A stretch of DNA of 64,000 bases, from contig CAJWGN010000001.1 in the NCBI GenBank assembly GCA_913031035.1, forward strand, positions 2,923 through 66,922, in the 5' to 3' direction. How positions within the stretch are numbered: the stretch's first letter is position 1; each line of letters opens with the position of its first letter. Made by a program: the position numbers and the translations under genes. This document shows positions 1 to 64,000 of this stretch, in pieces. Origin of the DNA: an uncultured Gammaproteobacteria bacterium (GTDB lineage: Bacteria > Pseudomonadota > Gammaproteobacteria > Pseudomonadales > Pseudohongiellaceae). The notes beneath the pieces are model-generated. The model saw nothing but the letters and a program-made list of their open reading frames with translations, searched no databases and had not been told where the DNA came from.

Positions 1-1
1 C

Positions 2-190
2 AGCACTATCGGTTTCGCTGTGAAAGACACAGAAACTGGTGATAAGTGGCATGCGGCGGGCTTAAGTTCCGGTGGTACAGCTTGTGAGGAACCGCCTGGA
101 TTGCGTGAAAGTGCTAATGGTAAGATTTATTTGGCTTATCTAAGAGACCCAGCAGGCAATAAGATTTGTGTTGTTAACCGCTTAGGCTAA
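2..190 (+). CDS. VOC/glyoxalase-fold protein, C-terminal fragment (5' end outside window)
   Basis: Frame 2 is open from the window edge to TAA at 188-190. The tail ...GKIYLAYLRDPAGNKICVVNRLG resembles the terminal beta-strands of glyoxalase/bleomycin-resistance-fold proteins (Y..DPdGN.i). Confidence 0.55.
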   Translation, partial: STIGFAVKDTETGDKWHAAGLSSGGTACEEPPGLRESANGKIYLAYLRDPAGNKICVVNRLG

Positions 191-249
191 CCCAAAAAAG
201 GCCTCTCGATGGCAAAATCAACCTTCGTTATTGATTAACTCTGTAGGCA

Positions 250-836
250 GATTATATCGCACACAAAAACAAGTCTTCATGGTCTCTGAGGCCCTGAGTA
301 CTGTTGACTGAGTTAGGGATTCTTTTCGAGGAAAATCTAACTCAGTTTGCTGGCGGTATGAACGTTAATGAATTTAAAAAGTTCGCACCTAACGCGATAG
401 TCCCTTGTCTTTAAGATGAAGAAAGAGCTGTTTTTGATTCGTTAGCAATTTGTAAATATATTGCAGAGCATGATGAAAGAGGTTGGCCTCGAGAGGTTAA
501 TACTAGAACTTGGGCTCGATGTGTTGCCTGCGAGTTGCACTCGAGTTTTTCGGCCCTGAGAAATGTTTGCGGTATGAATGTTGGGGTACGGGTACAGCCT
601 TTTAAAAAACCAGTTGAGTTGATGGCTGACGTTAATCGTTTAGATGACGTTTGAAGCGCAGAAATTACTAAGTTTGCCGGCCTATTTCTCACGGACACCG
701 AATTTTCTGCAGTGGATGCTCTCTCGCACCAGTAGCGTTCAGAGTGAGAACATCCGATTTGCCGATTAGTCATACGGCTAAAGCGTATTGCGACAAATTA
801 TTGTCTCTAGAGAGTCTAAAGCTGTGGGAAGGGTAG
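250..836 (+). pseudogene. Glutathione S-transferase (YfcF/GST-N + GST-C like) pseudogene
   Basis: My own translation gives ..KNKSSWSLRP*VLLTELGILFEENLTQFAGGMNVNEFKKFAPNAIVPCL*DEERAVFDSLAICKYIAEH...VNRLDDV*SAEITKFAGLFLTDTEFSAVDA, then a frame switch to LAPVAFRVRTSDLPISHTAKAYCDKLLSLESLKLWEG*. In-frame stops lie at 295-297 (TGA where GSTs have the W of SSWSLRPW), 412-414 (TAA) and 652-654 (TGA). At least one frameshift lies near 720-730, and no intact start codon remains. Confidence 0.7.
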
Positions 837-936
837 GCTATAGACGAAATTTGAAGAGCCCCAGATCATGAGTAAGCAATGATTATAGTAGGAGAAGTGG
901 TTGCAGATTTTCGAGCTAAGTAAAACTGGATAGTCT

Positions 937-1506
937 TCACAGCGTCTTTTCCATTGTTATAATTAAACTCATTGATCCATTATTCGCGCTAGTGCTATGT
1001 CTGTGCGTCTCTACATAACCCCGTGCTACGTATAAAGCCTCTCCAGCCACAGTTGATCCCAATTCGATTATTTTAAATCCGGCTTTGCGTGCTGCATTTT
1101 CACCCAACTCTAATAATAACGATCCGATGCCTAATCTTGTCCAGTCAGGGTGGGTATACATAGCTCTGATGCGAGCGGCATCAGCTGACGGGTCACTCAA
1201 GCGATCATCGCGGCCTTTGGTATGGTCGCCGCCATAGAGTGTCTTACGTTTACCCCAGCCTCCGCAGCCTACCAAAATATTTTGCTGATTCACCATCGCT
1301 TCGATCAGAAAATAGCTACTATCCTCGATTAGAGTTCGATCGACTCCCATGGTCTCTTTAGCCGCTTCGATTTCACCGGGTGACAAGTAGGCTTTCATAT
1401 TTTCGGTGATTGAGATTTGCATTAACTCGATAATAGCAGTGACATCATCTTTGTTTGCAATGCGGTGCTTAAACTTGGGCTTTTGATTTAGAGTCTCGGC
1501 GGACAT
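937..1506 (-). CDS. GNAT family N-acetyltransferase
   Basis: 189-aa ORF with an acetyl-CoA binding-type segment ...RIRAMYTHPDWTRLGIGSLLLELGENAARKAGF... (Q/RxxGxG/A-like) and typical GNAT length. Confidence 0.8.
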   Translation of the reverse strand: MSAETLNQKPKFKHRIANKDDVTAIIELMQISITENMKAYLSPGEIEAAKETMGVDRTLIEDSSYFLIEAMVNQQNILVGCGGWGKRKTLYGGDHTKGRDDRLSDPSADAARIRAMYTHPDWTRLGIGSLLLELGENAARKAGFKIIELGSTVAGEALYVARGYVETHRHSTSANNGSMSLIITMEKTL

Positions 1507-1735
1507 TATTTTAATTCGCTCTTATTGATCAGGGTTAACCAAAACTAGGAACTAGAGCCTATTTGCATAAATAGGCCCATAAAGAGTAGGGCGTAAGTAC
1601 TAAAGTGATAAAAATAAACCTACAAATAAGTAAGGCCTGAAATAAAAAGGAACGATAATAAGTCGGACCAAAAAGTAAGAAGAAACCGAATTAAACAGGG
1701 CATAAGCAAAAATTAGATCAAATCATCGCAAAAAT

Positions 1736-1784
1736 TTCTCAGAAATTTCTCAGAAATAAAGTGCCAGAAGTACCGTTCTCAGAA
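1736..1784. repeat. Three copies of the 9-bp near-palindrome TTCTCAGAA (1736-1744, 1747-1755, 1776-1784)
   Basis: Read directly: aaatTTCTCAGAAatTTCTCAGAAataaagtgccagaagtaccgTTCTCAGAAataag. The first two copies are 11 bp apart. They sit in a ~580-bp non-coding, A-rich spacer. Confidence 0.8.
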
Positions 1785-2083
1785 ATAAGTGGTATTTAAA
1801 GTGGCCCGGAGTAAAAATCTTATACTTCCCATAAAAATTGTTTATTAGCTGGGGTCTTACTTTGAGCTGGGTTTCTATTTTTTACTGTTCACCTAACTTA
1901 CTGGCCGGTTTCTTAACGGGCTTTTTACCTCGCTCTCCAGTCAGCTCTGTATTGTGCTTTTGTCTTGGATCTCTACCTTAAGGACTGCTTAATTCCCAGC
2001 TCACTTTCTTCACCTCCTTTATTTTGTTCAGCGTATTTTTATCTTATGTTTTTCTGGGCATATCGCAGTGCCATCGGTGGTTT

Positions 2084-3349
2084 TTATATTTTACTAACAA
2101 TAAGCGCCGCATTAACTCCGCCGAAACCAAATCCGTTGCAAAGGGTATGGTTATTTTTCGTTTCGCGGGTTTGGTTTGGTACAAGGTCCAGATCTGCCAT
2201 CGATTCGTCCGGGTTGTCCAGGTTAAGGGTTGCTGGCAATCTATCTTCAATGACCGCTAGCGCTGAAAATATACTCTCAATACCGCCGGCGGCGCCTAAT
2301 AGATGACCCGTCGCAGATTTAGTTGATGAGATAGGAATGCAGGCCAAACCTGCTCCAAAAACATTGCGCAAAGATGTGATCTCAGCGCCGTCACCCACCG
2401 GAGTCGAGGTTGCATGAGCGTTAATGTAATCGATATCATTGGCGTTCATATCAGCCATTTTAAGGGCTCTATGTACGGCGGCAGCAGCGCCTTGGCCATC
2501 AGGTCTGCCTGAGGTTATGTGATAGGCATCGGAGCTAGTGCCATAGCCGCTTAAAACAGCTAAGGGCGTTGCGCCCCGGGCCAGAGCGTGTTCAAGCGTT
2601 TCAATTACCATCAGTCCGGCACCTTCACCCATTACAAAACCGTTTCTAGCTTGATCAAAGGGTCGAGATGCTTGCTGAGGGTTCTCAGCTTCAGGTGATA
2701 GGGCTTTGAGGGCATTAAAACTCCCCAGTGAGAGTGGGTTAACGCAGGCCTCAGAACCGCCTACTAGAGCAACCTCGGCTTCACCACTGCGAATCAGTCG
2801 CATACCGTCCCCGATTGCTTGCAGGCTAGCGGCACAGGCTGTTACAGGGCAGCCTAGCGGCCCTCTGAAGCCATATTTAATGGAAAGATTGCCAGCTGCC
2901 ATATTGGCGAGGAATGCCGGTGCCGTAAACGGTGAAAGACGCTTAAATCCCCGTGAGTCTAGGGTTTTTTGAGCGTTAGATATGGTCGATAAACCGCCAA
3001 CACCTGTGGCAATAATAGTCGCGGTGGAGAGTTGGTCATGTTCAGATTCAGGGAACCAATTAGCCTGTTCTAGGGCCTCTTGGGCCGCTGCAAAGGCGTA
3101 AACAGTGAACAGGTCTAGTTTTTTAAGATCCTTCGGTGGGACAACTTTGGCAGAGTCAAAGCCTGCCACAGGGTCCTGCTCAATGTCTGGTACTAATCCA
3201 GCAATTTTAATTGGAACGTCTTCAAGATCAAATCTACTGATAAGATCAATACCGGATGTGCCAGCTAGAAGTCGGCTCCAAACAGGCTTGACGCCGCACC
3301 CTAGTGGACTGATGATACCCATACCGGTAATGACAATAGGCGAATTCAT
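2084..3349 (-). CDS. fabF: Beta-ketoacyl-ACP synthase II (KAS II)
   Basis: 421 aa. It has the active-site Cys context GCPVTACAAS, the His motifs NAHATSTPVGD and KSATGHLLGAAG, and the C-terminal NGFGFGGVNAALIV. It is not next to fabD/fabG/acpP in this window. Confidence 0.9.
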   Translation of the reverse strand: MNSPIVITGMGIISPLGCGVKPVWSRLLAGTSGIDLISRFDLEDVPIKIAGLVPDIEQDPVAGFDSAKVVPPKDLKKLDLFTVYAFAAAQEALEQANWFPESEHDQLSTATIIATGVGGLSTISNAQKTLDSRGFKRLSPFTAPAFLANMAAGNLSIKYGFRGPLGCPVTACAASLQAIGDGMRLIRSGEAEVALVGGSEACVNPLSLGSFNALKALSPEAENPQQASRPFDQARNGFVMGEGAGLMVIETLEHALARGATPLAVLSGYGTSSDAYHITSGRPDGQGAAAAVHRALKMADMNANDIDYINAHATSTPVGDGAEITSLRNVFGAGLACIPISSTKSATGHLLGAAGGIESIFSALAVIEDRLPATLNLDNPDESMADLDLVPNQTRETKNNHTLCNGFGFGGVNAALIVSKI

Positions 3350-3368
3350 GGCGTCTCCAGAAAATTAA

Positions 3369-3390
3369 ATAGTGTATCAATATACACTAT
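3369..3390. promoter_or_regulatory. Perfect 9-4-9 inverted repeat ATAGTGTAT-CAAT-ATACACTAT, candidate operator 20 bp upstream of the fabF start
   Basis: Read directly. Both 9-nt arms are exact reverse complements. It lies in the divergent fabF / MBL-hydrolase intergenic region. Confidence 0.35.
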
Positions 3391-3841
3391 CACCAAATAG
3401 AATATGATCAAGATAATATCCAACCACTAGCGATGAGCAAAGAGTTCAATAATGTCAGGTTTTAAGGATGTTGGGATAAAGCCCCGATGACTTGTTTCAA
3501 GGCTGTCAGTGGTATTGATTCCTCGCTAGGAATTTGGGATTTTTAGTGACTAACCTGTAGATTGAAATAATATGACTCATGGCACTTTGCGCTTGAACCC
3601 GCTATTTAAATTGAATATTTAGGATGAGTCACCTATAAAAACTTCGGAAAAAGCACTGAAGCACTTACGCTACGGGTTTTTAGTATTTTTAAGATTTAAC
3701 ATGCCACACAGCTCTACCCACGGAAGTGAATTGGGAAAAGAACTATCTGGACAGGGTATTAACGAAGGCTAGAATTCAGAAATTACCAAGAAAATTAAAA
3801 CTCAAAATTTTCAAAGAATCTAAAACCTAGGAAGAATAAAA

Positions 3842-4717
3842 ATGAAAAGAATAACCGTTGGTCTATTAGGCGCAGTGTTGGCGTCTACTAGCGTTTTTGC
3901 ACAAGACTTTAGTCAGGTTAATATCACTACGATTCCAGTGACCGATAATATCTATATGCTTCAAGGAAGCGGAGGTAACATTGGGGTATCGATAGGTGAT
4001 GATGGTACTTTTATTGTTGATGACCAATTCGCCCCTCTTACGGGAAAAATAGTTGAGGCCATCGCGGCCCTAACCGATAAGCCAGTTGATTTCGTCGTCA
4101 ATTCCCATTGGCATTATGATCACAGCGATGGAAATGAGAACTTCGGCAAAGCAGGTGCGTACATAGTTGCTCAAGATAACAGCCGTCACCGAATGGAAAC
4201 AGATCAGGTAGTGTCATTAAATGGCAGAGAGCAGGAGGCTTACGATGCTAGCGGGCTACCAAAAATAACATTTATGGATGCTATGAAATTCTATTTTAAT
4301 GGCAATACTATTGAAATTGTCTACACAGGTCCCGGTCATACTGACGGCGATGCTCAGGTCTATTTTCGAGAGTCAAATGTACTTCATACTGGCGACATGT
4401 TTGTCCGTTATGGGTTGCCGTTTATCGACCAGCCAAACGGAGGAACTACGAGTGGCATGATAGATTCACTGTGGGAGATTGCGGGGTTGATTGATGACGA
4501 TACAATTATTATTCCTGGGCATGGTCAGCTGGCTAAGCGATCAGATCTATTGGAGTACCGGTCCATGTTGGTGACTATTCGAGAGCGTCTTCAAGCGGCG
4601 ATAGCTCAAGGCCAATCTGCTGACCAAGTTGTGGCTTCGGATGTGGTTGAAGGTTTCGCCGCGCCAGGCGCTGGCACTGAGAGATGGGTTAGAGCGGCTT
4701 ACGAAGAATACAAATAA
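3842..4717 (+). CDS. Secreted MBL-fold metallo-hydrolase
   Basis: Has an N-terminal signal peptide (MKRITVGLLGAVLASTSVFAQ), the HxHxDH motif (NSHWHYDHSDGN), and later GPGHTDGD and HTGD metal-ligand motifs. Confidence 0.85.
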   Translation: MKRITVGLLGAVLASTSVFAQDFSQVNITTIPVTDNIYMLQGSGGNIGVSIGDDGTFIVDDQFAPLTGKIVEAIAALTDKPVDFVVNSHWHYDHSDGNENFGKAGAYIVAQDNSRHRMETDQVVSLNGREQEAYDASGLPKITFMDAMKFYFNGNTIEIVYTGPGHTDGDAQVYFRESNVLHTGDMFVRYGLPFIDQPNGGTTSGMIDSLWEIAGLIDDDTIIIPGHGQLAKRSDLLEYRSMLVTIRERLQAAIAQGQSADQVVASDVVEGFAAPGAGTERWVRAAYEEYK

Positions 4718-4872
4718 AGCTACTGATATAAGCGTTGGGAATTTTTATATTTTTCAACGACGTTTTGATAAACCGGCGCTTAGCTCTTTGTATACTGAGT
4801 GTCGGTGGCTTTAGCCAACAGTGTTTTTAACCAACAGTGTCTTTACAGTTAAGCGAAGAATTGATGATGGGA

Positions 4873-5475
4873 TTACTTGGGCTTAGTCCAAACCAGTAAT
4901 TGATTACATGCAGGCATAGAATTGTCCTCTAATAAATTTAGGCCTGCGTTCTTGGCCAATTCATCAACTTTTTCAAAGTCCCTAACGCCGCTATTAGAAT
5001 TTCTCTCCTTCAACCAAAGATCGAAACTGGCATTGCTATCAGTCGTAAACTCTCCGGCGTATTTAAAGGGTCCGTAAGCTAAAACTATTCCGTTTACGTT
5101 CAAATGCTCATTGAGTTTTGCAAACAGTTTTTCTACTGATTTACTGGACATTATATGGAGAGTATTTGCTGTGAAAATGGCATCGTACTTACCAGTATTC
5201 CAGTGTGGGTCGTCTGCGTTGAGTGTAAATGCTAGCGGAACGTTTTTTAAATCTGCGTTATTAATCCTTAGATTAAGCGTTGTAATATTATCGGCGATAT
5301 CTGTGGACTGCCAAGAGATATTTGGGAATTTCTCTCCGAAAAATACTGCATGTTGTCCGGTGCCCCCGCCTATTTCTAAAACTGAGCTTTTGCCCTGAAG
5401 TTTTTGTTCGAAGACATCAAGAATAGCCTGTTTATTATTTTCACTTGCTTGGCTATAAGGGAACTCTTCGATCAT
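4873..5475 (-). CDS. DUF938-type class I SAM-dependent methyltransferase-like protein
   Basis: Has EIGGGTGQH (motif I) and an N-terminus MIEEFPYSQASENNKQAILDV like DUF938. I prefer the ATG at 5475 over the track start at 5580, which would overlap yaaA by about 90 nt. Confidence 0.7.
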   Translation of the reverse strand: MIEEFPYSQASENNKQAILDVFEQKLQGKSSVLEIGGGTGQHAVFFGEKFPNISWQSTDIADNITTLNLRINNADLKNVPLAFTLNADDPHWNTGKYDAIFTANTLHIMSSKSVEKLFAKLNEHLNVNGIVLAYGPFKYAGEFTTDSNASFDLWLKERNSNSGVRDFEKVDELAKNAGLNLLEDNSMPACNQLLVWTKPK

Positions 5476-5488
5476 AGTGGCAAAACCT

Positions 5489-6262
5489 TTAGTCTTGTTT
5501 GCGAAGAAAAACTGGTTTAGCAACTGTAGAATCGGCTTCGCTATAGCGGTATCCGTTAACTTGGAAATCCAGCAACTCACCAGCTGATTCTATGCGATTG
5601 TTAACAATGTAAGTGACCATCTCGCCTCGGGCTTTCTTGGCGAAAAAGCTAATGATCTTATATTTGCCATTAGACCAGTCCTTAAAAACCGGTGTGACCA
5701 CTTCGGCTTCAAGTTTTTTGGTTTGGACAGCACTAAAGTATTCATTTGAGGCGAGATTGATGAGTAATTTTGTCTTCAAGGGGGCAAGCTCTGAATTTAT
5801 GTTGTCAGTAATTTTTGAGCCCCAGAATTCGTATAAATTCTTCCCGCGCTCGTTAGCAAATTTGCTGCCCATCTCAAGTCTATAGGGCTGAATAAGATCT
5901 AGCGGTTTTAATAGGCCATAGAGACCGGATAAAATCCGTAAATGCTTTTGGGCAAAATTCAACTCTGCTACCGAATAATCTTCAGCTTTCATGCCTTGGT
6001 AGACATCCCCTCGAAATGCAAAGATAGCTTGTTTGGCATTTTCTGGCGTAAAAGGCGCCTTCCAGTTTGCATTGCGGGCAAAATTCAACTCCCCTAATGC
6101 ATCACTCATGTGCATCAATTCTGAGAGCTGCTCGGGCTGATATTTTTTGAGCCCCTTCATTAATTCCTTAGAATCGTTAAGAAACTCGACCTCACTAGTT
6201 TTCTTAGTCTTAGCAGGGGAATCGAAGTCCAGAGATTTGGCTGGTGATACTACAATAATCAT
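5489..6262 (-). CDS. yaaA: Peroxide stress protein YaaA (DUF328)
   Basis: The N-terminus MIIVVSPAKSLDF matches the YaaA hallmark (MLILISPAKTLDY in E. coli). The length also fits. Confidence 0.85.
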   Translation of the reverse strand: MIIVVSPAKSLDFDSPAKTKKTSEVEFLNDSKELMKGLKKYQPEQLSELMHMSDALGELNFARNANWKAPFTPENAKQAIFAFRGDVYQGMKAEDYSVAELNFAQKHLRILSGLYGLLKPLDLIQPYRLEMGSKFANERGKNLYEFWGSKITDNINSELAPLKTKLLINLASNEYFSAVQTKKLEAEVVTPVFKDWSNGKYKIISFFAKKARGEMVTYIVNNRIESAGELLDFQVNGYRYSEADSTVAKPVFLRKQD

Positions 6263-6285
6263 AAATATACCCATTAAGTTTTATT

Positions 6286-6771
6286 TTAGTCTTGAGAGTC
6301 CATTTCTAACCACCAGTTCAAAGGTGTCTCACCATCTTTAGGGTCGTAAACATTGCCATAATACCAAACCGTATCGGGATAATCCGCGATGCTTTCGTTC
6401 AAAATATTTTCAATAGTCTGAAACCCTATGGTGTAATGAATGCTATAGACTAAAGCCCGTTCATTTTGTAGGTCTAAGTTGCCATCCAGTTTTTCGATAG
6501 CCGGTGTCAACTTCTCTGATAGCCGCGTTAACTGGTGTTTACGAAAAACACGAATACATAGATTGCCGCTGCGCTGAATCAGCTCATATTGAGCAGTACC
6601 CGGATTTATTAATTTTACTTGGTCGCCAGCGGCCAAATTACGAGTCAAAAGCGGTGATTTGACTAATCTGTAGACATCTTGCTCGTCGCCGAAGGGTTCA
6701 ACCTGTAAACTTTCAAAAACCGGCTGACCCTCTGGATCAGCGCCGGCGAGAAAAGGAACGTCTATTTTCAT
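6286..6771 (-). CDS. Hypothetical cytoplasmic protein (161 aa)
   Basis: Clean ORF with normal composition. I cannot firmly name a family. Confidence 0.55.
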   Translation of the reverse strand: MKIDVPFLAGADPEGQPVFESLQVEPFGDEQDVYRLVKSPLLTRNLAAGDQVKLINPGTAQYELIQRSGNLCIRVFRKHQLTRLSEKLTPAIEKLDGNLDLQNERALVYSIHYTIGFQTIENILNESIADYPDTVWYYGNVYDPKDGETPLNWWLEMDSQD

Positions 6772-6870
6772 AAGTGATTTCTATGGCCGTATTTATAGTG
6801 AATAGTAGGGTTAAGTTAATAACGCAGCTGAACCTTAATTGGCTCCGCACTTTAAGAGCAGGATTATCTC

Positions 6871-7233
6871 ATGCTTGAGCGTCTTCAGACCATTGCAAAG
6901 GTTTTTTCTCGACTTAAACCGTTATTACTGTTGATAGCTTTTGCTGGGCTTATGGGTTTTGGCTTAAGTTTGTTTGAGTCTCCCGTATTAGAGGGGCGTC
7001 AGCTAATGATGCCGTCCTTGGTGGTTCTATTTTGGGCGACCGCCAGCGTTTGTTTTGCGGTACTATTTGAGAATATCCCTCCAGCTTCAAATCCAGAAGC
7101 TGGATATCGTCAGCGTTGGTCAGTTACATTGCGCCGGGGTGGATATTGGCTTCTCGGCAGCTTCATGATTCTGCTTAGTCTCAGTCTTGTGGTGCTGAGT
7201 TACCAGCTAATTCGAACCTGGTTTATGCTGTAG
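6871..7233 (+). CDS. Hypothetical membrane protein (3-4 TM, 120 aa)
   Basis: Contains hydrophobic segments LLLLIAFAGLMGFGLSLF, LVVLFWATASVCFAVLF and YWLLGSFMILLSLSLVVLSY. Confidence 0.5.
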   Translation: MLERLQTIAKVFSRLKPLLLLIAFAGLMGFGLSLFESPVLEGRQLMMPSLVVLFWATASVCFAVLFENIPPASNPEAGYRQRWSVTLRRGGYWLLGSFMILLSLSLVVLSYQLIRTWFML

Positions 7234-7350
7234 CCTTTGAATCGCCCTGCAAAATCCCTGTGTATGATAATTACAAGCGTTGGTCAGTATGCAGATTATC
7301 CATTTATAAGGCTGTAGTAAGGCCAAATTAGCGCCGAGTCCTAATTCTTC

Positions 7351-7866
7351 ATGAGTCTATCTTCACTTCTAAAGCTGTCTGACGCTATCGATCGGCTCAA
7401 TCATTTCATTGGCCGCAGCGCTGCTTGGCTATCGCTGTTGATGGTTATAATAACGCTTGTTGTGGTTGTGCTTCGCTATGGTTTTCAGATTGGGTCAATA
7501 GCTCTGCAGGAATCCATCATGTACATAAACGCCTTGGTGTTTACCTTGGGTGCTGCTTACACGCTTAAGGAAGAAGGGCATGTTCGTGTTGATATTTTCT
7601 ACAGTAATTTTAACGATAAAAATAAAGCGATTGTAGACATTATTGGCGTTGTTTGTTTTCTGTTCGTGACATCGGCATTTGTCGCTTGGTCTAGCTGGGA
7701 TTATGTTTCTGTTAGTTGGAGAATATTGGAGAGCTCGCCTGAAACCAGCGGCTTACCCTTTGTTTATTTGCTGAAGTCTACTATTTATATTTTGATAACG
7801 CTGCTGTGTTTGCAGGGGATCTCTGAGCTAATCAAATCTATCAACACCGTGGTGAAGACAAAATGA
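7351..7866 (+). CDS. TRAP transporter small permease (DctQ family)
   Basis: 171 aa with 4 TM segments. It overlaps the downstream DctM-type gene by 4 bp (ATGA). Confidence 0.85.
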   Translation: MSLSSLLKLSDAIDRLNHFIGRSAAWLSLLMVIITLVVVVLRYGFQIGSIALQESIMYINALVFTLGAAYTLKEEGHVRVDIFYSNFNDKNKAIVDIIGVVCFLFVTSAFVAWSSWDYVSVSWRILESSPETSGLPFVYLLKSTIYILITLLCLQGISELIKSINTVVKTK

Positions 7867-9248
7867 TGGAAATCGCTTTACCATTCATTTTATTTGCGTC
7901 GATTTGCTTAGTCTTGATGATGGGTTATCCAGTTGCCCTTTCATTGGCAGGTGTTTCCCTTATATTCGCGGCGGTTGGTAGCGTAACAGGTGTGTTTGAT
8001 TCGGCTTTTATTGCGCTTATTCCGAATAGAATTTACGGGATCCTGATTAATCAAAATCTGTATGCGGTGCCTCTTTTTGTTTTCATGGGTGCGATGCTTG
8101 AAAAGAGCAAAATTGCTGAGGATTTGCTTTCAAATATGGCAATCGTGTTCCGTGGAGTGCCCGGTGGTTTGGGGCTTTCTGTGGTCTTGGTTGGAATGCT
8201 TCTAGCTGCCAGTACCGGTATCGTTGGTGCCACTGTTGTTACGATGGGGATTCTGTCACTGCCAACCATGATAAAGGCTGGCTACAAGCCCTCTTTAGCC
8301 GCTGGCACCCTTTGCGCTACAGGCACTCTTGGGCAAATAATTCCTCCTTCTATTTGTTTGGTCCTGCTGGGCGAGGTTATGTCCAATGCCTACCAGCAAT
8401 CGCAGCTTAACAGCGGCAACTTTGCTCCTGATTTCATTTCAATTGGAGACTTATTCGCTGGTGCAATTGTGCCAGGTTTGATGCTGGTTTTTTCCTATGC
8501 CATGTACATATTTGCGACAGCGATTCTGCGGCCGAGTGATGCACCTGCGATGGAAAAAAGTGATGATGAAGCAGAAGATGCTTCAATAATATTTGCACTT
8601 ATTAAGGGTCTGCTACCTCCAGTATTTTTAATGGTAGCCGTCCTTGGCTCAATACTCAGTGGGCTAGCAACCCCTACAGAGGCTGCCAGTGTTGGAGCTT
8701 TTGGCGCTATTTTTCTCACGTTGCTGCGAGGCGGGCTAAACTTTAAGGTACTTCACGAAGTTTCTATCGAGACTATGCGAGTCACCTCAATGGTCTATCT
8801 TATACTCGTTGGTGCGTCTATTTTTTCATCGGTATTCAGAGGTTTCGGTGGCGATGAACTGGTTGAGTCACTTTTGCTCGGTTTGCCGGGAGGTGCTTTT
8901 ACCGCGATGCTTGTGGTGATGCTATTGATCTTTTTTCTGGGTTTTATTCTAGATTTTATAGAGATCACTTTTATGATCGTGCCGCTAGTGGGCCCAATAC
9001 TTCTAGGTATGGGATTGGATCCAATTTGGCTGGGAATCATGATTGCGATTAATTTGCAGACGTCATTTTTGACCCCACCGTTTGGCTTCTCACTATTTTA
9101 TTTGCGCAGCGTAGCGCCAGCAGAAATTAAAACCGGTGACATTTACCGTGGTGCGGTGCCGTTCGTCATACTGCAGCTGCTGTTACTGTGTGTATTAGCT
9201 CTGCAACCGGGGATAGTGACTTGGTTGCCTGAGCTATTACGGAATTAG
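7863..9248 (+). CDS. TRAP transporter large permease (DctM family)
   Basis: 461-aa polytopic protein with typical DctM blocks (..GGLGLSVVLVGMLLAASTG.., ..FLTPPFGFSLFYL..). It is translationally coupled to dctQ. Confidence 0.9.
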   Translation: MMEIALPFILFASICLVLMMGYPVALSLAGVSLIFAAVGSVTGVFDSAFIALIPNRIYGILINQNLYAVPLFVFMGAMLEKSKIAEDLLSNMAIVFRGVPGGLGLSVVLVGMLLAASTGIVGATVVTMGILSLPTMIKAGYKPSLAAGTLCATGTLGQIIPPSICLVLLGEVMSNAYQQSQLNSGNFAPDFISIGDLFAGAIVPGLMLVFSYAMYIFATAILRPSDAPAMEKSDDEAEDASIIFALIKGLLPPVFLMVAVLGSILSGLATPTEAASVGAFGAIFLTLLRGGLNFKVLHEVSIETMRVTSMVYLILVGASIFSSVFRGFGGDELVESLLLGLPGGAFTAMLVVMLLIFFLGFILDFIEITFMIVPLVGPILLGMGLDPIWLGIMIAINLQTSFLTPPFGFSLFYLRSVAPAEIKTGDIYRGAVPFVILQLLLLCVLALQPGIVTWLPELLRN

Positions 9249-9278
9249 GCTATTTTTTGGATTCACTTAAGGTTAGCT

Positions 9279-9677
9279 ATGACGATAACTGAGGTAGAGA
9301 CTGAAAGACCTGAGGGTATACTCGCACTGCAAACCCTCGCTATGCCCCGAGATACTAACGCCAACGGTGATATTTTTGGTGGCCGGCTAGTGTCTCAAAT
9401 GGATTTGGCGGCCGGTATTGCCACCAAAAGTGTCGCCAAGGGACGCAGTGCAACCGTTGCTATTCAAAACGTAAGTTTTATAGCGCCAGTAGCCGTTGGG
9501 TCAACGGTTGGTTGTTACACGAAGCTTCTAAAAAAGGGCACTAGCTCTATGCACTTTCAAGTGCAGGTGTGGATTTCATTATTGGTGGGTGAAAGCATGA
9601 GAAAAAAAGTTGCAGACGGGGTATTTGTATTCGTCGCACTGGACAGTAATTCAAAGAAGAGATCGCTACCCGAGTAA
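9279..9677 (+). CDS. Acyl-CoA thioesterase (hotdog fold, YciA-like)
   Basis: 132 aa. The segment ..MPRDTNANGDIFGGRLVSQMDLAAG.. is the 4HBT/YciA-type motif. Confidence 0.8.
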   Translation: MTITEVETERPEGILALQTLAMPRDTNANGDIFGGRLVSQMDLAAGIATKSVAKGRSATVAIQNVSFIAPVAVGSTVGCYTKLLKKGTSSMHFQVQVWISLLVGESMRKKVADGVFVFVALDSNSKKRSLPE

Positions 9678-9705
9678 TACTCTCTTGATTGATGCGCTTG
9701 CCAGT

Positions 9706-10806
9706 TCAAAGTCTTCTGGCATCGTCAAAGGCTTCTTCGCTTACTAACTTATAGTCGAGCATGGTGTCTTGAAAGCTCTTATAAGATTCATATATTCTTT
9801 TTGCTGTTGCATCTTCACTGGCGAGCTCTTCCATAACTTCCTGTGAAATTCTTTTTAGCTCACGCAAGACATCTTCAGGCAGTTTTCTCAGCTCAACTCC
9901 CTCGCGTTCAACAAGTACCTGCATAGATTCGCTGTTACCGGCAGTCATTTCGTCTATTACGCCTTGATTCATCACCTCTGTTGCGGCCATCAAAATGGCC
10001 TGCAAATCATTTGGTAAAGATTCAAAAGCTGTTTTATTAAAAAGGGTCTCTAATGCGCTTCCAGGCTCATGCCAGCCAGGATAATAATAGTACTTCGCTA
10101 CCGTATGATAGCCCGCGGCTAAATCGTTATAGGCACTAACGAATTCTGCGGCATCCAAGGCACCAGTTTGCAGGGCGGTAAACACTTCGCTGGCCTGCAT
10201 CGTCACCGGGGTCGCTCCTGCACGGCGTAGAACCTCACCACCTAAGCCGGGAATCCGCATCTTTAAGCCTTGCAGATCCGCGAGTGAGTTTATCTCCTTA
10301 TTAAACCAGCCAAACATTTGAGTGCCTGAGTTGCCGCCGCGAATGGGAATTAAATCGAATGGTTCATAAGCCTCTTTCCAAAGCTGGTCGCCACCACCGT
10401 AAGTTAGCCAGGCATTCATCTCAACTACGGTCATACCAAATGGGATTGAGGAAAAAAATGGGGCGCCTGGTATCTTTCCCTGCCAGTAATAAGATGCTGT
10501 ATGGCCAATTTCGGCAACTCCTTGGGATACCGCATCGAAAACTTCCAAGCCACCAACAAGTTCATTGGCGCCGTATACGCGAATATCTAAACGACCTCCG
10601 CTCATCTCCCTTACTAGATTGGCGAAGCGCTCTGGATTGGTTCCTAACGCAGGTAAGTTTTTAGGCCAAGAGGTAATTAGTTTCCAACTAAAACTCTGAG
10701 TGTTTGATGCCGCCACTGGGCTGCTAGCTTGCTCGCCACTACAGCTCGTTAACACGAAGAATACGCATGAATTAACCAGTGTTTTAAGCGTTGCGTATTT
10801 ATTCAT
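9706..10806 (-). CDS. TRAP transporter substrate-binding protein (DctP family)
   Basis: 366 aa. It has a lipoprotein-like signal (FFVLTSCSG) and DctP-type blocks (WKLITSWPKNLP.., MRIPGLGGEVL..). It is convergent with the dctQM unit. Confidence 0.85.
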   Translation of the reverse strand: MNKYATLKTLVNSCVFFVLTSCSGEQASSPVAASNTQSFSWKLITSWPKNLPALGTNPERFANLVREMSGGRLDIRVYGANELVGGLEVFDAVSQGVAEIGHTASYYWQGKIPGAPFFSSIPFGMTVVEMNAWLTYGGGDQLWKEAYEPFDLIPIRGGNSGTQMFGWFNKEINSLADLQGLKMRIPGLGGEVLRRAGATPVTMQASEVFTALQTGALDAAEFVSAYNDLAAGYHTVAKYYYYPGWHEPGSALETLFNKTAFESLPNDLQAILMAATEVMNQGVIDEMTAGNSESMQVLVEREGVELRKLPEDVLRELKRISQEVMEELASEDATAKRIYESYKSFQDTMLDYKLVSEEAFDDARRL

Positions 10807-10907
10807 TGGAATTGACCTGTTAATACCATCTGGTTTGGAGAGTTTTTCTTTTAGCTTTCTTTTGTCTCTCTTCTATATTTTTGATTTATGTTTTTCTTGT
10901 GTGCTAA

Positions 10908-13115
10908 CTAACCAACTATTTCTAGTTTGGCATAGGACAGCACTAACCATTTACTGCCAACGTCGTCAAAGTTAACCTGCACACGGGCGTTGGGGCCTTG
11001 TCCTTCATAGTTTAAGACCACTCCTTCGCCAAACCTTCCATGAGCAACTCGTTGACCCAGAGATAGTTCGGTTTGGGGTACTTCGATATTGCCGCTCATT
11101 CGACTTATTGTTCCACTGCTAAGCTGTGAGCCGACGGCGGATGTTCTAGTGATGGTAGATTTTAGGCGTATGGCGTCTATTAGGTCAGATGGGATTTCTT
11201 TAATGAATCTCGAGGGGCGGCAAAGGTTAACGTCGCCGTGTAGTCTTCTGGATTCGGCATGACTTAAGTAAAGTTTTGTTCTTGCGCGGGTAATTCCTAC
11301 ATAGCACAGTCTGCGTTCTTCTTCTAACCCGGTCAAACTGTCCATAGACATTTTATGTGGGAATAAACCTTCTTCTAATCCGGCTAAAAATACTAATTGA
11401 AACTCTAAGCCTTTAGCGGTGTGTAAGGTCATAAGCTGAACAGCGTCCTCAGATTCCTCTGCCTGAGTGTCGCCTGCATCTAATGAGGCTTTATCGAGAA
11501 AGGCCGCTAGCATTGCATTTGACGTGATATCGATTACCTCGTCACCGCTTACTTCATCGAAGTTGCTCGCGGCATTAACCAGTTCTTCCAAATTTTCTAT
11601 ACGTCCGCGAGCTTTTTCTCCACCTTCTTTTTCATGATGTTGGATGAGGCCGCTATTGTTAACAATGTGCTCAGCCTTTTCATGTAGCTTCAGGGTTTCA
11701 CATTCGGCTGCCATGACATCAATAAGTTCAAGAAATGCAAGAACTGAACTAGTCGCGCGGGGCGTTAGAAGTTTATTATTAACATTGTCTATGCAGGCCT
11801 GCCAAAGTGAAATGTTTTCACGTCGAGCTAGATCTCGAATAAGGTCAATGGTTCTGCCACCTATACCCCGTGTGGGCACATTGATGATTCGCTCCATCGC
11901 AGTATCATCATGGCGGTTAACCAAGAGGCGCAGGTAAGAGAGTGCATTTTTAATTTCTAAGCGCTCGTAAAAGCGGTGCCCTCCAAAAATCCGGTAAGGC
12001 ATTCCTACTCTGATTAGGGCTTCTTCGAGTTCGCGGGACTGAGCATTAGAGCGATAAAGAATCGCCGCATCACTGCGCCGATTTCCGGCGTTAAACCAAT
12101 CGTGAACGCGGTCAACTATAAAGCGTGCTTCGTCTTGTTCGTTAAAAGCCTCGTACAAACTAATGGGCTCGCCTTCGCCAATGTCTGTCCATAGGTTCTT
12201 TCCGAGCCGGCCTTGGTTGTTAGAAATAAGGCTGTTGGCGGCTTTCAGAATATTAGATGTGGAGCGATAGTTGCGTTCTAACCGGACAATTTCGGAGCCC
12301 GGGAAATCCGTGTTAAATTGTTGTATGTTTTCAATTTTGGCCCCGCGCCAGCCATAGATAGATTGGTCATCGTCACCAACCACCATCAAATTGTTTTTAT
12401 CTCCGGCCAATACTCGAAGCCAAGCGTATTGGATGGAGTTCGTGTCCTGAAACTCGTCAACCAAAATGTGCTTAAAACGGCCTCTGTAGTGGTCTAAAAT
12501 TTGTGGGCTACGCAGCCAAAGTTCATGTGCGCGTAGCAAAATTTCGCCAAAGTCGATCATTCCTCCGCGCTGACAGGCATCTTCATAGGCGCGGTAGATA
12601 TCCAGCATGGTTTTGATGTAATCATCATTCTCATGATCGATATTGCTAGCTCTTAACCCTTCATCTTTTTGACCATTTATATACCATTGGCACTGTTTTG
12701 CCGGCCAGCGTTCTTCATCGATACTAAGAGAGCGATTAATTCGCTTAATTAGACGCAATTGATCATCTGAGTCCAGAATATGAAAGTCTTCTACGAGTCC
12801 AGCTTCGCGCCAGTGAGAGCGTAATAATCGGTGTGCTAATCCGTGGAAAGTGCCTACCCACATGCCGCCGGCAGAATGGCCTAGCAGAGACTCAATTCGC
12901 CCGCGCATCTCTCGTGCGGCCTTGTTGGTAAATGTAACTGACAAAATTGCGAAAGGAGAAACCTGTTCTGCCTGTAACAGCCAGGCGATTCGGTGGACTA
13001 GGACGCGTGTTTTACCACTGCCTGCACCAGCGAGCACCAAAAGGTTTTTAGTTGGACTGGCAACTGCATTGCGTTGTTCGTCGTTTAAAGAGTCGAGTAT
13101 GTGGGAAACATCCAT
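10908..13115 (-). CDS. uvrD: DNA helicase II UvrD
   Basis: The N-terminus MDVSHILDSLNDEQRNAVASP..LLVLAGAGSGKTRVLVHRIAWL is nearly identical to the E. coli UvrD N-terminus. DEFQDTN is present. The start is set at the MDVS Met; the track ORF extends 6 codons further. Confidence 0.92.
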   Translation of the reverse strand: MDVSHILDSLNDEQRNAVASPTKNLLVLAGAGSGKTRVLVHRIAWLLQAEQVSPFAILSVTFTNKAAREMRGRIESLLGHSAGGMWVGTFHGLAHRLLRSHWREAGLVEDFHILDSDDQLRLIKRINRSLSIDEERWPAKQCQWYINGQKDEGLRASNIDHENDDYIKTMLDIYRAYEDACQRGGMIDFGEILLRAHELWLRSPQILDHYRGRFKHILVDEFQDTNSIQYAWLRVLAGDKNNLMVVGDDDQSIYGWRGAKIENIQQFNTDFPGSEIVRLERNYRSTSNILKAANSLISNNQGRLGKNLWTDIGEGEPISLYEAFNEQDEARFIVDRVHDWFNAGNRRSDAAILYRSNAQSRELEEALIRVGMPYRIFGGHRFYERLEIKNALSYLRLLVNRHDDTAMERIINVPTRGIGGRTIDLIRDLARRENISLWQACIDNVNNKLLTPRATSSVLAFLELIDVMAAECETLKLHEKAEHIVNNSGLIQHHEKEGGEKARGRIENLEELVNAASNFDEVSGDEVIDITSNAMLAAFLDKASLDAGDTQAEESEDAVQLMTLHTAKGLEFQLVFLAGLEEGLFPHKMSMDSLTGLEEERRLCYVGITRARTKLYLSHAESRRLHGDVNLCRPSRFIKEIPSDLIDAIRLKSTITRTSAVGSQLSSGTISRMSGNIEVPQTELSLGQRVAHGRFGEGVVLNYEGQGPNARVQVNFDDVGSKWLVLSYAKLEIVG

Positions 13116-13395
13116 GGGTGCGTATTCTAGCAAATCGGCGCCGAGAATCTCGGGTTATTAGCGCTGAATGCAAATTAACAGGCGATGTCGACAATTCGCT
13201 GCCAAAAGTGGCAATGGGTTTTAGAGAAAATTCAAACAATTTGCTATTATAGGTGTCTGTTCAAGGTCGCTTGATATAAGTAGCTGACCTGCATCGCGGC
13301 CCCGACCCAAGAGTTAGTTTAGGTCGAAGCTTATTTAGCAAAATTAGAGAGAGCCTGGTCTATTCACCAGGCGAAAGTGAATTTAGGAGATATCC

Positions 13396-14589
13396 ATGTC
13401 TGTCAGATCGGACAATATACCATTCAACTGGCAAGATCCGTTTTCCATGGAAGGGCAGCTTTCTGAGGAAGAACGTCTGGTGCGCGATACTGCGAAACAA
13501 TATGCGCACGCAAAGTTGGCACCAAGGGTGCTTGAAGCATATAGAAACGAGACCTCTGAGCCCGAAATATTCAGAGAAATGGGCGCGCTAGGTCTTTTGG
13601 GCTCAACCATCGAAGGCTATGGCTGTGCTGGCGTTAACTATGTTTGCTACGGACTTGCTGCTCGTGAGGTTGAGGCCATCGACTCTGGATATCGCTCAAT
13701 GATGAGTGTTCAATCATCATTGGTGATGCATCCGATTAATGAGTTTGGTAGTGAAGAACAGAAGCAGAAGTACTTACCTAAGCTGGCGACAGGTGAATAT
13801 ATTGGTTGTTTTGGGCTTACCGAACCTGATCATGGATCCGATCCTGGCGGAATGATTACCCGAGCCCGTTCAGTGAGTGGAGGCTACAGTCTTTCAGGTT
13901 CCAAGAACTGGATAAGCAACTCACCTTTTGCTGATGTTTTCATTGTTTGGGCTAAAGATGATGATGGAGTTATAAAAGGCTTCATTCTTGATAAAGGCAT
14001 GAAAGGCCTGAGTGCGCCAAAAATTGAAGGCAAGTTGGCACTGCGTGCATCACCCACTGGCATGATTGTAATGGATGAGGTTTTTGTTCCTGAAGAAAAC
14101 AAGCTGCCTTTAGCATCCGGACTGAATGGCCCGTTTAGCTGTCTTAACTCGGCTCGGCTCGGTATTGCTTGGGGTGCTATAGGCGCGGCTGAGAGCTGCT
14201 GGCATTCTGCTTTGCAATACACTCTTGATAGAAAACAATTCGGCCGGCCTCTTGCCGCTAACCAGCTTATTCAAAAGAAGCTGGCGATAATGCAGACAGA
14301 CCTTAGTCTTGCTCTGCAAGGGTGTTTACAAGCTTGTCGATTAAAAGACCAAGGTAAACTTGCTCCTGCGCTGATTTCTTTGCTGAAACGAAATTCTTGT
14401 TTGAAAGCATTGGATGCCGCTAGAGAAGCGCGGGATATGCTAGGTGGAAATGGAATTTCAGATGAGTATCCGGTAATGCGTCACATGCAAAACTTAGAAG
14501 TCGTGAACACTTATGAGGGTACGCAGGATATTCATGCGTTGATTTTAGGTAGAACTCAGACTGGAATTCAAGCGTTCACTGGTGGCTAG
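13396..14589 (+). CDS. gcdH: Glutaryl-CoA dehydrogenase
   Basis: 397 aa with acyl-CoA dehydrogenase blocks ([48 protein letters not shown]) typical of GcdH. Confidence 0.88.
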
Positions 14590-14626
14590 AAACCATTGGG
14601 TGCAGCTAGCGAAAGCTAAGTATAAG

Positions 14627-15541
14627 TTAAAGTAAGCTTAGAAAAGTGCCGGTAAAAATTGCCGCACCAACCCAATTGTTGTTTAGAAAAGCCTTAAAAC
14701 AGGGATCGGGTAACCGGTCCCTGATAAGGAATTGCTGATAAATGAGCAAGGCACTGGCGACTATCAAAGAAAGATAATAGGGCAGACCCAGTTGCAGTTG
14801 TCCTCCCACCAGCCACATAGATAAGATAAATAAAACCTGCAAACAGCCGATAATAAGTTTGTCGGCATCTCCAAAAAGTATAGCCGTAGACTTGACCCCT
14901 ATCTTCAAATCAAATTCCCTATCGACCATCGCATACTCTGTGTCGTAAGCAACCGTCAACAGTACATTGGCTAAAAACAACAGGTAAGCTGTTTGTGGTA
15001 TGGCGGCTGTTTGGGCCATAAAAGCCATCAGTATCCCCCAAGAAAAAGCGATTCCTAATATTACCTGAGGTAAATTAGAGAAGCGTTTCATGAAGGGATA
15101 AACTGCGACTAGGGCGACAGCGCCAAACGAAAGCAGTATTGTTTCTAGATTAGTGAACAAGACTAGGATGAAACCCAACAGAGATAAGAAAATGAAACAG
15201 TAGAGAGCGTCCTGGCGCTTTAGTAAGCCTTTAGCGAGAGGGCGCGATTTGGTACGGCCAACTTTGTCATCAATTTTATAATCCGCAAAGTCATTAACAC
15301 AGCATCCGGCCGAGCGCATAACGACAGTCCCGAGTATAAAAATGATTAGCAGGTTGAAATCTGGAAAGCCGTCAGCCGCTATCCATAGAGCGCCGATTGT
15401 CGGCCAAAGCAGAAGCGTGATGCCAATAGGTTTGTTAATGCGGGTTAGTTCTATGAGCGCAGGCAGCTTACTGTGGAACTCAGGGAATTTAGCCCTCAGC
15501 CACAAGTCAGATCTTGATACCAGTTTTCGTATTGAATCCAT
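14627..15541 (-). CDS. ubiA: 4-hydroxybenzoate polyprenyltransferase
   Basis: 304 aa and polytopic. It has the UbiA motifs NDFADYKIDDKV..RTKSRPLA and YDTEYAMVDREFD. Confidence 0.9.
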   Translation of the reverse strand: MDSIRKLVSRSDLWLRAKFPEFHSKLPALIELTRINKPIGITLLLWPTIGALWIAADGFPDFNLLIIFILGTVVMRSAGCCVNDFADYKIDDKVGRTKSRPLAKGLLKRQDALYCFIFLSLLGFILVLFTNLETILLSFGAVALVAVYPFMKRFSNLPQVILGIAFSWGILMAFMAQTAAIPQTAYLLFLANVLLTVAYDTEYAMVDREFDLKIGVKSTAILFGDADKLIIGCLQVLFILSMWLVGGQLQLGLPYYLSLIVASALLIYQQFLIRDRLPDPCFKAFLNNNWVGAAIFTGTFLSLL

Positions 15542-15664
15542 TACAACTTATCGCAACCAGCCTAGATTCAGGCTAAGGGTGCATAGCATAAAAGAATAAC
15601 AGTCGAGAGTAAAAAGCTTCTCTGATAAATATAGCTCTAGCCCCCTTAGTTAGTTGAGATGGTC

Positions 15665-17002
15665 TCAGGATGGGAAGCTTTGGGCAATTGATGATATTTC
15701 TTCTGCAGATTCGATGACTTCGTGGAGTTTATCCATGACATCGTCGCGATTTAGCTGGTAGCGGGCAAACAATTCATCGGGCACTTCTTCCAATGGTGCA
15801 TCCCCTATACCTTTTTGCTTAAGGAGTCGCAGGGCCATAAAAACTAAATTGGGATAGGCACAGTGCGGTCCGTCGTAGCTAGGATCATGCTGATATTGAA
15901 TTGTCGCTTTAACCTCCGGAGGCATATTCCATAGGTCCATTAGCCACAGGCAAATTTCTTCCCGGGTAATCTGTAATAAGTGGTTTTCCACCGCCATGTG
16001 GCTTATGTGAGGATTGGCTTCAATGTAACGGCATATTTGCGAAAAGTGCGGAGGGAAAATATGTGCTAGCACTAAATAGCCAAAATTGTGCAGCAGGCCC
16101 GATAGATAAGTTAGGCCTTTACTTGGCTTTATCTCCGGAGGTATTAGCGTCACGATAGCTTCAACAAGAGTTGAGCAATAGATCGATTGGAGCCAGTAAG
16201 GAGTTACCCCATCAACTCTATCTTTGGGCAATTCCAGAGTCTTACCTAGTGCCAAACCCAGGGCCAAATTGCCCACAAGGTCAAAGCCAAGAACTCGGAC
16301 GATAGCGTCTTGCACTGAGCGGATTTTTCCAGGAGCGGCATAATAGGGAGAAGCAGCCCAGCTTACTACCTGCGCCGCAAGGCTCGGGTCTGATTCCACT
16401 ATATCCGCAAGGTCGCTGACCACGGCATTTGAGTTAACTCGTAACTCTATAATGCGCTGTGCTGTGGCAGGCAGCGTCGGTATTTCAAGAGTGTCTTCTA
16501 AACGCTGTTTAATCCGAACTGATGTAAATGTCCTTAGAGAATGGACAATTCTCTTTGCATCTTCATTTGGATTCGGCGCTGTGCTGGATAGGTTGCTCGG
16601 ATCAATAGCAAACTTAAGCGTTAGCATATCCCGATTAAAAGCCAGTAAATCTTTTTGCAAAACCGCCAGCTCTAGAAGCTTAGCCCCGGCACTGTTAGCA
16701 CTGGAGATTATGACCAACCTATCTGCAGCGATAGTTTGGTCCAATAAGGTGGTTACATTATTTAGTTCCGGTATGTTGCTGAGCTTGGTCAGGCGCTCAG
16801 ACGCATAAAATTCTTCCAGCTCGGCAGCGCTGACAGCAATTAAGTCACGCCCGGTTTTTTCTTTAATACTTTTTAAATCTAAAAGAGAATGCTCCGCCAA
16901 AATAACTTGAACCCGGCCAGTTTTGTCTTGTAGCAAGATCGACCGAACTATCGTCTCCTTTTGAGCTGACAAAGGTATTGAGGCGGCGGCTTCGATATTC
17001 AA
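15665..17002 (-). CDS. HDOD domain protein with an N-terminal YbaK/aminoacyl-tRNA-deacylase-like domain
   Basis: The C-terminal half has the HDOD pattern (LPATAQRIIELRVNSNAVVSDLADIVESDPSLAAQVVSWAASPYY..., HNFGYLVL). The N-terminal ~120 aa follow the YbaK-like pattern (IVRSILLQDKTGRVQVILAEHSLLDLKSIKEKTGRDL). The start at 17000-17002 is TTG. Confidence 0.75.
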   Translation of the reverse strand: MNIEAAASIPLSAQKETIVRSILLQDKTGRVQVILAEHSLLDLKSIKEKTGRDLIAVSAAELEEFYASERLTKLSNIPELNNVTTLLDQTIAADRLVIISSANSAGAKLLELAVLQKDLLAFNRDMLTLKFAIDPSNLSSTAPNPNEDAKRIVHSLRTFTSVRIKQRLEDTLEIPTLPATAQRIIELRVNSNAVVSDLADIVESDPSLAAQVVSWAASPYYAAPGKIRSVQDAIVRVLGFDLVGNLALGLALGKTLELPKDRVDGVTPYWLQSIYCSTLVEAIVTLIPPEIKPSKGLTYLSGLLHNFGYLVLAHIFPPHFSQICRYIEANPHISHMAVENHLLQITREEICLWLMDLWNMPPEVKATIQYQHDPSYDGPHCAYPNLVFMALRLLKQKGIGDAPLEEVPDELFARYQLNRDDVMDKLHEVIESAEEISSIAQSFPS

Positions 17003-17208
17003 TTTATATCCTTAACAGAGGTTGTTTAGTTTGGCGGACGCGCATTGATGCTGGCCGTGTCCTTACCTTGGGTTACGTAACACGGTGTAAATAGGTCTTT
17101 GACCACAACTGCGCGTAGTCAATGCTAAGTATAGATAGGATTCTTGATTCGGTGAGATATCTTTAAGGAATAGACGAAGAGATAAGGGGAGGCCAATTCG
17201 TCGTCGGG

Positions 17209-19302
17209 TTAGACGTTAATATAGTGTTCACTGCCTCCTAGCCAGCGTTGGATAAGGGGCTCAATAATCTCAGGGTGTTCGCTCATTATAATTTCAGAAG
17301 CGGCTTGGACGTCATCCAGCAGGTCGGCATCGACTGATAAATCAGCAATTTTAAAGCTCATCATCCCGGTTTGTTGAGTTCCTAGGACTTGGCCTGGCCC
17401 CCTGAGCTCTAGATCCTTCTCCGCTATATAGAACCCATCTGTGCTTTCCCTCATGACAATAAGTCGCTTCTTGCTGTGCTCGGATAGCGGCGTTTGGTAA
17501 AGCATAATGCAATGACTCGCAACTAAGCCCCGGCCAACACGGCCTCTAAGTTGATGTAACTGGGCAAGTCCAAGTCGCTCCGGATTCTCGATTACCATCA
17601 AGTTGGCGTTGGGCACATCTACTCCAACCTCTATAACTGTGGTGGCAACCAGCAGATGAATCTCCGCATTCTTAAAAGAGTCCATGATGGCGACTTTTTC
17701 AGCGGGTTTTAGACGCCCATGTATTAAACCTATCACCAAGTGGGGTAGTTGCTCCCGTAATTGCTGACAGGTAACCTCGGCTGCCTGACATTCAAGTTCC
17801 TCGGACTCTTCAATAAGTGTGCAGACCCAATAGGCCTGATTACCCGCACTGCAGGCTTTTTCGATTCTCTCTACCACCTGATCGCGACGGTCATTTGAAA
17901 TTAAGGCAGTATTAATCGGAATTCTACCTGGAGGCAGTTCATTAATTACTGAACAATCTAGATCGGCGTAGGCACTCATGGCCAGCGTCCGAGGTATTGG
18001 CGTGGCCGTCATAACAAGTTGGTGAGGTGTGATTTCGTCTTTTGCGGCTTTTTCACGTAGAGCAAGTCGCTGGTGCACACCGAAACGATGTTGCTCATCG
18101 ATTATGATTAACCCCAGCCTGCTATAGATAACCCCCTCTTGAAACAGGGCATGAGTTCCCACTAAAAGCTGTGTTTCCCCTGATGACAGTTCAGCTAGCT
18201 GTTTCCGCCTAGCGGCGGCTTTGATCTTCCCGCTTAGCCAGCCAACATTAAGACCGAGTGCATTGAACCACTGTTGAAAATTTCTAAAGTGTTGTTCTGC
18301 GAGGATCTCTGTCGGCGCCATTATAGCCACTTGATAACCGTTATTAATGGCGTTTAATGCAGATAAGGCCGCGACTACCGTTTTCCCAGAACCAACGTCT
18401 CCTTGTAAAAGTCTTAACATTGGTCGGCTGGTGGTCATGTCATTATTGATGTCGAGACTGGCGAGCTGCTGCCCTTTTGTTAACGTAAAGGGAAGTAACT
18501 CGAGAAAGTCATGACTTAATTGACCGTTGAGCTGCAACTGTGGAGCCAGCTTTTGATTTGAAGTGACTCGGCTTAAACGCATACATAGCCGGTGAGAAAG
18601 CAATTCTTCAAACGCTAGCCTTTTATGCCCTGGATTAGATTCTTGCAGAAGCCACTGCGATGATGAATCAATGGATGGTTGGTGTATCAGATTCAGAACT
18701 TCTTCTAACGGCGCAAACCCAAATCGCTGGCGCAGGTCTAGAGGCAGATAATCATCAATAGAGCAGCGCTGCAAAAGTTCGCGGGCTTGACTAATAATGC
18801 TTCTTAATCTGGTTTGCTGAAGCCCTTCGCTGGCAGGATAGACCGGTGTTAATGTGTCTGCGATGGGTTCATTGATGGGGTCTTTGAGAATCTTATATTC
18901 GGGATGATATAGCTCAAATCCATGTCGCCCATAACGTACTTCGCCAAAACATCGTACTACGCAGCCCGCTGCTAAGGCATTTTTCTGAGCCGCCGAAAAG
19001 TGAAAAAAGCGCAAACCTATAAAGCCTGTTTTATCGGTAATTGTGCAATGAAGACTGCGGCGTTTGCCGAATTGGACAGCACACTTAACGACTTCCCCTT
19101 GAATTTGAGCGAGCTGGCCAACTTTTAGAGAGCGGATTGAAAGTATGCGAGTTCGGTCTTCATAGCGCGAGGGTAGGTGGAAAAGAAGGTCCTGGACATT
19201 ATGAATACCCAGCTCGTTTAGCTTCAACGCAAGAGCAGGGCCAACCCCTTTTAGCGACGTCAGCTTAACATTATTCAGGGCTTGGCTTGTCGGCATAAGC
19301 AC
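17209..19302 (-). CDS. recG: ATP-dependent DNA helicase RecG
   Basis: 697 aa with GDVGSGKT (Walker A), DEQHRFG, and the TRG-type C-terminal blocks QLHQLRGRVGRG. Confidence 0.93.
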   Translation of the reverse strand: MLMPTSQALNNVKLTSLKGVGPALALKLNELGIHNVQDLLFHLPSRYEDRTRILSIRSLKVGQLAQIQGEVVKCAVQFGKRRSLHCTITDKTGFIGLRFFHFSAAQKNALAAGCVVRCFGEVRYGRHGFELYHPEYKILKDPINEPIADTLTPVYPASEGLQQTRLRSIISQARELLQRCSIDDYLPLDLRQRFGFAPLEEVLNLIHQPSIDSSSQWLLQESNPGHKRLAFEELLSHRLCMRLSRVTSNQKLAPQLQLNGQLSHDFLELLPFTLTKGQQLASLDINNDMTTSRPMLRLLQGDVGSGKTVVAALSALNAINNGYQVAIMAPTEILAEQHFRNFQQWFNALGLNVGWLSGKIKAAARRKQLAELSSGETQLLVGTHALFQEGVIYSRLGLIIIDEQHRFGVHQRLALREKAAKDEITPHQLVMTATPIPRTLAMSAYADLDCSVINELPPGRIPINTALISNDRRDQVVERIEKACSAGNQAYWVCTLIEESEELECQAAEVTCQQLREQLPHLVIGLIHGRLKPAEKVAIMDSFKNAEIHLLVATTVIEVGVDVPNANLMVIENPERLGLAQLHQLRGRVGRGLVASHCIMLYQTPLSEHSKKRLIVMRESTDGFYIAEKDLELRGPGQVLGTQQTGMMSFKIADLSVDADLLDDVQAASEIIMSEHPEIIEPLIQRWLGGSEHYINV

Positions 19303-19375
19303 GGACTGAGTCTATTGGTGAGGTACGTTAATACGCTTTAGGATCACTCAGTATATGGTTTTTTATACAGTGGTG

Positions 19376-19759
19376 CTAGAGAGCCATTATAGCTTCGATT
19401 TCCACGGTAACACCTTTAGGTAGGGCGCTGACCTCAATGGTAGCTCGGGCTGGATAGGGCTCAGAAAAGTATGTTGCCATTATTTTATTTACAACAGCAA
19501 AATCATTTAGGTCTGTGAGAAAAATTGTCAATTTAGCCAAGTTCTCTAAGCCACCACCGGCGGCTTTTGTTACCGCAATCAAATTAGCAAATACCTGATG
19601 GGTTTGTTCTTCAATGCCACCTTCAACTATTTCCATAGTTTCTGGTACAAGGGGAATTTGGCCGGATAAGAATACCGTGTTGCCCACTTTAGTTGCTTGA
19701 GAATAGGGTCCGATTGCTGCGGGTGCGGCTTCGGTATATATTTTTTCAAATTTGGACAT
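19376..19759 (-). CDS. ridA: RidA family reactive-intermediate deaminase
   Basis: 127 aa with AIGPYSQA... and ...PARATIEVSALPKGVTVEIEAI, classic YjgF/RidA motifs. Confidence 0.9.
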   Translation of the reverse strand: MSKFEKIYTEAAPAAIGPYSQATKVGNTVFLSGQIPLVPETMEIVEGGIEEQTHQVFANLIAVTKAAGGGLENLAKLTIFLTDLNDFAVVNKIMATYFSEPYPARATIEVSALPKGVTVEIEAIMAL

Positions 19760-19773
19760 AGAGATGTTCCTGC

Positions 19774-21954
19774 CTAATGACTGCCAATGGTATTTTTTAT
19801 CACTTTCTTAACTTTGCGACTCTTGACTCTAGTAACACGAGAAACAGCCTTGATTATCCGTACTCTTTTCATCACTCGTGCCAAGTGTATTCTATTCTTA
19901 ACGTTGATTAGTAGGTTGACGATGCTGAATCTAGCATCTCGCTCAACCGTACTAATTTTTTCAATATTAGCGTCTGCTCTCGTGATTGTGGTTGCCAAGC
20001 TAGCGACGATTCCCCGCTCATTTTCTAGCTCAACTCGCAGTTCAACAATAAACTCACCCTGTACATCAGGGTCCCAACTTACCGCTACACATTTCTCGGT
20101 GTTATCCCTGATATCTGCGATGTTATTGCATCCACCTGCATGGATAACCATCCCTCGGCCGGAGCTAATGTGTCCGACAATAGGGTCACCTGGAATGGGG
20201 TGACAGCACTTCGCGAAGTTCATCACCATGCCTTCCGATCCGCGAATGTCCAATGTTCCTTGCTGCTCGGAATGGGGAAGTTCAGGCGAGCCAGGGACGC
20301 CTGCAATTGCGGTAAGGCGCTGGGCAATCATGTGGGACATGCGATTGCCTAACCCTATTTCCTCGAGCAAATCATCAACAGACTGAAGACTGGTTTGAGC
20401 AAGTACGGCATCTATATTTTCTTGCTTGACTGTATTTAACTCGCTACCAAATCCTGCTAACGCCTTGTTTAATAGACGCCGGCCTAGAGAAACTGATTCA
20501 GAATGTTTTTGGTTCTTCAAATAGTGACGAATATTACTGCGGGCTTTTCCAGTGACCACGAAACTCAACCAAGCTGGGTTTGGTTGGGTACCGGGCGCAG
20601 TTATAATTTCAACCGTTTGTCCACTTTGAAGCGTTTCGCTTAAGGGTGCTAAGCGTCTACTTACTCGGCACGCCACACAAGAGTTACCAACATCGGTATG
20701 AATAGCATAGGCAAAATCTACTGCCGTTGATCCGGCAGGAAGCTCGAATATCGTGCCCTTAGGTGTAAACACATAAATTTCATCGGGAAATAAATCGATC
20801 TTTACATTCTCGATAAATTCTAATGAGTTGCCAGCCCGGGCTTGCATCTCTAATAACCCATGCACCCATTCGCGAGCGCGCACATGGGCGTTACTTGGCA
20901 GGTCATCGCTGGATTTATATAACCAGTGAGCGGCAATACCATTGTTGGCCATCGCTTCCATTTCTTCGGTCCGAATTTGAATTTCAATTGGCACGCCATG
21001 CATACCAAAAAGAGTCGTATGAAGGGATTGGTAGCCGTTTGCTTTCGGGATGGCGATATAGTCTTTAAACCGACCAGGTACCGGTTTGTATAAGCTGTGG
21101 ACAGCGCCTAACACTCGATAGCAAGTATCAACTTTGTCGACGATAACTCTAAATGCATAGACATCCATAATCTCTGAAAAAGATTTACGTTTGCTACGCA
21201 TTTTTTCATAAATGCTAAATAAATGCTTTTCGCGGCCAATCGTTCTACTCGGAAGTTCTTCTCGTTCGAGACAGGCCTCAATGGACGTCTGAATTTGAGA
21301 GAGTATTTCTCTGCGATTGCCTCGGATGCTTTTTACGGCGGCGCTTATTCTTCTTGCCCGCATCGGGAATAAAGCTTCAAAGCCCAGTTCCTCGAACTCA
21401 ATTCGAACGTCATTCATACCCAAGCGGTTGGCAATTGGTGCATAAATATCGAGTGTTTCGCGGGCAATGCGTCGGCGCTTATCAGGGGGCAATGAACTAA
21501 GTGTGCGCATGTTGTGGAGTCGGTCGGCAATCTTTACCAAAACCACGCGCAAGTCTTTGGCCATCGCCATTGCCATTTTCTGAAAGTTCTCAGCTTGAGC
21601 TTCGGCACGGCTGCTAAATTTAATTTTATTAAGTTTGGAGACACCGTCGACGAGATCGGCAACTGTATTGCCAAACTGTGCTTTGATTGCTGTTTTGGTG
21701 ATTCCGGTGTCTTCAATAACATCATGAAGCATCGCGGCCATAAGGCTCTGCGGGTCCATGTGCATTTCGCTGAGTATAGAAGCAACGGCGAGGGGGTGCG
21801 TTACGTAAGCTTCGCCACTACGCCGAAACTGGCCCTCGTGGGCCTGCTCGGCATAAAAATATGCTCGCTTAATGGTATTAATTTGATCATTGCCAAGGTA
21901 GCCACCTAGATCGATGGCGAGAGAGTCAATTGTTTTCTCAGAGGCAATTTGCAA
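19774..21954 (-). CDS. spoT: Bifunctional (p)ppGpp synthetase/hydrolase SpoT
   Basis: 726 aa. It has an HD hydrolase domain (HPLAVASIL..MLHDVIEDT), a RelA/SpoT synthetase block (YKPVPGRFKDYIAIPKANGYQSLHT), and TGS and ACT-like regions. It sits in the rpoZ-spoT arrangement. Confidence 0.93.
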   Translation of the reverse strand: MQIASEKTIDSLAIDLGGYLGNDQINTIKRAYFYAEQAHEGQFRRSGEAYVTHPLAVASILSEMHMDPQSLMAAMLHDVIEDTGITKTAIKAQFGNTVADLVDGVSKLNKIKFSSRAEAQAENFQKMAMAMAKDLRVVLVKIADRLHNMRTLSSLPPDKRRRIARETLDIYAPIANRLGMNDVRIEFEELGFEALFPMRARRISAAVKSIRGNRREILSQIQTSIEACLEREELPSRTIGREKHLFSIYEKMRSKRKSFSEIMDVYAFRVIVDKVDTCYRVLGAVHSLYKPVPGRFKDYIAIPKANGYQSLHTTLFGMHGVPIEIQIRTEEMEAMANNGIAAHWLYKSSDDLPSNAHVRAREWVHGLLEMQARAGNSLEFIENVKIDLFPDEIYVFTPKGTIFELPAGSTAVDFAYAIHTDVGNSCVACRVSRRLAPLSETLQSGQTVEIITAPGTQPNPAWLSFVVTGKARSNIRHYLKNQKHSESVSLGRRLLNKALAGFGSELNTVKQENIDAVLAQTSLQSVDDLLEEIGLGNRMSHMIAQRLTAIAGVPGSPELPHSEQQGTLDIRGSEGMVMNFAKCCHPIPGDPIVGHISSGRGMVIHAGGCNNIADIRDNTEKCVAVSWDPDVQGEFIVELRVELENERGIVASLATTITRADANIEKISTVERDARFSIVNLLINVKNRIHLARVMKRVRIIKAVSRVTRVKSRKVKKVIKNTIGSH

Positions 21955-21972
21955 ATTAAAGTTCCAGCTACC

Positions 21973-22296
21973 CTATGCGTCTTCAGCTGGCGGAGTTTCT
22001 TTCGAGGTGCTTTCTTCCGCTAATGCGGCAGTTTCAGCTGCACCAGCATCAACGCTATGCAGTTCTTCAGCTACGTCCTCTAGCTCGAGACTCGGCTTCT
22101 CAATTAATATTTTAGCGTCGATAAACCCATCAGCAATTTCTCGTAGAGCTAAAACCGTAGGTTTGTCGTTGTCCAGAGAGACCAAGGCATCTTTGCCGCC
22201 AGTCTGAATCTGTCTTGCTCGCTTGCTGGACACCATCACTAGTTCGAAACGGTTATCAACATTTTCCAAGCAATCTTCTACTGTAATTCGTGCCAT
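21973..22296 (-). CDS. rpoZ: RNA polymerase subunit omega
   Basis: [29 protein letters not shown] is the RpoZ hallmark. Confidence 0.93.
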
Positions 22297-22420
22297 GATC
22301 TTTCCTTAATGTGGCTCCCATACCCAAAATCGGAGAGCAAAATGGGCTGTTGAGAAGGTTTTTCTCTGGACTATGCCAAGGGCTCGGGATTCTACTGAAT
22401 TTCAACACAAAAAGCAGCTT

Positions 22421-23062
22421 TTATAGGGGTTTTTTAAGCATTGCCTCACGGTGGCCTAAGCTGGTCAACAATTCAGCCTTATTGAATTGCTGGGATATGA
22501 CCGTTAAACGCCAAGACCTGACAATCGCACGCATATCGGCTAATGCTGTATCAAAATCGTCATTTACAACAATATAGTCCGCTCCGGCAACGTGAGTGAT
22601 GTCACTAACGGCCTGCCGCATTCGTCTATCTATGGTGTCTTTGTCGTCTTGGCCTCGGCCTTCTAGCCGTTCTCTGAGGCTTTCGAGGGAGGGCGGTAGG
22701 ATAAAAATAGAACAAGCCTCGGGGTTCAGTTTGCGTACCTGCTGCGCTCCCTGCCAATCTATTTCCAAAATAACATCTTTGCCGTCTTGGAGCTGCTCCC
22801 CGACCCAAATCTTTGAGGTACCGTAGTGGCTGCCATACACCTCAGCGTTCTCGAAAAAAGCGCTTTGATCTAACATGTCCATGAAATGGTCTTTGCTGAC
22901 AAAATGATAGTTAATACCATCGCTCTCGCCAGGCCGTGCAGGCCTAGTTGTGTGAGATACCGAGACACACAGATCGTCCCCCCCATCAACTAACGACTTT
23001 ACCAACGATGTTTTGCCTGCACCCGAAGGGGCAGTGACTATAATGAGATTTCCTTTGGTCAT
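22421..23062 (-). CDS. gmk: Guanylate kinase
   Basis: Has the P-loop APSGAGKTSL and the TTRPARPGE..GINYHFV motif. Confidence 0.93.
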   Translation of the reverse strand: MTKGNLIIVTAPSGAGKTSLVKSLVDGGDDLCVSVSHTTRPARPGESDGINYHFVSKDHFMDMLDQSAFFENAEVYGSHYGTSKIWVGEQLQDGKDVILEIDWQGAQQVRKLNPEACSIFILPPSLESLRERLEGRGQDDKDTIDRRMRQAVSDITHVAGADYIVVNDDFDTALADMRAIVRSWRLTVISQQFNKAELLTSLGHREAMLKKPL

Positions 23063-23108
23063 GACTTAAGTTTACCTTAACTATCACAGCAAGCGGGAGT
23101 GAAGTCCG

Positions 23109-23975
23109 CTATTCAATGTTTTGAATTTGCTCGCGCATTTGCTCAATGAGCACCTTTAATTCGACGGCATCTAGCGTCGTCTCTATCACTATCGATTTTG
23201 AGGATAGTGTATTTGCTTCTCGATTTAGTTCTTGCATCAAAAAATCTAGTCGTCGGCCTTTTTGGCCTTGGGTATCCAGCACTCTTTTGACCTCGATTAA
23301 ATGTGCATCGAGTCGGTCTAATTCTTCATCGACATCTGCTTTTTGGGCAAGCAAGGCGACTTCTTGTTCTAGCCTCATGGGTTCAATTTCAGCCTTGAGT
23401 TCGGTGATTTTTGCCACTAAGGACTGTCGCTGCAACATCAGGATTTGAGGAAGCTTGGCTCGAATAGAGACAACGATTTCGGCTATAGAATCAAGCCGCT
23501 GTTGAATAAACCCTTTCATTGCCTCGCCTTCCCGAGCTCGACTCGTTATGTGTTCATCCAAGGCGTGGTTAAAGGCAGCAAGGGCCTGTTTTTCTATGTC
23601 GGCGGTATCAAACTGTGCTTCCTTGAGAACCCCGGGCCACTTCAACAATTCATTGCTGGTAATGTGTTGGGAATGTCCGGTGATCTGTTCAAGCTCAGTG
23701 TTGGCCCGAATGAGTTTTCGGACCAAATCAGTGTCCAGATTGATTTCTGACTGCTGGTGTTCAACAAACTGATAACGCAGTTGGCATTCTACTTTGCCGC
23801 GATTTAGTTTTTTACGGAGTGTTTCGCGAACAGCATTTTCTAGGCTTCTGAAACTATCCGGGAGCCTAACGCTTGTTTCTAGATAGCGATGGTTAACAGA
23901 TCTTATCTCCCAGGTGATCGAACCCCAGTCAGCGCTGACTTGTTGGCGCGAGAAGGCGGTCATACTGTGTGTCAT
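23109..23975 (-). CDS. yicC: YicC family stress-induced protein
   Basis: 288 aa with MT.FSR..., SVNHRYLE and a C-terminal EQMREQIQNIE. It is divergent from rph, as in enterics and pseudomonads. Confidence 0.88.
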   Translation of the reverse strand: MTHSMTAFSRQQVSADWGSITWEIRSVNHRYLETSVRLPDSFRSLENAVRETLRKKLNRGKVECQLRYQFVEHQQSEINLDTDLVRKLIRANTELEQITGHSQHITSNELLKWPGVLKEAQFDTADIEKQALAAFNHALDEHITSRAREGEAMKGFIQQRLDSIAEIVVSIRAKLPQILMLQRQSLVAKITELKAEIEPMRLEQEVALLAQKADVDEELDRLDAHLIEVKRVLDTQGQKGRRLDFLMQELNREANTLSSKSIVIETTLDAVELKVLIEQMREQIQNIE

Positions 23976-24119
23976 ATTGAATCATCCATAGATGTGTTCG
24001 TTTATTTTAACTGAACCAAGAGTTAAACGCAGCGGCATTTGCTTTCTCGCCATTGAATTGAATTTCAAGGATAATCTTACTTCTCGACTAATACTTCTTT
24101 AATCCGTTTGGAAAACCTT

Positions 24120-24860
24120 ATGTCTGATTCACCAACATTTACCACCCGTCCCAGTGGCAGAGAGCCTTCACAACTAAGAGAGATCAAACTGACGCGTCGC
24201 TATACAAAACACGCAGAGGGGTCGGTGCTGGTGGAATTTGGCGATACCAAGGTGCTATGTACTGCGTCTGTAGAGACATCAGTACCTCGATTCCTTAAAG
24301 GATCTGGGCAGGGATGGATTACCGCAGAGTACGGTATGTTGCCTCGCTCTACTGGTTCTAGGATGGATAGAGAAGCGGCAAGAGGTAAGCAGTCAGGCCG
24401 GACTCAAGAAATTCAAAGGCTCATTGGTCGGTCCCTTCGTGCCGCGGTAGATATGAAGAAACTGGGTGAGAATACGATTAAAATTGACTGTGATGTGATT
24501 CAGGCAGATGGAGGCACTCGCACAGCATCGATTACCGGCGGCTGTGTTGCGCTTATCGATGCCATAGACTTTTTGGTAAAATCCAAAAAGCTAAAAGCAA
24601 GTCCGATCAAGCAAATGATCGCATCAGTGTCTGTCGGTATATGGAAAGGGCAGCCGGTTCTCGATCTAGATTATGCAGAAGATTCAACCGCTGAAACGGA
24701 TATGAATATAGTCATGACTGAATCGGGAGGGTTTATCGAACTGCAAGGAACTGGTGAGGACGGTGATTTTAAGCGCAGCGAACTAGATGCAATGGTTTTA
24801 TTGGCAGAAGATGGCATCCAAGAACTTTTCGCCCACCAAAAGAAAGCCTTAGATTTATAA
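24120..24860 (+). CDS. rph: Ribonuclease PH
   Basis: [23 protein letters not shown]...[14 protein letters not shown]...[18 protein letters not shown] is near-identical to E. coli Rph. I prefer the ATG at 24120; the track ORF begins at TTG 24108. Confidence 0.93.
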
Positions 24861-24878
24861 AGCAGTTAGGGAGAAATC

Positions 24879-25529
24879 ATGCGTCAGTTTCAATCTGATT
24901 TTCTAGACTTTGTAGTTGATCATGAAATTTTAAAATTCGGGGAATTTACACTCAAATCTGGCCGGGTGAGCCCGTATTTTTTTAATGCGGGCCTGTTTAA
25001 TACCGGTGAGAAAATAGCCTTTCTGGCAAACTCATATGCCGATGCTATAGCCTCTTCTGGGTTAGATTTCGATGTGCTTTTTGGCCCGGCTTACAAAGGT
25101 ATACCGCTGGCCACTGCTACTTCGATGGCGTTAGCAACCAATCAGGGAATCAATAAGCCTTTTTGCTTCAATCGCAAAGAAGCCAAGGATCACGGTGAAG
25201 GTGGCACTATTGTTGGGGCCGCGTTGACCGGTAAAACTCTCGTCATTGATGATGTGATTACTGCGGGTACTGCAATTCGAGAAGCGGCCGAAATTCTGGC
25301 AGACAATGGTGCTGTTCTATGCGGCATCGCTGTGGCTATGGATAGACAAGAAAAAGGCACTGGCTCCAAATCGGCGATTCAAGAGATTGAAGAAAACTAC
25401 CAAGTGCCCGTCATCAGTATTATTAACTTAGAAAACATAATTGATTATTTAGCTCAGGCAAGCGATCCGCATTTTCAGATCTACATAAACGCAGTCAAAA
25501 GTTATCGCAGTGAATACGGTGTGAATTGA
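24879..25529 (+). CDS. pyrE: Orotate phosphoribosyltransferase
   Basis: Has F.LKSGR.SPYFFN and the PRPP motif LVIDDVITAGTA. An SD sequence aGGGAG lies upstream. Confidence 0.93.
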   Translation: MRQFQSDFLDFVVDHEILKFGEFTLKSGRVSPYFFNAGLFNTGEKIAFLANSYADAIASSGLDFDVLFGPAYKGIPLATATSMALATNQGINKPFCFNRKEAKDHGEGGTIVGAALTGKTLVIDDVITAGTAIREAAEILADNGAVLCGIAVAMDRQEKGTGSKSAIQEIEENYQVPVISIINLENIIDYLAQASDPHFQIYINAVKSYRSEYGVN

Positions 25530-25542
25530 GACTGGCATCAGT

Positions 25543-26187
25543 CTAAACTGATGCATGCTCATCAGCCTCGCCGCTGGCATTTGCGTCAAGATTATAAGGA
25601 GTAAATAAATTTCTGTTTAGAAACTCCCACTGGATATCCCAGTTTTCCAACGGCGACTGCTTAAACTCACTTCTGACAAATTGTACTAGTCTGCCTTCGC
25701 AAGAAGCTAGAAGAAGGTTTGCTAGTGCGTTAGGCGAAGCTGTGGGTTTAAGGTTTTCGCGGATTTGGGCTTCTCGCAGTACCTGTTTTAATTGAGATTC
25801 TAGGCGTCCAAAAAACTGTGCAATACGTGTTCGAAGGCGCTCAGTTTCCCCCGCTAATGCATCGCCGGTGAGTAATCTGGTCATTCCGGGATTTTTGGCT
25901 GAGAAAGTAAGTAGCAGTGTGAGAATTTTATGGCAGCGAATTTCTGCGCTATTTTCTTCACTTAGAATTCTTGAGATCCGAAGAAACAGGGTGTCCTCAA
26001 TAAACTTGATTAAGCCTTCAAACATGCGTGCTTTGCTCGGAAAATGACGATAGAGCGCAGCCTCTGAGACACCAACTTCTTTGGCAAGTGCTGCGGTCGT
26101 AATTCGCTCTCCAGGCGCGGCCTCAAGCATACGAGCGAGGGCTTGAAGAATTTGGTCTTTTCTTGAGATCTTTATGCTGTTTTCCAT
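25543..26187 (-). CDS. slmA: Nucleoid occlusion factor SlmA (TetR family)
   Basis: ITTAALAKEVGVSEAALYRHFPSKARMFEGLIKFIEDTL and NPGMTRLLTGDAL..FCEG-like blocks align closely with E. coli SlmA as I recall it. Confidence 0.82.
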   Translation of the reverse strand: MENSIKISRKDQILQALARMLEAAPGERITTAALAKEVGVSEAALYRHFPSKARMFEGLIKFIEDTLFLRISRILSEENSAEIRCHKILTLLLTFSAKNPGMTRLLTGDALAGETERLRTRIAQFFGRLESQLKQVLREAQIRENLKPTASPNALANLLLASCEGRLVQFVRSEFKQSPLENWDIQWEFLNRNLFTPYNLDANASGEADEHASV

Positions 26188-26250
26188 AATCGTTACACAT
26201 CTTTTAAGCGATGCCCAAATTCGACTGGGCGGCTAGATTGAAAGCGGATT

Positions 26251-27156
<906 letters not shown>

Positions 27157-27230
27157 TTAAGCGAAAAATCGGGTTAGTTAGCAGTTAGTAACTAGCTAAG
27201 CCAATGTAATCGGCCGATCAAGTCAAAAAT

Positions 27231-28652
27231 CTAGAAGTTTAAGTGTAATTTTTTATCTACACACAGGAGCAAAGCCCTGAATTGAGCCTTAATAAACTCG
27301 ATTTGCTCATCTGTATTAGCTTCAAAGCGGAGTAATAGGGCAGGGCTGGTATTGGAGGCTCTGACTAGCCCCCAGCCAAACTCAAATTCCACTCGCAGTC
27401 CATCAAGAAGAATTATTTTAGAATTGGGAAAGTCGGCATTGTGTTGAAGCTGGGCAACTAGCTCAAACTTATCTTCATCACTTACCGCTACTGATATTTC
27501 ATCGGTGCTTATGGGTGTTTTATAAGATGCGAATTCAACCGCGCTCGAATGGCCTTGCTGACTAATTGATTCAACAACTCTTGCTGCCGCGTAAAGGCCA
27601 TCGTCAAAGCCAAACCACCGGTCTTTGATAAAAACATGGGCGGCGTATTCGCCTCCTAAGGGCGCATTAGTCTCTAGCATTTTCTGTTTCATAAACGAAT
27701 GGCCGCTGCGGTGCATCACAGGTACAGCGCCAAGTTCAGCAATAAGTTGACCTAATGCAGCACTACTTTTCACATCAAAAATTATGGGCTGGCCAGGGTA
27801 AAGCGGTGCAATTGATTTAACTAACAACATCAGCAGCTTATCAGTTGAGACGGTTTCACCTTTGTTGGTGACCAATCCAAGTCGATCACCATCACCATCA
27901 AAAGCGATGCCGAGGTCTGCCTTTTGCAGAACAACTTGGTCGGCAAGCTGCTTCATGTTTTTGGGGTTTGTTGGGTCGGGGTGATGGTTTGGAAATGAAC
28001 CATCGAGCTCACAAAACAACGGTATGACGTCACAGCCCAGGCGTTTAAAAAGTAGCGGTGCAATAAGCCCTGGAACGGCATTGCCGCAGTCAATGACTAG
28101 CCTCAAAGGCCTGCTGAGCTTTATTCTGGAACAAATAGCGGCTAAATAGCTTTCTGATGCGTCCAGTTCGATGTATTGACCAGAGCCGTGTCTTAGGTAG
28201 CCTGAGTCGACCCTAGATCTGATCTGTTGAATTTGATTTTCGGCGAGGCAAGTTTTGTTAAACACAATTTTCAAGCCATTATAATTAGCCGGATTGTGAC
28301 TTGCTGTGAGCATAACCCCAGAAGCGGCTTGGCAAGTATGAGTTGCAAAATAAAGCATGGGCGTTGGAATCAACCCTAAGTCGATTACGTTGCAGCCGGC
28401 TTCTAAAACACCTTTAATTAATGCTTTAGCCAGTACAGGACTAGATAAGCGGGCGTCAGATCCTATTAAAAGCGTATCGATACCAATGTCGAGTGCTTCT
28501 GAGGCGATTGCCTTAGCGATAAGTTCAACAATATCGGAAGTTAATTCTGAGCCTGCGATACCTCGTATATCGTAGGCTCTAAATATTGTGGCAGGAATTA
28601 ATGGTGTATGGAGGTCACTTTCCTCTGTAAAAGGGCCGCTATTTTCAAGCAT
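27231..28652 (-). CDS. algC: Phosphomannomutase/phosphoglucomutase
   Basis: Has the phosphoserine loop MLTASHNPANYNG, the Mg loop FDGDGDRL and the sugar loop GGEYAAH. It sits in an argB-algC-coaBC order like Pseudomonas. Confidence 0.9.
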   Translation of the reverse strand: MLENSGPFTEESDLHTPLIPATIFRAYDIRGIAGSELTSDIVELIAKAIASEALDIGIDTLLIGSDARLSSPVLAKALIKGVLEAGCNVIDLGLIPTPMLYFATHTCQAASGVMLTASHNPANYNGLKIVFNKTCLAENQIQQIRSRVDSGYLRHGSGQYIELDASESYLAAICSRIKLSRPLRLVIDCGNAVPGLIAPLLFKRLGCDVIPLFCELDGSFPNHHPDPTNPKNMKQLADQVVLQKADLGIAFDGDGDRLGLVTNKGETVSTDKLLMLLVKSIAPLYPGQPIIFDVKSSAALGQLIAELGAVPVMHRSGHSFMKQKMLETNAPLGGEYAAHVFIKDRWFGFDDGLYAAARVVESISQQGHSSAVEFASYKTPISTDEISVAVSDEDKFELVAQLQHNADFPNSKIILLDGLRVEFEFGWGLVRASNTSPALLLRFEANTDEQIEFIKAQFRALLLCVDKKLHLNF

Positions 28653-28674
28653 GGACTGAATCTTCTATAAGGTT

Positions 28675-29859
28675 TTAGTTCAATCGATCAGAAATTAGAG
28701 AGAGCATACGCCTCGCCGCTACGTTTTTATTTGAGGTTGGAAATTCTTGGCTTCCTTGTTTGGAAATAGCCGTTACGGTGATATTGTCATTATTGAAGGT
28801 TTCGACTGCATTGTTTGCAAATAGCAGATCGAGATTTTTCTTCTCCAATTTAGCTGTGCCGTTTTCGAGTATGTTCTCAGTTTCGGCCGCGAAACCAACA
28901 ACAAGCGGGCGCTTCGGCAATTTAGAAACTTCACTGATTATATCTGGGTTTCTAATTAGCAGGATTTCTAGCTGGTCACTTTTCTTTTTAATTTTTGTGG
29001 TTTCAACCGTTGCAGGGCGGTAATCAGCGACTGCAGCCACGCCGATGAAAATGTCTGCATCGTCAACAGCTTGTAGACTAGCCGCCAACATTTCCGAGGC
29101 CGTTGTTACATCAATACGAATAACTCCATCAGGTTTGGGTAAGTTCACCGGTCCACTTATCAAAGTGACCTTGGCACCAGCGCTGTATGCTTCTTGCGCC
29201 AACGCATAAGCCATTTTCCCTGAACTGTGATTAGTTAAGAAGCGAACAGGGTCTAAGGCTTCTCTTGTTGGTCCGCCGGTAATCACAACGTGTTTCCCTG
29301 CAAGTTTGCCTGTTTCAAAAAGTGCGGCACAGGCTTTGGCAATTTCCAAGGGCTCTAGCATTCTACCAAGGCCGATATCACCGCAGGCTTGTTCACCTGC
29401 CGCCGGGCCAAATATGTGAAAACCACGCTGCTGTAGAGTTGCTAAGTTAGCCTGAGTGCTTTGATCGGCCCACATGCCTTGATTCATAGCAGGGGCGAGG
29501 GCCACTGTAGCCGGTGCTGCTAGGACGAGTGTTGTTAGTAGGTCGTTGGCATGGCCGTTCGCTAAACGGGCCATGGCGTCCGCTGTGGTCGGTGCTACGA
29601 GGATTAAGTCTGCCCAGCGAGCCAACTCTATATGGCCCATGCCTGCCTCTGCCTCTGCATCGAGCAAATCTAGTTGGACCCGATTACCAGACAATGCTTG
29701 CATGGTTAACGGGGTCACAAATTCTGTTGAGGCTTTTGTCATTACTACGCGAACGTCGGCCCCGGCTTTAGTAAAAAGTCGGGTAAGTTCAGCACATTTG
29801 TAGGCGGCAATCCCGCCGGTTATCCCTAAGAGGATTCGCTTATTAGAGAGGCTCAGCAT
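28675..29859 (-). CDS. coaBC: Bifunctional phosphopantothenoylcysteine decarboxylase / phosphopantothenate-cysteine ligase
   Basis: Has an N-terminal flavoprotein motif ILLGITGGIAAYK and PAMN. The C-terminal CoaB domain shows ITGGPTRE..D.VR.L.N.SSGKMG-like. Confidence 0.93.
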   Translation of the reverse strand: MLSLSNKRILLGITGGIAAYKCAELTRLFTKAGADVRVVMTKASTEFVTPLTMQALSGNRVQLDLLDAEAEAGMGHIELARWADLILVAPTTADAMARLANGHANDLLTTLVLAAPATVALAPAMNQGMWADQSTQANLATLQQRGFHIFGPAAGEQACGDIGLGRMLEPLEIAKACAALFETGKLAGKHVVITGGPTREALDPVRFLTNHSSGKMAYALAQEAYSAGAKVTLISGPVNLPKPDGVIRIDVTTASEMLAASLQAVDDADIFIGVAAVADYRPATVETTKIKKKSDQLEILLIRNPDIISEVSKLPKRPLVVGFAAETENILENGTAKLEKKNLDLLFANNAVETFNNDNITVTAISKQGSQEFPTSNKNVAARRMLSLISDRLN

Positions 29860-29995
29860 AGTTTTAAAGCTTGGACAGGCTATGTAAAACGGGAATACAG
29901 ACTAGCAGTTAGGCTATGGTTAAGCAATTTCAGCACTTGTTTTGCCCTTGTGTTTTAAGCGTCTACTCTTATCTATTTTCAAAGAGGAATGACAT

Positions 29996-30670
29996 GTGAA
30001 TATTTCTAATTGGCCTCTCTTAGAGAGGCCAAAAGAGAAATTAATTTCATTCGGGGCAGACAAGCTCTCGGATGCAGAGCTCATCGCTTGCGTTCTTCAG
30101 TCAGGGATTAAAGGCCTGGACGTGATGGAATTGGCCCGTTTGCTGCTGGTTGAGTTCGATGGCCTGCGCGGGGTGCTCGGGGCCTCTAGGGATGAAATCT
30201 GTGGCGTTAAAGGACTGGGCGAATCGAAATATGCCCGCCTAGCGGTAATTGTAGAGCTAGGTAATCGCTGCAGATTGGAGTCTTTAAAAAAGCGCGAGGT
30301 CTTAAACGGCGCTAGCCATACTAAAGAGTACCTAAAGGCAAAATACCAAGGACTGGATTCAGAGATTTTCAGCTGTTTATTTCTAGACTCTCAGCATCAG
30401 CTAATTGTCGTGGAAGAGCTGTTTAGTGGCACAATTGATGGTGCGGCCGTTTATCCACGGGAAGTGGTTAAAAAGTGTTTAAAGTACGGTAGCGCGGCGG
30501 TAATATTTGCTCATAATCACCCTTCTGGTATTGCTGAGCCAAGCCAGGCAGACATCGCTATCACGGCAAAACTTAAGTCGGCTTTGGCCACAATTGACGT
30601 AAGAGTGCTGGACCACTTAATCATAGGAGACCCTAATATCACTTCGCTGGCAGAAAGAGGTCTGATGTAA
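29996..30670 (+). CDS. radC: RadC family (JAB/MPN) protein
   Basis: Has the JAMM motif FAHNHPSG.AEPSQAD and an HhH-like N-terminus. The start is GTG at 29996 because the adjacent ATG at 29994 runs straight into TGA. Confidence 0.88.
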   Translation: MNISNWPLLERPKEKLISFGADKLSDAELIACVLQSGIKGLDVMELARLLLVEFDGLRGVLGASRDEICGVKGLGESKYARLAVIVELGNRCRLESLKKREVLNGASHTKEYLKAKYQGLDSEIFSCLFLDSQHQLIVVEELFSGTIDGAAVYPREVVKKCLKYGSAAVIFAHNHPSGIAEPSQADIAITAKLKSALATIDVRVLDHLIIGDPNITSLAERGLM

Positions 30671-30824
30671 GCTCTTGATAAGCTTAGGGTTGGATTATTT
30701 AGTTTAAGCTTATGGTTGCTATTGGAAAGGTGTTCTGGTATAAAACGCAGCTCTTTTTTGGCCTTGTAAGAACTTAGTTACGGGGTCAGTCATTCTTTAC
30801 AATATTTAACAATGAGGCAGCGAC

Positions 30825-31061
30825 ATGTCCAGGATATGTATGGTCACTGGTAAAAAGCCAGTAGCCGGAAACAATGTGTCCCACGCGAATAACCGAACTA
30901 AGCGTCGATTCTCGCCAAACATCCATACTCATAAATTTTGGGTGGAGTCAGAGAAGCGTTTTGTGAAACTGCGTTTGTCTACTAAAGGCATGCGTATTAT
31001 CGACAAAAACGGTATCGACGCTGTGTTGACAAACATCCGCAACAATGGAGTTCGGGTTTAA
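30825..31061 (+). CDS. rpmB: 50S ribosomal protein L28
   Basis: [31 protein letters not shown] is canonical L28. Confidence 0.96.
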
Positions 31062-31091
31062 TCCGAGTTCGCGGAAATTGGGAGATTTAAC

Positions 31092-31247
31092 ATGAGAGAT
31101 AAGATTAAGTTAGTATCAAGTGCCAAAACTGGCCACTATTACACGACTGACAAAAATAAGCGTACTACGCCTGACAAAATGGAAATCAAGAAATACGATC
31201 CAGTTGTCCGCAAACACGTTATGTATAAAGAAGCTAAGATCAAGTAG
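31092..31247 (+). CDS. rpmG: 50S ribosomal protein L33
   Basis: It is not in the ORF track because it is under 60 aa. My own translation is [51 protein letters not shown]. An SD GGGAGA lies upstream and the gene is directly downstream of rpmB. Confidence 0.93.
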
Positions 31248-31282
31248 TTTTATTGCACTAGATTGGCTTAGTTAAACGAAAA

Positions 31283-31320
31283 AGCCGGCTCTTGATACCA
31301 AGAGCCGGCTTTTTCGTTTT
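31283..31320 (+). terminator. Rho-independent terminator of rpmBG
   Basis: AGCCGGCTCTT-gatacc-AAGAGCCGGCT forms a perfect 11-bp stem followed by TTTTTCGTTTT. Confidence 0.85.
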
Positions 31321-31384
31321 CTTTTCGATTCTGGACAAACTGGCTCTAAGGGTCTCTTTCGTCCTCATTTATCATCAATCGTAT

Positions 31385-32353
31385 TCATTTATTTTTGCTT
31401 AGCGCCTTGATCAGCTTCTCAGTGCTTGCTAATAGCTTCGCGTCTTCAGTAAATTCCTTCTTGAGCTTGCCTACGGTAGTGGATACTGTTCCATAGCGCT
31501 TTAACTTAAACAGTTTTGCAATGGACTGAAGGGTCACAGCAGACAATTCTTGGCATAGGTACATCGCTACCCATCTTGGCACGTTCTTAGAACCGGGCCC
31601 GCGAGCGGCCTTGTAGATACTGTCTTCTGATACTTTAAAGTGTTTGGCTACCGCGGTGATAATTTCTTTGCACGACGGGCGCCACTTGGCATTAGCGCCG
31701 CGCGAAACACCTCTTGCAGCAGTTGCCGACTTTTTCTTAGAAGCCGCTTTCTTAAATTTGTCATCGCCCATTATGGAAGAAAGGTTCTTTTTTCCATAAA
31801 AATGAGCTAATTCTTCATCAACCCCCTCCGAAACATAGCTCTGATAGGCTGCAGCATATTTGGTTGCCGGCGAATTAAGCTGCTTTAGAGTTTCATCTCT
31901 ATTAAACCATACCGGAGGTTTAGCTTTTTGAATGAGCTTGGCATAGCTGCTCCAAGGATAGGTATCGAGCTGGGATGGCTTGACTTTGCTATGTATAAAA
32001 CGTGATAGAGGCAATAAACAATTATCAGCCTGAACTAGAACCGCTTTATAACGACCTTTAAAAAGTGAGCCATTTGACTTTTTCATGCGCTGAAATTGTT
32101 GAGTGTAAAGACCATCTACCTGTCGCATAAACCGGCTTAAGTTGGCTTCAGGCGTCTTTATGACCAAATGATATTGATCTCGTAACAGGCAATATGAATG
32201 AACTTCAACATTTAGCCGCGAGCACGTTTCAATTAGGCCTTCGATAAAAGCTTCAAAATATTGAGCTGATGGAAACACGCGTTGAGTGCCAACACCATAG
32301 TTTGAAACATGATACATGGCATCGGGATATTCGATTCGTAGTGGTCTGGCCAT
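31385..32353 (-). CDS. Y1 (IS200/RAYT-like) transposase-fold domain fused to a DnaA-C-type HTH domain; probably domesticated or inactive
   Basis: The N-terminus MARPLRIEYPDAMYHVSNYG...VEVHSYCLLRDQYHLVIKTPEANLSRFMRQV...FKGRYKAVLV follows the Y1_Tnp pattern. The C-terminus ...IYKAARGPGSKNVPRWVAMYLCQELSAVTLQSIAKLFKLKRYGTVSTTVGKLKKE follows the DnaA domain IV pattern. Confidence 0.65.
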   Translation of the reverse strand: MARPLRIEYPDAMYHVSNYGVGTQRVFPSAQYFEAFIEGLIETCSRLNVEVHSYCLLRDQYHLVIKTPEANLSRFMRQVDGLYTQQFQRMKKSNGSLFKGRYKAVLVQADNCLLPLSRFIHSKVKPSQLDTYPWSSYAKLIQKAKPPVWFNRDETLKQLNSPATKYAAAYQSYVSEGVDEELAHFYGKKNLSSIMGDDKFKKAASKKKSATAARGVSRGANAKWRPSCKEIITAVAKHFKVSEDSIYKAARGPGSKNVPRWVAMYLCQELSAVTLQSIAKLFKLKRYGTVSTTVGKLKKEFTEDAKLLASTEKLIKALSKNK

Positions 32354-32528
32354 CGTTTATTCTCTTTATAATTATTGTATAAATAAATGTGGATAGAATT
32401 ACAGTTGACCCTATCTAGATCTAACGTATGAATATCGTAATTGTAAACTAAGGTCAACGACAAAAATATTGTTGCACCTCAATTTGATCCGAAAGAATGG
32501 GAGTTGTTAGTGATGTGTCACTGCGGGA

Positions 32529-33491
32529 TTATGGCTTTGTCGCTGTAATCACCGCGCGCTTAGGTGCTGGGTATCCCTCAATCGTTTTTGAAGGATCGTC
32601 AGGCAACAGTGCGTTATCGAGAGAGTCGAAAGGCATCCATTGGGTTTTGCGCTGTTCATTCCAACTGGTTGTGCTTTCGTCAACTAGCTTAACATCAACG
32701 TATCCGCATCTGACAAGCCAATTCATGAGCGTGGGAATGCTAGGTAGGAACCACACATTGGTCATCCGAGCATAGCGCTTTCCAGGAGTTAGGCTATAGC
32801 CTTCTTCTCCATCGACAATTATTGACTCAATAACTAGCTGCCCGCCGCGGCTAAGGCAAGATTTCAGTTGCATCAAGTGATCAATTGGAGAGCGTCTGTG
32901 ATAAATCACGCCCATTGAGAAGACCGTATCGAACAAGGGAAGCGAACTTGGGATTTGCTCCAGGGTGAGAGGCAGCACATAGGCATCGATGTGGGGAATG
33001 TACTTCTTAAGTAGCCAGAACTGGATCACGTAAGCTAGATGAGGATCAATTCCTATCACTTGCTTGGCGCCGGCTTCGATCATTCTTAAACTATAGTAAC
33101 CATTACCGCTACCAACATCGAGAACTTGGCGGTCATTTAACGGCGCGATTTCATCTTGCAATCGAGTCCATTTCAAATTCGACTGCCACTCGGTGTCCAG
33201 CTCGATGCCAAACAGATTAAAAGGTCCTTTTCGCCAGGGAATAAACTCGGTAAGGATCGAGTTTAAAGCGGCCAGGTCTGCGCTGTTGGCATCCGAACTG
33301 CTGCCAATGGTTATTATACCTCCAAGGTCAATTGAGCTCGGAGTTAGGTCAGGTGCGTTTTCGATAGTTTGAAGCCATCGTTTTAGGTCGCCATGATTTA
33401 AATTAGCGATAAAGCTCTCTTCTAAAAAGGGTAGTAGCGGAGCTAGGGCGCTGTTGCGGATATTATTCGCTAAGTTTTGTAAGTCTTTCAT
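32529..33491 (-). CDS. cmoB: tRNA U34 carboxymethyltransferase CmoB
   Basis: Has WRKGPF.LFGI.IDTEW.S..KW, the SAM motif VLDVGSGNGYY, and a position just downstream of cmoA. The start is set at MKDLQ (33491), 4 nt after the cmoA stop. Confidence 0.9.
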   Translation of the reverse strand: MKDLQNLANNIRNSALAPLLPFLEESFIANLNHGDLKRWLQTIENAPDLTPSSIDLGGIITIGSSSDANSADLAALNSILTEFIPWRKGPFNLFGIELDTEWQSNLKWTRLQDEIAPLNDRQVLDVGSGNGYYSLRMIEAGAKQVIGIDPHLAYVIQFWLLKKYIPHIDAYVLPLTLEQIPSSLPLFDTVFSMGVIYHRRSPIDHLMQLKSCLSRGGQLVIESIIVDGEEGYSLTPGKRYARMTNVWFLPSIPTLMNWLVRCGYVDVKLVDESTTSWNEQRKTQWMPFDSLDNALLPDDPSKTIEGYPAPKRAVITATKP

Positions 33492-33495
33492 AGGA

Positions 33496-34236
33496 TTATT
33501 TAAACGCAACCATAGAGGCAAAGTTGAAACATTGAAACCAAGCATCAAACGAGTGAAAACCAATATCATTGAGGCGTGATCGGTGAGAATCGAGACTTTC
33601 AGGTATTAGTACGTTTTCCAGAGCCGTTCGTTTCTGGCTGATCTCAAGTTTACTGTATCCCATACTTTCCTTAAAAGAATGGTACATCTCAATGAAAAGC
33701 TGATTAAGTGTTTCATCAGGGAAAATAATTTTTTCTGAAATGATTAGAATCGCGCCTGGCCTCATACCCTCGTAGATTTTTTGCAGCAACCCAATACGGT
33801 CCGCCATGGGAATAAATTGAAGGGTAAAGTTAAGTACAACAACCGAGGCATTTTCGATTGGGAAGGTCAGTATGTCACTACAGTGGCAATTGATCACCGC
33901 ATCCATCGTTGGGTCCAATGCTACTCGTTTCTTTAGCCTCGAAACCATGGCTTCTGAATTGTCTAAAGCTTCAATGGAGCAGTTCTGTTTTTCAAGTTTG
34001 GACGCCATGGCAAAGGTAGCTCCACCTAAGCTGCAGCCTAGATCAAAGAGTTTAGAGTCCGTTTGGCTATAGCGCTGTGCTAAGACTCCAATCATATTGA
34101 TAATCGTGCTGTAGCCGGGAACGGAGCGGTTAATCATATCCTCGAAAACCCCCGCTACGTTATCATCAAAAGCGAAGTCGCCGGCTGCCATTTGTTTTGC
34201 AAAAATACGATCTTTGGTTGGTGTAGGATTAGTCAT
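33496..34236 (-). CDS. cmoA: Carboxy-S-adenosyl-L-methionine synthase CmoA
   Basis: Has DF.FD..VA.VF.DMI.RSVPGY and LGCSLG. It forms a cmoA-cmoB pair. Confidence 0.9.
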   Translation of the reverse strand: MTNPTPTKDRIFAKQMAAGDFAFDDNVAGVFEDMINRSVPGYSTIINMIGVLAQRYSQTDSKLFDLGCSLGGATFAMASKLEKQNCSIEALDNSEAMVSRLKKRVALDPTMDAVINCHCSDILTFPIENASVVVLNFTLQFIPMADRIGLLQKIYEGMRPGAILIISEKIIFPDETLNQLFIEMYHSFKESMGYSKLEISQKRTALENVLIPESLDSHRSRLNDIGFHSFDAWFQCFNFASMVAFK

Positions 34237-34239
34237 TTG

Positions 34240-34848
34240 ATGAAGTCCGATACTAAATTAGTAGTATCCAAGGTGTGCGTGTGTAGACTAGCCATTATCC
34301 GTAAATTCTTGGCACATTCAATGGCTCATGCTGCTAGCTTATTGGTCGAAAACCTAGATCCACTGAAACAGCTTTCAATGAACTACGGTGTATTGGATTT
34401 AGCCTGCGGCTGTGGCCGCAACGGCCTTGAACTGGCGAAGTACGATATCCCCGTCACTTTCGCTGATTGCGATGAAGTGAAACTAAGCGCTATCTCTGCA
34501 ACGCTCGAGCAGGAGAAATTGCTTGGGAATGCTTGGCTGGTTGATTTAGAAAAATCAGAATCTGATCCATTGGCTCAAAAGAAGTTTGATGCTTGCCTTG
34601 TATTCAACTATTTATACCGTCCAGGTCTTGAGTCGATAAGGGACGCGGTTATCTCCGGTGGGCTGATTTACTATGAAACATTTACGTTGGATAATCGGCA
34701 ATTTGGGCGGCCCAATAATTTGTCCTATCTTCTTTTTCCAAATGAGCTTAAAGATGTATTTAAAGGTTGGGAAATTTTGCACTATTTTGAAGGCGAGCTA
34801 TGTTCGCCTAGGCGAGCTGTTGCGAATATCATTGCAAGAAAACCTTGA
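34240..34848 (+). CDS. Class I SAM-dependent methyltransferase (TehB-like size)
   Basis: Has motif I VLDLACGCGRNG and an acidic post-I FADCD. The start was chosen at ATG 34240, divergent from cmoA. The track start at 34192 would overlap the cmoA 5' end. Confidence 0.65.
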   Translation: MKSDTKLVVSKVCVCRLAIIRKFLAHSMAHAASLLVENLDPLKQLSMNYGVLDLACGCGRNGLELAKYDIPVTFADCDEVKLSAISATLEQEKLLGNAWLVDLEKSESDPLAQKKFDACLVFNYLYRPGLESIRDAVISGGLIYYETFTLDNRQFGRPNNLSYLLFPNELKDVFKGWEILHYFEGELCSPRRAVANIIARKP

Positions 34849-34860
34849 TGGGGCAGCTAT

Positions 34861-35586
34861 ATGTCAAAAATAGTCCCTCTAAATATTAGCTCGGGAAGTA
34901 ACCAAGCTCGTCCACCTTTCGAATGTGAAATTCAACGCAGCAAACGCAAAACTTTGGGGATCTATATCTCTCATGAGAAGGTGGTTGTACGTTGTCCCTA
35001 TGGAGCTGGTAAGCGTGAGGTCGCTAAGTTTGTTAGCGATAACAGGGAATGGATAGAGAACCGGCTCTTCGAGGAGTCACTAAGAGATAAAGAATTACTG
35101 CGAGTAGAGAAAGGCGGAAAAATCTTTTACCGGGCTAGAGAGCTGACAATCGTTTTCAAAGAAGGGCAGAAACAGCGAGTTCTAGTTTCAGGCGATCAAT
35201 TTGTCATTCAAGGCCATAAGCTTAACACTGAAAAAGCTCAGAAACAGGTTGAGGAGTTCCTGATAAAAAAAGCCAGCGACTATCTAATTCCTCGCGCTAA
35301 GGGTCTCGCCGAACATTTGGGAGTGGGTCATAAAATTACTCAAATTAAGCTTCGTAAGACGAAGACAAAATGGGGTCACTGCACTTCCACCGGAATCCTT
35401 CAATACAACTGGATGATCATGTTGGCGCCCTACAGCATTATAGATTACATGATCACTCATGAAGTCTGCCATTTGGTCCATATGGATCACTCGAGCAGGT
35501 TCTGGGGTTTGGTTGAGTCAGTTTGCCCAAACCACAAAGAATACGTGAAATGGCTTAAAGACCATGAGCACCGCTTCTGGTTTTAG
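34861..35586 (+). CDS. YgjP-like M48/DUF45 metal-dependent hydrolase
   Basis: Has W..CS..G.I..NW and the zincin motif ITHEVCHLVHMDHSSRFW. Confidence 0.85.
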   Translation: MSKIVPLNISSGSNQARPPFECEIQRSKRKTLGIYISHEKVVVRCPYGAGKREVAKFVSDNREWIENRLFEESLRDKELLRVEKGGKIFYRARELTIVFKEGQKQRVLVSGDQFVIQGHKLNTEKAQKQVEEFLIKKASDYLIPRAKGLAEHLGVGHKITQIKLRKTKTKWGHCTSTGILQYNWMIMLAPYSIIDYMITHEVCHLVHMDHSSRFWGLVESVCPNHKEYVKWLKDHEHRFWF

Positions 35587-36278
35587 GTTAAACGTTTAAA
35601 CAGTAAGTCCCATACGCCGTGGCCTAACTTTATTCCGCGCCGCTCAAATTTCGTTTCTGGCCTATCGGGTGTTTTCCAATTGCCCTGCAGGCCCATGTTA
35701 TTTTCGAATCCCTCGGCGTCACTCATGACTTCCATCATATGGTCAGCGTAGTGTTCCCAGTCGGTGGCTAAATGAATTTCAGCGCCGATTTTTAGACGCG
35801 ACCGAGCTAGTTGAACAAATTGGCTTTGGATAAGTCGCCGTTTATTGTGTCGTTTTTTGTGCCAAGGGTCAGGAAAGTAAATCAGCAACCGGTCTATAGA
35901 TTCGATGGCCAAGCCAACCTCCAATACTTCAACGGCGTCATGACTGACTATTTTAAGATTTTTGATTCCACTCTCTTCGATCCCGTGAAGAAGCTTGCCA
36001 ACGCCAGGTCGATGAACCTCCATCCCCAAAAAGTTTGCGTTAGGTTGCGCTATCGCCATTTCGAGTAAGGAATCCCCCATCCCAAAACCAATTTCCACAG
36101 TGACGGGATTTTGGTTTGGGAAGATTTCGTTTAAGTCCAACAATTCATTCTGGAAAGGAACAACGTAGCCTTCCCACAAAGTATCAAGTGCTTTCTGTTG
36201 GGCGGCGGTAAGCCTACTAGCTCTGATGACAAAGCTTCTAAGCGGGCGGTTATGGTCGGGGTGTTCGATATCGGTCAC
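35583..36278 (-). CDS. trmB: tRNA (guanine46-N7)-methyltransferase
   Basis: Has VEIGFGMGDSL, FPDPWHKKRHNKRR and ATDWE.YA motifs. The 3' end overlaps the convergent ygjP-like gene by 4 nt. Confidence 0.92.
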   Translation of the reverse strand: MTDIEHPDHNRPLRSFVIRASRLTAAQQKALDTLWEGYVVPFQNELLDLNEIFPNQNPVTVEIGFGMGDSLLEMAIAQPNANFLGMEVHRPGVGKLLHGIEESGIKNLKIVSHDAVEVLEVGLAIESIDRLLIYFPDPWHKKRHNKRRLIQSQFVQLARSRLKIGAEIHLATDWEHYADHMMEVMSDAEGFENNMGLQGNWKTPDRPETKFERRGIKLGHGVWDLLFKRLT

Positions 36279-36467
36279 GGGATTGAGTTACCAGTAGGTC
36301 AGTTAGGGAAAACTTATTGTATATGCGTTCATTGCTCACTAATCGCTTAGAAATTGTGCAAGAAATTGCCCCAGAAAAAAGTATAGCCAGTGACAGAGGT
36401 TGCACTTGCACTGGGGTGCTTAGCTAGGCGCTTTGCTGGAAAAACCTATCAGTTTAGCTTCCCCTAT

Positions 36468-36502
36468 AGTTCTTCCAACAGTTCTTCCAACAGTTCTCCC
36501 GC
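36468..36502. repeat. 12-bp tandem repeat AGTTCTTCCAAC x2 plus a degenerate third unit
   Basis: Read directly: agttcttccaac agttcttccaac agttctcccgc. It lies immediately 3' of the DUF423 gene. Confidence 0.8.
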
Positions 36503-36505
36503 TGT

Positions 36506-36889
36506 CTAGAGTGGAAGTCGGGTACTGAGGGCAAACCAACATAAGCAGCCCCAGGCAATAAGAAAGCAAACGCCACCGATAGGTGTGATTGCGCCTAGCC
36601 AGCGAATACCGGTAATGCTGAGAATATAAAGGCTGCCAGAAAAAAACAAGATTCCAGCAATTAACATGTAGCCGCCAATTTTAAGTGGCATGCTATTTGG
36701 CGCGTGCAAAGTCAGAATAGCTATACCGAAAAGCGCCAGACTATGGGTTATATGGTATTGGACACCCGTTTGAAATGTCGTCAGAAGATCGGCTTCAATG
36801 ATGTTTTTTAAGGCGTGAGCAGCGAAAGCGCCCAACGCAACAGACAGAAAGCCGTTAATTGCAGCAGCAAGTATAAAGATATTAGTCAT
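36506..36889 (-). CDS. DUF423 (YgdD-like) inner-membrane protein
   Basis: 127 aa with 4 TM segments. GAFAAHAL... and ...H.LALF.. are typical of DUF423. Confidence 0.85.
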   Translation of the reverse strand: MTNIFILAAAINGFLSVALGAFAAHALKNIIEADLLTTFQTGVQYHITHSLALFGIAILTLHAPNSMPLKIGGYMLIAGILFFSGSLYILSITGIRWLGAITPIGGVCFLIAWGCLCWFALSTRLPL

Positions 36890-36949
36890 AGGGAAGGCAT
36901 TTTGAACCGCTTCGTTTACGAAGCATGAATAGAGAGATGATTTTCTGAC

Positions 36950-36978
36950 AAAAAAAAGCCGCGAGACTATCGCGGCTT
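36950..36978 (-). terminator. Rho-independent terminator downstream of rpoH
   Basis: On the minus strand, AGCCGCGA-tagtc-TCGCGGCT is followed by T8. On the plus strand this reads aaaaaaaAGCCGCGAgactaTCGCGGCT. Confidence 0.8.
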
Positions 36979-36993
36979 TACGTAAACAAAAAC

Positions 36994-37887
36994 TTACGCT
37001 TGCATCTTTGCTTTGATTTTATTCATAGCATTTTTCTCAAGCTGTCTAATGCGCTCGGCCGACACACTGTAGCGATCCGCCAACTCATGAAGAGTTGCCT
37101 TGTCGTCGGTCAACCAGCGACTTTGCAAGATATCTTTGCTGCGATGATCAAGTCCTGACATAGCGCTGTGCAGGCTTTGGCTCGTAATTTCTCCCCATTG
37201 GTCTTCCTCGACCCCGGTAGCTAAATCAGAGCTTTGATCCTCTAAATAGTAGGCTGGAGCTCTATATACGGCGTCATCATCGCTGTCAGACTCGGCATCG
37301 AACGAGGTATCGTAACCGCTCATTCGGCCTTCCATTTGCCTAACAACTTTGGCGTCTACTCCCAAATCATCCGCAACAGCTTGGGCCTCGACGTTATTTA
37401 GCCAGCCTAGGCGTTTCTTTGAGCTGCGTAGATTAAAAAACAATTTCCGCTGAGACTTGGTTGTTGCAACCTTGACTATGCGCCAGTTGCGCAAGATAAA
37501 CTCGTGCATCTCAGCTTTTATCCAGTGCACGGCAAAGGATACTAACCTAACCCCAAACTCGGGATTGAAGCGCTTCACAGCCTTCATCAAGCCAACATTG
37601 CCTTCTTGTATTAAATCGGCCTGTGACAAACCATAGCCAGAGAAAGTTTTTGCCATGTGCACAACAAACCGAAGATGCGCCATAACCAATTGGCGAGCGG
37701 CGTCGACGTTGTCTTCATAATAATACTGATTGGCCAATTCCCGTTCAAATTCAGGAGTGAGCACGGCGATACTATTTACCGAAGCAATATAGGCGGTGAG
37801 ATCGCGACCCGGAGTGGTAGGGTCAATAACCTGTAAATTCTTTAAAGTATTCATAGTCAATTTACTGTTTACCAACTTGTTTGACAA
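36994..37887 (-). CDS. rpoH: RNA polymerase sigma-32 factor
   Basis: [84 protein letters not shown] includes the RpoH box. The 5' end is uncertain: TTG at 37887 or ATG at 37854. Confidence 0.93.
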
Positions 37888-38145
37888 AGTGGCTTAAAGG
37901 CGCGTTTCGATCACGAGTTTAAGCACGTTAGTCGATTAACTTAAAGTACAGATGATAGCATTTATTGCTTCATTTAGCCATCTGGAGGCAAAAATGTCGA
38001 TTCCGGAGCTCTAAATCTGTTTTTGTCTTTCAATACCTGTAGACCACTAAGATCAACGTTTAGTTCTCGGGCTAAGGGTAATTATTGTGATTATTTTTAA
38101 AAAAACAATGGTATTCATCAACTAAAGAGCTTTTTCCTCTCAATT

Positions 38146-39081
38146 TTAGGGCTCTAGCTTCAGAATTTCTTGATATGCGGAGACTCCGGCTGCCAGCAAG
38201 CCAGTAAAGCTGCTTGCTAATAACAAAAACAAAAGCCACGTAAACCCTAGGCTAAAGTCGACCTGCGCAGGCAAGGATGCATTGTATTTCAACAAAAATT
38301 CGTCAATTAAGCTGCCAAACGCAGCGATAATCGCAAACTGCAGAATAAATGCTAAAACTGCCACAAAAAACCCATAGGCTAAGCCGCTATAAAGAAAAGG
38401 CCTCAAAATAAAGGTGTCTGGAGCGCCAATGAGCTTTAACACTCGAATTTCATCTTCTGATTGCTGGACGATAAGTTTTGTCGTGTTGACTATTACTAAA
38501 AAGAAGCCCAAAAGCGCTGCTAGTCCGATTAAAAGGCCGAATTTTTTTATTAGCTGCGTGAATCCCTGCAGTCGTCTAATCCATTGGGCATCGAGCTGCA
38601 CTAGATCAATTTCTGGGAATGCGCCCAGTTCAACAGCTAGCCTCTCAAGCTGTGTGAAGTCTAACTGTAGAGCCGATATAATCAATGCATCAGGGAGCGG
38701 GTTGCTTTCGAGTTCTCCTAGCAGATCACCAAAACCACTAATGTTAGCGAACTCTGCAAAGGCGCTCTCTTTTGGCACTACTTCAACTACTCCTATGTCT
38801 TCCCGTGCTAGTAAGCGCTTACTTACAACCCCCATCATTGCCTCATCACTTGTGTCTATTAGATAAGCGGTTAGACGAGGGCTGTTTGAATAGGGGTCTA
38901 ACGCCTGTGTTAAGCCAGAACTTATCGTCAACAATAAAATAGGCACTAACAAGGTTGTGGCTATAGCCAGCAAAGTCGAGAGCGTGGCAATCGGGCGAGT
39001 TAACATTCCCTGCCATGCTTGCCTCAAATCAACCACATGTTGTTGCAGTCGATTAGATGGCGCGGAGAATGTTGATGTCAT
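38146..39081 (-). CDS. ftsX: Cell division permease-like protein FtsX
   Basis: 311 aa with 4 TM segments and a periplasmic loop. It overlaps ftsE by 4 bp. Confidence 0.9.
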   Translation of the reverse strand: MTSTFSAPSNRLQQHVVDLRQAWQGMLTRPIATLSTLLAIATTLLVPILLLTISSGLTQALDPYSNSPRLTAYLIDTSDEAMMGVVSKRLLAREDIGVVEVVPKESAFAEFANISGFGDLLGELESNPLPDALIISALQLDFTQLERLAVELGAFPEIDLVQLDAQWIRRLQGFTQLIKKFGLLIGLAALLGFFLVIVNTTKLIVQQSEDEIRVLKLIGAPDTFILRPFLYSGLAYGFFVAVLAFILQFAIIAAFGSLIDEFLLKYNASLPAQVDFSLGFTWLLFLLLASSFTGLLAAGVSAYQEILKLEP

Positions 39082-39731
39082 TTTAGCAGCCGTCCGTTTT
39101 CTAGTACTAGAGTTCGGCAGCCCATTGCGTTTACTAAATTGATGTCATGGCTGGCTATTAGTAAAGCAACGCCTACTTTTTGAAACTGCTGAAAAACCTG
39201 CATAATATCCGCCGATAGATCGGGGTCTAAGTTGCCGGTGGGTTCATCGGCTAGAATTATGCTGGGACGATTTACTACCGCGCGAGCAATTCCAACTCGC
39301 TGTTGTTCGCCGCTAGAGAGCATCGGTGGGAAGTAGGAGGCTTTGCTTAACAAGCCAACTTTATCTAATGCAGCCCGAACTCGACGGTCCGCTTCGAATT
39401 TAGGGAAATTGCTTATTTTCAGAGGCAATGCAACATTGTCAGCTACGGTTTGCCGCGTTAACAATTGATGATCCTGAAAAACAGTGCCTATTCGCTGTCG
39501 GAGTTTCGGAATTTGCCTCCGGGATAGGTCTTTCAAACTCAAGTCCGCAACGCAAATGTTGCCGCTGCTAACTGACTCTAACGCTAGAATGAGTTTTAAC
39601 AGGGTGCTCTTGCCGGCACCTGAATGGCCAGTGACAAAGACAAGCTCGCCCTTTTCAACGCTAAAACTGACATCCGACAATGCTTCAAAGCCTCCTGGGT
39701 AGCGCTTGAAGACTTTTTCAAATTTAATCAT
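39078..39731 (-). CDS. ftsE: Cell division ATP-binding protein FtsE
   Basis: Has Walker [10 protein letters not shown], the ABC signature LSSGEQQRV and Walker [12 protein letters not shown]. Confidence 0.93.
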
Positions 39732-40729
39732 TTACTGAACAATGCATCAATGAAGGACGCAGCTGAAAAAGGCCTTAAGTCGTCTACTTGCTCCCCGATA
39801 CCAATAAATCTAATGGGAATGCCGAGTTTTTTGGCCAGAGCAAAGACTACTCCACCTTTGGCTGTGCCATCGAGTTTGGTAAGAGCGATGCCAGACAATT
39901 TTGCAGTTTTATTAAAGCTTTCTGCTTGATTTACCGCATTCTGACCAGTCGTTGCGTCTAGGACGAGCAGTGTTTCATGTGGCAGAGATGAATCCTGCTT
40001 CTTCAATACCCGGACAATTTTCTCTAATTCATTCATTAGATTGTCTTTAGTGTGCAACCTGCCGGCAGTGTCAGCAATCAGAATATCGGTTTGTTTAGCC
40101 TTGGCTGATTGGTAGGCATCAAAAATCACTGACGCACTGTCAGCCCCAGTCGCCTGAGCAACAACTGGCACGTTATTGCGCTCGCCCCAAACTTCAAGTT
40201 GCTCGACAGCAGCGGCACGGAAAGTATCGCCTGCGGCTAACATTACAGTTTGACCGTCTGTCTGAAACTTCTTTGCTAACTTGCCTATCGTTGTGGTTTT
40301 TCCAACACCGTTGACCCCAACCACAAGGATGACAAAGGGCTTTGTATCGCTGAGCGTGACCAATGGAATATCACAGGGCTTAAGAATGTTAAGCAATTCA
40401 TCTTTCAAGCTTTTTAGAAACTGTTCTGGCTCTGCGAGCTGAGACCGGCTTAGGCCTTGTTTTAAGCTTGCTACCACCTGATCGGTGGCCTCTATTCCCA
40501 CATCTGCCACAAGCAGCTGTGTTTCGATGTCCTCCAAAAGGTTGGCATCGATGACCTTTTCGCCTAGCACTAAGCTCGATATTCCCTCACTTAATCTGCC
40601 GCGGGTTCGACTTAGGCCATTCTGGAGACGTGCAAAGAAGCCACCTTCAGTTTTCTCAGTTTCAACTGAGGCCTTTTGTTCAGGCGCTGGGGGCTCGAGG
40701 GGTTTGTCTTTTTTACCGAAACCAAACAT
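39728..40729 (-). CDS. ftsY: Signal recognition particle receptor FtsY
   Basis: Has the SRP GTPase motifs GVNGVGKTTT, DTAGR and TKLDGTAKGG. It sits in the ftsY-ftsE-ftsX order. Confidence 0.93.
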   Translation of the reverse strand: MFGFGKKDKPLEPPAPEQKASVETEKTEGGFFARLQNGLSRTRGRLSEGISSLVLGEKVIDANLLEDIETQLLVADVGIEATDQVVASLKQGLSRSQLAEPEQFLKSLKDELLNILKPCDIPLVTLSDTKPFVILVVGVNGVGKTTTIGKLAKKFQTDGQTVMLAAGDTFRAAAVEQLEVWGERNNVPVVAQATGADSASVIFDAYQSAKAKQTDILIADTAGRLHTKDNLMNELEKIVRVLKKQDSSLPHETLLVLDATTGQNAVNQAESFNKTAKLSGIALTKLDGTAKGGVVFALAKKLGIPIRFIGIGEQVDDLRPFSAASFIDALFSK

Positions 40730-41062
40730 AAGGGAAGCAAAATAATTAGAGGATTACAGCCCTTAGCTTACCACACACTGGCAGCCCAATTGCACAGCCC
40801 TGTTGTGTCGCTAGCTTAACTAGATAAGACACATAGCCAAATCGGGTGCGAAATTAACTGGACGAGCCGTAACGGAGGAACATGCCCCAAAATCGATTCT
40901 CCCAAGCGTGCAGCTTACCCATATCGTTCAATGATGCGATCGAAGAGCAGCTCACTCGCCAGATTACTGAGAGTCACATTGAACACCAAGCAAAAGTAAT
41001 GTCAAAAGTGATGATAAGATAAGCGCTCCAAAAATAGACCTGACTCGATTAATTCAATTGAA

Positions 41063-41632
41063 ATGAAAACGCTTAACAACAGTATTCGTATCATCGGCGG
41101 GGATTTACGAAGCCGAAAAATAGATTTTCCGACGATTGCAGGTCTACGACCTACATCAGACAGGGTTCGGGAAACCTTATTTAACTGGATTCAAATGGAC
41201 CTAGCTGGAAATAACTGCTTAGACTTATTTGCAGGTAGTGGTGCTCTGGGAATTGAATCGTTATCAAGAGGTGCCAGTTATGTCACATTCATTGAGTCAA
41301 ACCAAACGGCTGCAAACTCGATTCAAGAAAATCTCAAGCGACTGGACTTAAGTGAAGGGCATGTGGTTTGCAATGATGCGCTCGCCTGGATTAATAGTCA
41401 GGATTTGCCAACTAAAAAATATGACGTGGTATTTCTAGACCCACCATTTTCTTCAACCATTCTTGCGGCCACCTGCCAACATCTAGATAGCAGAAGTTTA
41501 TTGAACCAAGCCTGTAAGATCTATATTGAAACTGGGATAGATCCAAATAGCCTGAATTTCCCCCAAGGATGGCGAAGGCTAAAACTGAAAAAAGCCGGTC
41601 AGGTATTTTCTAGCCTGTTTCTCAAAGACTAG
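41063..41632 (+). CDS. rsmD: 16S rRNA (guanine966-N2)-methyltransferase
   Basis: Has IIGG..R.R.I......LRPT.DRVRETLFNW, DLFAGSGALG.E.LSRGA and DPPF. Confidence 0.9.
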   Translation: MKTLNNSIRIIGGDLRSRKIDFPTIAGLRPTSDRVRETLFNWIQMDLAGNNCLDLFAGSGALGIESLSRGASYVTFIESNQTAANSIQENLKRLDLSEGHVVCNDALAWINSQDLPTKKYDVVFLDPPFSSTILAATCQHLDSRSLLNQACKIYIETGIDPNSLNFPQGWRRLKLKKAGQVFSSLFLKD

Positions 41633-41643
41633 GATATTTATGC

Positions 41644-42645
41644 ATGACGAATGATCGCGATGAAAAAAAATTCAAACCGGCATGGTGGCTCCCAGAAGGT
41701 CATACGCAGACACTTTGGCGAAAACTTACCGCTAAGGATACAGTGTTACACCGGCGTGAAAGGCTTGAATTGGCTGATGGAGACTTCATAGATATTGATT
41801 GGTGTGAAGGTTTTTCAGTAAACGGCCAGCAGCCTGAAGCGAGTTCTGGAATAATTGTTGTAATTCATGGTTTGGGCGGATGTTCAAGTTCTCCTTATAT
41901 TATCGCACTTCAAAATTGTTTGGCTGGAAAGGGTAAACGCAGTGTGGCTATGAATTTTCGCGGCTGCAGCGGTGAGCCAAATAATTTAGCTCGGGCCTAT
42001 CATTCAGGCGTATCGGAAGATTTAAATGAAGTGTTTATAAAATTGAGAACGGCTTTCCCAGATGAAGAATTTATGTTTGTTGGTTATTCATTGGGTGCAA
42101 ACGTCCTCTTAAAATGGCTAGGTGAGCGAGAGCACGATCATCAAATTACTAAGGCAGTCGCAGTTTCTACCCCTTTCCGTTTAGATGAATGTTCCAAAGC
42201 AATGCTTCGAGGCACAAGCCGGTTCTACGGTAGTTACTTTGTTAACTTTTTAAGAAATGAGTTTAATTCCAAAATGGATGATTTCACCAAAAGAGGGCTG
42301 GGTAAGCAATCTAAGATATTAGCGAGCCTGGGGGATTTAGACCGCATTAACTCACTTTGGGAGTTTGATGATCTTGTGACAGCGCCACTGCATGGTTTCA
42401 AAAATGCAGATGATTACTACGACAAATCGAGCTCAGCACAGTTTTTAGGGCAAATAAATACCGATACATTGCTTATCCAGAGCAAAAACGATCCGCTTAT
42501 TCCGGCATCAGCCTTGCCAAGTGCGCAGAGTTTATCGCCTTGTGTAAAGATGGAGTTAAGCGGTAAAGGCGGTCATGTTGGCTTTATTTCCGGCAATAAA
42601 GACAACTGGCTTGAAAGACGTATAGTCGATCATCTAATTGCTTGA
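41644..42645 (+). CDS. YheT-like alpha/beta hydrolase (AB hydrolase 4 family)
   Basis: Has P.WWL..GH.QT, HGLGG and the nucleophile elbow GYSLGAN. The C-terminus ..GGHVGF matches the YheT pattern. Confidence 0.8.
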   Translation: MTNDRDEKKFKPAWWLPEGHTQTLWRKLTAKDTVLHRRERLELADGDFIDIDWCEGFSVNGQQPEASSGIIVVIHGLGGCSSSPYIIALQNCLAGKGKRSVAMNFRGCSGEPNNLARAYHSGVSEDLNEVFIKLRTAFPDEEFMFVGYSLGANVLLKWLGEREHDHQITKAVAVSTPFRLDECSKAMLRGTSRFYGSYFVNFLRNEFNSKMDDFTKRGLGKQSKILASLGDLDRINSLWEFDDLVTAPLHGFKNADDYYDKSSSAQFLGQINTDTLLIQSKNDPLIPASALPSAQSLSPCVKMELSGKGGHVGFISGNKDNWLERRIVDHLIA

Positions 42646-42688
42646 TTGTGGCGAGGCGGCCAATTGGCTAGAATGCCGAAAATTGTAA

Positions 42689-43174
<486 letters not shown>

Positions 43175-43189
43175 CTTTTCCTGAGGCCG

Positions 43190-44005
43190 CTACTTTTGAC
43201 AAACACTGCAATAAACCGTGGCTCTCTGCCCAAGTCTCACTTCACTTAGGTCTTTCTCGCAATTGTTGCAGGGGAGCCCCCCTCGACCATAGACCTGCAG
43301 AGATTGTTTGAAGTAGCCAGGGTCGCCGTTGCTGTTGGTGAAGTCCTTTAAAGTAGTTCCACCAACTAGTATTGCCTGCGCCAAGACACTCTTGACTGCC
43401 ACTACTAATTTTTCGTACCGGGCCTTTGAAATTTCCCCTGCCGCGCGTTTAGGGCTAATCCCGGCCATAAAAAGAGCTTCATTGGCATAGATGTTGCCGA
43501 CTCCAACAACAATATGACTATCCATAATAAAAGTTTTAATAGGGGCTTTGCGCTTCCTACTTAAGCTGTGTAGGTAGCTCGAATCAAATTCTTCTAACAG
43601 CGGTTCGGGGCCCAATTTGGAAAGCAAGGGATGCTGCGCGAGATCATTTACTTCCCACAAGATGCAGCCGAACCTGCGCGGGTCTGTGTAGCGGAGGATA
43701 TCGCCACTGCCAAGCTCAAAATCTACGTGATCATGTTTACCTGGAGGAACTGGTGTTTTAAGAATCCGTAAGCTTCCTGACATGCCCAGATGGATAATCA
43801 CTGTACCCAGTTTGGATTTAAGAAGTAAGTACTTACCACGCCTACTGACCCCGCTAATACTGTGTCCCGGCAGATCTTTTGCGAGAGAAGCGGGAATAGG
43901 CCAGCGTAGCTTTGGCTGCCGAACGATAACCTTTACTATGGTTTGGTTTTTAATATGCGGTTCTATTCCGCTTCTCGTGGTTTCAACTTCAGGTAATTCT
44001 GGCAA
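43190..44005 (-). CDS. mutM: Formamidopyrimidine-DNA glycosylase
   Basis: Has (L)PELPEVETTR, H..MSG and the C-terminal zinc finger C..C......GQRATVYC..CQK. The start is assigned to TTG at 44003-44005 so that the catalytic Pro is residue 2. Confidence 0.88.
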   Translation of the reverse strand: MPELPEVETTRSGIEPHIKNQTIVKVIVRQPKLRWPIPASLAKDLPGHSISGVSRRGKYLLLKSKLGTVIIHLGMSGSLRILKTPVPPGKHDHVDFELGSGDILRYTDPRRFGCILWEVNDLAQHPLLSKLGPEPLLEEFDSSYLHSLSRKRKAPIKTFIMDSHIVVGVGNIYANEALFMAGISPKRAAGEISKARYEKLVVAVKSVLAQAILVGGTTLKDFTNSNGDPGYFKQSLQVYGRGGLPCNNCEKDLSEVRLGQRATVYCSVCQK

Positions 44006-44108
44006 ACCATTCTCCGTTGTTAGGGTGTTTTTCAAACCCTCTAGCTAGGTGACTCTATGGTGAAAGGTTACACTATAAGACTCGTTAGTCAGTCAGAATA
44101 TCAGTGAG

Positions 44109-46121
44109 ATGCCGTTGCCGAATAGAAATGTTTTAGGAATTGATGCGGGAGGAACGTTCACCGATTTCGTATTGGTGGAATTAGGCCCCGAGCTTCGAGT
44201 TAGGATACATAAAACCCTTTCAACTCCTGATGCGCCAGAAAAGGCAATTATTCAGGGAATGGAGTCGCTTGGGTTTGCTGATGACAAAGCGAGAGCCGCT
44301 TTGGTCATTGTTCATGGCAGCACGGTCGCCACTAACGCCACGTTGGAGGGGAAGTTTGCCCGAACAGTCTACATAAGCAATCGAGGCTTCAAGGATGTGC
44401 TTAGTTTGGGGCGGCAAACCAGGCCTAGCCTTTATGCTCTCGAATTTCCTGCACAGCCTGAGCCGGTGCCTTCTGAGCTGTGTTTAGAAACGGGGGGAAG
44501 GATAGCCGCTGATGGGTCTACCCTAGAGGACTTAACTGATTTAGATATAGAGACGTTAATTAGCGCTCTCAAAGAACTAAAGCCTGAAGCTGTTGCCGTC
44601 AATTTATTATTTTCATTCCTTGATGAAAGCTTCGAAAAAAAGATTGTTGATGCCATTGCCATTGCCAACCCTGATCTTTTTGTCTCACGTTCCTCAGAGG
44701 TCCTGCCGGTTTATAAAGAATATGAGCGTGGGATTGCGACTTGGCTAAACGCAAGCCTAGGGCCGGTTGTATCAGGCTACGTCGGGAGACTAAAAACAGC
44801 GCTACAAACACCAATCCAGATTATGCAGTCCAGCGGCGAAACAGTTTCCTCTGAGGCAGCCGCTAAGTCAGCCGTCAACTTATTGTTGTCAGGCCCAGCC
44901 GGCGGGCTAAATGCAATCAAATATATAGGCGAACAGATAGGCGAAGAAAATTTCATTAGCTTTGATATGGGCGGAACATCTACAGATGTCGCTTTAATCG
45001 AAGGTCGGATAGCGACAACCAACGAAGGCCATATTGGACCCTATCCAGTGGGAGTGCCTATGGTTGATATGCATACCATTGGCGCGGGCGGTGGTTCGAT
45101 TGCCTATATTGACAGGGGTGGAATTCTTCAAGTTGGACCAAAATCCGCCGGCGCGGCACCGGGCCCAGCTTGTTATGGACGCGGTGGAGCTGAGCCTACA
45201 GTGACCGATGCAAATCTAGTACTAGGGCGACTTGTGTCTGAATCTAAGCTAGCCGGTGATCTTTCGTTAAACTCGGGGCTTGCCAGAGGCGCGATTGAGC
45301 CGCTGGCCACGTCGTTAAGGTTGACCATTGAAGAAACGGCGCTAGGGATTATTCGCATTGCTAACCAGCATATGTCGAGGGCGTTGCGTTTAATTTCTGT
45401 AAATCGCGGCCATGACCCTAGAGATTTTCAGCTTGTTTGTTTTGGGGGTGCCGGCGGTTTACATGTTTGTGAACTCGCGGAATCGATGTTGATGGATAAA
45501 GCCATTGTCCCAATTCACGGTGGTGTGCTTTCAGCCTTGGGCATGGTGGTGGCAAAAAAAGGGAGACAATTTTCGAAAACTGTCAATATTTTGAAGCAAA
45601 AGGCAAAGCTTCCTGCCATTGAAAAAGCCTTTCGTGAATTAGAGCTCAGAGCGCTAGACGAGCTGCGTTCAGAGGGTATAACGGAACTCGAACTAGGTGA
45701 AATTAGCATCGAGCGGCGGGCTGATATACGTTATGTAGGGCAGTCTTTTACCCTAAGCGTTGCTTGGCAAGGCTTGGAGCAAACGTTTGCCAAGTTCGCG
45801 TCTTTGCACCAACAACGTTATGGCTATCAGCTCGATGCCCATACCGAAATTGTAAATATTCAAATTAAGCCAAAAGTCTTAGGAGAACAATTCGACCTGC
45901 CAACGCTAAAAATTTCTAAGCCGTGTAATGTTTCTTCGAATGTTAAGGTCTATGGTTATGAGAATAACGTAGCATGTTATGTGCGCTCAGATTTGTCTGC
46001 AGGCCAGAAGCTTCAGGGCCCTTGCATAGTTAAGGAATATTCGGCTACCACTTATCTCGCTGAGCACTGGTGTGCTAGGGTCGATGAGTTCGGAAATATC
46101 TGTTTAAAACGAAAGAACTAA
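44109..46121 (+). CDS. Hydantoinase/oxoprolinase A-type subunit (HyuA family)
   Basis: 670 aa with GIDAGGTFTDFV, HGSTVATNA and DMGGTSTDV (ASKHA fold, Hydantoinase_A). No HyuB-type partner is adjacent. Confidence 0.85.
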   Translation: MPLPNRNVLGIDAGGTFTDFVLVELGPELRVRIHKTLSTPDAPEKAIIQGMESLGFADDKARAALVIVHGSTVATNATLEGKFARTVYISNRGFKDVLSLGRQTRPSLYALEFPAQPEPVPSELCLETGGRIAADGSTLEDLTDLDIETLISALKELKPEAVAVNLLFSFLDESFEKKIVDAIAIANPDLFVSRSSEVLPVYKEYERGIATWLNASLGPVVSGYVGRLKTALQTPIQIMQSSGETVSSEAAAKSAVNLLLSGPAGGLNAIKYIGEQIGEENFISFDMGGTSTDVALIEGRIATTNEGHIGPYPVGVPMVDMHTIGAGGGSIAYIDRGGILQVGPKSAGAAPGPACYGRGGAEPTVTDANLVLGRLVSESKLAGDLSLNSGLARGAIEPLATSLRLTIEETALGIIRIANQHMSRALRLISVNRGHDPRDFQLVCFGGAGGLHVCELAESMLMDKAIVPIHGGVLSALGMVVAKKGRQFSKTVNILKQKAKLPAIEKAFRELELRALDELRSEGITELELGEISIERRADIRYVGQSFTLSVAWQGLEQTFAKFASLHQQRYGYQLDAHTEIVNIQIKPKVLGEQFDLPTLKISKPCNVSSNVKVYGYENNVACYVRSDLSAGQKLQGPCIVKEYSATTYLAEHWCARVDEFGNICLKRKN

Positions 46122-46324
46122 CAGCAATCAAGTTGAGACTAACTAGCGCAAAATAGAGCGAGGCAGGTTTACAGGCTAAATTCAGCGATGTTATAACGTA
46201 AAGTCTCGAATCCTAATGAACAATATTCGCAAGTGAGTTTGGGTTATTTGTTTCGATCATCGTATATCTCGCAAGGCAATAGGCATGTTGCCCTGTAGAG
46301 CTTCACACCGTCTCAGGCGTAGCC

Positions 46325-47728
46325 ATGATTATTAAGTGTAAACACCAATTTCTCTCGATAAGCTGTCTTTTAGCTACCCTGTTTTGTGGTAACGCTTTTG
46401 GGCAAGAAGAAGGTCGGGCGGAGGATGAAAGCGAATCTAAAAGTGAATCTGAAAGTATCGAACGGCCATTTAGACTGTATTTTATTGATAAGCCAATTGA
46501 AATTGATTCTAGCACTGATGACCGAGCTGTCTGGCCTATAACCAAAGCGGAAGTCATTTCCGAAGATGACCCTCAATTTATTCGGCGTATGGGCAGTATT
46601 CGTGAGTACACGGAGTCGGTTCAAGCAATAGAGTCAGAGGGGGGAGTCTGGGACAGGGGCCTAATCGAAGGTCTGGCAACCTTAGGGGAGCTCCAACAGC
46701 GTCAAGGCGACCATATTACAGCTATAAAGACTTTTGACCGGGTTGTTCACGTAAGCCGAATCAACAATGGGCTGCATACACTAGAGCAGATTCCTGCCTT
46801 AGAGCAGAAAATTGAAAGTTTTCTGGTATTGGGTGATTGGGAACAAGCGGACCTTTATTACAATTATATGTTTTACATCCAGCAAAAAGCCTATGGCAAC
46901 ACTGATCCTCGGATCATTCCAATGCTTGAGCGCTTGGCTCGCTGGAATCTCCGGGCTTTTAATATAGGTTTAGGGAAAAACCTAGGTGAGCGGCTTAACT
47001 CAGCTCAACTTTTATTTGATGCCGCTTCAAAAATGGTTGATGTCCATTTTGGCCGCTCTGATAAGCGCTACGTTGACTACCAACAAAGCATTGCAAACGC
47101 TTCTTATCTGGTGAGTCAGCACCCTGAGCTAATGAACGAAATGGAGAGGCCGGAGTTTCGTCTCAACCAAGACCAACTGCGGCGACGGTTGATAAGCTCT
47201 GAGCGATCGGCATCTCGAGGCTTTCAAGCAGGCGAGGAGGCACTTCTGAATATCCTCGCTCAACGACAAGTCGAAGATGGGCTATCGGTGCCTTTGGCCG
47301 AAGCGAATGCTAATTTAGGCGACTGGTATCTGATGTTTGGTCGGCGCAAAGCTGCTGTGCAGCAGTACGCTAGTGCTTGGCAGATTATTGCTGACTTGGA
47401 GGACCATCCGGAGCTTTTAGCAGAATTTTTTGGTCACGTAGTACCTCTGCCTTCTTTTCTCGACGCCCCCACCAGTTTAGTTTTTGCATCGGAGAAAGGA
47501 AAAGACACCAAGGAACTTGAAGTGGGTTTTGTGGATCTACGTTTTGATGTAACCGAAAACGGCGTTGTCCGAAATTTAGAAATAGTGAGTGGTGAAAGTG
47601 AAGAGAAAGCACTTATTTTGGGGAGACTGCAGCGGCAGGTTAGAAGTTCAGTGTTCCGGCCTATGCTTGAAGATGGGATTGCTATTAGGTCGATTGGCAA
47701 TCAGTTTCGATACCGGTATTGGTACTAA
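46325..47728 (+). CDS. Secreted TPR-like helical-repeat protein with a C-terminal TonB_C-like domain
   Basis: Has the signal peptide MIIKCKHQFLSISCLLATLFCGNAFG|Q and a helical-repeat middle region. The C-terminus VGFVDLRFDVTENGVVRNLEIVSGESEEKALILGRLQRQVRSSVFRPMLEDG follows the TonB C-terminal pattern (G.V.v.F.v...G.v.n..v.....). Confidence 0.5.
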   Translation: MIIKCKHQFLSISCLLATLFCGNAFGQEEGRAEDESESKSESESIERPFRLYFIDKPIEIDSSTDDRAVWPITKAEVISEDDPQFIRRMGSIREYTESVQAIESEGGVWDRGLIEGLATLGELQQRQGDHITAIKTFDRVVHVSRINNGLHTLEQIPALEQKIESFLVLGDWEQADLYYNYMFYIQQKAYGNTDPRIIPMLERLARWNLRAFNIGLGKNLGERLNSAQLLFDAASKMVDVHFGRSDKRYVDYQQSIANASYLVSQHPELMNEMERPEFRLNQDQLRRRLISSERSASRGFQAGEEALLNILAQRQVEDGLSVPLAEANANLGDWYLMFGRRKAAVQQYASAWQIIADLEDHPELLAEFFGHVVPLPSFLDAPTSLVFASEKGKDTKELEVGFVDLRFDVTENGVVRNLEIVSGESEEKALILGRLQRQVRSSVFRPMLEDGIAIRSIGNQFRYRYWY

Positions 47729-47947
47729 TGCACTGATATAAGGGTTAGCATTAATTGTTGTTTTTTATTCTGTTAAGACCCTGTTCAGCAGAGTTTTGAA
47801 ATACTGCAACGTGTAATCTGGCTACTATTTGCCAGTGCAATCTACTCGAAAATTATAGGTCGCTGTTCTCGTCAGATAGAGGCGTCCAAAATCATAAAAC
47901 GCTAATCAACTCTATGGGTTGTTAGTGCAGGCTTGGCGAAATAAATT

Positions 47948-49081
47948 ATGCAAAAATTAACGAATCAAATTCCACGTTTGGCCTTGTTAGCCGGCTTAAG
48001 TCTTGCGATTGTTGGTTGCCAGTCGAGCCAAAGCTCTAGCAGCTCTCCTCCTCCGCCTAGTCCGAGTTCCAGCTCGCCCTCAAGCCCGAGCCAATCGTCC
48101 CAATCTAGTAGCCAGAGTCAGTCTCAGAGTCAGTCGCAAAGCCAGAGTAGCTCTTCAGGATCTGCCGCCCAAACCCAAGGGGCAGGTCAGTCAGGCAGTT
48201 CGCAGGCGCAGGGCCAAGCTGGCACCTCTCAAGGGAGTGCGGGTGCGGGCAATACTTCTCCTGGTCAAAGTCAGGCTAATACCGCTGGCGCAGGTCAAGC
48301 CTCGGGTTCGTCTAGCTCTGGCGGGGGCGGTCAACAGCGAACCGTATCTTTCCCTCCGAGTATTGAAGGGTCTGGAGATACTCAAGGACAGGGTTCTGAG
48401 CAAGGGTCTCCAGAGGGCCAATCCGGGTCGAGCACAACGTCTGGTCAGGGTGCTGGTGGAGAATCACGTTTTCCAGGTGAGCAGGGCGGCTCAGGACAAG
48501 GACGAGATAGTTCGACTGGGGATTTAGGCAATGGACAAGGTGCCAGCAGTAGCGGTTCTGCTGGCAATTCAGGTCTTGGTAGGCCCCCTGGTGGGGATTA
48601 TAGTTTAGAAACCCTCCCAGAAGGCGTTGCAGGTGGCACAAGTGCCTCGGGAGGCAGTGGTGCTCTAACCAACGCTGAAAGAATTCAAGTTCTTGATGAG
48701 AGGCTTAGAAAAGGCTATGAAACCTTCGATGGCTATATTCTAAGTGAGCGTGAACGTGCTCAAAATGAAAGTAATGCTGCAGGTAGTTCAGCCCCAGGTG
48801 GTTCGGCAGGAGGAGGTGCTACAGGCGGCGCTCAAGGCCAGCCGCAAACACTTCCAGCAGAGGGTGAGACACCGAGTTCGGTGGCGACTTCGCAGAGACC
48901 AAACGCCAGCCAAGCTCCACCGGAAACGTTCCCAGCGCCAGATGACATTCCCAGTGGCAGAGATGATGATGTCGTTGCGAGGCAAATTCGCGAATTGGCT
49001 ATGAGCGAACCAGACCCGGAGTTGCGTGAAGCGATTTGGGATGAATATAGAAAATATACAGGTACTGGTGAAGGACAATGA
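47948..49081 (+). CDS. Lipoprotein with ~300 aa of S/G/Q/A low-complexity region and a small acidic helical C-terminal domain
   Basis: Has the lipobox LAIVG|C at residues ~19-24. The low-complexity region includes (SQ)6 encoded at 48107-48151. The C-terminus reads DDIPSGRDDDVVARQIRELAMSEPDPELREAIWDEYRKY. The stop overlaps the next start (ATGA). Confidence 0.6.
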   Translation: MQKLTNQIPRLALLAGLSLAIVGCQSSQSSSSSPPPPSPSSSSPSSPSQSSQSSSQSQSQSQSQSQSSSSGSAAQTQGAGQSGSSQAQGQAGTSQGSAGAGNTSPGQSQANTAGAGQASGSSSSGGGGQQRTVSFPPSIEGSGDTQGQGSEQGSPEGQSGSSTTSGQGAGGESRFPGEQGGSGQGRDSSTGDLGNGQGASSSGSAGNSGLGRPPGGDYSLETLPEGVAGGTSASGGSGALTNAERIQVLDERLRKGYETFDGYILSERERAQNESNAAGSSAPGGSAGGGATGGAQGQPQTLPAEGETPSSVATSQRPNASQAPPETFPAPDDIPSGRDDDVVARQIRELAMSEPDPELREAIWDEYRKYTGTGEGQ

Positions 49082-50262
49082 GAATTATGCTTAGAAATCT
49101 AACCACCCTTGTAACGGCCGCATTATTTTTAGTTTCTTGTGCAACACATACAGTTAAGTCGACTAGTTATACCCCGATTGTGCGGGATTCCCAAGATACG
49201 CCAGAATACTTACTGCTGGATGTTGGAGTAGCAGTCTTTGATCCTGGTTTAGATGAGATTAAAAAGAGCGAAGAAGACGTAACTAATCATGAAATTCGTG
49301 TAGCGGAGTCCCGCTATGCGCCGTTTTTACTTTCCGAAACACTTCAGCGATCCGCCAATTGGGGTATTGTGCGAGTCATGCCAAACCAAGAGAGCCCAAT
49401 GGATGTCTCCCTCAAAGGGACAATTCTCAGCTCCAATGGCGAGCAAATGGCGATTCGGATCGAAGTATCCGATTCCACCGGGCGGCAGTGGTATACAAAA
49501 GAGTATAAAGAAGAGGTTAGCAAATTCAGTTACGAGCCCAGTGAGCGCCAAAAAAATGATCCGTTCCAAGTTGTTTACAACACTATCGCGAACGATCTAC
49601 TCGAATACCGTAAGCGCAATTTAAAGAACGACGAGCTTACCGAAATCCGCACAGTGTCCGAAATGCTATTCGCCCAGAGATTCTCTCCTGATGTTTTTGG
49701 CCAGTACCTCATAAAAGATCAAAATGGAAACTTGCAAGTAGTTAGTTTGCCAGCGGAATCGGACCCACTCTTAGAAAGAGTGAGAGGAATTCGCGAACGT
49801 GATTTTATGTTTATTGATACCGTGCAGGATTACTACGCGACATACGTAAGACAAATGCGCTTACCTTATGATTCATGGCGTCAACAAAGCTATGAAGAAA
49901 CCATTGAAGTACGTGATTTGAAAAACTCTGCCCGGCGTCGATTTATTGCTGGTACGGCAGTTGTACTTGGCGGTTTAGCGGCGGCCTCTAGTGGCGGGAA
50001 TTACGCGACACAAACAGGTGGTGCTGTCGGGGTTGGAGCTGGCGCGGTTCTTATAAAAAGTGGATTCGATAAGCGGGCAGAAGCAAAAATTCACATGGAC
50101 GCTTTAGAAGAACTCGGTCAATCACTTGAAAATGAAGTCGCCCCAAGGGTTCTGGATTTAGATAATCGCAGTATTACATTAACCGGTTCCGTTGAAGAAC
50201 AATACGCGCAATGGAAAGAAGTGTTAGCAGATCTCTACGCAGCAGAAGTCGGCGGACCTTAG
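49078..50262 (+). CDS. Lipoprotein with a C-terminal Gly-zipper/hydrophobic segment
   Basis: Has the lipobox LFLVS|C and a later segment FIAGTAVVLGGLAAASSGGNYATQTGGAVGVGAGAVLI. An SD GAAGGA lies upstream. Confidence 0.6.
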   Translation: MRIMLRNLTTLVTAALFLVSCATHTVKSTSYTPIVRDSQDTPEYLLLDVGVAVFDPGLDEIKKSEEDVTNHEIRVAESRYAPFLLSETLQRSANWGIVRVMPNQESPMDVSLKGTILSSNGEQMAIRIEVSDSTGRQWYTKEYKEEVSKFSYEPSERQKNDPFQVVYNTIANDLLEYRKRNLKNDELTEIRTVSEMLFAQRFSPDVFGQYLIKDQNGNLQVVSLPAESDPLLERVRGIRERDFMFIDTVQDYYATYVRQMRLPYDSWRQQSYEETIEVRDLKNSARRRFIAGTAVVLGGLAAASSGGNYATQTGGAVGVGAGAVLIKSGFDKRAEAKIHMDALEELGQSLENEVAPRVLDLDNRSITLTGSVEEQYAQWKEVLADLYAAEVGGP

Positions 50263-50303
50263 ACGACCATAAGCAAACTTGATTCACCTGTGCAGTAACT
50301 AAT

Positions 50304-51830
50304 ATGTCTGATAAAAGAAGCGAAAGTGCTGACCTCGATCACGTCGATGACAATGCAGTATTTAAAACGGCTAGCCCTCAAGCTCAAATTGATAAGCCTC
50401 CAATAATTCTATGGCTTGGATTAGGTGGTTTATTGCTAGTGGCGTTATTGGTAGTTTTTGTCCTGCCAGTGCTGGTTACTGAATATGAGTTACCTTTAGA
50501 AAGGCGTGTTGATATTGCCGAGCTTGTGCCTTCACCAGCTTCCCAGCGAGAATTAGAAATATCCCCGTTTGAAGAAGCGCAGCGCTCTATTCAGAGAAAA
50601 AACGCACAAGACGTACTAGCCGAATTGCTGGAAATTCAAGGCGAGCTATCAGCCTTAGACGTTGTTGAATGGGGACAGCGTCAATTTGAAGAAGCGCTGT
50701 CTCAAGCAAGCACTGGCGATGAATATTATCGAAGCCAAGAATTTTTATTGGCAGTAGAAGTTTATGGGCTTGGGCGCGATACATTAGCGCAACTCAGAGA
50801 CTCTGTGCCAACGGTTATAGCTCAAACACTCATAGAAGCCGAGACTGCCTTCATAGCCGGTGATGCGTTGGTTGCAGAAGAAAAATATGCTTTGGCATTG
50901 CTTCTAGACGCATTTGATGAAGCTGCCCTAATTGGTTTAGAGCGCTCAAGAACATTAAGTGAGGTAGTTGATCTTTTAAACCAAACTGATGATCTGATCG
51001 AAGATGGCGGCCTCGAGCAAGCAAGAAACCTACTTGATCGCGTTATTAGTTTGGATGGTCGCAATTTAATTGCGCCGGCTAAAAAAACTGAAGTAGTCGC
51101 AATGATCCGCGAGCGAGAATTTTCTTCGATCATGTCTGCTGGTTATACAGCTTTAGAAACCGGCGACCCAGATGCAGCAATCACACAATTCGAAAATGCT
51201 GCGAACATGGGAATTAATCAAAACCAGGCGCTGGCGGCAATAACTCAAGCCGAAAATGAAATTGCAAACGCAGAAATAAATGTTCTTAGGCAGGCGATCG
51301 ACTCCGCCGAAAATGCCGAGCAATGGCAAGACGCCGTTGATAGCTATGACAAGGTTTTAATAATCGATTCAAATTTATCATTCGCAATTAATGGCAAGGA
51401 TTATGCTACTAAACGAGAAAGACTAAATTCCTTGTTGGTTGCAGCAAACAGTAATCCTCAGCGGCTTGCCGAAGATGACGTCTACCAGCAAACTATCGAT
51501 GTTTATTACACAGGCCGGGCTATCGATGAGCCAAGCTCAGTTTTGTCCACTCAACTCGATCTATTGGAAGGATATTTAGAAAACTCTCAGATACCAATTA
51601 ACGTCCAATTTATATCTGACAATTTGACCGATGTAACACTTCTTAGAATTGAACACGTCGGACTTTTTGAGCAGCAGAAAATGTCACTCAAGCCAGGTAA
51701 CTACGTAGCCGTTGGAAAGCGGTCCGGATACAGAGAGGTTAGAAAGGAATTTGTCGTGGGATTTGATCAAACTCCAAGCTTAGTCATAGTGCAATGTGAC
51801 GAGCCTATAGCTCCCAGCAATAGGCGATAA
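50304..51830 (+). CDS. Single-pass membrane protein with a periplasmic TPR-like region and a PEGA-like C-terminal beta domain
   Basis: Has the TM segment IILWLGLGGLLLVALLVVFVLPVLV after an acidic N-terminus. A long alanine/glutamate-rich helical-repeat region follows. The C-terminus reads LKPGNYVAVGKRSGYREVRKEFVVG. Confidence 0.55.
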   Translation: MSDKRSESADLDHVDDNAVFKTASPQAQIDKPPIILWLGLGGLLLVALLVVFVLPVLVTEYELPLERRVDIAELVPSPASQRELEISPFEEAQRSIQRKNAQDVLAELLEIQGELSALDVVEWGQRQFEEALSQASTGDEYYRSQEFLLAVEVYGLGRDTLAQLRDSVPTVIAQTLIEAETAFIAGDALVAEEKYALALLLDAFDEAALIGLERSRTLSEVVDLLNQTDDLIEDGGLEQARNLLDRVISLDGRNLIAPAKKTEVVAMIREREFSSIMSAGYTALETGDPDAAITQFENAANMGINQNQALAAITQAENEIANAEINVLRQAIDSAENAEQWQDAVDSYDKVLIIDSNLSFAINGKDYATKRERLNSLLVAANSNPQRLAEDDVYQQTIDVYYTGRAIDEPSSVLSTQLDLLEGYLENSQIPINVQFISDNLTDVTLLRIEHVGLFEQQKMSLKPGNYVAVGKRSGYREVRKEFVVGFDQTPSLVIVQCDEPIAPSNRR

Positions 51831-51832
51831 CG

Positions 51833-53911
51833 ATGGATAACCCTAACGTTAAGAATGAGCCAAACGGCTCTAACGACCCAATAGTACCAATAGATTTTAC
51901 ACCTAATGAAAATAAGGCAGCCCGTGTTTCGTTTAAGCTGAAACCTATTCATTTTATTCTGGCCGCATTTTTCAGTATTTCAGGGTTTGCCGCTTGGTTT
52001 GTATTGACGGCGAAATCTGTTTCCATCGAAGCGAATCCAGTTACCGCTGTAGTTGAAATTAGCGGTGGCTTAAAATTCAAGTTGGGGCCACGTTATTTAA
52101 TTCGCTCAGGCCGCTACGATATTAAATTAGTAAACGAGGGTTATCACGATAGCGAATCTATATTGGTGGTTAGTTCAGATCAGACTCAGACCCACCTTTA
52201 TGAAATGCAGAAGCTTCCGGGGATCTTAAGTTTCGCTACTAAGGATCTAATCGCCGCTAGGGTGCAAGTCGATGGCATAGACCTCGGTGAGACGCCATTA
52301 ATGTCTATATTGGTTGAGGCCGGCGAGAGGCAGCTAACCGTATCAAAGGACCGTTACCTAGACTTTGCGCAGACAATCTTAGTGGAGGGGCGGTCGGTAG
52401 AGCAAAGCTTCGAGGCTCAATTAGAGCCTGCCTGGGCAACCGTCAGCTTGACGACAAGTCCTGCTGGAGCCGACGTCATAGTGGATGGCGAACTTATTGG
52501 TACTACTCCTATGAATGCGAAAATCATTCAAGGCCAGCGCGACCTCACCCTGAAGCTCGCAGGGCATAAGGCATGGCAAGAAGATTTTGGTATTTTTGCG
52601 GGAGAAGATTTTGTTATTCCTGATATAGAATTGGAGCCGGCAGATGGACTAGTCTTCATTCAGTCCTCACCATCGTCAGCCTCGGTGACTATAGGAGGAG
52701 AGTTTAAGGGTTTAACGCCACTTGAGGTTTCCTTGGCTCCGGACATTGATCACGAAATCACCTTTTTTAAAAATGGATACAACTCAAGTAAACGCAGCAT
52801 TAGAACTCAGGCCAATCAAGAAAGTGGGGTCAGTGTTAGCTTGGATCCTGTGCTGGCTAATGTTCAGGTAATTAGTCAGCCTGAAGATGCGCAGCTTTAT
52901 GTTAATGGAGAGCTTCGTGGTCTCGCAAATCAAACGCTTGAGCTAATAGCAGCAAGTCAACAAATCGAAGTACGTAAGGCAGGCTATGTCCCTTTTACAG
53001 CGGAATTCACCTCAAGACCTGGCCTGGATCAGGTAATCCGAGTCAGTCTTAAGTCTCTAGAGCAGGCCCGACTTGACCAGATCGAACCGGTTATTAGTAA
53101 CGCTGCTGGTCAGTCGCTTAAACTTTTCTATCCATCCGCTTTTACAATGGGGGCATCTCGCCGTGAAGCCGGTCGCAGGTCAAATGAAAACCTGCGAGAG
53201 ATAAAGTTGGAACGACCATTTTATATAAGCTATAAAGAAGTGACCAACGCTGAATTCAGACTGTTCGATAGCGAGCATTCCTCTGGTATTTTACAGGGTT
53301 TGAGCTTAAACAATGAGGCTCAGCCCGTGGTTAGACTCAGTTGGACACAGGCCGCGCTTTTCTCTAACTGGCTCAGCGAGCAAGAGTCTATTGAGCCTTT
53401 TTACGATGTTTTAGACGGCGACGTTGTTGGTTATAACTCAGAATCTACCGGTTACAGGATGCCCTCTGAAGCTGAATGGGCATGGGCCGCAAGGGCTGAT
53501 GGTAGCGGAAATCTCTTGAAATATCCGTGGGGCACACAGCTGCCTCCGCCAGACAACGCTGGAAACTTTGCAGATATTACGGCGAGAAATTATCTGGGAG
53601 AGGTCATGTTTGATTACGAAGATGGCTATTTGGCAACGGCTCCGGTGGCATCCTTTACTGCTAACCAAAATGATCTGTTTGACATGGCAGGTAATGTTTC
53701 GGAATGGGTTCATGACTACTACGGTTCAGTTGGATCAGCCAATGGCGCTGAAGTTGACCCGCTGGGTTCTGTAAACGGTCAGTTTCACACAATTCGCGGC
53801 TCTAGCTGGGCTCATGGTTCTGTTTCTGAGATACGGCTATCGTTTAGAGATTTCGGTGAAGAGCCACGAGACGATGTTGGATTTAGAATCGCTAGGTATT
53901 TAGAGGAGTGA
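51833..53911 (+). CDS. Membrane-anchored protein with 5 PEGA-like repeats and a C-terminal FGE-sulfatase (SUMF1/PvdO-like) domain lacking the catalytic cysteines
   Basis: Has the TM segment IHFILAAFFSISGFAAWFVLTA and PEGA-type repeats (VDGIDLGETPL, VDGELIGTTPM, IGGEFKGLTPL, VNGELRGLANQ ...). FGE-fold blocks are PVVRLSWTQAALFSNWLS, GYRMPSEAEWAWAAR, GNVSEWVHDYY, IRGSSWAH and VGFRIARY. Confidence 0.8.
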   Translation: MDNPNVKNEPNGSNDPIVPIDFTPNENKAARVSFKLKPIHFILAAFFSISGFAAWFVLTAKSVSIEANPVTAVVEISGGLKFKLGPRYLIRSGRYDIKLVNEGYHDSESILVVSSDQTQTHLYEMQKLPGILSFATKDLIAARVQVDGIDLGETPLMSILVEAGERQLTVSKDRYLDFAQTILVEGRSVEQSFEAQLEPAWATVSLTTSPAGADVIVDGELIGTTPMNAKIIQGQRDLTLKLAGHKAWQEDFGIFAGEDFVIPDIELEPADGLVFIQSSPSSASVTIGGEFKGLTPLEVSLAPDIDHEITFFKNGYNSSKRSIRTQANQESGVSVSLDPVLANVQVISQPEDAQLYVNGELRGLANQTLELIAASQQIEVRKAGYVPFTAEFTSRPGLDQVIRVSLKSLEQARLDQIEPVISNAAGQSLKLFYPSAFTMGASRREAGRRSNENLREIKLERPFYISYKEVTNAEFRLFDSEHSSGILQGLSLNNEAQPVVRLSWTQAALFSNWLSEQESIEPFYDVLDGDVVGYNSESTGYRMPSEAEWAWAARADGSGNLLKYPWGTQLPPPDNAGNFADITARNYLGEVMFDYEDGYLATAPVASFTANQNDLFDMAGNVSEWVHDYYGSVGSANGAEVDPLGSVNGQFHTIRGSSWAHGSVSEIRLSFRDFGEEPRDDVGFRIARYLEE

Positions 53912-54180
53912 TGATGAGAAATTTAACTCACGTTTACGCGGTTTTGCTTGTATTGGCTAGCGCGAATGTAATGGCACAAGATCAGACTCCAAATGAGCCT
54001 AGTGTAATAGATTTTGAGGAGCCTGAAGTGTCAAGTGAGCTAGTGCTAGATGAAGAGCCAGCCACCGAAAACGGCTCAATAGAATCACAGCAAGAAGATG
54101 ACGCACAAGCATCTCAAAGGTTTATCCCGACCGAAGAGATATCACAGGATTTAGGTGTTTCTTTTCCTGCAAACATATAA
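53911..54180 (+). CDS. Small secreted acidic protein (~89 aa)
   Basis: Has the signal peptide MMRNLTHVYAVLLVLASANVMA|Q and a mature part rich in E/D. The start overlaps or abuts the upstream TGA (GTG 53908, ATG 53911 or ATG 53914), with AGGAG at 53902-53906. Confidence 0.5.
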   Translation: MMRNLTHVYAVLLVLASANVMAQDQTPNEPSVIDFEEPEVSSELVLDEEPATENGSIESQQEDDAQASQRFIPTEEISQDLGVSFPANI

Positions 54181-54241
54181 CGATTTTGGGATTTTTTGCC
54201 ACGCTAAAAAAAGCGGCTTATAAACGAGAAAAGGATTGAGT

Positions 54242-55048
54242 ATGAAGCAAGGTTTGTTGTCTGAAGCTATGTGGCAGTTAGTGCCTCTTATTGTTGCGCT
54301 AATCGTCGTACATGCGGCTTATGTGACAGTGATTCGACCTACCGCAGAGGCTGTTCAGGAGCAGCAGAGCTTCCTGCAGGAATCCAATCCAGATTTTGTT
54401 CCAGAACGGTCCGTCTATATTATTTTGAAAGACCTTGAGCAAGAGACCTGCATAATATTATTTCTGTGGGCCTCGGCTCTTATAGGCATGAAAACTCAGC
54501 AGACCATTAGGCAACGTGCACTACTTGATCAAACTCTTATTCAATTGTCTGATGGTATGAGTATTCTACCAGAAGACGCAAGAAACTACGCTCGACCAGT
54601 TCAGGCCCTAGGTGAGCGTGAAAAGCAATATTTGCTCCCACGGGCTCTGTTGGCAGGTCTGCAGCGCTTTCAAAGTACGCGCAACATTCAGGACGTATCA
54701 ACTATTGTAAAAGATACCTGCGAGTCTGAAGCTGATCGCATGGAAACAGAATTGTCTATCGTGCGCTACATAGCTTGGGCAATCCCCTCCATAGGTTTCT
54801 TGGGAACGGTTCGCGGTATCGGAACAGCTCTAGGGCAAGCTTATCAAGCAGTTGCCGGTGATATTGTAGGGGTGACAGTGAGTCTTGGGGTTGCCTTTAA
54901 TTCAACCTTTGTAGCCTTGGTTGTTAGCATTTTGTTGACCTTCGTTTTGTACCAGCTGCAATTGCTTCAGGACCGGCTCGTATTGGACTGCCAGCACTAC
55001 TGCGATGAGAAGCTAATTAGCAACCTACAGGTTCCGGACAGAGCATAG
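54242..55048 (+). CDS. MotA/TolQ/ExbB-family proton channel protein (4-TM topology)
   Basis: The C-terminal block VRYIAWAIPSIGFLGTVRGIGTALGQAY...VSLGVAFNSTFVALVVSILLTFVLYQL matches the MotA_ExbB signature (aP.lGLLGTV.G...aF ... AL.tT..GL.vA). Two additional N-terminal TM segments are present. ATG 54242 is preceded by AAGGA. Confidence 0.8.
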   Translation: MKQGLLSEAMWQLVPLIVALIVVHAAYVTVIRPTAEAVQEQQSFLQESNPDFVPERSVYIILKDLEQETCIILFLWASALIGMKTQQTIRQRALLDQTLIQLSDGMSILPEDARNYARPVQALGEREKQYLLPRALLAGLQRFQSTRNIQDVSTIVKDTCESEADRMETELSIVRYIAWAIPSIGFLGTVRGIGTALGQAYQAVAGDIVGVTVSLGVAFNSTFVALVVSILLTFVLYQLQLLQDRLVLDCQHYCDEKLISNLQVPDRA

Positions 55049-55050
55049 CC

Positions 55051-56409
55051 ATGAGTTTAAAAATAATAGAACTTAACGACGCAGGGATAAAAGTTGGGGA
55101 CCATGGTGGCATCGTCGCTCATAGTCCTGGTTTTGCTCTGGTGGTTGGTAGCGAGCTTTTATTGGGTGAGCGTGCAGAGAAGCAAGCGCGCTTACAGCCG
55201 ACTAAAAGCTATAATAAATACTGGTATGAACTCAGTATGGAACCCTTAAATCACGGCAATCATCTCAGGCATACAGCGGATATAGCGTTTGCCCATCTTT
55301 TGCATCTCGCCGAAATAGGAGAAATTGAGTCTGATGTTCTTCTTGCCGTACCGGGAAGTTTTAGTTCTCAGCAGCTAGCGATACTTTTGGGGTTAGCGAA
55401 GCAAAGCCCTATCAATCCGATAGGCGTAGTCGACTCAGGTCTTGTTGCTGGGATTGCCGCTGGGATTTGTGAATCCTCTTTATTTATCGACTTGCAACTC
55501 CATCAGATTGTTGTAACCAAACTTAACTTCAGCAATGGCCTTTTAACCTCTGAATCAGTTGTTCAAATCCCAGGTGTGGGCAGTCAGAATTTCATTAATT
55601 TGATGATGCAGAAAGCTACCGACTCCTTTATTGAACAATGCCGTTTTAATCCTCAGCATAATGCTGAGTATGAGCAGCTTCTCTATAGCCAGTTGCCGCT
55701 TTGGCTCAGCCAATACGATGATTCTCAGACTAATTTAATGTTGGAGCTCAAAACTAGTGATGCCTTGCACGTTGCGAAAATGCCTAAGGAAGGTCTTATC
55801 GCTAGTTTGCAAAGTCACTATAAGAAAATCAACCAAGAGCTTGAACCCTTGCTTAGCGATCAATACTCTACTCTTATTCTTAATAAAGGCTTGGCATCAT
55901 TGCCCGGCTATATGGCTAGTTTACCTGAGTTCAAATCCATCAAAGTTTTGCAAGGCCATGAGATAATTGAAGCCTGCCTGGACCATGTAGATAGAATAGT
56001 GACGCCGGGAGAGGAAATTCATTTAGTAAGATCTCTTCCTGTTGCCGGCGGATCGAATTCAACCGGTGCTCATGGACAAATTGAATTAGACGGCGGTGAG
56101 GCACCTACCCATCTCGTTTATCGTAGCAGAGCTGTGGCGCTTGGGGATATTCAAATTCGTAATCCTGACAATGAAAAAGACGGCTCAGGGACCAGCTCCA
56201 AAACAATCAATATCTCAGCGGGCGATTTGCCGACCTTGCTTGGAGAGACTCATGTTAATAGCTCAGGCGCTTTTATTGAGAGCGGTGAACTTGAGTTTTA
56301 TTTGAATTCAAAACCGGTAAAAGGGCTACAGAAAATTTCTCTCGGCGACCAGATTCAATTCGGCATACAAGGTGATGTATTGACCGCAATTCAGGTGCAA
56401 AATGTCTAG
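55051..56409 (+). CDS. Cytoplasmic Hsp70/actin-fold (ASKHA-like) protein with degenerate nucleotide-binding motifs and a C-terminal FHA-like beta region
   Basis: There is no signal peptide or TM segment. [42 protein letters not shown] parallels Hsp70 [51 protein letters not shown] and [16 protein letters not shown] sit where GIDLGTT and DLGGGTFDVS are expected. Confidence 0.45.
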   Translation: [452 protein letters not shown]

Positions 56410-57499
56410 AAAGTCGAGACGTAGAATATCCACTCCCTTGAGCCTTGCCTTCTTGGATGTGATGTTTTGCGGCTTTGGTGCGGTAATTCTAATTTTCCTT
56501 ATTATGGATCACTCGAGTATCACCGCCAAAAACGATGCTAATCCGAGTTTGGCAGCCGAAATTAATCTTCTAGAGGAAGAAGTGTTAGAAGGAGAGCTTG
56601 GCTTGGTGAGAGTGCGTAATACGCTTTCTGATACTTCCTTCGAAGTTGTTGAAGCTCAGGGTCTCGCGCGACAGGTTCAAGATCAAATTGACACCTTTCT
56701 ACAAGAGCTGGCATCGATGGAAAACTCCAGTATCGCCAGTGTCGAGAGTATTGAAAAACTACGGTCGGACATTAAGGCCCTTGAAGAAGAACTATTGAGA
56801 CTGCAGGCTAGCGCTTTTGAGCAAGAAGGTAATAATGTTAGGCAGTACATTGGTGACGGTAATCGACAATATTTGTCTGGGTTCTTCTTAGGAGGGCAGC
56901 GGATTCTAATTTTGGTAGACAGCTCCACTAGTATGCTGGATAGCACGCTAATTAACATTATCAGAACTCGAAACTTGTCAGATGAGCGGAAAAGGCAGGC
57001 GCCAAAGTGGCGTCGTGTAGTCAAAACTATCGATTGGATAAGCACTCAGCTGCCTGTAACCAGCCGCTATCAAATTTGGTCCTTTAGCAACAGCTACACA
57101 AGTGCCATCCCGGGAAGCGAAGCGCGGTGGTTGGAAGTGGCTGACCGAGATCAGTTAAACCAAGCAATTATCAATATTGGCGATACGATCCCCAACAATG
57201 GCACAAATATGGAACAGGTATTTCGCGGGGTCGCCAATATGAATCCGCCCCCGGACAATATATTTCTTATAACCGACGGTCTACCAACGCTAGACGATCG
57301 TGGTGATCCTAATGGGCTGGTTACTCCGAATCAGCGTGCAGAGCTGTTTGAAAATGCTGTCACTGAGTTACCTAGAGGAATACCGGTAAATGTTATTCTA
57401 ATGCCTCTGGAAGGTGATCCTTCTGCCTCTGCAGTGTTTTGGGAACTGGCTCAGGTTTCGAAAGGGTCCTATTTGACCCCTTCTAAAGATTGGCCTTAG
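56402..57499 (+). CDS. TolR/ExbD-like TM anchor - coiled coil - periplasmic vWA (MIDAS) domain protein, paralogue 1
   Basis: The N-terminus MSRKSRRRISTPLSLAFLDVMFCGFGAVILIFLIM resembles TolR ..NIVPLLDVLLVLLLIFM, with the conserved Asp. A heptad-rich ~100 aa follows. vWA motifs are ILILVDSSTSM (DxSxS) and IFLITDGLPT. It overlaps the upstream gene by 8 nt. Confidence 0.7.
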   Translation: MSRKSRRRISTPLSLAFLDVMFCGFGAVILIFLIMDHSSITAKNDANPSLAAEINLLEEEVLEGELGLVRVRNTLSDTSFEVVEAQGLARQVQDQIDTFLQELASMENSSIASVESIEKLRSDIKALEEELLRLQASAFEQEGNNVRQYIGDGNRQYLSGFFLGGQRILILVDSSTSMLDSTLINIIRTRNLSDERKRQAPKWRRVVKTIDWISTQLPVTSRYQIWSFSNSYTSAIPGSEARWLEVADRDQLNQAIINIGDTIPNNGTNMEQVFRGVANMNPPPDNIFLITDGLPTLDDRGDPNGLVTPNQRAELFENAVTELPRGIPVNVILMPLEGDPSASAVFWELAQVSKGSYLTPSKDWP

Positions 57500-57597
57500 C
57501 CGATGTTGTGTATTTTGGAGAGCATTGAATTCGGTATCAATCTTGCTCTATATGAAAAGTCGAACAGCCAGGTTCTTCGAGAGCGTGAGGAGTAAAA

Positions 57598-58602
57598 ATG
57601 AGACGTAGAGACCGCGAATCTGATTCCTTTACGGTGTCTTTTTTGGACGTGGCGTCCTGTGGTTTCGGGGCGATGATAATCTTGTTGATAATCACCAAGA
57701 TTAATGACCCAGTGACTTTGGAAATAGTCGATGTCCCGCCGGAGGGCAGAGTTATCGAACTGCAAGAATCTTTGTTTGCGATTCGGGGCGAAACCACAAT
57801 ACTGAATCGTGAACTCAACGCAAAGCATGAGCAACTGTCTGCACTCACCGATAGAGTCGCACGGCTACGCCGAGATCTAAATGACATCGAGGGGCGTTAT
57901 CAGACAACAACTGAGCTGTCCGACGAAACCACCGATGAAGCCGGCAAGCTGGCGATTGCTCAGCAATCCTTAACTGACGAAATGCAGCGCCTGCTGGCAA
58001 ATAGCCCAGCAGCAGAGAACAACGCCGTTGGCGGTGTGCCTGTGGATAGCGAATATATTATTTTTATTATCGATACATCAGGCAGTATGTTTAATAATCC
58101 TAGTTGGAATAAAATGCTGGGTGTGATCGACAATACTCTTGATGTATATCCCGAAGTTAAGGGGATTCAGATAATGAACGATATGGGAGACTATATGTTC
58201 AATTCCTACGCTGGCAAGTGGATGCCAGATACGCCTTCCACCCGAAGCCGAATTATCTCCACGCTTCGGAATTGGCAACCTTACAGTAATAGCAGCCCTG
58301 TAGAAGGTGTAACCCGGGCTATCAATACATTCTATTCCCCCGATAAGAAAATCAGCATTTACGTCCTTGGAGACGATTTTCAGCCAGGGGGCTCTATTCG
58401 CAATGTGCTTCAAACCATAGATAGAATCAATGTAGAAGACGCCAATGGGAATAGGCTAGTCAGAATTCATGGGATTGGTTTCCCGGTCATTTTCGACTTT
58501 CCGCAGCGCTTCAGACAGAGTGTTTATCGCTATGCCACGTTAATGCGCGAGATGACGTCACGAAATGGTGGTACATTTGTAGGTCTCAACGACTTCAGAT
58601 AG
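57598..58602 (+). CDS. TolR/ExbD-like TM anchor - coiled coil - periplasmic vWA (MIDAS) domain protein, paralogue 2
   Basis: The N-terminus MRRRDRESDSFTVSFLDVASCGFGAMIILLIIT is followed by a coiled-coil-like segment. vWA motifs are IIFIIDTSGSM (DxSxS) and ...LMREMTSRNGGTFVGL. An SD GAGGAG lies upstream. Confidence 0.7.
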   Translation: MRRRDRESDSFTVSFLDVASCGFGAMIILLIITKINDPVTLEIVDVPPEGRVIELQESLFAIRGETTILNRELNAKHEQLSALTDRVARLRRDLNDIEGRYQTTTELSDETTDEAGKLAIAQQSLTDEMQRLLANSPAAENNAVGGVPVDSEYIIFIIDTSGSMFNNPSWNKMLGVIDNTLDVYPEVKGIQIMNDMGDYMFNSYAGKWMPDTPSTRSRIISTLRNWQPYSNSSPVEGVTRAINTFYSPDKKISIYVLGDDFQPGGSIRNVLQTIDRINVEDANGNRLVRIHGIGFPVIFDFPQRFRQSVYRYATLMREMTSRNGGTFVGLNDFR

Positions 58603-58665
58603 CTTTGCTTGGACGTTTCAGTACCCTTAGCGTTTGGTTTTGAGTTCAATTGAGTCAAAAGGATA

Positions 58666-59274
58666 ATGAATAAACACTTAAGTAAAATCGTTCTAGTACC
58701 CATGATCGTTCTTTTTCTAGGGAACTGTGGTGTAAATAACGTGGTGATAGAAGGGCAGTTTCCTACGCCCAATATTAGCAAAATGCCTGTCTATGTAGCG
58801 GTGATCTACGACCAAGCTTTGAGGGATTTTTCTTACCTTGAATACACTGAAACAGGATCCGAAGAATTTAATATCCAAAGCGGTGCCTCTCACGTGGAGT
58901 TGTTTAATTCGATAACACCGGCGATGTTTGAGCAGGTAATTTTTGTCGACACCTTAGAAGAAGCTCAAATCGCTGGAGTCGATGCAATATTCGCCCCTGC
59001 TATTGAGGAGTTTCAACTGGCGCTGCCAGCGAAAACAAAGCTGGACGTCTATGAAGTGTGGATAAAATATAATATGCGACTTCTCACCGCTCAAGGAGAC
59101 TACATCGCTGACTGGGTTTTGACGTCCTACGGCAAGACACCAACCGAATCATTTCAAACGGTAGAAGGGGCAATTAATGATGCGGCTGTGATCGCCTTAA
59201 GAGACCTTGCCTCCAGCTTTTCGCTAAGTTTTAGCGATGTACCTGAAGTCCGAGATTGGCTGGATCAGCAATAA
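58666..59274 (+). CDS. Lipoprotein, unknown family (202 aa)
   Basis: Has the lipobox LFLGN|C and an SD AAAGGA upstream. Confidence 0.6.
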   Translation: MNKHLSKIVLVPMIVLFLGNCGVNNVVIEGQFPTPNISKMPVYVAVIYDQALRDFSYLEYTETGSEEFNIQSGASHVELFNSITPAMFEQVIFVDTLEEAQIAGVDAIFAPAIEEFQLALPAKTKLDVYEVWIKYNMRLLTAQGDYIADWVLTSYGKTPTESFQTVEGAINDAAVIALRDLASSFSLSFSDVPEVRDWLDQQ

Positions 59275-59302
59275 AGCTGATAACCAGTTAAGAGAGTCAA
59301 AA

Positions 59303-59980
59303 ATGAATCCTAATCCTATTTTTAAAGAAGGCCGCTTCAAATTTTTGTTGTTGATGGCGTTAAGCTTTGTAGTTTCTTGCACTAGCACTACAGTTGATGA
59401 GTTTAGGCAGGGTGAAACTGGAATCAGCGATGATGAAACCGTCGTTGTTCTTGGCCGACGTCAAGCCAGCGACTATGAAACGAGGTCAGAGTTTATTGAA
59501 TGCGTGGGCGATAAAATGGCTCGGGGGGACAACGCGCTCAATATTATTCCTGAACAAGAGTTTATAGATGCTATGTTTCCCTGGTTTGAGCCTCGCACTG
59601 CGCCACTCAGAACTCAAGACTTAGCTAAGCTAATGTCAGAAGATGTGGTGGCAGATAAAATGGGTGAATTTGGCATTCGTTATATTGTCTGGGTCGATGG
59701 TTTTACTGAGACATCAGGAAGAACGGGATCAATATCTTGTACTGTTGGGCCAGGCGGAGCTGGATGCTTTGGCTTTGGTACTTGGGAAGACGATGCCAAT
59801 TTTGACGCTAGAATATGGGACGTTGGCTCATTCACCAATGTTGGGACCATCAATACCGATGCGTCGGGCCAATCATATTTGCCGGCATTGGTTATTCCAA
59901 TACCTCTAATTGCTCGAGTGGAAGCGAACGCTTGTTCGCGGCTGGCAGATCAGCTTAAAGGATTTGTTAATGGCAGCTAG
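59303..59980 (+). CDS. Lipoprotein, unknown family (225 aa)
   Basis: Has the lipobox SFVVS|C after MNPNPIFKEGRFKFLLLMAL. The start was chosen at ATG 59303; the track ORF begins at 59237 inside the upstream gene. Confidence 0.6.
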   Translation: MNPNPIFKEGRFKFLLLMALSFVVSCTSTTVDEFRQGETGISDDETVVVLGRRQASDYETRSEFIECVGDKMARGDNALNIIPEQEFIDAMFPWFEPRTAPLRTQDLAKLMSEDVVADKMGEFGIRYIVWVDGFTETSGRTGSISCTVGPGGAGCFGFGTWEDDANFDARIWDVGSFTNVGTINTDASGQSYLPALVIPIPLIARVEANACSRLADQLKGFVNGS

Positions 59981-60013
59981 CTGCCCATTCAATGAAGAAA
60001 TTCAGGTGTCATC

Positions 60014-61528
60014 ATGACTAGTTTGTATAACTTAATTTCACATATCATCACGCCGTACGCTTTAGTAAATCAGCTTCCTAGAAGACTTCTTTTGTGTGCT
60101 CTATTTTCCTCGATGGTGCTGTCTTGTTCAGTAAACCCAGCAACCGGAGGCGCTAATTTAGTATTAATGACTGAGAAAAAAGAAAAAAGAATCGGTCAGG
60201 AGGAACATGAAAAAGTACTCGCTAGCATGCCGTTATTTGAGGATGAGGAATTACTAATATATGTACGTATGGTCGGAAACAAAGTGGCTAATGTTAGCCA
60301 TCGACCTAATCTAGAATATACATTCAATATAATTGATAGTCCTGAAATCAATGCTTTCGCCTTACCTGGCGGATATGTCTATGTAAACCGCGGCCTACTT
60401 ACTTTCATGAACACAGAAGCTGATTTAGCAGCTGTACTTGCTCACGAGATTGGTCATATCACGGCACGCCATGGCGTGCAACAGCAAGCAAGAGGAACGC
60501 TGGCAAGAACAGCAGCTCAAGTAGGTGGGGTGGTGACAGCTGTAGCTACTGGAAGTGGGTATGTTGGCTCGCAAATCAGTGAAGTTGCTTCCATATGGGC
60601 ACAAACAGGATTGAGTGGGTTTGGTAGGGAGCATGAACTCGAAGCAGATAGTCTAGGTGCAGAATATATCAAAGAGGCTGGGTACGATCCCGCTGCTATG
60701 ATTAATGTTGTCACCGTTTTAAAAAATCAGGAAGATTTTAGCAAACGCGTCAATAATGGAGGTGGGGGCTACCATGGATTATTTGCTACCCATCCCCGTA
60801 ATGATACTCGATTACAAGAAGCCATCGCGGCGGTTGCCAGTTTAGATAATGATGAAATTCGAAAATTAGACAATACTGAATTTAGAGAAAATATAAACGG
60901 GTTGATAATTGGCGCTAGCCAAGCTTCCCAAACGCAAGATGCGCGAAATCGATACTATCAAGCACTGTTGGGTTATACATTGTTATTTCCTGATGATTGG
61001 CAGGTTTCAGAGACTACCACTACAGTGATCGCGAGCAATGAAAGTGTCGGCAATATGAAGATTGAAACCCAGCGCCTTCAGGATAACGTAGACCCACGTG
61101 TCTTTTTAAGAGATACGGTTGGTATTAGTAACCTACAAAAATCTGAATCGTTAGTTCAATACCGACTTCAAGGACATACAGGAACAAACCTTTTGGAAAA
61201 TGGAAACACCGAAAGAGTCGCGGTGATTTACTTAGGTCCTCGTGCTTTCGTTTTTCGAGGTGAAATTACTGACCAATCATCAAGCGACGAAATTGACGAT
61301 CTCCTGCTTTCTACAATCAGGACATTTAGATCAATTCAGAGAGGTGAAGTCGTAGCAGGGACAGAGTTAAAACTAAAATATGTTCAAGCGAGCGAGTTCT
61401 TTGACTTTGCTGTAGTGGCTCAAAGTAGCAAAATAGCGAACTATCCGGAAGAAACTCTACGGCTCTTAAATGGCTACTATCCTGCCGGCAGCCCGGAAGA
61501 AGGTGAGTGGATCAAGTTGATAGAGTAG
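60014..61528 (+). CDS. M48 family zinc metallopeptidase lipoprotein with a C-terminal domain of unknown function
   Basis: Has the lipobox SMVLS|C. It also has INAFALPGGYVYVNRGLL, the HEXXH motif LAHEIGHITARH and a downstream E (GREHELEAD). Confidence 0.85.
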   Translation: MTSLYNLISHIITPYALVNQLPRRLLLCALFSSMVLSCSVNPATGGANLVLMTEKKEKRIGQEEHEKVLASMPLFEDEELLIYVRMVGNKVANVSHRPNLEYTFNIIDSPEINAFALPGGYVYVNRGLLTFMNTEADLAAVLAHEIGHITARHGVQQQARGTLARTAAQVGGVVTAVATGSGYVGSQISEVASIWAQTGLSGFGREHELEADSLGAEYIKEAGYDPAAMINVVTVLKNQEDFSKRVNNGGGGYHGLFATHPRNDTRLQEAIAAVASLDNDEIRKLDNTEFRENINGLIIGASQASQTQDARNRYYQALLGYTLLFPDDWQVSETTTTVIASNESVGNMKIETQRLQDNVDPRVFLRDTVGISNLQKSESLVQYRLQGHTGTNLLENGNTERVAVIYLGPRAFVFRGEITDQSSSDEIDDLLLSTIRTFRSIQRGEVVAGTELKLKYVQASEFFDFAVVAQSSKIANYPEETLRLLNGYYPAGSPEEGEWIKLIE

Positions 61529-61701
61529 ATAAAGTGGATAGCTAAGCCAGGTTACTCACCGCTATCGACACTCCCGTCCTTCCAATTAAAGACTATATTG
61601 TCCTAAATCTTTGTTTTTACTCATCGCAAGGTTAAACTGGATGCTTCATTTTGCAGCGTCTATGGACTCCTATTTAGGCGTTCTTTATAGGAAACAGATC
61701 G

Positions 61702-63495
61702 ATGGCGGTTATTGAAGAAAAGACAAAAAGCGCTCAAAAGAATAATGCAGCCCTTGATCTAAAAGGGTTTATCAATGGGCTGGCTGCATCTGGGCGAATT
61801 AGTCAAAAAGATCTCGAGTTTATAATCAACAATAGGCGTAAACCAGAGGAGCGCGATCACCATATTCTGCGCTATCTTGCCAATCTTGGGCTTGAAGACA
61901 GGCTTAGTGTTGGTAGCGTTTTAGATATTGAATCTCTGACTATGGAGCTCAGCAAGCAGAGCAGTCACCCCTACCATAGAATTGACCCCCTCAAAATAGA
62001 CGTGGCTAAAGTAACGGGAGTGATGTCCTTCGCTTTTGCCAAGAGACATAAAATATTGGTGGTTGAAGTCACTGCACTTCAAGTCACCGTTGCTTGTGCT
62101 GAACCTTATATAAACTCCTGGGAGGCGGACCTTGCCCACACTTCTCAGAAAAAAATAAAGCGGGTTGTCGCAAACCCAGTAGAAATAGAGCGGGTGGCGA
62201 GAGAGTTCTACAGCCTATCAAGTTCCATTAGAGGAGCTTCGGCGAGCGGCACTCAAAATAAGGGGATCGGTAATCTTGAGCAAATGCTTGAGCTTGGAAA
62301 ATTAAAAGATCCTGAAGCAAATGACCAGCACATTGTTAATGTAGTCGACTGGCTTCTTCAGTACGCATTTGAACAAAGAGCGAGTGATATACACATCGAG
62401 CCCCGACGAGAGCAGGGCAATATTCGTTTTCGAATTGATGGTGTACTCTACACCGTTTATGCATTACCAATGCAGGTGCTGAGTGCAGTTACAAGTCGGT
62501 TAAAAATATTAGGTAGAATGAACGTTGCAGAAAAGCGTAAGCCTCAAGATGGCAGGATAAAAACCAAAAGCCCTAAGGGAAACGAAGTTGAACTGCGACT
62601 TTCGACATTGCCGACGGCATTTGGCGAAAAGCTGGTAATGAGAATTTTTGATCCTGAGGTTCTCCTCAAGCCGTTTGAAGAACTGGGCCTAGCTAATGAT
62701 GATCTTGGTCGATGGGATAAAATCATCGGTAACAATAACGGCATTGTTATTATTACTGGTCCAACGGGTAGTGGAAAAACTACGTCACTGTATTCGACTC
62801 TTAAAAGCCTTGCTACCGAAGAGGTAAATGTTTGTACAATTGAAGATCCAATAGAAATGGTTGAGGACAGTTTTAATCAGATGCAGGTGCATGAGAACAT
62901 TGATTTAAATTTTGCCGATGGTGTTAAGGCGCTTCTGCGGCAAGATCCAGACATCATAATGATAGGTGAGGTCAGGGATTTGCCTACAGCTGAGATGGCG
63001 ATTCAAGCTGCATTAACCGGCCATTTAGTCTTCACTACCCTGCATACTAATGATGCCCCTTCGGCAATTACTCGTTTGCTGGAACTAGGAGTGCCTTCAT
63101 ATCTGATTAAAGCCACGGTAATTGGGATAATGGCGCAACGATTGGTGAGAGTGCTTTGCCCACATTGCAAACGGAAAACCGAGGTTAATCAAGAAGTATG
63201 GGATTCAGTGACATTGCCATGGAAAGTAAAGCTACCTAAAAATACTGCTGAAGCGGTAGGTTGTTTGGAGTGTCGTAATACCGGTTATAGAGGGCGTCAA
63301 GGGATTTATGAGGTAATGCCGTTTACTGAAACATTGCAAAAATTTTCGGACAACAAATCGGATTTGCCGGAGCTAAGAAAGCAGGCCTATAAAGAAGGAA
63401 TGGTAAGTTTACGCTTAAGCGGAGCTCAAAAAGTTGCCGCTGGTACAACTACCATTAATGAAGTTTTAAGAGTGTCGCCAGACAACAATCATTAA
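61702..63495 (+). CDS. GspE/PilB-family secretion ATPase (orphan in this window)
   Basis: Has Walker A GPTGSGKTT, the Asp box EDPIE, Walker B IIMIGEVRD, the His box TGHLVFTTLHTND, and the tetracysteine CPHC...CLEC. A ~190-aa N-terminal T2SSE_N-like region is present. No GspF/PilC-type platform gene is nearby. Confidence 0.9.
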   Translation: MAVIEEKTKSAQKNNAALDLKGFINGLAASGRISQKDLEFIINNRRKPEERDHHILRYLANLGLEDRLSVGSVLDIESLTMELSKQSSHPYHRIDPLKIDVAKVTGVMSFAFAKRHKILVVEVTALQVTVACAEPYINSWEADLAHTSQKKIKRVVANPVEIERVAREFYSLSSSIRGASASGTQNKGIGNLEQMLELGKLKDPEANDQHIVNVVDWLLQYAFEQRASDIHIEPRREQGNIRFRIDGVLYTVYALPMQVLSAVTSRLKILGRMNVAEKRKPQDGRIKTKSPKGNEVELRLSTLPTAFGEKLVMRIFDPEVLLKPFEELGLANDDLGRWDKIIGNNNGIVIITGPTGSGKTTSLYSTLKSLATEEVNVCTIEDPIEMVEDSFNQMQVHENIDLNFADGVKALLRQDPDIIMIGEVRDLPTAEMAIQAALTGHLVFTTLHTNDAPSAITRLLELGVPSYLIKATVIGIMAQRLVRVLCPHCKRKTEVNQEVWDSVTLPWKVKLPKNTAEAVGCLECRNTGYRGRQGIYEVMPFTETLQKFSDNKSDLPELRKQAYKEGMVSLRLSGAQKVAAGTTTINEVLRVSPDNNH

Positions 63496-63577
63496 ATGAG
63501 AAATACTCAAAGCACTCATTGTGGCGCCTGCCCTAGGTTGAAATTACTCTTAAATAGCAAGTCAGCTACCGCTCGTA

Positions 63578-64000
63578 ATGAATAAATTGCAGCAGGAGAA
63601 GTTTCTAATCATAGGGCCGTCTTGGGTGGGCGATATGGTGATGGCTCAGGCTTTATTTATCCGCCTCAAACAGAATAGCCCTGACAGTGAAATTACGGTT
63701 ATTGCTCCAGCATGGGCTATTCCCGTCCTGGAGCGAATGCCTGAAGTAAACAATAGCCAAAGCTTGTCACTAGCGCATGGTGAACTCGGCCTTCTCAAGA
63801 GAAGACAAATCGGCAAGTCTCTAAAGGATCAGGGTTTTACGACAGCTATTGTTTTGCCCAACTCTTTCAAATCTGCACTTATCCCCTATCATGCGCAAAT
63901 ACCGGTAAGAATAGGTTGGCGTGGGGAATGGAGAAAGCCGCTTCTTACCGATTGCAGAAAACTGGACAAGGAAAAATTTCCGCTAATGGTGCAAAGATTT
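63578..64000 (+). CDS. waaF: ADP-heptose:LPS heptosyltransferase II (GT9), N-terminal fragment running off the window
   Basis: My own translation is MNKLQQEKFLIIGPSWVGDMVMAQALFIRLKQNSPDSEITVIAPAWAIPVLERMPEV...AIVLPNSFKSALIP..A.IP.RIGWRGE.R..LL.D, the classic WaaF N-terminus. The frame is open to the window end. Confidence 0.85.
   Translation, partial: MNKLQQEKFLIIGPSWVGDMVMAQALFIRLKQNSPDSEITVIAPAWAIPVLERMPEVNNSQSLSLAHGELGLLKRRQIGKSLKDQGFTTAIVLPNSFKSALIPYHAQIPVRIGWRGEWRKPLLTDCRKLDKEKFPLMVQRF

Follow-up and report, generated by a model that had tools for sequence, protein, structure and literature searches.

A conserved Hsp70-like protein with a C-terminal FHA domain, encoded between a TolQ-like motor gene and its vWA partners

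Our analysis of a 64,000-nucleotide stretch of DNA from a Pseudohongiellaceae bacterium (the window) reveals a 452-aa protein that joins an Hsp70-like nucleotide-binding domain (NBD) to an FHA-fold domain and is encoded between a MotA/TolQ/ExbB-like gene and two vWA genes. It probably serves the motor as a cytoplasmic adaptor or regulator that is without hydrolytic activity and was once under phospho-control. Its family comprises 1,630 clusters at 50% identity and has neither a family model nor a name: Pfam, NCBIfam and PADLOC gave no match to the 452-aa protein, PDB sequence and profile searches with the full-length protein or with alignment A1 returned nothing meaningful, and literature searches found no description of an Hsp70-like-FHA protein. 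The existence of a kinase-bearing sister subfamily with a canonical FHA domain next to the kinase-less lineage of the window is likewise a new finding. The genes and domains of the cluster are as follows.

46325..50262, forward strand: the cluster's head, encoding three exported proteins (translations), namely
46325-47728, forward strand: TPR protein with a signal peptide (translation)
47948-49081, forward strand: Ser/Gly/Gln-rich lipoprotein (translation)
49078-50262, forward strand: lipoprotein (translation)
50304..51830, forward strand: TM-TPR protein, a kinase-less ortholog of a Ser/Thr-kinase-TM-TPR fusion (alignment to the locus L090 protein)
51833..53911, forward strand: bitopic protein combining four PEGA repeats with an FGE-sulfatase domain, GldK-like (Pfam PEGA 3e-43, FGE-sulfatase 1.8e-36)
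53908..54180, forward strand: small acidic protein of 90 aa with an N-terminal signal-like hydrophobic segment (translation)
54236..55048, forward strand: MotA/TolQ/ExbB-like proton-channel subunit (Pfam MotA_ExbB 9.9e-15)
55051..56046, forward strand: Hsp70-NBD-like (ASKHA) domain, residues 1-332, with a non-canonical cleft (AlphaFold2, Foldseek, hhalign)
56047..56094, forward strand: disordered linker of variable length, residues 333-348 (pLDDT <50; gap-rich in alignments A1 and A2)
56095..56409, forward strand: FHA-fold domain, residues ~349-452 plus the stop codon, pThr-binding Ser/Arg/His lost (domain model, Foldseek, profile A3)
56402..57499, forward strand: vWA protein 1, with a basic cytoplasmic tail, a transpore helix resembling that of TolR/ExbD, a coiled coil and a periplasmic vWA domain (Pfam VWA_2 1.2e-5)
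57598..58602, forward strand: vWA protein 2, the paralogous partner, whose N-terminal helix is of the same kind, VSFLDVASCGFGAM (translation, conserved N-terminus)
58666..59980, forward strand: the cluster's tail, two genes for lipoproteins (lipobox-like N-termini)

The open reading frame of the Hsp70-like-FHA protein (55051..56409, forward strand) was confirmed from its translation, in which every peptide quoted in the earlier note is present. As that note had claimed, the gene is tightly coupled on both sides, which can be read directly from the nucleotide sequence: the stop codon TAG of the MotA/ExbB-like ORF (55046-55048) is followed by CC and the ATG at 55051, leaving a 2-nt gap, and the next ORF starts at 56402 within ...ATGTCTAG, overlapping the 452-aa gene by 8 nt. 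The upstream ORF, for which the note had given 54242, is listed from a TTG at 54236; 54242 is an in-frame ATG two codons later. Among 84 related loci the stop of the 452-aa-type gene overlaps the next start in 69, and the gap behind the MotA-like stop is at most 4 nt in 58; tight coupling is thus not peculiar to the window. A scan for promoters and terminators across the cluster found sites no more commonly than in shuffled sequence and is therefore uninformative on operon structure. Rosetta-stone fusions of the protein to a neighbour were also sought and rejected, the only long ORFs being stop-poor frames in high-GC contigs.

The remaining genes describe an envelope machine. The 54236 product is presumed to form a pentameric motor. 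vWA protein 1 has a short basic tail, a conserved helix Asp (SLAFLDVMFCGFGAV) and the vWA DxSxS motif, and the N-terminal helices of both vWA proteins share the pattern (S/A)FLDV...CGFGA, conserved across relatives. The PEGA/FGE-sulfatase protein additionally gave a partial NCBIfam GldK match (3e-29), below the cut-off. Of the other 11 cluster proteins, the majority are predicted to have a TM segment, a signal peptide or a lipobox-like N-terminus. A Kyte-Doolittle scan of the 452-aa protein found no hydrophobic segment, hence no export signal, as the earlier note had stated, and no TM helix; judged from the primary sequences, it is the only clearly cytoplasmic member of the predicted 12-gene machine.

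The gene order is conserved far beyond the window. In every locus checked it runs TM-TPR, PEGA plus FGE-sulfatase, small secreted protein, TolQ-like, Hsp70-like-FHA and two vWA genes, and the position of the Hsp70-like-FHA gene, wedged between the gene for MotA_ExbB and the first of the vWA genes as previously noted for the window, is the same in all loci examined, including those at 26-34% identity. A tblastn survey found a MotA_ExbB-like gene directly upstream in 85/85 related loci, while the genes for vWA protein 2 and for the PEGA/FGE-sulfatase protein are each kept in 83 of the 85. Distant loci, which were drawn from homolog-encoding contigs and a metagenome scan, also have a small ORF at the position of the 53908 gene. 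In one of them, L086, homologs of the exported proteins hold the same position at the head of the cluster, and homologs of the tail lipoproteins have moved upstream onto the opposite strand, still linked to the cluster. A scan of genome contigs returned only close relatives from Pseudohongiellaceae and other Pseudomonadales. The conserved coupling supports membership of the Hsp70-like-FHA protein in the machine. It is also the fastest-evolving component of the cluster (49% identity vs 71-80% for the motor proteins at locus L030), which would be consistent with an adaptor and also with a component that matters less.

The N-terminal two thirds of the protein adopt, in the AlphaFold2 model (pLDDT 87), an Hsp70-type ASKHA fold. 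A Foldseek search against the PDB placed only Hsp70 NBDs among its best 50 matches, with E values from 7e-16 to 1e-14 and target-normalised TM scores of 0.6-0.71, and hhalign against the NBDs of E. coli DnaK, HscA, HscC and YegD aligned residues 1-334 (probability 79%, E 1.9e-6), with low confidence over the first 13 residues and with the four paralogs as a joint template, DnaK alone giving only a 26-residue stretch. The hhalign result reproduces the by-eye alignment that had first suggested this layout. At the level of sequence, kinship with Hsp70 is detected only by profile-profile alignment: neither the window protein nor any of 44 family members (0/44) matches the Pfam/NCBIfam Hsp70 model (PF00012). 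Because E. coli yegD adjoins kinase, phosphatase and vWA genes, a special link to YegD was tested; it was rejected, as YegD scored worse than HscC and HscA.

Compared with the NBDs of DnaK, Hsc70, HscA and HscC, the domain has the same two lobes and the same order of secondary structure, with corresponding motifs (window/Hsp70) VPGxF/VPAYF, VVDSxxAA/IINEPTAAA and DxQLHQ/DLGGGT, but it falls short of them by about 55 residues and has a trimmed subdomain IB. Whereas Hsp70 continues with a substrate-binding domain and lid, the beta-sandwich and helical lid are absent from the window protein, whose C-terminal domain has an FHA fold.

The nucleotide cleft has been rewritten. According to hhalign, DnaK D8 corresponds to E7, G10-T11 to N9-D10, N170-E171 to D128-S129, D194 to D147 and G196-G197-G198-T199 to Q149-L150-H151-Q152; the K70 region is deleted, and the glycines of the adenosine motif (G341-G342) are not conserved in the window family. 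The phosphate-1 (DxGTT) and phosphate-2 (DxGGGT) loops are absent, the window protein reading ELND and DLQLHQ instead, so the canonical catalytic residues are missing also on proper alignment. The earlier note had called these motifs degenerate. The canonical residues are indeed gone, but decay does not describe what took their place: among 139 representatives of the 50%-identity clusters D10 is kept in 99%, H151 and D128 in 96%, L150 in 95% and E7 and N9 in 88%, and E7, N9, D10, D128, D147, L150 and H151 are nearly invariant down to about 26% identity. The helices of subdomain IIB keep invariant R198, E208 and Q209. From the alignment and the order of secondary structure, the conserved E7, D10, D128, D147 and H151 would group in the cleft. 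Most likely the domain no longer hydrolyses ATP and serves as a docking or conformational module; the same near-invariant polar residues could equally mean that the cleft still binds a ligand, metal or nucleotide, in an unusual manner.

The resemblance of the last residues to an FHA tail, noted earlier by eye, reflects a real FHA domain. It is modelled with a pLDDT of 92; the best 50 Foldseek matches are all FHA domains (TM 0.55-0.67) and include KIF1A (5.8e-4), YscD and Rv0020c, and profile A3 searched against PDB sequences found the FHA domains of KIF13B (5.9e-7), Ki-67, CHFR and Rad53. The window sequence alone has no Pfam FHA match; 7-8 of 44 distant full-length homologs match Pfam FHA (PF00498, 4.8e-14) or Yop-YscD_cpl. 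In the alignment PTLLGE replaces the SRRHCS of the sister proteins, Pro and Leu standing where SRxH has its Ser and His, and the S-T-x-G-T (STYGT) loop is absent from the window protein. The SRxH/GTxLN signature occurs in 9 of the 139 cluster representatives and in none of 120 close relatives; among the positions of the domain, H354, A361, N419, G432 and D433 are still conserved. The window FHA domain is a degenerate copy of the canonical one that sister lineages keep.

Loss of these residues co-varies with loss of a kinase. In the sister subfamily with a canonical FHA domain the TM-TPR protein, whose gene lies three positions upstream of that for the motor, begins with a Ser/Thr kinase domain in 28/28 loci. 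Among loci whose upstream sequence, like that of these 28, covers 6.3 kb or more, none combines a canonical FHA domain with the lack of a kinase, and 74 have a degenerate FHA domain and no kinase; the number of independent events behind this correlation is small, the 74 belonging mostly to one Pseudohongiellaceae/Pseudomonadales clade. The sole degenerate FHA domain accompanied by a kinase match is that of L086, where the match is a pseudokinase with HGD and GLG motifs. HRDxK and DFG are kept in 24 of 33 kinase ORFs. No kinase is encoded in the window cluster: over residues 35-502 its TM-TPR protein matches residues 320-790 of the kinase-TPR protein of L090 (E 8e-50; Pfam Pkinase 6.9e-30 for the latter), leaving it without the kinase domain of roughly 310 aa. 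This co-variation is observed, as are both folds, the motif replacements and the conservation of gene order and coupling.

We propose that the Hsp70-like-FHA protein is the dedicated cytoplasmic subunit of a trans-envelope machine whose core is a TolQ/MotA-like proton-driven motor, plugged by the vWA pair through its TolR-like, Asp-bearing helices. In the sister systems a kinase-TM-periplasmic TPR protein would sense envelope signals in the periplasm and write phosphothreonine, which the canonical FHA domain would read, so that the motor is switched or positioned. In the window lineage the kinase domain has been deleted and the phosphate-binding residues of the FHA domain are lost, which would make the protein a constitutive, phospho-independent adaptor. 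Such an adaptor would be expected to touch the cytoplasmic face of the motor and to affect its regulation; a scaffold docked at the MotA-like channel's cytoplasmic loop, as the earlier note suggested, may be one form of this. A more specific reading, which we put forward only tentatively, is a cytoplasmic clutch that docks on the rotating TolQ-like pentamer and was ancestrally engaged or released by kinase-written phosphothreonine marks. If this were true, evolution would have turned a chaperone ATPase fold into a part, mechanical or regulatory, that works without nucleotide in a phospho-gated 5:2 motor, and the cluster would represent a previously unrecognised class of proton-driven envelope machines.

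Other explanations must be weighed against the adaptor. The polar residues that are near-invariant at the phosphate-1, connect-1 and phosphate-2 positions of Hsp70, within an NBD architecture retained as a whole including the subdomain IIB helices with R198, E208 and Q209, could belong to an active enzyme or chaperone in which E7, D10, D128, D147 and H151 form a metal-nucleotide site and NTP hydrolysis assembles, resets or unplugs the motor. We consider this unlikely: both glycine-rich phosphate loops and the glycines of the adenosine motif are gone, the region of the catalytic Lys is deleted, Glu171 and Thr199 are replaced, and no ATPase-family sequence model matches. We know of no characterised ASKHA ATPase without glycine-rich phosphate loops. 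The missing canonical nucleotide motifs also weigh on the idea that the protein forms actin/MreB-like filaments along which the motor would run or to which it would be anchored in the cytoplasm, since all filament-forming ASKHA proteins known to us bind nucleotide through these motifs. No actin, MreB, ParM or FtsA is among the best 50 structural matches, all of them Hsp70 NBDs, and a filament former is accordingly very improbable in spite of the ASKHA fold, the adjoining TolQ-like motor gene and the Agl-Glt precedent that ties a TolQ-like motor to MreB (PMC11761067).

For the FHA domain, the intact and confidently predicted fold and the conservation of H354, A361, N419, G432 and D433 would be compatible with continued reading of a phosphorylated partner through a non-canonical pocket, the kinase being encoded elsewhere in the genome. 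The replacement of the SRxH Ser and His by Pro and Leu, the lost S-T-x-G-T loop, a signature count of 0/120 in close relatives and the fact that this loss and the deletion of the in-cluster kinase go together, a pseudokinase marking the intermediate stage, make such a reader quite improbable. FHA folds without these residues, such as those of YscD/MxiG and kinesin-3, are not known to bind pThr. A passenger gene that adjoins the motor by coincidence might be expected to evolve fastest in its cluster, as this one does; the same position and the overlapping stop and start, which recur in over 80 genomes and extend to relatives of 26-34% identity with different flanks, effectively refute it. The non-hydrolysing adaptor or regulator remains our preferred reading.

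Proton-driven 5:2 motors (MotAB, ExbBD, TolQR, GldLM, AglRQS, ZorAB) are central to bacterial envelope biology, and their cytoplasmic control is largely unknown outside the flagellum. The Hsp70-like-FHA family would add a conserved partner on the cytoplasmic side to a motor class first proposed as late as 2025, and at least 1,350 sister proteins are annotated only as "FHA domain-containing" or "hypothetical". The tie to a kinase in the sister lineage offers a testable model of signal-controlled motor activity, with a natural series from active kinase plus canonical FHA domain through pseudokinase plus degenerate FHA domain to no kinase. The family is also a clear example of repurposing, in which an Hsp70 ATPase fold has acquired a new, invariant cleft.

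Several known systems invite comparison. GspL (its cytoplasmic domain), PilM and FtsA are docking modules of the actin/Hsp70 superfamily for bitopic partners, not enzymes; with the window protein they may share a functional analogy only, as its structural matches are Hsp70 NBDs. Kinase-FHA-vWA sets (T6SS PpkA/Fha1, archaeal ArnA/ArnB, Deinococcus DRA0331-0334), as far as their descriptions allow comparison, resemble the sister systems, which unite a membrane Ser/Thr kinase, a canonical FHA domain and vWA in one operon, and differ in that here the FHA domain is fused to an Hsp70-like domain and vWA to motor helices; the window system is without the kinase. None of the loci examined showed a PP2C phosphatase. 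In Myxococcus gliding the GltG FHA domain is predicted to attach, from the cytoplasmic side, to the pentamer that TolQ-like AglR forms in AglR(5)QS (PMC11761067), and MreB serves the Agl motor as a cytoplasmic track or anchor. Like the window, that system places a cytoplasmic FHA domain beside a TolQ-family motor, but the one in GltG is fused to a TolA/TonB-like transmembrane transducer and the one in the window belongs to a soluble protein, joined there to an Hsp70-like domain; the likeness considered here is that of the FHA fold. The main text of the paper proposing motors of TolQ and paired TPH-vWA proteins (Mol Biol Evol 2025, PMC12204202) mentions neither a gene between tolQ and the vWA genes nor PEGA/FGE-sulfatase, kinase-TPR or lipoprotein genes. 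By the definition given there the window encodes such a system, with a MotA_ExbB gene and two helix-vWA genes; like the TPH-vWA system it lacks tolR/exbD and combines a tolQ-like gene with two heterologous vWA genes that encode a conserved helix Asp, and the Hsp70-like-FHA protein is an undescribed component of this motor system.

The open reading frame 55051-56409 (+) encodes a 452-aa Hsp70-like-FHA protein. Both its family and its domain architecture are new, and it adds a component to a motor class that was proposed only recently; no description of such a component or of its kinase link was found in the searchable literature. Gene order in its cluster is constant in close relatives as well as in relatives at 26-34% identity with unrelated flanks.

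Order of the genes in the cluster (window coordinates where given)
1st: 46325-47728, secreted TPR protein
2nd: two lipoproteins
3rd: 50304-51830, TM-TPR protein
4th: 51833-53911, PEGA + FGE-sulfatase protein
5th: small secreted protein
6th: 54236-55048, MotA/TolQ-like protein
7th: 55051-56409 (+), target gene (Hsp70-like-FHA)
8th: 56402-57499, vWA-1
9th: 57598-58602, vWA-2
10th: two lipoproteins

The window sequence bears out the reading frame and the tight coupling claimed in the earlier note: the TAG stop of the MotA/ExbB-like frame ends at 55048 and is followed by 'CC' and the target ATG (a 2-nt gap), and the next frame starts at 56402 within the target end, ATGTCTAG (an 8-nt overlap). The target stop overlaps the vWA-1 start in 69/84 loci, and the gap behind the TolQ-like gene is at most 4 nt in 58/84. 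All peptide strings quoted in that note were found in the translation, and a hydropathy scan detected no hydrophobic segment, in agreement with the claimed absence of export signals; most other cluster proteins carry a predicted TM segment, a signal peptide or a lipobox-like N-terminus. With gene order and coupling conserved to this extent, an unrelated passenger gene is scarcely conceivable.

The target protein had no match in Pfam, NCBIfam or PADLOC, nor by sequence in the PDB. Its 435 close homologs are all 'hypothetical' and stem from marine Gammaproteobacteria such as Pseudohongiellaceae. A single scan of the genome collection yielded close relatives only; when a profile was searched against 1.84 billion cluster representatives, 1,630 clusters scored E<=1e-3 and 820 scored E<=1e-30, and almost all are full-length (400-520 aa). 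The AlphaFold2 model, built from a 44-sequence alignment (mean pLDDT 87), has two domains with a disordered linker between them (residues 333-348). Foldseek confirmed the suspected Hsp70-type fold of the N-terminal domain, the top 50 PDB matches being Hsp70 nucleotide-binding domains (NBDs) only (E 7e-16 to 1e-14, TM 0.6-0.71 on target). The family profile was aligned by hhalign to the NBDs of E. coli DnaK, HscA, HscC and YegD (residues 1-334, probability 79%, E 1.9e-6; local alignment 14-332), which settled the proposed motif equivalences: VPGSF corresponds to VPAYF, IDLQLHQ to YDLGGGT and a further 9-residue stretch to IINEPTAAA. Residues 1-13 align poorly, and because the five N-terminal strands of the model follow the DnaK order one to one, E7-L-N9-D10 was placed on D8-L-G10-T11.

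Cleft residues of DnaK and their counterparts in the target
DnaK D8: E7
DnaK G10-T11: N9-D10
DnaK K70 region: deleted
DnaK N170-E171: D128-S129
DnaK D194: D147 (kept)
DnaK G196-G197-G198-T199: Q149-L150-H151-Q152
Adenosine-motif GG: not conserved

These replacements mean that the canonical catalytic set is absent from the target, as had been suspected by eye. In 139 sequences representing 50%-identity clusters, the conserved residues are D10 (99%), H151 and D128 (96%), L150 (95%) and E7 and N9 (88%), the D147 position is D or E in 98%, and W58, D77, R198 and Q209 are invariant (100%; E208 99%). Judged from this conservation, the cleft is not simply decayed but holds a new, strongly selected constellation.

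The C-terminal tail had been suspected to be FHA-like, and profile, homolog and model evidence concur. The domain profile matches FHA domains in the PDB (KIF13B, 5.9e-7; also Ki-67, CHFR, Rad53, EssC and Rv0020c), 7-8 of 44 distant full-length homologs match Pfam FHA or Yop-YscD_cpl (best E 4.8e-14), and a separate model of residues 346-452 (pLDDT 92) retrieved only FHA domains in the Foldseek top 50 (KIF1A 5.8e-4, YscD, MxiG, GarA). In the target protein PTLLGE occupies the position of the SRxH loop, and the S-T-x-G-T loop is missing; the canonical signature occurs in 0/120 close relatives and 9/139 cluster representatives.

A search from the distant homolog P0214 uncovered at least 1,350 proteins that form a sister subfamily, some of them named 'FHA domain-containing protein'; all but two of the best-scoring 120 have a Pfam-detectable FHA domain. 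In two long contigs the TM-TPR position is taken by a Ser/Thr-kinase-TM-TPR fusion (747-790 aa, Pkinase 6.9e-30). Since residues 35-502 of the 508-aa window TM-TPR protein align with fusion residues 320-790 (E 8e-50), the window protein lacks only the cytoplasmic kinase domain; ~310 aa are lost and a 34-aa tail is left before the TM helix. Counted over every fetched locus whose upstream sequence spans 6.3 kb or more, a canonical FHA signature occurs with an upstream kinase in 28 loci and without one in 0, and a degenerate signature without a kinase in 74 and with one in 1. With so few events, and these clustered in the phylogeny, this is a pattern rather than a statistic. The single exception, L086, is an intermediate: its kinase is a pseudokinase (HGD for HRD, GLG for DFG; Pkinase 4.3e-5, below cut-off). 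HRDxK and DFG are both kept in 24/33 kinase ORFs, and the distant kinase-less locus L173 likewise has a degenerate FHA domain. This graded series argues that the FHA domain would read the in-cluster kinase, both having been lost together in the window lineage. The sister subfamily has the same non-canonical cleft, so the role of the cleft is independent of phosphorylation.

Both vWA proteins start with a short, basic cytoplasmic tail followed by a highly conserved (S/A)FLDVxxCGFGA helix; 4-6 basic residues precede the Asp-bearing helix across loci, and the DxSxS metal-site (MIDAS) motif is kept by eye (VDSSTSM, IDTSGSM). Of all cluster members the target evolves fastest, and much faster than the genes next to it (loci compared: L030, L080 and L086). 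Its identity is 49% in L030, where the TolQ-like protein reaches 80% and the two vWA proteins 71% and 78%, and 27% in L086 versus 59%, 41% and 49%. This fits an adaptor role.

We consider it reasonably likely that the target protein serves the TolQ-like/vWA motor as its cytoplasmic adaptor or regulator, which it would contact directly. The Hsp70-like domain would have lost ATPase activity and may be a module for docking or conformational change that needs no nucleotide, and the FHA domain would once have read phosphorylation and now be vestigial or have a purely structural role. A precedent in the literature is GltG, whose FHA domain is predicted to attach to the TolQ-like AglR pentamer at its cytoplasmic face (PMC11761067). 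With the canonical catalytic set gone, an active, non-canonical NTPase is unlikely. A still functional, atypical phospho-reader appears quite improbable for an FHA domain that has lost its signature loops, and an actin-like filament very improbable for a domain whose top 50 structural matches are all Hsp70 NBDs.

The system is delimited at 12 genes, since neither of the genes that flank the window cluster, for an M48 peptidase and a T2SSE ATPase, is present in L086, where the last two lipoprotein genes are relocated upstream on the other strand with linkage kept. The M48 and T2SSE/MshE-like genes (60014-63495, downstream) are syntenic in close relatives; neither lies downstream in distant L086, L090 and L091, and L173 keeps M48 without T2SSE. 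These and the upstream hydantoinase gene (in synteny in L001 and L002, two close relatives) are probably neighbours, not system parts. The first cluster gene encodes a TPR protein with a signal peptide, has a homolog upstream of the cluster in L086, and its last ~65 residues match TonB_C weakly (E 0.0028, below the Pfam cut-off); the product could contact the outer membrane in a TonB-like manner. The lipoprotein 47948-49081 has ~300 Ser/Gly/Gln-rich low-complexity residues (GC content up to 0.51) before a conserved C-terminal region of ~80 residues. With its listed ATG, 59237-59980 shares 38 nt with the gene before it; the true start is probably the Met codon further in, at ~59303 (MNPNPIF...FLLLMALSFVVSC), from which a lipoprotein-type signal would result.

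The target shares the NBD fold with Hsp70 but departs from it in family sequence, catalytic motifs and substrate-binding domain, and it shares fold and homology with FHA domains but lacks the pThr-binding residues. The window motor fits the TPH-vWA description of 2025 (PMC12204202). That paper proposes a 'TolR-like transpore helix-vWA' pair as plug of a TolQ-like pentamer without TolR, and its main text makes no mention of the gene between the tolQ-like and vWA genes. Another Hsp70-like, kinase and vWA gene set exists in E. coli K-12 (NC_000913 2147674-2153128), where yegD (Hsp70-family) lies beside yegI (Ser/Thr kinase), pphC (PP2C phosphatase) and yegL (vWA); no special sequence affinity of the window family to YegD was seen. 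The PEGA + FGE-sulfatase protein shows a partial PorK/GldK (T9SS ring lipoprotein) match (3e-29, far below cut-off), and its gene, two genes upstream of the 5:2-motor gene, offers a loose parallel to gldK-gldL of the type IX secretion/gliding machinery.
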